32,000 bases of DNA from Caldimicrobium thiodismutans. Lineage in GTDB: Bacteria; Desulfobacterota; Thermodesulfobacteria; Thermodesulfobacteriales; Thermodesulfobacteriaceae. The notes beneath the pieces are model-generated. The model did no database searches, was not told the origin of the DNA, and saw nothing but the letters and a program-made list of their open reading frames with translations. This document shows, piece by piece, positions 1 to 32,000 of this stretch. The stretch's first letter is position 1; every line of letters begins with the position of its first letter. The translations under genes were made by a program, and so were the position numbers. The DNA is taken from contig NZ_AP014945.1 in assembly GCF_001548275.1 (NCBI RefSeq), forward strand, positions 630,001-662,000, in the 5' to 3' direction.

Positions 1-31
1 ATAATCCCAGAAATTTTAAAACAGATCTGCA

Positions 32-1534
32 ATGAGCTTGGTTTCACCTCTTAAAGCTGAAAAGTTATCTCAGCTTTTATCCATTTATCTTTCCAAAAAA
101 TACAATATTACTATTTCCGATAAAATTACACCCTTTGAGGAGACAACAGAAAGTCTTCTGGAAAAGGGGAATGAAGCCATTCCAACAATCTATATGGAGA
201 GAATTATACTTGAAAACTATAAAGATAATTTTTATTCTGAAAGGCTACTTCAGATGCTACTTTCTGTTGAGCCCTTACCAGGGTATATTTTTCAATTCAA
301 ATATGTCCCTCCCCAGAATTATCCCTTTTTCAAGATTTCCGAAAAACTTTACTTTTATCCCCTTTTTTTTGGAAATACAAAAGAGCTCTTTATTGAGCTC
401 TGGAGAAAAAATAGAAGCTTTAAATCTTTTTTTATTGAGTTAGAGAAAAATTATTCTTTTTCTGGTCTTCTTTCTCAGTTAAAGCTTGTCACAGAACTCT
501 CCTTTACAAGATTTAACCATAGGGCCAGAGAATCCTTACAGGAAATTCAGAAGATTTGGGATGAGGGAATGCTTCGGGGATGGATTTCAGCTTTTAAGAA
601 GCCTTCTTCTCTATTGTTTGTTTGCAATAGAGCCCTTCCTGAGAATTTTAATGGGTTCTCTGGAAGAATTCATTCTAAAGAGGGCTCTTTGAATTACTAT
701 ATTTTTGAAAAGGCTGATCTTGAGAAAATAAGATCTCAACTAAAGGGTTTTTCAGGCACGATTGGAATTGTAACCTTTGAAAAATGGAAAGAAGAACCTT
801 TTAAGAGATTTAATCCTCTGCTTTTAGGTTTTGCAGTTTATGAACATGCCAGGAGGGCAGGTCTTAAATTTCATCTCTTAGATGGCTTTACCTTACATGT
901 TCTTGCAGACCTTTATTATGAGTGGGAGGATTTAGGAAGAGCTCTTAATATTTATGAGCTTGCCAGAGCCTTTACCCTTCAGCCTATTGAACTTGCCCTT
1001 AGTGAGGCATCCATTTATTATGCCTTTTCAGAGCTTGAAAAGGCTGAAAAGACCCTTAGAGGAAAGCTCTGCGGTTGTGTTAAGGAAGACCCTCGGATCC
1101 ACTATAATCTGGGTATTATTTATAAAGAAAAAGGTGAAAAAGAAAAGGCCGAATATCATCTTTACAAGGCCTATCTTCTTGAGGAAGAAAATCCCCTTTT
1201 TAGAAAGGATTTACTTAAGTTTTTCTGGGATGAGGGTAGATGGGAAGAGATGGAGGCTATACTTACTAAGGTAAAAAACTTTACCAAAATAGATAAGATT
1301 TTCTTAGGAAAGCTCTCATTTTTGAAAAAGGATTATGCTAAGGCCCTCACCTACCTGAAGGAGATAATTGATTCTCCTGAGAGAGATGGAGAGTCTCTTT
1401 ATTTTCTGGCCTGGCTTTATTTATATTATAAGAGAGACCTTTCTGCAGCGGATTTATTTTTAAAAGAGGCCAAGCATCAGCTTTCCCGGGGGGCCTATGA
1501 AAAATTAGTTGAGGAATTTGGGCTACCCAGGTGA
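32..1534 (+). CDS. TPR repeat-containing protein (unknown N-terminal domain)
   Basis: 500-aa ATG-initiated ORF. The C-terminal half has repeated helical A/Y/L-rich units of about 34 aa typical of TPRs (ALNIYELARAF, EASIYYAFSELEKAEK, HYNLGIIYKEKGEKEKAEYHLYKAY, ESLYFLAWLYLYYKRD). Its stop overlaps the next gene's GTG start (GTGA at 1531-1534). Confidence 0.7.
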   Translation: MSLVSPLKAEKLSQLLSIYLSKKYNITISDKITPFEETTESLLEKGNEAIPTIYMERIILENYKDNFYSERLLQMLLSVEPLPGYIFQFKYVPPQNYPFFKISEKLYFYPLFFGNTKELFIELWRKNRSFKSFFIELEKNYSFSGLLSQLKLVTELSFTRFNHRARESLQEIQKIWDEGMLRGWISAFKKPSSLLFVCNRALPENFNGFSGRIHSKEGSLNYYIFEKADLEKIRSQLKGFSGTIGIVTFEKWKEEPFKRFNPLLLGFAVYEHARRAGLKFHLLDGFTLHVLADLYYEWEDLGRALNIYELARAFTLQPIELALSEASIYYAFSELEKAEKTLRGKLCGCVKEDPRIHYNLGIIYKEKGEKEKAEYHLYKAYLLEEENPLFRKDLLKFFWDEGRWEEMEAILTKVKNFTKIDKIFLGKLSFLKKDYAKALTYLKEIIDSPERDGESLYFLAWLYLYYKRDLSAADLFLKEAKHQLSRGAYEKLVEEFGLPR

Positions 1535-2289
1535 GATTAACCGTCCTTGGTTCTGGCACAGGGTGGATAACACTAAAAAGATCATCCCCTGGATATCTTG
1601 TCTCTGCTGATAATTTTCATTTACTCCTTGATATTGGTCCTGGAACTCTCCGACAAATCTTAAAGACTGGCCTAAGGATAGATGAAATTTCAGCTCTCTT
1701 TATCACCCATTTTCACCCAGATCATGTGTCAGATCTTATCCCTTTTTTCTTTGCCACAAGATATAACCTTGGTTACACAAGAACTGAACCATTTACATTG
1801 TATGGACACCAAAGTTTTACCAATCTTTATGAGGGATTAAAACAGGCCTTTGGGCACTGGGTCTGCCCACCAGAAGGTCTTCTAAATTTATATTTAATTG
1901 AAAAGGAGAGTGTAACAGATTTTGAAATTGGCCCTTTCCAGGCAAGGTCTGTTGGGGTCAAGCATAATCCTGAGTCCTTAGCTATTAGACTTGAATTTTC
2001 TGGAAAGAGCCTTATTTATTCAGGGGATACAGGTTTTTCTGAGGAATTAATTGAACTTGCTAAAGGAGGAGACCTGCTTATTCTTGAATGTGCCAATCCT
2101 TTAGGAGCTTCAAAGGGCTTTCATTTAGCTCCTGATGAGATTGCAGAAATCTCTTCCAGAGCAAAGCCTAAGAAATTACTTTTGTCCCATTTTTATCCTC
2201 ATAGTGAGGATGTTCCCCTGGAAATTATTCAAAAAAAATTCTCTGGTGAAATTATACTTGCCAGAGATTTATTAACCCTTGAGCTGTGA
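1531..2289 (+). CDS. MBL-fold metallo-hydrolase (RNase Z / beta-lactamase superfamily)
   Basis: 252-aa ORF. N-terminus RLTVLGSGTG and metal-binding motif HFHPDHVSD (HxHxDH), followed by GDTG and a late SHF histidine. GTG start is translationally coupled to the upstream stop. Confidence 0.85.
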   Translation: MRLTVLGSGTGWITLKRSSPGYLVSADNFHLLLDIGPGTLRQILKTGLRIDEISALFITHFHPDHVSDLIPFFFATRYNLGYTRTEPFTLYGHQSFTNLYEGLKQAFGHWVCPPEGLLNLYLIEKESVTDFEIGPFQARSVGVKHNPESLAIRLEFSGKSLIYSGDTGFSEELIELAKGGDLLILECANPLGASKGFHLAPDEIAEISSRAKPKKLLLSHFYPHSEDVPLEIIQKKFSGEIILARDLLTLEL

Positions 2290-2303
2290 GGAGGAAGAGG
2301 CAA

Positions 2304-2522
2304 ATGGAAGGAGTTGACCCAAAGACTTTACAGAAACTTAAAGAAAAGGTTCAGAAAGAGCTTGCTCAAAGGGAGATTGAATCTCTTGAGTTCTGGCTGC
2401 AGGAGATTTCAAAGGTTTATCAAAAAAAACATGCAACCTTAGAGGAACTAAGAAGTGATTTAAGGCTCTTTATTGATAAAATGAAAAACCGTCTTGAGAT
2501 CTTAAAAACAAAAGGCTATTAA
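2304..2522 (+). CDS. small coiled-coil protein, function unknown
   Basis: The track ORF starts at GTG 2286. An in-frame ATG at 2304 sits 9 nt after a strong GAGGAGG Shine-Dalgarno (2288-2294). K/E/L-rich heptad-like sequence with no recognisable motif. Confidence 0.55.
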   Translation: MEGVDPKTLQKLKEKVQKELAQREIESLEFWLQEISKVYQKKHATLEELRSDLRLFIDKMKNRLEILKTKGY

Positions 2523-2532
2523 GGAGTGGGAT

Positions 2533-3924
2533 ATGAAATATATAAGCACCAGAGGTGAGATGCCTCCCATCTCTTTCATTGAGACGGTCTTTGAGGGGCT
2601 TGCTCCAGATGGTGGTCTCATCATACCTGAAAGGATCCCGCTTCTTTCAAAGGAAGAGAAAGAACGCTGGAAAAATCTAAGTTATCTGGAGCTTGCCTAT
2701 GAGGTCTTTAGATTATTTGTCTCTGAGATACCTGAAGAGGATCTGAAGGATTTAGTTAAAAAAAGTTATTCCACCTTTCATCATCCTGAGGTAACACCTG
2801 TTCTTAAGGTAGGAAAGGTTTACATCCTTGAGCTCTTTCATGGCCCAACCTTTGCCTTTAAAGATGTAGCTTTGCAGTTTCTTGGAAACCTCTTTGAATA
2901 TCTTCTTAAAAAAGAGGATCGCAAGATTAATATCCTCGGGGCAACATCAGGAGATACAGGAGCCGCAGCTATTTACGGAGTTAAAGGTAAATCAAATATA
3001 GCTATATTTATTCTTCATCCCCATAAAAGGGTCTCTCCGGTTCAGGCCCTTATGATGACAACAGTCCTTGACCCTAATGTGCATAATCTCGCCATCCTTG
3101 GCTCTTTTGATGACTGTCAGGCCATTGTGAAAGAGCTATTTATGGACCTACCCTTTAAGAAGAAATACAATCTTACCGCAATAAATTCCATTAATTTTGC
3201 CAGAATCCTTGCCCAGATAGTATATTACTTTTATGCCTATTTTAGAATTAGCGAGTCTACTGGAGTTGAGGAGGTGCGGTTTTCTGTCCCTACTGGCAAT
3301 TTTGGGGATATCTTTGCAGGTTTCTTAGCTAAAAGAATGTTTGGAGAAGGAATTGAAAGACTAATTCTTGCAACGAATGAAAATGACATTCTTTCCCGTT
3401 TTGTAAACTATGGCGATTATTCTGTAAGAGAGGTAATTCCAACTATCAGTCCTGCCATGGATATCCAGATTGCCAGTAATTTTGAAAGATATCTTTATTA
3501 TTTGTATGGAGAGGATGCCCAAAGAACTTCCTTTGCTATGCAAAAATTTGCTCACACCAAAAAGTTAATTTTTTCTGAAGAAGAGATTAAAAGAGTTCAA
3601 AGAGACTTTCTTTCTCGTTCGGTCAATCAGGAGGAGACCTTACAAACCATTAAAGATTTCTATGCTGAAACAGGCTATCTCCTCGATCCACATACCGCAG
3701 TCGGAGTTAAAGCAGGACTTACCTTTAAAGATGAAAGACCTATGATCTGCCTTGCCACAGCTCATCCAGCCAAATTTCCAGAAGTAGTTAGTAAGGCCAT
3801 TGGTAAGGGTTTTTCTCTGCCTGAGGAGATTGAAAGGTTAAAAGCGCAACCTCAGAAATTTGAAGTTCTGGAGAAGGATAGAGAGACTGTAAGGGGCTAT
3901 TTAGAGAGATTTGCTATAACTTAA
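2533..3924 (+). CDS. thrC: threonine synthase
   Basis: 463 aa. N-terminal [11 protein letters not shown]-lysine context [12 protein letters not shown], glycine-rich [11 protein letters not shown] and PTGNFGD are classic long-form threonine synthase signatures. GGAG lies upstream of the ATG. Confidence 0.93.
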
Positions 3925-5440
3925 ATCCTGTCATTATTTGATTTATCTTTTCAATTAAATCAATAAGGATTTTTACTTGAGAGGACTGTAACTCAAGCAG
4001 TTCTCTAATCTTCTGAGAGGATGTATAATTATTATGGGCATCATCAGCCATAAATTTAGAAGTATCTCTGGTTTGCTCTATTTGTTCAGCTATAGATCTT
4101 ATGGCAATACTCTGCTCCTCAACTGCTGAGGCAATTGTTGTAGCAACATCATTAATTTTGTTAATTATTTCACTAATTTCATCTGTTTCTTTAACCGCCC
4201 TTTGGGTTTCCCTTTGAATCCTTTCTACTTTTTCTGTAACCTCAAGAGTTGCCTCAGAGACTTTTTTAGCAAGGTCCTTTACCTCATTTGCAACAACTGC
4301 AAAGCCTTTGCCGGCCTCACCTGCACGGGCTGCTTCAATGCTGGCATTCAGGGCAAGGAATTTGGTCTGTTCAGCAATACTTGAAATAAGATCTATAACC
4401 GCTGATATCTCTTGCGATATACTATTTAGCTCATGCATGGCCTCTTTGGTTGAGATGGCCTTTGTGACAGCTTCTTTTGAAATTTGGGAGGCAAGATAGG
4501 TATTTTGACTTATTTCTTCAATAGCTCTTGTTATTTCATGGGTTGAAGTTGCGCTATCCTCTATGGTCATATTAATGAGACCTGCCTGTTCAAGTAAATG
4601 TTGAGACCTTTGAGCAGAATCTTCTGTTGCTTGAAATACCTCATTCTGAAATTTACTAAATTCCTGTGTGAAATTCTGGACCCCTTTTACTTCCTCCCGT
4701 AATGTTCCAAGGATATTTCTTAAATTTTCTTTTACTCTATTTAAACCATTATGAATTTTACCGAATTCATCTGTCCTATTTGAGGTTATCTGGAAAGTTA
4801 AATCTCCTTCAGCCATTTTTTCTGAAAAGGTTTCCACATCTAAAAGGTTTTCTTTAAGGGTTTTTTCAAGGGATCTAATAGTTAAAAATAGAAAAAAGGC
4901 AATAGGGATTAAAAAGGTAAGATATATTACTTGGGAAATCCTTTTAGTTTTTTGAAATTCCCTTTTTTCAAATTCTAATTTTTCATCATAGAACTTAACA
5001 AGAGTTTCTAACCCATCCCAGAGGAAGGCCTTGGAATATTTTTGAAATTCGGCATAATGAGAAAGAGCTTCATCTATATTTTTTGCATCCTTCATCTTTA
5101 TAACAATGGCATTCATTTTTTCTCCAAGGGTTATAACATTCTGGAGATTGGAAGTATCATTTTTTATTTCCCTAAGTTGGGCAAGGCTTTTATCAATAGA
5201 AAGTGAACTTAAATCTTCATTTAATAAGGAACTGAGAAAATTTACCTTCCATCTTAAGTGTTCAGCTCGTACTTTTTCAGCTCTACGAAGATTATCCTCA
5301 TAAAGGGTGATTTTTTTCTCAAGTTTATAGAGGAGATATTCCTGAAGAAGATAAAAGATCCCTCCTATAGCCATAATAGAGAAAACTATACCGAGTATAG
5401 CTAAACTAATCTTCCTTGCGAAGGTAAAATTTTTAAACAT
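3914..5440 (-). CDS. methyl-accepting chemotaxis protein
   Basis: 508 aa. N-terminal TM helix, helical sensor region, second TM ([18 protein letters not shown]) and a HAMP-like segment. The highly conserved signalling hairpin is present ([35 protein letters not shown]). The 3' end overlaps the thrC 3' end by 11 nt. Confidence 0.9.
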
Positions 5441-5478
5441 CCTATAGCCCCCTCCTTCTGCAATTTTTCTTCAAGAAA

Positions 5479-5506
5479 ATATTATATAAATATCTTTAAA
5501 AGTCAA
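5479..5506 (-). promoter_or_regulatory. candidate sigma-70 promoter for the MCP gene
   Basis: On the minus strand, TTGACT (plus coordinates 5501-5506) is followed by TATAAT (5481-5486, 14-nt spacer) or TAATAT (5479-5484, 16-nt spacer). It lies about 40 nt upstream of the ATG at 5440, with GGAGGGGG as RBS. Sequence inspection only. Confidence 0.35.
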
Positions 5507-5719
5507 TACCAATGTATGCATCTATACCTTTTGAGACTCTATAGGATTTTTTCTTGGGGCGCAACACAAATTAAATCTCTCCACATGCCATTCCCCTCTG
5601 GAAAGAAAGGATAAAAAATCTACAAAATCTTTCCTTAAGCGCTATATTGTATGGGTTTAATATTGAATAAGTTCAGATCCTTACAAAAAGGAAGGATGGA
5701 AGGGGAGGTGAATAGTTAA

Positions 5720-5761
5720 GAAGTAAGAAGTGAGAAGTGAGAGGTAAGAGGTAAGAGGTAG
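5720..5761. repeat. tandem heptamer array, 6 x GARGTRR
   Basis: Head-to-tail units: GAAGTAA GAAGTGA GAAGTGA GAGGTAA GAGGTAA GAGGTAG. One more out-of-phase GAGGTGA copy sits at 5705-5711. The array lies within a purine-rich tract starting around 5688 (AAGGAAGGATGGAAGGGGAGG). Confidence 0.85.
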
Positions 5762-5799
5762 AAATTTAGGTCCCAAAAGATTTGGATACATACATGCCC

Positions 5800-5827
5800 T
5801 TGCAAAAAAGAGAAAATTGGTTATTAT
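5800..5827 (+). promoter_or_regulatory. candidate sigma-70 promoter for tRNA-Leu (and possibly the downstream operon)
   Basis: TTGCAA (5800-5805), a 16-nt spacer, then TATTAT (5822-5827). The -10 element ends about 10 nt before the mature tRNA 5' end at 5838. Confidence 0.45.
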
Positions 5828-5837
5828 TTTTTAAGTA

Positions 5838-5923
5838 GCCCGGGTGGCGGAATAGGTAGACGCTGTGGACTTAAAATCCACTGGAGGACCGCCTCCGTGC
5901 CGGTTCGAGTCCGGCCCCGGGCA
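5838..5923 (+). tRNA. tRNA-Leu (anticodon UAA)
   Basis: Cloverleaf folded by hand. Acceptor stem GCCCGGG/CCCGGGC; anticodon stem GTGGA/TCCAC with loop CTTAAAA (anticodon TAA). Long variable arm GGAGG-ACCG-CCTCC; T arm GCCGG-TTCGAGT-CCGGC; discriminator A. CCA is not encoded. Confidence 0.93.
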
Positions 5924-5948
5924 TTTCTCCCTATATGAGAGGTCTGTT

Positions 5949-6200
5949 ATGCCAATTTATGAATTCAGATGTCAGGAATGCGGGGATGAATTTGAAGTTC
6001 TTTTAAAAAGTAAAGAAGAAATAACCACCGTGTGTTGTAAGGCCTGTGGGTCAAAAAAAGTAGAGAGGCTTTTAAGTGTTGTGAATTCTCTTTTAAGTGG
6101 GGGTAATCCCAAGGGTTCTTCAGGAACTCCTGCTGTGGAATCCCACTCTTGCCCCACAGGAACCTGCACACACCTCCATTTACCAGGCCATCAAAAATAA
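5949..6200 (+). CDS. FmdB-family zinc-ribbon protein
   Basis: MPIYEFRCQECGDEFEV...CCKACGS is the CxxC...CxxC N-terminus typical of the FmdB/CxxC_CxxC_SSSS family. The track ORF (from 5865) runs through the tRNA, so it is trimmed to the ATG at 5949, which is preceded by GAGAGG. Confidence 0.8.
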   Translation: MPIYEFRCQECGDEFEVLLKSKEEITTVCCKACGSKKVERLLSVVNSLLSGGNPKGSSGTPAVESHSCPTGTCTHLHLPGHQK

Positions 6201-7016
6201 ATGCTCAACCTTTTAGTATCCATTAAACAGGTTCCAGACACAACTAATATTAGAATCAATCCTGAGACAGGAACCCTTATCCGTGAGGGGGTTCCCTCAA
6301 TCATTAATCCCTATGACCTTATTGCCTTAAGCACAGCTTGCAAATTAAAACAAAAATATGGGGGTAAAATAGTTGTTATTACAATGGGACCGCCTCAGGC
6401 AAGATTAGCTCTAAAAGAGGCTGTTGAATTTGGAGCAGATCGCATTATTTTGCTTTCTGACCGGAAATTTGCAGGGGCAGATACCTTAGCTACAAGTTAT
6501 ACCTTAGCTGAAACTATCAAGTTTTTAGAGAAAGAGACCCCCTTTGATTTATATCTGTTTGGAAAGCAGGCTATTGACGGAGATACTGCTCAAGTTGGTC
6601 CAGGGGTAGCTACTCGCTTAGGAATTCCAGTTGTGACCTATGTCAATAAAATTGAATCCATAGATTTAAAGGAAAAGACTATAATTTTACATCGGAAGAC
6701 CGAGAGGGGCATTGAGATTCTCAGAGCAAAGCTTCCAATTTTAATTACCTGTGAGAAGGAGCTCTCACATGTGCCCTTTGTTCCCTTTTCAGAGATATTA
6801 AAGGGTATTCAGAGTGAGCCTGAGGTCTTTACTGCAGAGGGCCCTGTTTTCTTTGAACGGGATAAACTTGGCTTAAAGGGCTCTCCTACTCAAGTTAAAA
6901 AGGTCTTTACCCCTGAACTAAAAAAACAAGGTAGCTTATATGACCTGAAAGAGCATTCTCTTAATGATGTGATAGGAAAAATTTTAGAAATCTTGCGGGC
7001 CAAAGGGTTACTATGA
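6201..7016 (+). CDS. fixA: electron transfer flavoprotein beta subunit (FixA/EtfB)
   Basis: 271 aa. Motifs VSIKQVPDT, NPYDLIAL and GKQAIDGDTAQVGP. The ATG immediately follows the fmdB-like stop. Confidence 0.92.
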   Translation: MLNLLVSIKQVPDTTNIRINPETGTLIREGVPSIINPYDLIALSTACKLKQKYGGKIVVITMGPPQARLALKEAVEFGADRIILLSDRKFAGADTLATSYTLAETIKFLEKETPFDLYLFGKQAIDGDTAQVGPGVATRLGIPVVTYVNKIESIDLKEKTIILHRKTERGIEILRAKLPILITCEKELSHVPFVPFSEILKGIQSEPEVFTAEGPVFFERDKLGLKGSPTQVKKVFTPELKKQGSLYDLKEHSLNDVIGKILEILRAKGLL

Positions 7017-8002
7017 AAGAGGTCTGGGTCTTTATTGAGCAGGAAGAAAATAAAATTCATCCTGTTTCCTTTGAGCTTCTTGGAATTGCAAACACTTTAG
7101 CTGAAGACTTATCAGGAAGGATTGCTGGGGTAATTCTTGGAAGTGAGGTTGATAATTTAGCTCCAGAGGTTTTAGCCTATGGGGCTCATAAGGTTTATCT
7201 TGTTGAACATGATTGTTTAAAATATTATAGACACAGGCCCTATGCAAAGGCCTTAAGTGATCTTGCAAAGAAGTATCATCCTGAAATTCTCCTCCTTGGA
7301 GCAACTCCTTTGGGTAGAGATCTTGCTGGAGGGGTGGCTACTCTTCTTGAAACTGGCTTAACAGCTGATGTTACCGAGCTTTCTATAGAAAAGGAAACTG
7401 GCTATCTCCTTATGACCCGTCCAGCCTATGGTGGAAATATTATGGCAACCATTGTTTGTCCTCATCACCGACCCCAAATGGCAACGGTTCGCCCAAGAAT
7501 TTTTTCAGTTCCAGAGAGAAAAGAAAATCCCAAGGGTGAGATCATAAAGGAAAAAATTGATCTCTCAGAAGATCTGGCAGGTATTGAGAGGTTAAATTTT
7601 ATTCCCAAGGAAAAGACTGTTAATCTTGAATATGCGGATGTTGTAGTGGCAGGGGGAAAGGGAATCGGAGGGAAAAGGGAATTTGAAAAATTAAAAGAGC
7701 TTGCAGAACTCCTTTCAGCTGAGCTGGGAGCCTCTCGTTTAGCTGTTGAGTCTGGTTGGATCTCTTATGAGCATCAGGTTGGTCAAACAGGAAAAACAGT
7801 AAGACCAAAGGTATATTTGGCCTTTGGCATCTCTGGTGCTATTCAACATAGAGCAGGTATGCAAAACTCTGACTTTATCATAGCTGTAAATACGGATAAA
7901 GGGGCTCCTATTTTTAAGATTGCAGATATGGGAATCCTTGGAGATTGGAAAGTTGTAGCAGAGGCCCTTATTTCAGCCCTAAAAAAGGAAAAGGATAAGT
8001 AA
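7013..8002 (+). CDS. fixB: electron transfer flavoprotein alpha subunit (FixB/EtfA)
   Basis: 329 aa. C-terminal FAD domain motifs VVAGGKGIG, ELGASRLAVESGW, QVGQTGKTVRPKVYLAFGISGAIQH and IIAVNTDKGAPIF. 4-nt overlap with fixA. Confidence 0.92.
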   Translation: MKEVWVFIEQEENKIHPVSFELLGIANTLAEDLSGRIAGVILGSEVDNLAPEVLAYGAHKVYLVEHDCLKYYRHRPYAKALSDLAKKYHPEILLLGATPLGRDLAGGVATLLETGLTADVTELSIEKETGYLLMTRPAYGGNIMATIVCPHHRPQMATVRPRIFSVPERKENPKGEIIKEKIDLSEDLAGIERLNFIPKEKTVNLEYADVVVAGGKGIGGKREFEKLKELAELLSAELGASRLAVESGWISYEHQVGQTGKTVRPKVYLAFGISGAIQHRAGMQNSDFIIAVNTDKGAPIFKIADMGILGDWKVVAEALISALKKEKDK

Positions 8003-9319
8003 ATGAGTGATTTCTCCTTTGATGTGGTTATCGTTGGAGGAGGCCCAGCAGGGCTTGCCTGCGGAATCCACTTAGCTAAAAAGGGGGTTAAAGTTCTTCT
8101 TATAGAGAGGGGTAGATTTTGTGGCGGGAAAAATCTCTTTGGCGGGGTTATTTATTCAGAATCTTTAAAAGAGATCGTTCCCGAATTTCCAAAGGTTGAT
8201 CCCTTTCCTGCTGAAAGGCCTGTTACTGAAGAAGGCTATTTTATCGTATCTAAAGAGGGTGTGGTTAAAATTTTACATACTAAGAAAACCCCGGAGGAAT
8301 CCTTTACTGCGCTCAGGGCTAAATTTGATAATTGGCTCTCTGAATATGCCTTGAAAAAAGGAGTTTTTATTGCTCCAAAAACAAAAGTTGTTGACTTTCT
8401 CTGGAAGGGATCTCAGATAACAGGGGTTGTTCTTGATAGACCCAAAAGTTTTCAGGATGATAGACCTACAGAGATCTCTGCAAAACTTGTCATTCTTGCA
8501 GAGGGGGTTAACAGAGTTCTCACTGAGAAGGCCGGGCTTGTATATGGTCCTTTTAAGCCCGAAGAGGTTGTCCTTGCAGTTAAAGAGGTGCTGCAGCTTC
8601 CTAAGGGGGCTATGGAGGTAAGGCTTGGGGTCTCAGAAAATAAGGGTCTTGCGGTAGAAATAATTGGAGAAATAACCTCTGGTCTACCTGGAACAGGCTT
8701 TCTTTATACGAATAAAACAACTCTTTCCTTTGGTGTTGGAATTTTTCTAAAGACCCTGGTAGATTTAAATCTCAAACCCTACGAACTCCATGAGAAGGCA
8801 AAGGAACACTCCATTTTTAAAGAGTTATTTCAAGGAGCTGAGACCTTGGAATACGGGGCACACCTCATCCCTGAATGGGGAATAAAGGGGCTTCCTAAGT
8901 TGTATGGAAATGGAGTGCTTGTAATAGGAGATTCTGCTGGACTTGTAAATCCTCTTTTTAGAGAGGGCACAAACCTTGCCATTTATTCGGGTTTAATGGC
9001 AGCGGATACCGCTTTTTCAGCCCTTGAAAAAGGAGATTTTTCAGCTAAAACCTTAAAGACCTATGAAGATAGATTTAAAGAAAGCTATATTTATAAAGAC
9101 CTTATTTTACTTAAAGATTTAAAGGAATTCCTTTTTAGGAATAGTCACTTTTTTTCTATATATCCAGATATGCTTTACCAGAGCCTTAGTCTTTATTTTT
9201 CTGCTCAAGGGAGATATAAAAGAGATGTAATACGCGAGATCTTTGGTATAATCCGAAAAAAGAGAGGTCTTTTTGGGGTTTTAAAGGATTTCTTAAATAT
9301 AGGGAGGCTCTTTTGGTAG
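8003..9319 (+). CDS. fixC: FAD-dependent oxidoreductase FixC (ETF-quinone oxidoreductase-like)
   Basis: 438 aa. N-terminal dinucleotide fold FDVVIVGGGPAGLACG, then LLIERGRFCGGKNLFGGVIY, which parallels E. coli FixC as I remember it. The position after fixAB is canonical. Confidence 0.9.
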   Translation: MSDFSFDVVIVGGGPAGLACGIHLAKKGVKVLLIERGRFCGGKNLFGGVIYSESLKEIVPEFPKVDPFPAERPVTEEGYFIVSKEGVVKILHTKKTPEESFTALRAKFDNWLSEYALKKGVFIAPKTKVVDFLWKGSQITGVVLDRPKSFQDDRPTEISAKLVILAEGVNRVLTEKAGLVYGPFKPEEVVLAVKEVLQLPKGAMEVRLGVSENKGLAVEIIGEITSGLPGTGFLYTNKTTLSFGVGIFLKTLVDLNLKPYELHEKAKEHSIFKELFQGAETLEYGAHLIPEWGIKGLPKLYGNGVLVIGDSAGLVNPLFREGTNLAIYSGLMAADTAFSALEKGDFSAKTLKTYEDRFKESYIYKDLILLKDLKEFLFRNSHFFSIYPDMLYQSLSLYFSAQGRYKRDVIREIFGIIRKKRGLFGVLKDFLNIGRLFW

Positions 9320-9603
9320 GTTCAGTAAATATTGATGAAAAGATCTCAAGTGTAAAGTTTTTTGTGGATGAAGAATATCCTCATCTGCGTATTAAAGATG
9401 AAAAAGTATGTTTAAAGTGCAATGAAAAGCCCTGTCTTAACTTTTGTCCTGCAGGAGTTTATAGGTTAACTGAGGAAGGATCAATTCTTATTAGTTATCA
9501 GGCCTGTTTAGAGTGCGGATCTTGTAGAATTGGATGTCCCTTTGAAAATATTATCTGGAGCTACCCAAGAGGTGGCTTTGGTGTAAACTATAAATTTGGA
9601 TAA
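9313..9603 (+). CDS. fixX: ferredoxin-like protein FixX
   Basis: 96 aa. CPAGVY, ACLECGSCRIGCP and the C-terminal YPRGGFGVNYKFG closely parallel FixX. TTG start lies 6 nt after GGGAGG and overlaps the fixC stop. Confidence 0.9.
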   Translation: MVGSVNIDEKISSVKFFVDEEYPHLRIKDEKVCLKCNEKPCLNFCPAGVYRLTEEGSILISYQACLECGSCRIGCPFENIIWSYPRGGFGVNYKFG

Positions 9604-9613
9604 GGGGTAAGGT

Positions 9614-11722
9614 ATGTCACAAAAAATTCCTTATCAAATAATATTTTATATCTTTTTTTTAGTGGTGCTTTTTTTTGGGGTTTACATTCGCTTTGATGAT
9701 ACCCGTATCTGGGAACAAAATTCAGCTTTTTTCTTCTACAAAGGTGAGCCCCTTTATTCGGAATATGATTCCTTCTACTTTGCAAGGTATGCCCTGGATA
9801 TGAAGGAGGGCCTTTTTAAAAGTGGAGAGATTGATAACTTCCGTTTTTATCCTGATAATTCTTCTCAAGCTAAGCTTAATGATAAGGAATCTTTTGCAGC
9901 AAAATATTCCTATTCGGGGCACTTAATAAGTTACATTTTTTATCTTCTTTCTGAGATTACGGGTAAAAGCGTAGCCTGGCTTACTTACTGGTTGATCCCC
10001 TTTATGGCAGTAACAGTAGCTATACCTTTATTTTTTTATTTCAATACCTTAGGGCTTCCCTGGGCAGGGCTTTTGGGAGGACTGATAGCCCTCTCAGCCC
10101 CGATGTATCTCGGAAGAACAGGTCTTATGCGCCTTGATCACGATGTCTTTAATCTAACTCTACCATTTTTGATAGCCTTCTTCTTTTATCAATTTTTTCA
10201 GAGTAGGTCCCTTAGGGGAAAGACCATCTGGATAGCTCTTTCCAGTGTTACATTAATTTTTTATCAGCTCTGGTATGCCCATTCCAATCTTAATTTTGTA
10301 TTAATTTTGTCCTTTCTTTTTGCTTATTTCTGGGATTACTTAAAGGGCCTTATTTTTAAAAGGGAGGTAAAGAAGCCTTTTTCAAGGCAGGATATTTTAT
10401 TTTTGGGGATCCTCCTTATTCCTCAACTCTGGTATATCTGGGCAGGTCCTTATTATCTCTATTTACAGGTGAAGACCCTGGTTTTTAATTTGAAGAACCC
10501 TACCTCAGCGGATATTCTCTTTAAAGACTTTCCTAATATCTTTATGTCTATTTCTGAGCTCCAGAAGATGAATTTCTGGGAAGTTCTGGCCGCAGTTATA
10601 TTTAATAAGTTTTTGGGTGTGCTGGGTTTAGTGGGAGCCTTTGTGCTCTTTGTTTTTCATTTTAGAAGTCTTATTTTTCTTTTTCCTTTTTTTGTCATAG
10701 GCCTTCTTTCCTTTATTTCTGGAGCAAGGTTTGCCATGTATCTTGCCCCTTTTATTGGTCTTGGCCTTGGGTATTTAGTGCACTTTCTCTTTGAAAAGGC
10801 CTTACCTTATCTTGATATTTATAAAGAGGAATTCAAGCAGAGGCTTGTTACCACCTCAGTTGGGATTTTAATCTTTATTTCAGCTCTTATTGCCCAGAGA
10901 GAGGCCCTTGGGTTACTCAGCACTCCCAAGATATTTTCTCCTTTAGTAAGGGATATGGAGTGGATAAGGATTAATACTCCAAAGAATGCGATAGTCTTTA
11001 GCTGGTGGGATTATGGATACGCCTATCAGCTTTATGCCCGTAGAGCAGTTTTTCATGATGGAGGCTCTCAGGGAAGTCCTAAAACTTATCTTATTGCCAG
11101 AGCACTTTCAACCTCTGATCCCCGTGAGGGCTGGTTGTTGACCTCCTTTATTTCTAATTACGGCCTTTCAGGGCTTGCTAAGATTTTAAAGGAGGGGAAG
11201 ACAGCAAAAGAGGTAGTTGAAGAGATTAAAAAGGGCAAATATACTAAATCAATTAAAGATCCCATTTATTGGGTCTTTACCGATGATCTCATTTCCAAAT
11301 TTGGCTGGATTTATTATTTTGGAAGTTATGATTTTGATAAAAGGGAAGGTATTTTTGGTAAAATCATCGCCCCTACCTGTAAAATTATAGCCTCAAATCT
11401 TATTCAATGCCCTGAATTACAGGATGCAATTATTGATCTTAATAACGGGATAATATCTGTTAAAAATGCTTCGGTTCCTTTGAAAAATTTTTATTATTAT
11501 GATGGAAAAACTTTAACTGAAAAGAAATTTTTTGAACAGGGTTATACGATTGAGATTGTAAAAACTGCTTCTAATCAAACCGGTCTTTTTCTTGTTGAGC
11601 CTCCTGCAGATAACTCGCTCTTTAATCAAATGTTTCTTTTAAGAAAATATGATCCTAAATATTTTGAATTAGTTTATGATGATTTTCCTCATGCAGTTAT
11701 ATATCGTGTTAAACCTGAATAG
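9614..11722 (+). CDS. oligosaccharyltransferase, PglB/AglB/STT3 family
   Basis: 702 aa. Polytopic N-terminal membrane domain plus a soluble C-terminal domain. Ordered signatures: EYDSFYFAR (res 50-58), RT-x5-DHD (168-177), SISE (312-315) and WWDYGY (464-469; nt 11003-11020). Confidence 0.85.
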   Translation: MSQKIPYQIIFYIFFLVVLFFGVYIRFDDTRIWEQNSAFFFYKGEPLYSEYDSFYFARYALDMKEGLFKSGEIDNFRFYPDNSSQAKLNDKESFAAKYSYSGHLISYIFYLLSEITGKSVAWLTYWLIPFMAVTVAIPLFFYFNTLGLPWAGLLGGLIALSAPMYLGRTGLMRLDHDVFNLTLPFLIAFFFYQFFQSRSLRGKTIWIALSSVTLIFYQLWYAHSNLNFVLILSFLFAYFWDYLKGLIFKREVKKPFSRQDILFLGILLIPQLWYIWAGPYYLYLQVKTLVFNLKNPTSADILFKDFPNIFMSISELQKMNFWEVLAAVIFNKFLGVLGLVGAFVLFVFHFRSLIFLFPFFVIGLLSFISGARFAMYLAPFIGLGLGYLVHFLFEKALPYLDIYKEEFKQRLVTTSVGILIFISALIAQREALGLLSTPKIFSPLVRDMEWIRINTPKNAIVFSWWDYGYAYQLYARRAVFHDGGSQGSPKTYLIARALSTSDPREGWLLTSFISNYGLSGLAKILKEGKTAKEVVEEIKKGKYTKSIKDPIYWVFTDDLISKFGWIYYFGSYDFDKREGIFGKIIAPTCKIIASNLIQCPELQDAIIDLNNGIISVKNASVPLKNFYYYDGKTLTEKKFFEQGYTIEIVKTASNQTGLFLVEPPADNSLFNQMFLLRKYDPKYFELVYDDFPHAVIYRVKPE

Positions 11723-11733
11723 AGGAGGGAAAG

Positions 11734-12069
11734 ATGATTCTCAATCTTAAAGATCTTCAAATGGAAAAACATCCCAAATTTAAAGGTGTAAAGATTGGTT
11801 TTTTGGTGACCAAGGAAAAACATCCTGAGCTAAGTATCACAGTTCTTGAAATTGATCCCGGTATAGAAATTCCAATTCATCAACATGAAAAGGAGGTTGA
11901 TAGTATCTTTCTTTTAGAGGGTGAGGGAGAGGTTTATCTTGAAGATAAGTGGCAAAAGATTAAATCCGGTGATGTAATTGTTGTATCCCCTGGTATAAGG
12001 CATGGTGTAAAAAATACAGGTTCAACTAAGATGAGATGTTACATTGTTCATGCTCCAGCCCTCTGGTAG
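11734..12069 (+). CDS. cupin domain protein
   Basis: 111 aa. Cupin_2-like metal motifs IHQHEKEVDSIFLLEGEGEV and GDVIVVSPGIRHGVKNTG. GAGGAGGG RBS; starts 11 nt after the OST stop. Confidence 0.8.
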   Translation: MILNLKDLQMEKHPKFKGVKIGFLVTKEKHPELSITVLEIDPGIEIPIHQHEKEVDSIFLLEGEGEVYLEDKWQKIKSGDVIVVSPGIRHGVKNTGSTKMRCYIVHAPALW

Positions 12070-12111
12070 AATTTAATCTTTCTTAAACGAGGCAAAAGAG
12101 GTGATAAGAGT

Positions 12112-13020
12112 ATGGAAATTCATGATAAGGCAAGAATTTTAATCTCAGCTCTTCCCTATTTTAGGGATTTTTATGGCAAGATTCTGGTGATTAAATATGG
12201 TGGACATGCCATGGTGGCTGAAGATCTAAAACAGGCCTTTGCTCAGGATATAGTGCTAATGAAATATGTAGGTATAAAGCCTATTATTGTTCACGGAGGT
12301 GGGCCTCAAATTACGCAGGTCATGGAAAAAATGGGGTTAAAGCCAACTTTTATTGAGGGGCAGAGGGTAACTGATGAGGAGACCATGAATGTTGTTGAAA
12401 TGGTCTTAGTTGGAACGGTCAATAAAAAGATTGTTAGCCTTATAAATCAAGCAGGCGGGCTTGCTGTTGGACTTTCAGGAAGAGACGGGAATCTTGTTGA
12501 GGTTGAAAAAATGACCCTTTATAAATACACTGGTGAGGATAGACCTCCTGAAATCATTGATATAGGAAGGGTAGGGAAGGTAAGGCAAGTAAATCCTGCG
12601 GTGCTTTTTACATTAATTGAAAGGGGATTTATTCCAGTAATAGCTCCGGTGGGAGTGGGACCTGAGGGTGATGCTTACAATGTTAATGCAGATCTTGTGG
12701 CAGGGGCTATTGCTTCAGCCATAAAGGCAGAAAAACTTATTTACCTCTCAGATGTAGAAGGTGTTAAAGATGAAAAGGGAAAACTTATTTCAACTCTATT
12801 TATTCATGATATTGAAGATCTCTTAGAAAGGGGCATTGCTAAGGGAGGTATGATTCCAAAACTTAAGAGTGCTCGCAAGGCAATAACCACAGGGGTAAAA
12901 AAGGTCCATATTATAGATGGAAGAGTTCCCCATAGTCTTCTTATTGAACTATTTACAGATGAGGGCTTAGGTACTCAAATCCTTTCTGCGGAGGAACCAG
13001 ATGGAGGAGATCCTTCTTGA
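12112..13020 (+). CDS. argB: acetylglutamate kinase
   Basis: 302 aa. Motifs VIKYGGHAM, IIVHGGGPQI, GQRVTDEETM and NVNADLVAGAIA are classic ArgB amino-acid kinase signatures. Confidence 0.93.
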   Translation: MEIHDKARILISALPYFRDFYGKILVIKYGGHAMVAEDLKQAFAQDIVLMKYVGIKPIIVHGGGPQITQVMEKMGLKPTFIEGQRVTDEETMNVVEMVLVGTVNKKIVSLINQAGGLAVGLSGRDGNLVEVEKMTLYKYTGEDRPPEIIDIGRVGKVRQVNPAVLFTLIERGFIPVIAPVGVGPEGDAYNVNADLVAGAIASAIKAEKLIYLSDVEGVKDEKGKLISTLFIHDIEDLLERGIAKGGMIPKLKSARKAITTGVKKVHIIDGRVPHSLLIELFTDEGLGTQILSAEEPDGGDPS

Positions 13021-15655
13021 AAAAAGTTATGATCCAAAAAAGGTAGAGGACAAATGGTATAAGATCTGGGAAGAAAAGAGGCTCTTTGAACCCACCTATG
13101 ACCCGAAAAAACCCAAATTTTCAATGGTTATCCCTCCTCCCAATGTGACTGGCTCTCTTCATATTGGGCATGCTCTAAATAACACCATTCAGGATCTCTT
13201 GGCACGATATAAAAGGATGGATGGCTTTGATGTGCTCTGGGTGCCTGGCACAGATCATGCTGGAATTGCAACCCAAAATGTAGTTGAGAGAGAACTAAGT
13301 AAAGAGGGGCTAAGTAGAGCTGATCTTGGGAGAGAGAGGTTTTTGCAAAAGGTTTGGGAATGGAAAGAACGCTTTGGAAATCGCATTATTGAACAGCTCA
13401 AAAAACTTGGAGCAAGCTGTAGCTGGAGTTATCAAAGGTTTACTATGGACGAAGGCCTTTCAAGGGCTGTAAGAGAGGTGTTTTGTAAACTCTGGGAAGA
13501 GGGACTTATTTATCAAGGAGATTATATCATAAACTGGTGCCCAAGATGCTACACTGCCTTAGCTGATCTGGAGGTGGAATTTGAGCCCACAGCAGGAAAA
13601 CTTTGGTATCTGAAATATCCCCTTGAGGATAGCTCTGGTTATATAGTTGTTGCAACCACCCGTCCAGAGACCATGCTTGGGGATACAGCAGTTGCTGTGC
13701 ATCCCGAGGATGCAAGATATAGAGCTTTAATAGGTAAAAGGTTAAGGCTACCACTTTTGGGAAGATTAATCCCTATTATTGCTGACAAAGTAGTAGATCC
13801 TGAGTTTGGAACAGGAGCTGTAAAGGTTACTCCAGCACATGATTTTAATGATTTTGAAATGGCTAAAAGGCATGGACTTCCTTCAGTTAAAGTTATTGAC
13901 GAATCAGGAGTTATGACTAAGGAAGCTGGCCCATATGCGGGATTGGATAGATTTACAGCAAGAAAGGAGGTGCTCAAAGATTTACAGGAAGGTGGTTTTC
14001 TATTAAAGGAAGAGGATTATGAAGTTGTTCTTGGGCATTGTTATCGCTGTGGAACAATTATTGAACCTCTTCTATCAAAGCAATGGTTTGTAAAAATGAA
14101 ACCCCTTGCTCAACCTGCTATATCAGCAGTGGACTATGGATTTATAAATTTTTATCCTGATAGCTGGAAAAACCTTTATTTTGATTGGATGAGAAACATT
14201 AGAGACTGGTGTATTTCCCGTCAGATTTGGTGGGGGCATAGGATTCCTGTTTGGTATTGTGAGTCCTGTGGTGAAATAAATGTCTCAAGAGAGGACCCTA
14301 ATAGGTGTTCTGCCTGTGGAGGAGAGAATCTCAGAGCTGAAGAGGATGTCCTTGATACCTGGTTTTCTTCTGCCCTCTGGCCCTTTTCAACCTTAGGATG
14401 GCCTGAAAAAACAGAGACCCTTAAGGCCTTTTATCCCACCTCAGTCCTTGTAACAAGCTTTGATATAATATTTTTTTGGGTTGCTCGCATGATTATGATG
14501 GGAGAGCACTTTATGGGGGCTATTCCCTTTAAAAAGGTTTATATTCATGCCCTGGTAAGAGATGAAAAAGGCCAAAAGATGAGCAAAAGTAAGGGGAATG
14601 TTATTGATCCCTTAGAGATGATAGAGAACTTTGGCTGTGATGCCCTGAGGTTTACTCTTATTGCCCTTGCTGCTCAGGGAAGAGACATTAAGCTTTCTAT
14701 TGATCGTATAGAAGGCTATAAACACTTTATCAATAAGATCTGGAATGCGGGAAGATTTGTTCTCATGAACCTTAAGGATCTTAATAAGGATGATTTTGCT
14801 GAAATTGATTATAAAGATTTACCGCTTTTTTCTCGGTGGATCCTTTCCAAACTGAATGAAACTATTCTTTATGTTAGAGAAAAACTTGAGGAGTTTGAAT
14901 TTGACCAGTCTGCTATGAGACTTTATCACTTTTTCTGGGACAATTTCTGCGATTGGTATCTTGAGATTGCTAAGGTTTACCTCCAAGATAAGAATCTAAA
15001 AAGGGGAACCCAGGTTGTTTTGCATAGGGTATTTTCAGATACCTTGAAACTTTTACATCCCTTTATCCCCTTTATTACAGAAGAACTTTGGAGTTTTTTA
15101 CCCTTCAAGGAAAAGGAAAATCTCCTTAAAGAAAGTTATCCTCGAACCTTTGAAATAGCTTTTAGTCCTGAAGAACGCCATTTAACGGATCATATCTTTG
15201 AAATTATTACAGCTATTAGAAATGTTAAGGCCGAATATAATCTTGCCCCAAATCGGGATATCCCTGTTTTTTATGTTAATACGGGGGATATAATTAATAA
15301 AGTAAGGAATGAAGAAAAGATCATTACTACTCTTTCCAGGGTTGAGGACATTAATTTTGTGGAAAAACACGAGAAACAAAAGGGTGAAGTGGCTTTTATT
15401 TTAACCTCCGGGGAGTTGTTTTTAAATTTAACAAAACATCTTGACTTTAAAAAAGAAAAAAATAAACTTCTTAAAGAAATGGAAAAAATTGAGAAAAAAA
15501 TGAAATTACTTAATGAAAAATTATCAAACCCTCAATTTTTAGAGAAGGCTCCTCAGGAAATTATAGAAAAAGAAAAAAAGACTTTTTATGAGCTTTCTGA
15601 AAGAGCTAAAAAAATTAAAAAACTCCTTGAGGAGATAGAATATGCCTGTAGATAA
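13001..15655 (+). CDS. valS: valine--tRNA ligase
   Basis: 884 aa. HIGH motif PPPNVTGSLHIGHALN, KMSKS motif (GQKMSKSKGNVIDP), an editing domain and a C-terminal K/E-rich coiled coil. The start overlaps the argB 3' end by 20 nt. Confidence 0.97.
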   Translation: MEEILLEKSYDPKKVEDKWYKIWEEKRLFEPTYDPKKPKFSMVIPPPNVTGSLHIGHALNNTIQDLLARYKRMDGFDVLWVPGTDHAGIATQNVVERELSKEGLSRADLGRERFLQKVWEWKERFGNRIIEQLKKLGASCSWSYQRFTMDEGLSRAVREVFCKLWEEGLIYQGDYIINWCPRCYTALADLEVEFEPTAGKLWYLKYPLEDSSGYIVVATTRPETMLGDTAVAVHPEDARYRALIGKRLRLPLLGRLIPIIADKVVDPEFGTGAVKVTPAHDFNDFEMAKRHGLPSVKVIDESGVMTKEAGPYAGLDRFTARKEVLKDLQEGGFLLKEEDYEVVLGHCYRCGTIIEPLLSKQWFVKMKPLAQPAISAVDYGFINFYPDSWKNLYFDWMRNIRDWCISRQIWWGHRIPVWYCESCGEINVSREDPNRCSACGGENLRAEEDVLDTWFSSALWPFSTLGWPEKTETLKAFYPTSVLVTSFDIIFFWVARMIMMGEHFMGAIPFKKVYIHALVRDEKGQKMSKSKGNVIDPLEMIENFGCDALRFTLIALAAQGRDIKLSIDRIEGYKHFINKIWNAGRFVLMNLKDLNKDDFAEIDYKDLPLFSRWILSKLNETILYVREKLEEFEFDQSAMRLYHFFWDNFCDWYLEIAKVYLQDKNLKRGTQVVLHRVFSDTLKLLHPFIPFITEELWSFLPFKEKENLLKESYPRTFEIAFSPEERHLTDHIFEIITAIRNVKAEYNLAPNRDIPVFYVNTGDIINKVRNEEKIITTLSRVEDINFVEKHEKQKGEVAFILTSGELFLNLTKHLDFKKEKNKLLKEMEKIEKKMKLLNEKLSNPQFLEKAPQEIIEKEKKTFYELSERAKKIKKLLEEIEYACR

Positions 15656-15931
15656 AAGATTTTATACCCCTTACCAAGTCTTTTTAGAGGGAACAGCTTC
15701 TCATGAAAAGGGATTTCATTATCCTATCCCATAAAAGAAGGGGATCATCTGAATTTGGTTATAAAGGGTAATAAAACTTTTAAAGTAAAGGGAGTAAAAT
15801 GGATGATAGAAGGAAATAATATGGTAATTGGTTTGAAGTTTGATCCTTTGGACATGGAAACCACCCAAATTTTATCGGCGTTTTTATCATCTTTGGCCCT
15901 TTCTTCTCTTTCTTATACCTATCTTAGATAA
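15642..15931 (+). pseudogene. degenerate PilZ-like gene, interrupted (frame change near the A4 run at 15706-15709)
   Basis: Frame A (15642-15734) reads MPVDKRFYTPYQVFLEGTASHEKGFHYPIP*. Frame B is open from 15707 to 15931: KGISLSYPIKEGDHLNLVIKGNKTFKVKGVKWMIEGNNMVIGLKFDPLDMETTQILSAFLSSLA. The two parts align with the halves of the neighbouring PilZ gene (GDxLxLxIK...KxKxxVxW...G[VL]KF). The DxSxxG motif is degenerate (GISLSY). Confidence 0.4.
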
Positions 15932-16308
15932 ATGGGCCTTGAAAAACGATATTATACAAGACATCATTTAAGGTGTGAGTGTGTAATAGCCTTTGAATCA
16001 GGAATTAAAACACAGGATGAAATTTTAGACATCAGTGCTGAGGGAGCAAGACTCAGAATTGATACAGTTTTTTTATTGATTCTGGGGATATACTTTATTT
16101 AAATATAAAATGTAAATATAAAATAAAGCTTAAAGCGCAGGTTCGCTGGGTGAAGCAAAATAAATTCACAGAATTTGGAGTGAAGTTTATTGAAATGTCC
16201 ATGCAAGAGAGAGAGTCTCTATCTCAGTTAATATCAGAAATGGCTTTTTCTACTCTCTCTCCTAAATTTATTTGGATTAATCCTTTACATTTAGTTTCAC
16301 CAATTTAG
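15932..16308 (+). pseudogene. PilZ domain gene interrupted by a frameshift in a T7 run (16068-16074)
   Basis: 5' part (15932-16102): MGLEKRYYTRHHL...DEILDISAEGARLRIDT, carrying the PilZ RxxxR and DxSxxG motifs. The 3' continuation lies in another frame from about 16072: FFIDSGDILYLNIKCKYKIKLKAQVRWVKQNKFTEFGVKFIEMS...; stop at 16306-16308. Adding one T to the T7 run restores a PilZ protein of about 125 aa. The 3' end would overlap the smc stop. Confidence 0.6.
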
Positions 16309-19300
16309 ATACACCTTTTTCTTCCATAGTTACTCCAACTAAGTGATCAACCTCTTTCATCACATGAATATTATGGGTAATAAGAATAATTTGAGAATTT
16401 TCCTTAATTTTTTTCATTAACCTAATGAATTTAAGTGAATTTTTTTCATCAAGTGGAGCATCTACTTCATCAAGAATACAGAATGGTCCAGGCTTAGTTA
16501 GATAAAAAGCTATAAGAATAGAGATAACGCAAAGGGCTTTTTCTCCTCCTGAGAGCATGTGAAGGTGTTTAATGTTTTTGTAAGGGGATGAAAGTTTTAA
16601 CTCAAGACCTGCCTTTAAAGGGTCCTCTTCTGTTAAATACAGTTCAGCGGTAACTTTTTCCATAATTAAGGGAAAGATTTCTCTGAGCTTTTCATTTACG
16701 CTTTTAAGAGTAGCCAGAAGTTGCTTTTCAGCCCTGACTCTTAATTCTTTGAGTATTTTTTTGAGATGCTCTATGGCATTTTCTAAATCTTTTTTTTGGC
16801 TTAGGAGAGTATCATACCTCTCAGCTATTCTTTCAAATTCTTTTATACTTGTAAGATTTACCTCGGGAAAATTTTTTAATTCCCCTTTCAGTTCCTCAAG
16901 TTTTTTCTCTATTTCTTGAAGATTTAAAGGGTTAACCATATCTTTGAGTAGATCTTCCGGGTTAGCATCCTCACCTATAAGCTCCCTTAATTCTCTTTTT
17001 AGATTCTCAAGATTTAAATTTACTTCAGTTAAATCAAGCTCTAAACTATGTAAATTTTGTAAAAACTTCTCTTTTTCTTTTTCTATAATTTTCTTTTTGT
17101 TAAGTATATCTCTCAAAAAGGAATTTTTTTCCATCAAAAGATTTTCAGAGGAGGCTATTTGTTCTTCAAAAACCTTTAGGGTAGATTTTAATAGCTCTTT
17201 TTTCTTCCTTTCTTCATTGATTTTTTCTCTTAAATAATTGACCTCATTCAACAGAATCTCGTAATTATGTTTAGTGTTTTTTAAAAATCTATCAATTGAT
17301 TCTATTTCACTGATAATTTCATCTTTTCTTTTAAAGAGCTGTTCTTTTTCTGCTTTTATCTTTATAACTTTCTTTTCAGCTTCTGATATCTCACTTTCAA
17401 CACGATTTTTTTCGCCTTCAAAATTTTTTATTTCTTCTAAAAGCTCTTTTATTAATTTAGAGAGTTCGCTCTCATTTTGACTTATTCTATTTATCTTACC
17501 TTCAAGTTCTTTTTTTTCACCTTCAAGATGTTCTTTTCTTTTTAATAGAGTTTGAAGATTTTCTCTAATTCCTTTAAGATTTTCTTCCAGACGAATTCTT
17601 TTTTGTTCAAATTGAGAAAGAGTTATATTTATCTTTTTTATCTCCTCGTCTTTTTCTATTTTTTTCTTTTCTTTATCAAATAATATCTTTTCTATTTTAT
17701 TAAGTTCTTCTTTAATAAATAATTCACTCTCATTTAGTTGTGTTAATTTTTCATCAATTGCCACTAAATTTTTTTCAAAAAGTTCCTTTTCCCTTTTAAG
17801 ACTGAAGTAACCTTTTTTTGTGTCTTTAAGATAAAGGATAAAGCCCTGTGGGGAGATGAGAAGCTTTTTATCTTTAAGAAAAACAAAGTCTTCTGGTATA
17901 GATTCAGAGGTATAATATTTAGATTCCAATTTTTTTAAGCCAAAAGGAATAGAAGATAGAGCGGATTCCTTTACAAAGATGAGATTTCCCTTTTCTTTTT
18001 CAATTATTGAGTTTATTTCTTCTATATCATTAATGATAATAGCTTTCAATAGATCTCCATAATAATTTTCAAGGATAGCAAGGTCTTCAAGTGGATGTTT
18101 GAGATAATTTCCTATGGTTTTTTCTAAAAGTTTAGAATTAAAATTCCTTTCTTCACTATTTAAGATTTGAGAAAGAAGTCTAATTTTTTCTTCTGTAGTC
18201 TTTTTTTCTGAAATTAACTCCCTTTTTTTCTCTTGAACTTCCTTCAACTTTGCTTTGAGTGCATCTGAAGAATTTTTTAGAGAAACTATTTCCCTTTCTA
18301 AGTCCTCTCTTTCTCTGGTTTTTTGGAGGACAATTTTTTCTAAAAGTTCTTTTTCTTCTAAAAGTTTGTTTTGAGAGTCTTCTATCTCTTGTGCCTCCCC
18401 CTCTTTTAGAGCAAGCTCTTTATGTATAAAGCTTAACTCTCTTTCTAAGAAATCTTTTTTTTCTCTAAAGCGAATGCCTTCTTTTTTTATTGCATCATAT
18501 TCTTGATTAAGTTTCTGTTTTTTCTTTTGTTTTTCCGATAATTCTTTTAAAAGTTTATCTCTTTTAGCTTTTAAATCTCTTAGTATTATTTCAAAATTTT
18601 CTGCTTTTTCTTTCTTTGTCTCAAGCTCCTTTTTAATTAGTTCTATTTGTTGCAAAAGTAAGTTTTTTCTCTGAATTTCTGTAGATTCTTTGATCTTTTC
18701 CTGTTCAAGTTTTTGTGTAATTTTACTTTCTTCTTTATAAAATCCACTCAATTTTTCTTCAATCTTTTTGAGTTCTTCTTCTTTTTCAACCTTATCTTTT
18801 TTTAAATCCTTAGATTGTCTCTCCAAGTTTAATATCTCTTTGTAAACTTCTCTTTCTTCATCTTCTATTCTTTCTAAGGACTTCTCTAATGAAATTTTTT
18901 TCAATTTTACTTCATTAATTTTTTCTAAAATATTTCTTTTTTTCTCAAGAGCTTGTTTATAAAGCAAACCTAAATGTATAAGAGAATATTTCTTTAAATC
19001 TTCTTTAAGGGTTAAATATTTTCTGGCAGTTTCAGCCTGCTCTTTCAGATGATAATACTGGCTTTCAACTTCTTTGAGTATGTCTGTTAAGCGTATGAGA
19101 TTTTGTTCTGTTTGAAATATATTTTTTTCTGTTTCCTCTTCAGTGACCTTAAGTTTGGTTATTCCTGCCAAATCTTCAAGAAATCTCTTCCTCTCTTTGG
19201 GGGAGATCTCTAAAAATTTATTTATTTCTCCTTGATCAATGATTCCATAGCTTTGAGGATTAACTCCTAAGTCTAAAAAGAGAAAATGTATGTCCTTGAG

Positions 19301-19663
19301 CCTGCAAGCCCGATTGTTTATAAAAAACTCTCCCTCTCCATCACGGTAAAATCTTCTAATAATTACAATTTCTTCTAAATCTTTATATTTTTCAAAGATT
19401 GGAGGCTCGTGAGAAAGGACTAATTTTACTTCAGCAAAGTCAATTTTTTTATCAGAATTACCTGAAAATATTAAATCGTTGAGATCCTTTACTCTTAATC
19501 TTTTTGGACTCTGTTCACCAAGAACCCATTTAATTGCATCTAAAATATTGCTTTTACCAGACCCATTTGGACCAACAATAGCAGTAATACCCTTTGAAAG
19601 GGGTAGCACTACTTTGTAGGGAAAGGATTTAAATCCGTAAATTTCAAGTCTTTTGATATGCAA
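16277..19663 (-). CDS. smc: chromosome segregation protein SMC
   Basis: 1128 aa. N-terminal Walker A (LEIYGFKSF...GPNGSGKSNILDAI) and long K/E-rich coiled coils flanking a hinge. C-terminal signature and Walker B (LSGGEKALCVISILIAF...FCILDEVDAPLD). Apparent TTG start. Confidence 0.96.
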   Translation of the reverse strand: MHIKRLEIYGFKSFPYKVVLPLSKGITAIVGPNGSGKSNILDAIKWVLGEQSPKRLRVKDLNDLIFSGNSDKKIDFAEVKLVLSHEPPIFEKYKDLEEIVIIRRFYRDGEGEFFINNRACRLKDIHFLFLDLGVNPQSYGIIDQGEINKFLEISPKERKRFLEDLAGITKLKVTEEETEKNIFQTEQNLIRLTDILKEVESQYYHLKEQAETARKYLTLKEDLKKYSLIHLGLLYKQALEKKRNILEKINEVKLKKISLEKSLERIEDEEREVYKEILNLERQSKDLKKDKVEKEEELKKIEEKLSGFYKEESKITQKLEQEKIKESTEIQRKNLLLQQIELIKKELETKKEKAENFEIILRDLKAKRDKLLKELSEKQKKKQKLNQEYDAIKKEGIRFREKKDFLERELSFIHKELALKEGEAQEIEDSQNKLLEEKELLEKIVLQKTREREDLEREIVSLKNSSDALKAKLKEVQEKKRELISEKKTTEEKIRLLSQILNSEERNFNSKLLEKTIGNYLKHPLEDLAILENYYGDLLKAIIINDIEEINSIIEKEKGNLIFVKESALSSIPFGLKKLESKYYTSESIPEDFVFLKDKKLLISPQGFILYLKDTKKGYFSLKREKELFEKNLVAIDEKLTQLNESELFIKEELNKIEKILFDKEKKKIEKDEEIKKINITLSQFEQKRIRLEENLKGIRENLQTLLKRKEHLEGEKKELEGKINRISQNESELSKLIKELLEEIKNFEGEKNRVESEISEAEKKVIKIKAEKEQLFKRKDEIISEIESIDRFLKNTKHNYEILLNEVNYLREKINEERKKKELLKSTLKVFEEQIASSENLLMEKNSFLRDILNKKKIIEKEKEKFLQNLHSLELDLTEVNLNLENLKRELRELIGEDANPEDLLKDMVNPLNLQEIEKKLEELKGELKNFPEVNLTSIKEFERIAERYDTLLSQKKDLENAIEHLKKILKELRVRAEKQLLATLKSVNEKLREIFPLIMEKVTAELYLTEEDPLKAGLELKLSSPYKNIKHLHMLSGGEKALCVISILIAFYLTKPGPFCILDEVDAPLDEKNSLKFIRLMKKIKENSQIILITHNIHVMKEVDHLVGVTMEEKGVSKLVKLNVKD

Positions 19664-19723
19664 GGTTGTTACAAAGCTGACTTTTTCTTAAATATAACAG
19701 ACAAAAACAAAAAAGGGAGGGGG

Positions 19724-20386
19724 TTATGCCTGTTCTTTCATAAGGAGATATTCCTTGATTTCATGGATTAGCAAAGCAGGGGTTTTCAGAGGATAATGGA
19801 GAGAACTCAGAATTTCTTCAATGGGATTACCTTTAATACTTAACCCGGCTAATCTTTCTTTAAGGTCCTCTTTAGAGAAAATTGGATACTTTATGCCTTT
19901 TGTTCTTTTTAGTATTTGATAGGCCCAGGGGACATCTAAAGCTTTAGCAACTTCAGAGGCAACCAGACTGCAATAATAGAGAAGAGTCTGGGCTTCATGC
20001 CCTTCTTTTATCTCTTTATAAGCTAATTTAGCAATCCCTCCCGCAGTGTGAACCTTAAGATCCTTGGTTTCTTCAGAGGCTAACTCTTCAAGAGATTTAA
20101 TCTTCTGCAGGGCAAGTTCAGGATCTGCCCTTAAAATATTTTTAACTGTATTTTTTGTCAGCCCAATTTTTTGAGCAATCTCCTCATCACTTTTCATGTA
20201 TTCCTCTTTAAGCACCACTGCTGATGCAGCTCTGGCTAAGGATGGAAGCCAGGTAAGAGTTCTAAATTCAGCTAATTTACTCAAGCCCCCCAGCAGTTCT
20301 ATAGCCTTAAAAAAGACCCTGGTAACCATCTGCTCTATTTCCTGTTCATATACTGGTGGTGCTTCAAGTCTGATTACCATTTTCAA
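19724..20386 (-). CDS. HTH-containing putative regulatory protein, partner of the KaiC-like ATPase
   Basis: 220 aa. Strong RBS (AAAGGGGGG, 6 nt before the ATG). Helix-turn-helix-like segment SDEEIAQKIGLTKNTVKNILRAD. Starts 12 nt after the KaiC-like gene. Resembles, from memory, the 'probable regulatory domain found next to KaiC homologs' family of thermophiles and archaea. Confidence 0.7.
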   Translation of the reverse strand: MKMVIRLEAPPVYEQEIEQMVTRVFFKAIELLGGLSKLAEFRTLTWLPSLARAASAVVLKEEYMKSDEEIAQKIGLTKNTVKNILRADPELALQKIKSLEELASEETKDLKVHTAGGIAKLAYKEIKEGHEAQTLLYYCSLVASEVAKALDVPWAYQILKRTKGIKYPIFSKEDLKERLAGLSIKGNPIEEILSSLHYPLKTPALLIHEIKEYLLMKEQA

Positions 20387-20398
20387 CCCCCCTTTTGA

Positions 20399-21307
20399 TT
20401 ATTTTTGTCCTCCCACTGGATCTTTAATAACAACTAAACCTGTTTCAAGTATCTCCAGAAAATGTGTCTTGGTATCGTGACCGCACATTCTACAGCCATC
20501 AATTCTAAAAAGCCTAACGATTTGTCCCATCTCTTTACGATAAAGTTTGGCCTTATATGGGGAATCAATAAGTTCCTTGGCAAGAACCATGGTGCCGTCA
20601 ACAATATGTCCCACAGCATAACCACCAGCAGCTTCAGCGGTAAGCTCTTCATGGCCACTCCTTTTCTGAGATACCAGAAGGGCAGTTTGATAAAATTTTT
20701 TTAAAAAGTTAAAAAGCCTTCGCACAATAGCCCGGGCTAACATCTCTTTGGTTTCAAATAGCCCAGTTACTGAGTCAATAATAGTAAACTTTACCCCAAA
20801 TTGCTGAATGGCATATGATAAAGTAGCCAGCAAATCTGGTAAATTATCTCTTAATCTACTTGAGCTTGCTGCATCAATCAGAATAATATTGTCCTCAAAG
20901 TTATGAAAATTAAGCCCCATAGCCTCTGCTCTTAATTTAAGGGAGATTGCAACAAAATTGGCAGGAGCTTCAACTGTTACAAAGGCTACTTTTTCTCCAA
21001 GGCTGGCCTGTTTTACTGCAAATTGTTCCACCATAAGAGATTTACCAGTATCAGAGATCCCGGTTATATTAAAAACCGAATAAGCTGGAATACCCCCCAG
21101 TGGTTTTTTAACAATATTACCCTTTTCAGAGGTTACTAAGAAAAAGAGCTCATCTAAGCCATTAATACCTGTAGGGACTCCGTAAATCTGAGGAGCTTTG
21201 GCTAAGGCCTGCCCACCTTTAAATATAGCTTTTAAATCGGGTTCACCAAACCCTGAAAGCTTTTCCCTTTCTTCTGAATAATATTCACTTTTACTTATCT
21301 TGTTCAT
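20399..21307 (-). CDS. KaiC-like / RecA-superfamily ATPase (single domain)
   Basis: 302 aa. Motifs VPTGINGLDELF, Walker A GISDTGKS, Walker B-like KFTIIDSV and LLVSQKRSG. Near the C-terminus there is CRMCGHDTKTH. The architecture matches single-domain archaeal/thermophile KaiC homologs. Confidence 0.85.
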   Translation of the reverse strand: MNKISKSEYYSEEREKLSGFGEPDLKAIFKGGQALAKAPQIYGVPTGINGLDELFFLVTSEKGNIVKKPLGGIPAYSVFNITGISDTGKSLMVEQFAVKQASLGEKVAFVTVEAPANFVAISLKLRAEAMGLNFHNFEDNIILIDAASSSRLRDNLPDLLATLSYAIQQFGVKFTIIDSVTGLFETKEMLARAIVRRLFNFLKKFYQTALLVSQKRSGHEELTAEAAGGYAVGHIVDGTMVLAKELIDSPYKAKLYRKEMGQIVRLFRIDGCRMCGHDTKTHFLEILETGLVVIKDPVGGQK

Positions 21308-21386
21308 CTCTTATGACCTTACAAAGGTTTTTGTGTTTTTATTAATATTTTTAAACATTTTTTGGTATAATTCAAGACTTTTTAAC

Positions 21387-21414
21387 TTGTTAATTTTAAG
21401 AAACATGATAAAAT
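21387..21414 (+). promoter_or_regulatory. candidate sigma-70 promoter for resB
   Basis: TTGTTA (21387-21392), a 16-nt spacer, then TAAAAT (21409-21414), followed by an AGGAGG RBS and the ATG at 21442. An extended -10-like TGGTATAAT also occurs at 21363-21371 in the same divergent intergenic region. Confidence 0.4.
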
Positions 21415-21441
21415 GAAAAGTTAAATCTCAGGAGGTTAAGT

Positions 21442-22743
21442 ATGAAAAGAATCTTAGATGAGCTGGCATCTGCCAGATTAGCAATTGTTTTATTCTTTGT
21501 CCTTGCAGGTATTTCTATCTTAGGGACCATTATTCCACAGGGGCAACCTCATGAATTTTATCTCACCAAGTATGGTCAGGGCCTGGGTAAATTAATCCTT
21601 TTTTTTCAAATTCAAGATGCCTATCACTCATGGTGGTATATATCTGCTCTTTTTTTATTTTTGGCTAATCTAATTGCCTGTTCATTAAAGAGATTACCCT
21701 TTACTCTTAAGCTTTATAAAAGAGATCCTGCTGAAGTTAATCCTGAAAATTTACCGAACAAAGTGGTAGTTAATTTAAATGGAGATATCGGGCGCATAAA
21801 GGCCTATCTTCAAGATGTCCTTGCTTTAAAGAGTGTAAATAAAACTTTTGAAAAGGGGGAGCTTTTTTACAAGACCCAGAATAGATTTTCTTTTTTTTCC
21901 GTATATGTGGTCCACTTCTCCCTTGTTATTGTTATTATCGGAGCTTTAATAGGTGCCTTTTTTGGTTGGAGAGGCAATATGAATATTCTTGAGGGAGAAA
22001 CCTCAAATATTGTTCAACCCTTTAGAAAAAAAGATCCTGTTCAGCTTGATTTTTCTCTTAAACTTAACAAATTCATTCTTGAGACCTATCCCAATGGAAT
22101 GCCCAAGGAATATATTTCTAATGTGACCGTCCTTGATGGAAATACAACTCAATCTGCAATTATTAAGGTGAATCAACCTTTTAAGTATAAGGATGTAACT
22201 TTTTATCAGGCAAGTTACAATGTGATTCCAGAGTTTAAGGTAAAGGTTAATTTTAACGGGAAAATTGAGGAAAAGATTCTTTCACCCTTTAATCCTCTTA
22301 TGCTTAAGGAGCGCTATTCTATCGCCCTACGAGACTATGGAGAGGCTCACGGGTTTATTTATTTAAGGCTCTGGATCCTTGATGAGGAGGAAGGGCAGAC
22401 CAGAGAAGGGATGATAATTAGTGGATTTCCTCCCTTAGAGGTATCTTTTTCAAAAGATAAATTTTCTATTGAGTATGAGGATGTTGCTAAATTAAATTAT
22501 ATGACTGGTCTTCAGGCCAAAAGAGATCCCGGTAACTGGGTAGTTTATCTTGGATTTATTCTAATGATGTTTGGTCTCTTTTTGGTTTATTATTTTGACC
22601 CTAAAACCGTCTGGGCCTATCTTAAACAAGAGGAGGGTGGCCTTAAACTGATTTTAGGAGCCTATGCTAAAAGAGAACGCGAATCTTTACGGAATAGATT
22701 AACTGAGATTGCTGAGAAGATTAAAAAGGAGCTTTCTAAATAG
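21442..22743 (+). CDS. resB: cytochrome c biogenesis protein ResB/Ccs1 (System II)
   Basis: 433 aa. N-terminus LASARLAIVLFFVLAGISILGTIIPQG, and a second TM segment with a histidine after it (YHSWWYISALFLF). Large central soluble loop and a C-terminal TM. Typical ResB topology and motifs. Confidence 0.88.
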   Translation: MKRILDELASARLAIVLFFVLAGISILGTIIPQGQPHEFYLTKYGQGLGKLILFFQIQDAYHSWWYISALFLFLANLIACSLKRLPFTLKLYKRDPAEVNPENLPNKVVVNLNGDIGRIKAYLQDVLALKSVNKTFEKGELFYKTQNRFSFFSVYVVHFSLVIVIIGALIGAFFGWRGNMNILEGETSNIVQPFRKKDPVQLDFSLKLNKFILETYPNGMPKEYISNVTVLDGNTTQSAIIKVNQPFKYKDVTFYQASYNVIPEFKVKVNFNGKIEEKILSPFNPLMLKERYSIALRDYGEAHGFIYLRLWILDEEEGQTREGMIISGFPPLEVSFSKDKFSIEYEDVAKLNYMTGLQAKRDPGNWVVYLGFILMMFGLFLVYYFDPKTVWAYLKQEEGGLKLILGAYAKRERESLRNRLTEIAEKIKKELSK

Positions 22744-22746
22744 GCT

Positions 22747-23649
22747 TTACTTTTTCTCAGTATCAGGTTCAAGGTGAATAGTTACCGATATCTCGGGATG
22801 GGTAGTCTTGATCTGTCTTTCAATCTCATCGCAGAGATCGTGTGCCTCTTGAACTGAAATTTTTCCTGGCACAGTTAAGTGAAACTCTACAAAACCACTT
22901 CTTCCCGCTTTTCTACTTTTAAAGTCGTGAATCTCTGCCTCGTGGATAGAACTTTTATGAATAGTGCTCTCAATAATCTTATGGATATCTCTGATTTTTT
23001 CTTGACAGAGACTGACATCCAGAAGAGAGTTTATTGCATCTTTTAAGATCTTGTAGCCCAGATATAGAATATTTAAACTTACCAATATGGCAAGAATAGG
23101 ATCAAGATACCAGAAGTTAAGTAATTTGGCTAAAAGGATACCTATCAGAATTCCAACGGTTGTGAGGACATCAGTAAAAAGATGGGTGGCATGGGAAATA
23201 AGAATAGGAGAGGCCTCCTTTTTGCCTTGTTTATATATTTTTAAAGAGAGAAGTCCGTTTAGAAGCAAGCTTAGGGTAATAAGAATAAGACCAATACCGA
23301 GAGTTTCAGGAGCTTCGGGTTTAAATAGCCTCTGATAGGCCTTCCAGAAGATGGTAATTGAGGCAAAAATAATAAACAGACTCTCTAATAGAGCAACTAA
23401 ATATTCTATCTTTGTATGGCCATAAGGGTGTTCCCTGTCTGAGGGTTTTATTGCAATTTTTGTTCCTATCATGGCAAAGAAAGCGGAGAAAATATTTATA
23501 ATCGATTCCATAGCATCGGAATAGATAGCCACAGAACCTGTCACAGAATAGGCCAGAAATTTAAGGACACAAATAAAAAAACTTGTCCCAAGGCTTAGCC
23601 AGGTCAATTTAAGGGCTTTGGAATCGTTAAAAAGCTCTTGTATTTCCAT
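22747..23649 (-). CDS. cation diffusion facilitator family transporter
   Basis: The track ORF extends to 23757 and would overlap the ABC permease by about 100 nt. It is trimmed to the internal ATG (MEIQELFNDS..., 23647-23649), one nt after the permease stop. CDF motifs: AIYSDAMESIINI, HPYGHTKIEY, HLFTDVLT, and a C-terminal cytoplasmic domain ending HLEP. Confidence 0.88.
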   Translation of the reverse strand: MEIQELFNDSKALKLTWLSLGTSFFICVLKFLAYSVTGSVAIYSDAMESIINIFSAFFAMIGTKIAIKPSDREHPYGHTKIEYLVALLESLFIIFASITIFWKAYQRLFKPEAPETLGIGLILITLSLLLNGLLSLKIYKQGKKEASPILISHATHLFTDVLTTVGILIGILLAKLLNFWYLDPILAILVSLNILYLGYKILKDAINSLLDVSLCQEKIRDIHKIIESTIHKSSIHEAEIHDFKSRKAGRSGFVEFHLTVPGKISVQEAHDLCDEIERQIKTTHPEISVTIHLEPDTEKK

Positions 23650-23650
23650 T

Positions 23651-24388
23651 TTAGTCTTTTGCCCTCTGTATAGTATAAATTGAAAGGACAAAAAATACAA
23701 GGGCGAGTATGCAAAGGATGAGGATATCTTTGATCTGTGCACCTTGACCCCAGGCAAGACTTCTTAAATTATGGGAGACTAGAGTTAAAGGTAGGATTTC
23801 AATAATTGGTTTTATGAATCCTGGTAGATTTTCGACGGGAAAAAAGGTGCCTCCAAGAAACATCATGGGGGTGATGATGAAGTTTGTAATTAAGGTTTGG
23901 TCTGCGTGGGCTTTGATTGTCATAGCAGATGCAAGCCCAAGAGAAGCAAAAATAAAGGCGTTTAAAAAAACTATCATAAAAAAGAGGGGATTTAACTGAA
24001 TCTTTACACCTCCAAAGAGCTGAGCCAAAAGAAGAATGAGAATAACTGAAAGAAAAGCCCGGGTTACCCCTGAAAAAACCTCTCCCAGAGCATAACTTAA
24101 AGAAGAAAGAGGGGCACTCTGAAACTCCTCAAAGACCTTGAGATAAAATCTTGCTACATTGATTTCCACATTTATAGCGAAGGCCTGTAACATGCTGCTT
24201 GCTGAAATCAGACCAGGAATTAAAAATTCAAGGTAAGACCTACCCTGAAGGAAAATTCCCTTTCCAAGCCCTATACCAAAGGCCATAATATAAAGTAGAG
24301 GATTAATGGAAAAAGATAAAAGAACCCTGAAAAAACGCTTTTTAAGAAGCAGAATTTCCCTGAGATAAATGGCTAAAAAACCCTTCAT
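23651..24388 (-). CDS. ABC-2 type transporter permease
   Basis: 245 aa with six predicted hydrophobic segments. 4-nt overlap with the upstream ATPase gene. ABC-2/DrrB-like organisation. Confidence 0.85.
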   Translation of the reverse strand: MKGFLAIYLREILLLKKRFFRVLLSFSINPLLYIMAFGIGLGKGIFLQGRSYLEFLIPGLISASSMLQAFAINVEINVARFYLKVFEEFQSAPLSSLSYALGEVFSGVTRAFLSVILILLLAQLFGGVKIQLNPLFFMIVFLNAFIFASLGLASAMTIKAHADQTLITNFIITPMMFLGGTFFPVENLPGFIKPIIEILPLTLVSHNLRSLAWGQGAQIKDILILCILALVFFVLSIYTIQRAKD

Positions 24389-25242
24389 ATCCCTTCTTTC
24401 TCCGTAAGTTTTACAAAGACATCTTCTAAGGTTATTTTTCGCATACTTACAAAATTATTTCTCTCCGAATATTGGAGAAAACCGGATTCAGCGGTTTTTT
24501 TATCTTTAAAATAATAGGTTATAAGTCCCTTTTCAGAAAAAACATCCAGAGCTACCTCTCCTAAGCCTTTGATAAAGTTAACGGGAGTATCAATCTCTAT
24601 AATTTTTCCCTGGGATATAAAGGCAACCCTATCGGATAAAACCTCTGCCTCTTCCATATAATGAGTGGTAAGTAAGATAGTAGTTCCTTGACCTTGAATT
24701 TGCTTTATAAAGCTCCAGATTTTTCTGCGTATACTTGGATCAAGACCAACTGTGGGTTCATCAAGAAGGAGTATTTCAGGGGAATGCAAAAGGGCTCTAA
24801 TTATAAGAAGTCTTCTTCTTAAACCTCCAGAAAGTTCCTTGACCCTGGATTTTTTTCTATCCTTAAGTCCTGCAAGTTCAAGAAGTTCATCTGTCTTTTT
24901 ACGAATTGCAGAAAACTCCATTTTAAAAAGAAGCCCATGAATTAATAGATTTTCCTCACAGCTTAGCTCAAGATCAAGATTTATTTGTTGAGGAACAAGC
25001 CCTATTTTTGTTTTGGCCCAGAGGTGATTTCCATTAAGAGATTTACCAAAGATTTTTATTTCTCCAGAAGAGGGGGTAGTAAGTCCTGCAAGAATTCTAA
25101 GGGTAGTTGTTTTCCCTGCACCATTTGGACCGAGAAGGGAAAAGAGCTCACCCTTTTGAAGGTTAAAGGAAATTCCCTTTAAGGCCTCTCTTTCTCCATA
25201 AGATTTTCTTAAATTTATAACCTCAAGGACATTAATAATCAT
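24385..25242 (-). CDS. ABC transporter ATP-binding protein (ABC-2/DrrA-like)
   Basis: 285 aa. Walker A GPNGAGKTT, Q-loop, signature LSGGLRRRL, Walker B ILLLDEPTVGLD and H-loop TTHYMEE. Confidence 0.92.
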   Translation of the reverse strand: MIINVLEVINLRKSYGEREALKGISFNLQKGELFSLLGPNGAGKTTTLRILAGLTTPSSGEIKIFGKSLNGNHLWAKTKIGLVPQQINLDLELSCEENLLIHGLLFKMEFSAIRKKTDELLELAGLKDRKKSRVKELSGGLRRRLLIIRALLHSPEILLLDEPTVGLDPSIRRKIWSFIKQIQGQGTTILLTTHYMEEAEVLSDRVAFISQGKIIEIDTPVNFIKGLGEVALDVFSEKGLITYYFKDKKTAESGFLQYSERNNFVSMRKITLEDVFVKLTEKEGI

Positions 25243-25445
25243 AGTAATGCTTATAAATATAATCTCATCTTCTCAGGAATCAATTAGATGTATGGTCCAT
25301 ATCTTATGAGACTCAAATCTGCCTCTTTTGGCAGATAAAGAGTTTTATTTCATAGTGTCACTCTGGATAATTGATCAGGGATAATTTTTAAGAGACATTT
25401 TTTTTCTACTTGGAATTATCTGAGAGTGATTTAAATTTGAAGTTG

Positions 25446-27248
25446 ATGCTTAAGGTAAACCTACAGGAGATTCCTCAGAGCTCAGGGATTTATCTTTTTA
25501 AAGGTCCAAGGGGAGAGGTTCTCTATGTAGGAAAGGCTAAGGACTTAAGAGCAAGACTTTCCAACTATTTTAAAGGTCAGCCCCTCTCTCCTAAAATTTA
25601 CCGTCTCCTTGAGCAAGCCCAGAGTATAGAGTATTTTCTCACTCAAACGGAAAAAGAAGCCCTTTTACTTGAGGCAACCTTTATAAAAAAGTATAGACCA
25701 AAGTATAATGTGCTTCTTAAAGATGACAAAAATTATCCTCTCCTTCGCCTCTCTTTACAGGAGGAATATCCTGCCCTTCAAATAGTTAGAAAGAGAAAAA
25801 AGGGTGATCAAGCCTTATATTTTGGCCCCTTTACCTCAGCCCGTGGTCTAAGAGAGATATTAAAGCTTCTTTCTAAGACCTTTCCTCTTAGAAAATGTAG
25901 TCTTGCTGAAATGAAACGCAGAAAAACTCCCTGTATTTATTTTCAGATCAAAAAGTGTTTAGCACCCTGTGTTAGAAATGTCCCCAAAGAGGAGTATCAG
26001 AAACTTGTGGATGCTGTGGTTGAATTTTTTCAAGGCAGAGGGGCTGAGTTACTTAAAAAATTAAAAAAAGAGATGGAAGCTTTAGCAGAAAATCTTGAAT
26101 TTGAGCGAGCTGCTTTCCTTCGGGATCGTATAGCAGATCTTAAAGAGCTTCTGGAAAGGCAGGCGGTTGTTTTAAGTCAACCTCTGGACCTTGACCTCTG
26201 GGAAAAAGTCTCTGAAAGAGAGAAGGATTTTTTTATAGTGCTTTTTATTCGCTATGGCTATCTCTATGGTTATCAGACCTTTCAGACAAAGAAACCACTC
26301 AATGGGGAAGATGCTCTTTCAAAGGCCCTTTTGCAGTTTTACTTGGAGGGAAAAATTATTCCGGATAAAATTTATGTCCCTGAAGACTTTGAGGATAGAT
26401 CTGAGTATGAAAAGATTTTGAGTGAAATGAGTTCAAAGCCAGTTCAAATCAAGACCCTTCCTGCAGAGAGAGAATATCAATATTTGAAGGAAGTAGCCAA
26501 GAAAAATCTTGAAAATTTTGTCCTTTCTGAAAAAAGAAAGGAGAAACCCTGGTATGCAGGGCTCTCGGATGAGCTTAAGAAAGTTTTTCGCTTAGTGGAT
26601 GACCCAAATAGTATAGAAGCCATAGATTTGTCTCAATATTATGGAAAGGCAAGGGTAGGGGCTATAGTTGCCTTCTATGAAGGAGAACCATACAAGAAGG
26701 GATATCGCTATTACAGGATTAAAGGACAGGGAAAAGATGATTTTTCTATGCTCTATGAGGTAGTTTACCGTCGCTTACGAAGGGGTCTTGAGGAAAATAA
26801 TCTTCCAGATTTACTCCTTATTGATGGAGGAAAAGGGCACTTAGAGACTGCCCTCAAAGCCGCAGAAGATTTGGGTATTAAGCACATATCTATACGAAGT
26901 GTGGCTAAAAACCAAAGACGGGAACCAGAAAAGGTTTTTATACCGGGGCGAAAAAATCCCCTTTTCTTACCCAAACACAAAGAGGTTTATCATCTGATTG
27001 GAAGGATTATGGCAGAAGCTCATCGTTTTGCCCAAAGTTTTGCAGAAAGGTCACTAAAAAGAGAAAGTATTTTCTCAGGGCTTGAAAATATATCTGGCAT
27101 TGGTCCAAAAAGAAGGGAAGTTTTGCTTAAAACCTTTGGAAGTCTTGAAGAAATAAAGGAAGCCTCTCTTGAAGAAATAGCAAGGCTTCCTGGATTTAAT
27201 AAAAAATTAGCTCAAATCTTAAAAGAGGCTCTTGCTAAACCGCATTAA
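25446..27248 (+). CDS. uvrC: excinuclease ABC subunit C
   Basis: GIY-YIG N-terminus (SGIYLFKGPRGEVLYVGKAKDLRARLSNYF), a UvrBC-interaction region, an endonuclease domain and a C-terminal (HhH)2 (ISGIGPKRREVLLKTFGSLEEIKEASLEEIARLPGF). The track start is TTG 25410. ATG 25446 (MLKVNLQEIP...) gives the usual spacing before GIY-YIG, so the start is uncertain by 36 nt. Confidence 0.9.
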   Translation: MLKVNLQEIPQSSGIYLFKGPRGEVLYVGKAKDLRARLSNYFKGQPLSPKIYRLLEQAQSIEYFLTQTEKEALLLEATFIKKYRPKYNVLLKDDKNYPLLRLSLQEEYPALQIVRKRKKGDQALYFGPFTSARGLREILKLLSKTFPLRKCSLAEMKRRKTPCIYFQIKKCLAPCVRNVPKEEYQKLVDAVVEFFQGRGAELLKKLKKEMEALAENLEFERAAFLRDRIADLKELLERQAVVLSQPLDLDLWEKVSEREKDFFIVLFIRYGYLYGYQTFQTKKPLNGEDALSKALLQFYLEGKIIPDKIYVPEDFEDRSEYEKILSEMSSKPVQIKTLPAEREYQYLKEVAKKNLENFVLSEKRKEKPWYAGLSDELKKVFRLVDDPNSIEAIDLSQYYGKARVGAIVAFYEGEPYKKGYRYYRIKGQGKDDFSMLYEVVYRRLRRGLEENNLPDLLLIDGGKGHLETALKAAEDLGIKHISIRSVAKNQRREPEKVFIPGRKNPLFLPKHKEVYHLIGRIMAEAHRFAQSFAERSLKRESIFSGLENISGIGPKRREVLLKTFGSLEEIKEASLEEIARLPGFNKKLAQILKEALAKPH

Positions 27249-27463
27249 ATTATTCCCTTACGCAGGACACTTTTCTTTTTAGAAAGGGCATCCTGATTTT
27301 TTGTCCACTTCGCTGTAAATTGTTTATAACAGGTCTCTCCACAAAAGTGCCAGGGTTTATTTACGCAGCAAGTTTTTACTGAAAGGGGCTCTCCAGTAAT
27401 GGTTTTACCACACCAGGAGCACTTAACCAGCCTTTTTCCCTTTTCCTTTACCTTTAGAGGCAT
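27245..27463 (-). CDS. small TRASH/FCS-like zinc-ribbon protein
   Basis: 72 aa. The cysteine pattern C-x2-C-x22-C-x3-C (CSWC...HFCGETC) fits the TRASH signature C-x2-C-x19-22-C-x3-C. The start overlaps the thi4 3' end by 41 nt in another frame. The stop shares TTAA with the uvrC stop. Confidence 0.55.
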   Translation of the reverse strand: MPLKVKEKGKRLVKCSWCGKTITGEPLSVKTCCVNKPWHFCGETCYKQFTAKWTKNQDALSKKKSVLRKGII

Positions 27464-28223
27464 TTTTTAAATCCTTTTCTATAATTTCAGCCAATTTTTT
27501 TCCGCTCATAAGCATCCCGCCAAAAATTGGGCCCATTCTTGGAAGCCCATAAACCGCACATACTGCAATCCCGGTAACATAAAGGCCTTGGGCAACTCTT
27601 CCTGTATGCTCAACCACCAGTCTTTCTGAGACCTCACTCCAGTTTGATTTTTCTCCAGCCATTTCAATTCCAAGTTCAGGATTTTTTCTACCTGCAATGG
27701 CAATCAGCTCAGCATCATGGCCAGTAGCATCAACCAAAGCCTTACAATGGGTGTAAAGAGGATCTACATGTAGACCTGAAAGCTGAATAGCTGTCCAGTG
27801 CCAGAGAACGCCTACCACTCTGGGAGGCGCATCTCTTACGATTACATCATCCACATTCACGCCTAAGAATATTTTTGCCCCTGCATCAAGAGCACCAGTC
27901 GCAAGCTTGGCAATAAGTTCCGCTGGGTCTATGGTGAAAAAGCCGTTTTCCACTTTTTTAGCTCTAATTTTAAAGTCTTCAACAATGGGTAAGGCCTCTG
28001 TCTGAACAACTATCTTAGGAATCATATTGCCCCCACCACCAATTCCACCCCCAAAAGAAAGCCTTCTTTCATAGATCAAGACCTTAAACCCTCTTTCCGC
28101 TAAATATTTAGCTGCTGTTAATCCTGAAGGACCTGCCCCTGCAATAAGAACATCTACATCACTAAAATCTTCAAGATCTCTCATTCCTTCACGAATGATA
28201 GCCTGATTAATCTGAAGTTCCAT
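27423..28223 (-). CDS. thi4: thiazole synthase Thi4 (archaeal/eukaryotic type; His variant at the suicide-Cys position)
   Basis: 266 aa. FAD/NAD fold DVLIAGAGPSGLTAA, then ERRLSFGGGIGGGG, ATGHDAE and GLPRMGPIFGGMLMSGKK. The LSGLHVDP segment aligns with yeast HTQSCMDP, placing His (nt 27768-27770) where yeast has Cys205. Confidence 0.9.
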   Translation of the reverse strand: MELQINQAIIREGMRDLEDFSDVDVLIAGAGPSGLTAAKYLAERGFKVLIYERRLSFGGGIGGGGNMIPKIVVQTEALPIVEDFKIRAKKVENGFFTIDPAELIAKLATGALDAGAKIFLGVNVDDVIVRDAPPRVVGVLWHWTAIQLSGLHVDPLYTHCKALVDATGHDAELIAIAGRKNPELGIEMAGEKSNWSEVSERLVVEHTGRVAQGLYVTGIAVCAVYGLPRMGPIFGGMLMSGKKLAEIIEKDLKNASKGKGKGKKAG

Positions 28224-28303
28224 AATTCACATTCCTCCAGATATTTTTTTTTAAAATAATAATACTCAAAAGATTTTCTTTGAGATGTAGTGAAAAAAAT
28301 AAC

Positions 28304-29821
28304 TTAACCTTTTGGGTTTTCAAAGGCCTCTTTGAAGATTTCTCTAAAGTGATAGCCACTTGCAATCTGGGCTAAAATTAAGGAGAGGCCTTCTCTTTTT
28401 TTAATGAAACATTTTAAGAAAATTTTCCAAAAATTAAATTTATTTTTCTCAAGCAGACCAAATTTCAATAGAATTTTTCCTAAACCAAGAAGATAACCAT
28501 AGTTAAACTTTAAATAATGTCTATCAATCGTGAATTTACTTTTGATAGAAAAACTATCTAAAAAGTCTTCAATTCTTTTATAATAAGCCTTAGAATTATA
28601 GAGCTCTCGGATCACTTTTTTATATCCCTCTATGAGTTTATTATAATCCATCTTGGGAAGGATATTTGTAGATATATCTGTATTATCACCTTTAAAGATT
28701 GGTTTTATGCGTCCTTCAGTTAGCAGCCTTTGATAAAGTTTAGTCCCAGGAGGGGCGTTAAGGAGGCCTACCATAGCAATAATTATTTTACTTTCTTGAA
28801 TAAAATTAATAAGTTTTTCAAAGATATCAGGAGGGTCTTGATCAAAACCAAGAATAAATCCTCCCATCACTTCAAGTCCTGATTTCTGAATCTTTTTTAT
28901 ATTTTCTACCAGGTCCCTTTGTAGATTCTGTTTTTTCTGAGCTTCTTCTAAACTTTTTTCATTGGGTGTTTCAATGCCAATAAAAACAGAGTTAAAACCA
29001 GCTTTTACCATGAGCTCCCTTAATTCCTCATCATCAGCAAGATTAATGGATACCTGTGTATAAAAGTAAAAAGGGTATTTATGCATCTCTTGCCATTTAA
29101 TTAAGGCGGGTAGAACCTCCTCCTTTACTTTACGCTTTCCCCCGATGAAATTATCGTCTACAAAAAAAACCGAACCTCTCCACCCTAAGGAATAGAGATT
29201 TTCAAGTTCCATAAGTATTTGTTCAGTGCTTTTAGTTCTAACGGCGTGGCCAAAAAGATTAGTTACATCACAAAAATCACAATTGAAGGGACAACCTCTG
29301 GAATACTGGATACACATACTGGTGTAAGGGGAAAAGTTAAGAAGGTGATAACTGGGGATGGGGCTTTTAGTAAGATCTGCATATTCTCCATCAGCTCTGT
29401 AAATTTTTTGATGGTTACCCTTTTCCCAGTCTACTAAAAACCTGGGAAGAGTAATTTCTGCCTCATCTAAAATAAGATGATCTACTCTATCCTCATAATC
29501 CCTCCAGAAAGTGCTAAAAAGAGGCCCCCCTGCCAAGACTTTTTTACCAAGGGCTTTAGCCCTTTTAATGACTTCATCAGTTGAGTCTCTCTGGACAGAC
29601 ATTGCACTTATAAGAACTAAATCAGCCTTTTTTAACACCTCTTCTGAAAGAGGGTTTACATTTAAATCCACGATCTCTAATTTCCAATCCTTTGGAAGTA
29701 GGCTGGCAACTGTAAGTAAACCCAACGGGGGATGCGTAGCTTTTTTATGAATCAGTTTTAAAGCGTGTCTAAAACTCCAGAAGGTATTAGGATAAGCTGG
29801 ATAAATTAAAAGGGCCCTCAT
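28304..29821 (-). CDS. B12-binding domain-containing radical SAM protein (DUF4070-type C-terminus)
   Basis: 505 aa. N-terminal Rossmann-like cobalamin-binding domain (LLIYPAYP...LGLLTVASLL...DLVLISAM) and radical SAM cluster motif YSRGCPFNCDFC (CxxxCxxC). The C-terminal extension is typical of this subfamily. Starts 13 nt after the response-regulator stop. Confidence 0.9.
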   Translation of the reverse strand: MRALLIYPAYPNTFWSFRHALKLIHKKATHPPLGLLTVASLLPKDWKLEIVDLNVNPLSEEVLKKADLVLISAMSVQRDSTDEVIKRAKALGKKVLAGGPLFSTFWRDYEDRVDHLILDEAEITLPRFLVDWEKGNHQKIYRADGEYADLTKSPIPSYHLLNFSPYTSMCIQYSRGCPFNCDFCDVTNLFGHAVRTKSTEQILMELENLYSLGWRGSVFFVDDNFIGGKRKVKEEVLPALIKWQEMHKYPFYFYTQVSINLADDEELRELMVKAGFNSVFIGIETPNEKSLEEAQKKQNLQRDLVENIKKIQKSGLEVMGGFILGFDQDPPDIFEKLINFIQESKIIIAMVGLLNAPPGTKLYQRLLTEGRIKPIFKGDNTDISTNILPKMDYNKLIEGYKKVIRELYNSKAYYKRIEDFLDSFSIKSKFTIDRHYLKFNYGYLLGLGKILLKFGLLEKNKFNFWKIFLKCFIKKREGLSLILAQIASGYHFREIFKEAFENPKG

Positions 29822-29834
29822 GGGAAAACCAGGG

Positions 29835-31226
29835 TCAGGCCTTTTCCCATTTTTTAATTTTATCCCTTAGGGTCTTTCTGTCAATACCAAGAAGTCTTGC
29901 TGCAAGGCTCCTATTCCACTTAACCTCATCAAGCACTTTTAGAATATAGGCTCTTTCAACCTCTTCAAGAGGCAAAATTTTAGCCCCCTCAGGTAAAACC
30001 TCCTCTATAAGAGCTTTTTCTGAAGCATCCTTTACCTCTGTTTCTCTATAATCAAAACCTGCGAAATAGAGATCTTTTTGCGTTATCTCTGAATTTTTGC
30101 TAAAAATAACTAATCTTTCTATTAAATGCTTCAATTCTCTCACATTGCCAGGCCAATTATATTCAAAAAATATTTTAATCACTTCAGGGCTAAATTTTTT
30201 AAGGGGCCTTTGATATTTTTCGCAGTAAAATTTAAGAAAATAATCTGTAAGTAAAGGAATATCCTCTTTTCTTTCTCTAAGGGCAGGTAAATGAAAGTGC
30301 ACCACATTTAAACGATAGAAAAGGTCTTCCCTGAAGGATCCTTTTTTGACCTCTTCCTTAAGATTCTTATTAGTTGCTGCAACAATTCTAACTCTTGCCT
30401 TAACAAGTTTAAGGCTTCCAACTGGTGAAAATTCTTTTTCTTCCACAACTTTAAGCAATTTGGCCTGAAGGTCAAGGGGAATATTCCCAATTTCATCTAA
30501 AAAGAGCATCCCATCTTGAGCAAGCTCAATTTTACCAATTTTAGAGGTATGAGCACCTGTAAAAGCCCCTTTTACATGTCCAAAAAGCTCACTTTCAAAA
30601 AGCGTGGGCACAATACAACTGCAGTCCACACATACAAAAGGGCCGGGATAGAGTTTATCAAATTCATGAATTTTTTTGGCTAATAAACCCTTACCTGTGC
30701 CAGATTCCCCGGTGATAAGAATAGTTGAATCTGTCTGAGCAATAATTTTGGCTTTATCTAAGATCTCTTTAATAAGTTTATTTTTCCCAATGAAAGGAAC
30801 TTTTTCGTCTTTTTCCAAAAGGCTCATCTTTAGATAGATATTTTCTAAGGTAAGCCTCTTTTTCTCTAAGGCCTTTTCTAAAGAGAGTTTGGCTTCATAA
30901 ATGGAAAAGGGTTTTTCAAGAAAATCAAAGGCCCCGGTTTTTATCGCATTAACCGCTGTTTCAATATTTCCATAAGCTGAAATAACTATAAACTGGGTAT
31001 CCAGATTGTTTTCCTGAAGCTCTTTAAGAAGTTCCAGACCATGTTCATCAGGAAGCTTAAGATCTAAAAAAACCACATCATATTCGTATTTTGAAAAGAG
31101 CTCTCTTGCGGTCTTCCCATCTGGAGCCAGATCTACTTCATATCCTTCCTTTGTAAAAAATTGAAAGAGACTCTCCCGAATAGAGATCTCATCATCAACT
31201 ATGAGTAGTTTAGCCTTAAAGGACAT
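29835..31226 (-). CDS. sigma-54-dependent response regulator (NtrC family)
   Basis: 463 aa. REC domain (LLIVDDE...VVFLDLKLPD) and AAA+ domain with Walker A GESGTGKG, ESELFGHVKGAFTGA (GAFTGA loop) and LFLDEIG. C-terminal Fis-type HTH (NRSLAARLLGIDRKTLRDKIKK). Confidence 0.93.
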   Translation of the reverse strand: MSFKAKLLIVDDEISIRESLFQFFTKEGYEVDLAPDGKTARELFSKYEYDVVFLDLKLPDEHGLELLKELQENNLDTQFIVISAYGNIETAVNAIKTGAFDFLEKPFSIYEAKLSLEKALEKKRLTLENIYLKMSLLEKDEKVPFIGKNKLIKEILDKAKIIAQTDSTILITGESGTGKGLLAKKIHEFDKLYPGPFVCVDCSCIVPTLFESELFGHVKGAFTGAHTSKIGKIELAQDGMLFLDEIGNIPLDLQAKLLKVVEEKEFSPVGSLKLVKARVRIVAATNKNLKEEVKKGSFREDLFYRLNVVHFHLPALRERKEDIPLLTDYFLKFYCEKYQRPLKKFSPEVIKIFFEYNWPGNVRELKHLIERLVIFSKNSEITQKDLYFAGFDYRETEVKDASEKALIEEVLPEGAKILPLEEVERAYILKVLDEVKWNRSLAARLLGIDRKTLRDKIKKWEKA

Positions 31227-32000
31227 CTTCTCTTAAAGCCTCCCTTGTAGCAAGGGGTAAGATAATTTCAAAAATAGCTCCTCCCCTGGGATTATTTTTT
31301 ACCCGAATATTTCCACCATGCCTTTTAATAATGCTATGGCAGATAGAAAGGCCAAGGCCCACTCCCTTTCCCTTCACCTTAGTAGTAAAAAAGGGATCAA
31401 AGATGTAGGGTAAAATATCAGGGGGCACACCCGGTCCAGTATCACTCACCTTTATCTCTATTCTATCATCTCTTGCCTTAGATTCAACTATGATCTCACC
31501 TTTTCCTTTCATAGCCTCACCAGCATTGCTGAAAAGATTTAAAAAGACCTGTTCCATTTGGGTAGGATTGGCATAAAAAGGAGGAATCCCTGGGTCTAAT
31601 TGAAAGGTAAACTTAATCCTTTTGAAGACCTGATAATCCCTGATAAGATCATAAATCCTCAAGATTAGCTCATTTAAATTTACCCATTCCTTTTTACCTC
31701 TTTCTGGCATGCCAAAATCCAGAAGGGCCTTAGCAATAATTCTACATCTTGTAGTAAGGGCTATGACCTTGTCAATAAGCTCTTGTAAGCGCTGATTCTG
31801 AGGAAATTCCTCTTTTATCATATTAGCATAAAGGAGGATGCCCCCAAGGGGATTATTTAGCTCGTGAGAGATTTCACCAGCAAGTTTCCCAAGACTTGCT
31901 AACCTCTCTGTGTGAAACCACTGAGGAAATCTTAGCCAGGCTCTCTCCTCAATAAAGAGGTGAAGGCTCCTTTTCTTACTTAATATAAGATTTAAAAGAT
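31216..32000 (-). CDS. sensor histidine kinase (partial; N-terminus lies beyond the window end)
   Basis: The track starts it at the internal Met at 31821, but the frame stays open to the window edge. That upstream stretch encodes the H-box (TERLASLGKLAGEISHELNNPLGGILLYANMI). The HATPase domain carries N, G1 and G2 boxes (NLFSNAGEAM, DTGPGV, GKGVGLGLS). 11-nt overlap with the response regulator gene. Confidence 0.88.
   Translation of the reverse strand, partial: LLNLILSKKRSLHLFIEERAWLRFPQWFHTERLASLGKLAGEISHELNNPLGGILLYANMIKEEFPQNQRLQELIDKVIALTTRCRIIAKALLDFGMPERGKKEWVNLNELILRIYDLIRDYQVFKRIKFTFQLDPGIPPFYANPTQMEQVFLNLFSNAGEAMKGKGEIIVESKARDDRIEIKVSDTGPGVPPDILPYIFDPFFTTKVKGKGVGLGLSICHSIIKRHGGNIRVKNNPRGGAIFEIILPLATREALREDVL

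Follow-up and report, generated by a model that had tools for sequence, protein, structure and literature searches.

The closest described counterparts of the enzyme reported here are the PglB oligosaccharyltransferases (OSTs) of Campylobacter lari and C. jejuni (3RCE, 5OGL, and 6GXC), whose genes lie in a pgl cluster (pglA–K). These proteins carry TIME, a TIXE-type sequence, as their EL5 motif, together with DGGK, a pocket motif MxxI that includes Ile572, and Arg331. The two EL5 motif types, SVSE-x-Q and TIXE (PMC8342417; PMC12229607), and the DGGK motif (PMC8342417) have been defined previously; Arg331 reads the −2 residue of the sequon, and the minus-two rule is not set by this residue alone (PMC4894442). 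The single-subunit PglBs of Desulfovibrio (DgPglB, DmPglB, and DdPglB) have a eukaryote-like S(V/I)xE motif in EL5 with a Gln two residues downstream, and their sequon requirements are relaxed (PMC12229607; PMC4894442). Those with SVIE or SIIE plus the Gln accept minimal N-X-T sequons, and the Desulfovibrio PglBs are reported to have WWDWG, DGGR, and NL in place of DK or MI (PMC12229607). The searchable literature contained no papers combining Desulfovibrio with MXXI. Archaeal AglB (Archaeoglobus fulgidus 3WAK and 7E9S; Pyrococcus) is likewise a single-subunit enzyme, is found in thermophiles, and has a Lys-type Ser/Thr pocket, with variant DK motifs in which insertions separate the Lys from the acidic residue (PMC3703281). 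Eukaryotic STT3 (yeast Stt3 and human STT3A/B), which is part of a multi-subunit complex, has an SVSE-HQ-like EL5 motif, a pocket Lys, and a DNXT double-sequon motif.

We analyzed a 32-kb stretch of DNA (the window) from a Caldimicrobium species of the Thermodesulfobacteriota, which contains the following OST gene and associated regions.

9614–11722, plus strand: complete open reading frame of a single-subunit, STT3/PglB-type OST, with an ATG start and 702 aa plus stop
9604–9612, plus strand: Shine–Dalgarno-like sequence GGGGTAAGG, directly 3′ of the FixX stop and before the OST ATG
9614–10912, plus strand: N-terminal membrane domain (residues 1–433), based on the secondary structure of the model and its full-length superposition on PglB
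10913–11719, plus strand: C-terminal periplasmic domain (residues 434–702), PglB-like up to its final residues

The initial annotation had read this gene as an OST and proposed profile searches and superposition on PglB, and both now agree with that reading. Family membership was judged from two Pfam models, PF02516 for the membrane domain and PF21436 for the core periplasmic domain, and the protein scored above the gathering threshold with both (STT3, 49.9 bits against a cut-off of 24.5; STT3-PglB_core, 40.7 bits against 23). When the Protein Data Bank was searched with phmmer, C. lari PglB was matched at E = 1.2e-11; the alignment was strong over residues 229–702, and the N-terminal part was covered by two weak stretches. 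A profile built from 45 relatives matched PglB (E = 8e-64, in two segments covering almost the full chain) better than STT3A (E = 8e-12); for AglB, the match was confined to the region around WWDYG (E = 1.7e-5 to 7.9e-5). The AlphaFold model of the 702-aa protein (pLDDT 92.3, pTM 0.89) gave PglB 6GXC as its best Foldseek match (E = 2.6e-28, TM 0.75), and the best 21 matches were exclusively PglB, STT3, or AglB. Eukaryotic STT3 (TM 0.57–0.59, 13–16% identity) and AglB (TM 0.53–0.56) were less similar; the sequence match to AglB was also weaker and its peripheral domains differ, and the DNXT motif of STT3 is absent from our protein. The helix pattern of residues 1–433 in the model fits a membrane domain of roughly 13 TM helices like that of PglB. 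The protein shares its length class, fold, catalytic residues, and WWDYG motif with Campylobacter PglB. Their periplasmic domains are also built alike, including a C-terminal QMFLL-x2-YD-x3-FE motif, where NSLFNQMFLLRKYDPKYFE at the end of the OST pairs with PglB NSAYIQMFLLNQYDQDLFE in the alignment. However, the identity to these PglBs is only 19–20%, and the NCBIfam PglB equivalog model NF050801 gave 59.2 bits against a cut-off of 1300, so the protein is not a PglB orthologue in the narrow sense. Profile, structure, and conservation together place it in the STT3/PglB/AglB family (CAZy GT66).

The residues corresponding to the catalytic site were then compared in a family set of 45 sequences at 27–80% identity and in a larger set of 246 full-length members.

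9761–9787, plus strand: EL1 segment EYDSFYFAR (residues 50–58; E50-Y-D52-SFYFA-R58), in which D52 aligns with the PglB metal ligand D56
10115–10144, plus strand: EL2 segment RTGLMRLDHD (residues 168–177; R168-T-x5-D175-H-D177), equivalent to PglB R147 and the DXD motif D154-x-D156
10547–10564, plus strand: EL5 motif S312-I-S-E315-L-Q317 (SISE at 10547–10558), in which E315 is equivalent to PglB E319
10727–10729, plus strand: R372, the Arg of GARFAMY, aligned with that of PglB GLRFTIY
11003–11017, plus strand: WWDYG (W464-W-D-Y-G468; WWDYGY, residues 464–469, at 11003–11020), aligned with PglB 457–461 and predicted to bind the +2 Ser/Thr
11057–11068, plus strand: D482-G-G-S485, the counterpart of the DGGK motif in this family

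The complete 702-aa frame and the five OST motifs of the initial annotation were all recovered at the same residues and nucleotides, a set far beyond chance, and the correspondences it had drawn to PglB hold in the HMMER alignments (D52 with D56; R168, D175, and D177 with R147, D154, and D156; E315 with E319; and WWDYG 464–468 with 457–461). Every catalytic residue is in place. None of the 45 sequences departs from D52, R168, D177, E315, R372, or WWD(Y)G, and D175 is conserved in at least 90% of them. In the larger set, D52 was retained by 243 of the 246 members, and both E315 and R372 by all 246; SISELQ was the commonest form of EL5, and WWDYG occurred in 169, with WWD-x-G variants in most of the others. 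The E-x-D-x5-R spacing in EL1 resembles what we take to be the corresponding yeast STT3 segment, EFDPWFNYR; the profile alignment with STT3A stops short of EL1. The Arg of PglB GLRFTIY is presumably R375, which we assume contacts the lipid pyrophosphate. As aligned, the EL5 motif belongs with SVSE-x-Q and not with TIXE, SISE-LQ being comparable to the eukaryotic SVSE-HQ-like form and to the EL5 motif of the Desulfovibrio enzymes. Compared by motifs, the latter differ in having WWDWG, DGGR, and NL, where our protein has WWDYG, DGGS, and D-L-x-x-K.

Two further regions bear on acceptor recognition.

11285–11311, plus strand: pocket helix D558-L559-I-S-K562-F-G-W-I566 (DDLISKFGWI, residues 557–566, at 11282–11311), in which L559-x-x-K562-x3-I566 aligns with PglB M-x-x-I572-x3-V
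10592–10594, plus strand: A327, in the column of PglB R331 in two independent HMMER alignments, with no Arg

K562, which is aligned with PglB I572, and D558 are invariant in the 45-sequence set. Among the 246 full-length relatives, a pocket Lys was present in 209 (85%), and 157 had D[LM]xxKxxxI. The initial annotation had described this pocket as DK-like rather than MI-like, which held in part. Against the DK (DxxKxxx[MI]) and MI (MxxIxxx[IVW]) signatures of the kinked helix, Lys and Ile occupy positions 2 and 3, and the Lys is invariant; in contrast, position 1 is Leu or Met, as in MI, and the invariant Asp lies one residue further upstream (D-x3-K, against D-x2-K in DK enzymes), so that neither consensus is matched exactly. 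Judged from its sequence, the Ser/Thr pocket of the OST is of the Lys type and is preceded by an invariant Asp, as opposed to the MxxI pocket of Campylobacter. The column of A327 is variable, and RR occurs there only in distant members. Model confidence was lowest in the EL5 region (block means of 67–85 over residues 281–320), and the correspondence of A327 to R331 rests on sequence alignment. Given SISE-x-Q, as in the relaxed Desulfovibrio PglBs, DGGS, the lack of an Arg331 equivalent, and the Lys-type pocket, a minimal N-X-S/T sequon is predicted, and the OST probably needs no acidic residue at −2. This mixed set (SISE-x-Q, DGGS, no Arg331 equivalent, and D[L/M]xxKxxxI), set against TIME, DGGK, Ile572, and Arg331 in Campylobacter, constitutes a modest novelty.

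The genes around the OST were examined by scanning every open reading frame of at least 90 aa that is not nested in a longer one against Pfam. In agreement with the initial annotation, no glycosyltransferase, flippase, or nucleotide-sugar gene was detected in the 32-kb window, nor were glycan-assembly genes found in the 7–10 kb past its 3′ end. An ABC-2 pair at 23651–25242, the sole transporter to come into question, was considered as a glycan exporter or flippase and rejected, being only generically DrrAB/NodIJ-like and under every NCBIfam cut-off. The gene immediately downstream is listed for context only.

11734–12069, plus strand: Cupin_2 protein of 111 aa, 11 nt 3′ of the OST gene

The adjacency of the cupin and OST genes is kept in Caldimicrobium, Thermodesulfobacterium, and one further locus (L003), and not beyond. 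A role for the cupin as a sugar-modifying partner was not supported: it matched no family above cut-off, and the adjacency is confined to close genera. The order OST–cupin–argB–valS is conserved into Thermodesulfobacterium, and the order fixABCX–OST into Thermosulfurimonas. Because GGGGTAAGG sits inside the 10-nt gap after the FixX stop, the OST gene likely shares a transcript with fixABCX; a promoter and terminator scan of positions 5300–16400 gave counts at the level of shuffled sequence, with no signal above chance. Neighboring PilZ genes in the window are disrupted.

In the clade as a whole, a stand-alone OST gene is the usual state; only two distant relatives, L013 and the P0111 contig, have it as the last gene of a pgl-like cluster. 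Immediately ahead of the OST gene in P0078, at 36% identity, are genes for a GT4, two DegT aminotransferases, a PglC-like Bac_transf protein, and a PglF-like Polysacc_synt_2 protein; the OST gene in P0111, at 29% identity, comes after genes for GT2, Wzy_C, two GT4 enzymes, an epimerase, and Bac_transf. Two other loci (L009 and L011) have DegT, GT9, or Wzx genes within 10 kb of the OST. In contrast to Campylobacter pglB, the Caldimicrobium gene lies outside any pgl locus. The emphasis that the initial annotation placed on the missing glycan genes was nevertheless too strong, since isolation is usual in the clade and pglB is also unlinked in Helicobacter pullorum, where functional pgl genes are spread over five loci (PMC6025236).

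Thermodesulfobacterium, Thermosulfurimonas, Aquificota, and Deferribacter all contain relatives of the OST; close ones are already labeled in databases as “STT3 domain-containing protein” by automatic annotation. Homologues in Aquificae and Deferribacter have been documented (PMC4894442; PMC6025236), so the rarity stressed in the initial annotation was overstated; one from Hydrogenivirga (Aquificae) is treated by Ollis et al. (2015). The STT3-domain protein DEFDS_0397 of Deferribacter desulfuricans falls in this clade as well and is 29% identical along its whole length (E = 1e-91). It has D-M-x-x-K, DGGS, WWDYG, and the C-terminal domain in common with our OST, but belongs to a different phylum, has TITE instead of SISE in EL5, and lacks E-x-D in EL1. 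Mills et al. (2016) is cited in two papers for the oligosaccharyltransferase of this species (PMC6025236; PMC7313396), and DEFDS_0397 may be the enzyme studied there. Our OST is a member of a broad, little-studied bacterial clade in heat-loving bacteria, a result that is sound but largely expected.

Taken together, we consider it likely that the gene encodes a single-subunit, PglB-fold N-oligosaccharyltransferase of a thermophilic Caldimicrobium that glycosylates N-X-S/T with a glycan built elsewhere. In the periplasm, the enzyme would take a glycan assembled beforehand from its undecaprenyl-pyrophosphate carrier and transfer it en bloc to the Asn of N-X-S/T in exported proteins. D52, D175/D177, and E315 would form the metal and carboxamide site, R372 would take the place of the aligned lipid-pyrophosphate Arg, and WWDYG together with K562/I566 would form the +2 Ser/Thr pocket. 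By analogy with Helicobacter, the genes for making and flipping the glycan may lie elsewhere in the genome. Its reducing-end sugar is probably 2-acetamido and bacillosamine-like, because distant relatives sit behind PglF/PglE/PglC-like genes.

Other readings of the same data were weighed. The enzyme could act mainly as a hydrolase of lipid-linked oligosaccharide (LLO), with little or no protein glycosylation; the oligosaccharides set free in the periplasm might serve, for instance, as osmolytes. Hydrolysis of LLO by eubacterial and eukaryotic OSTs does release free N-glycans (PMC8342417), and the catalytic core required for it is intact; however, WWDYG, K562, I566, and the SISE strand, which would be superfluous for hydrolysis alone, are as conserved as the catalytic residues, and we regard this reading as unlikely. 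The pocket is no clean divider between the two activities, since mutations of the DK-motif Lys and Met in yeast suppressed hydrolysis and retained transfer (PMC8342417).

Slightly less probable still is a transferase of the STT3 fold with a non-canonical acceptor, be it a residue other than Asn, a sequon of another kind, or something that is not a protein. The unusual combination of DGGS, D-x3-K, and SISE-x-Q would fit such an enzyme, and, unlike at the Campylobacter pgl locus, no linked pgl genes hint at the pathway. Against this, all the Asn-activating and +2 Ser/Thr pocket residues of PglB, AglB, and STT3 are present and invariant, and to our knowledge every characterized STT3-family enzyme is an N-OST. 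The OST for which Mills et al. (2016) is cited also comes from the species of DEFDS_0397 (PMC6025236).

The gene might also be left over from a glycosylation pathway that has been lost, and be decaying or without function itself, as its solitary position among housekeeping genes and the disrupted PilZ neighbors could suggest, but the frame is intact, the catalytic residues show no variation in several phyla, and the position is conserved among genera. Moreover, dN/dS was 0.09 relative to the congeneric locus L001 and 0.15 relative to L003; the gene is under strong purifying selection, and a relic is very improbable. Membership of another GT-C family with coincidental motifs can practically be dismissed: the folds are alike, and AftA, DPY19, ArnT, and PMT (Pmt4) appeared among the Foldseek matches (E = 7e-6 to 1.3e-3), but at TM 0.35–0.49 against 0.75 for PglB and with E-values at least 20 orders of magnitude weaker. 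The C-terminal domain, moreover, remains PglB-specific through to its last residues, and no profile match to ArnT, PMT, DPY19, Emb, or Aft was obtained with Pfam and NCBIfam at E ≤ 1. The initial annotation had named a GT-C family such as ArnT or PMT as one possible alternative to its reading.

An active N-oligosaccharyltransferase here would bring Thermodesulfobacteriota into the range of N-linked protein glycosylation, a phylum for which the searchable literature contained no such report and no paper combining PglB with Thermodesulfobacteri*. Likewise, the textbook bacterial set (TIXE, DGGK, MI, and Arg331) would then describe Campylobacter and not bacteria generally. Current understanding is not overturned, since catalogues have listed homologues from outside Campylobacterota from about 2010 onward. 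A broader interpretation, which we offer tentatively and consider possible but doubtful, is that the thermophilic, deep-branching Thermodesulfobacteriota, Aquificota, and Deferribacterota share N-glycosylation at minimal N-X-S/T sequons as a conserved trait fixed in their chromosomes, carried by a large PglB-fold clade with an active-site periphery resembling that of eukaryotes and archaea (SVSE-x-Q and Lys-type pocket), and that Campylobacter PglB, with MI, Arg331, and the −2 rule, is a derived oddity instead of the bacterial archetype. Single-subunit bacterial OSTs that take plain N-X-S/T are wanted for the production of glycoproteins in E. coli (PMC12229607). A thermophile OST with a SISE-x-Q loop and no Arg331 is a reasonable candidate for this purpose, and, were the broader interpretation true, these enzymes would be naturally thermostable, single-subunit OSTs of relaxed specificity for glycoengineering.

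The oligosaccharyltransferase (OST) gene occupies positions 9614–11722 (+) of the window and encodes 702 amino acids from an ATG start, as described in the initial annotation, and each of the five OST motifs reported there was found at exactly the residues and nucleotides named. Most of the 10-nt gap between the stop codon of the preceding gene and this ATG is taken up by a ribosome-binding-like stretch, GGGGTAAGG. In a near-identical MAG, the protein is annotated with a later start (P0004, 640 aa); because that version loses TM1 and the invariant D52, the 702-aa start is correct.

Two Pfam models matched the protein: STT3 scored 49.9 bits against a cut-off of 24.5, and STT3-PglB_core 40.7 bits against 23; the scan at E ≤ 1 returned no other family. 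In a phmmer comparison with all PDB sequences, the top match was Campylobacter lari PglB (E = 1.2e-11), which was strong over OST residues 229–702 and consisted of two weak stretches in the N-terminal part; STT3A (1e-5) and AglB (1e-3) aligned only near WWDYG. The family profile, built from 45 relatives with 27–80% identity to the query, matched PglB at E = 8e-64 (220 bits) and STT3A at 8e-12; the PglB match fell into two segments jointly covering nearly the whole chain. An AlphaFold2 model, computed with the family alignment as input, had a pLDDT of 92.3 and a pTM of 0.89. When it was compared with the PDB using Foldseek, three PglB structures ranked first (E = 2.6e-28, TM 0.75), followed by eukaryotic STT3 (TM 0.57–0.59) and Archaeoglobus fulgidus AglB (0.53–0.56). 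The core of the original N-oligosaccharyltransferase assignment is thus supported by the Pfam STT3 models, the PglB-first structural ranking and the catalytic residues listed below. The NCBIfam PglB equivalog model scored 59 bits, far under its cut-off of 1300. Despite its PglB fold, this OST is therefore not a Campylobacter PglB orthologue in the narrow sense.

Residues of the OST and their C. lari PglB counterparts in HMMER alignments
D52: PglB D56
R168: PglB R147
D175 and D177: PglB D154 and D156
E315: PglB E319
R372 (in GARFAMY): the Arg of PglB GLRFTIY, which we take to be R375
WWDYG 464–468: PglB WWDYG 457–461

Fourteen positions were invariant in the family alignment: D52, R168, R173, D177, E315, R372, W464, W465, D466, G468, D482, G483, D558, and K562. 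When 246 full-length sequences (the query, the matches of two database searches and cluster members) were aligned to the profile, D52 was found in 243, D177 in 245, and E315, R372, and W465 in all 246.

As judged from the alignments, the peripheral motifs of the family are not Campylobacter-like. The motif in external loop 5 (EL5) is SISELQ, the most frequent form among the 246 sequences; Taguchi et al. assign TIXE to archaea and bacteria and SVSE to eukaryotes (PMC8342417). The relaxed-sequon PglBs of Desulfovibrio have SVIE or SIIE and a conserved Gln two residues downstream (DeLisa group; PMC12229607), a pattern that the OST shares. The DGGK position reads DGGS. In the pocket helix, M-x-x-I572-x3-V of PglB aligned with L559-x-x-K562-x3-I566; Lys was present at this position in 209 of the 246 sequences, and the full pattern D[L/M]xxKxxxI in 157. 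Kohda defined the DK motif as DxxKxxx[M/I] and the MI motif as MxxIxxx[I/V/W], and stated that “all PglB ... contain the MI motif” (PMC3703281). By these definitions, the pocket appears to be Lys-type, with an MI-like first position and the invariant Asp one residue further upstream, so that the earlier suggestion of a DK-like pocket holds for K562 and not for the first position. PglB Arg331 reads the acidic −2 residue (PMC4894442); its counterpart here is Ala327, in a column that varies across the clade and has Arg-Arg, as in C. jejuni, only in the most distant members. From SISELQ, the Lys-type pocket, DGGS, and Ala327 taken together, the enzyme is predicted to recognize a minimal N-X-S/T sequon. 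The prediction is tentative, since EL5 is the least confident region of the model (block means 67–85, residues 281–320) and R331 is not the sole determinant of the −2 rule (PMC4894442).

The OST belongs to a compact series of same-strand genes (Zn-ribbon, fixA, fixB, fixC, fixX, OST, cupin, argB, valS), and those around it are housekeeping genes: thrC, an MCP, SMC, resB, a KaiC-like pair, a CDF transporter, an ABC-2 pair, uvrC, thi4, a B12-radical SAM enzyme and an NtrC-type two-component system. Neither the window, in agreement with the initial annotation, nor the 7–10 kb read past its 3′ end contained any glycosyltransferase, flippase or sugar-nucleotide gene; that downstream stretch carried a histidine kinase, a Mur ligase, a HemN-like gene, lptF/G, and flagellin, with a nucleotidyltransferase/HEPN pair and SapC extra in one of the two contigs. 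The order OST-cupin-argB-valS-(PilZ)-SMC is kept as far as Thermodesulfobacterium and a relative's locus (L003), and fixABCX-OST as far as Thermosulfurimonas; the OST stands alone amid unrelated genes in Thermosulfidibacteraceae, Aquificaceae, other Aquificota and two further lineages. Two distant members of the clade differ: the gene for P0078 (36% identity) stands immediately behind GT4, two DegT aminotransferases, a PglC-like Bac_transf and a PglF-like Polysacc_synt_2, and that for P0111 (29%) comes after GT2, Wzy_C, two GT4, an epimerase and Bac_transf. In Thermodesulfobacterium, GT9 and DegT lie 2–4 kb upstream; in Thermosulfurimonas, a Wzx-type flippase, an oxidoreductase-hexapeptide fusion and DegT lie 5–10 kb downstream, beyond a toxin-antitoxin island. 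Based on these contexts, the clade is tied to pgl-like, amino-sugar-based glycan assembly wherever linkage survives. A stand-alone OST is the norm in the clade and no anomaly, and Helicobacter pullorum, with pgl genes spread over five loci, is a functional precedent (PMC6025236).

The closest proteins (99% identity) came from Caldimicrobium MAGs, followed by relatives labelled Caldimicrobium, including C. thiodismutans (60–80%), and Thermodesulfobacterium (54–58%); Thermosulfurimonas, Thermosulfidibacteraceae, and Aquificaceae were among those at 39–52%, and Desulfurobacteriaceae, other Aquificota, and Deferribacter among those at 29–37%. In an exhaustive phmmer search of 1.84 billion representatives, the number of clusters retrieved rose from 196 at E ≤ 1e-30 to 996 at E ≤ 1e-10 and to 2162 at E ≤ 1e-3. 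DEFDS_0397 of Deferribacter desulfuricans, 29% identical across its full length, is presumably the OTase of that species attributed to Mills et al. (2016) in PMC6025236 and PMC7313396. PglB homologues are present in Aquificae (Ollis et al.; PMC4894442), and the searchable literature yielded no paper on PglB together with Thermodesulfobacteri*. Many relatives already carry the name “STT3 domain-containing protein.” The OST is well conserved and auto-annotated, and its clade is catalogued yet barely characterized. That so large a bacterial clade shares the motif mosaic and the Lys-type pocket is of specialist interest and may have glycoengineering value, but falls short of the degree of surprise first assigned to the find.

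The protein has the PglB fold, its catalytic and peptide-binding apparatus is complete, and it is under selection. We consider it likely that an undecaprenyl-pyrophosphate-linked glycan, probably with a 2-acetamido, bacillosamine-like sugar at its reducing end, would be assembled by genes elsewhere in the genome and moved en bloc to the Asn of N-X-S/T in the periplasm, with no requirement for an acid at −2. Set beside that apparatus, an enzyme that mainly releases free oligosaccharide is unlikely, and use of a non-canonical acceptor slightly more so. A relic gene is highly improbable: dN/dS was 0.09 against the congeneric locus and 0.15 against L003, indicating strong purifying selection. Membership of another GT-C family is effectively refuted by the weak Foldseek matches to AftA, DPY19, ArnT, and Pmt4 (E 7e-6 to 1.3e-3, TM 0.35–0.49).

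Several minor features were also observed. The 111-aa Cupin_2 protein (11734–12069, +), 11 nt past the OST, matched no family model at cut-off; it keeps this position in Caldimicrobium, L003, and Thermodesulfobacterium (60–71% identity) and is absent beside the OST in a further relative (L005) and more distant ones. A fixABCX-type electron-transfer flavoprotein operon adjoins the OST both here (6201–9603, +) and in Thermosulfurimonas (L011, 5195–10023), where the OST is 39% identical and genes for an ATPase and a nucleotidyltransferase interrupt the operon; the adjacency is probably inherited synteny and not a functional link. Toxin-antitoxin and small genes (ParE, MazE/PIN, DUF4258/DUF2283, and others) at L011 12382–17042 stand between the OST and the Wzx-oxidoreductase/acetyltransferase-DegT glycan cluster, and look like an insertion that split an older linkage. 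The ABC-2 exporter pair (23651–25242, −), which resembles DrrAB/NodIJ under all curated cut-offs, is the window's only conceivable transporter of a glycoconjugate, and that role found no support. The flagellin (505–516 aa), located after lptF/lptG ∼6 kb past the 3′ end (L018 2722–4239; L019 220–1770), is an unlikely target, since it is exported via the flagellar apparatus and would hardly be reachable by a periplasmic OST.

Two PilZ-domain genes, of 115 aa each in the 99%-identical MAG contig (L008), lie in pieces at 15655–16277 (ORFs of 58, 56, and 52 aa): ∼47 bp are deleted near 15720 and 3 bp near 15793, and a T-run near 16068 is one T short. Conversely, SMC is whole in the window (1128 aa) and split in L008 (878 + 227 aa). 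These breaks may be pseudogenes or assembly errors. At 16000–19000, GC falls to 0.27–0.29 and AT skew is strongly negative; the Lys/Glu-rich coiled coil of the minus-strand SMC is encoded here, so the shift reflects coding composition and does not mark an island. A conserved thermophile KaiC-like pair lies at 19724–21307 (−), one protein matching thermo_KaiC_2 at 449 bits (cut-off, 232) and its regulatory-domain partner ‘near_KaiC_dom’ at 122 bits (cut-off, 65).
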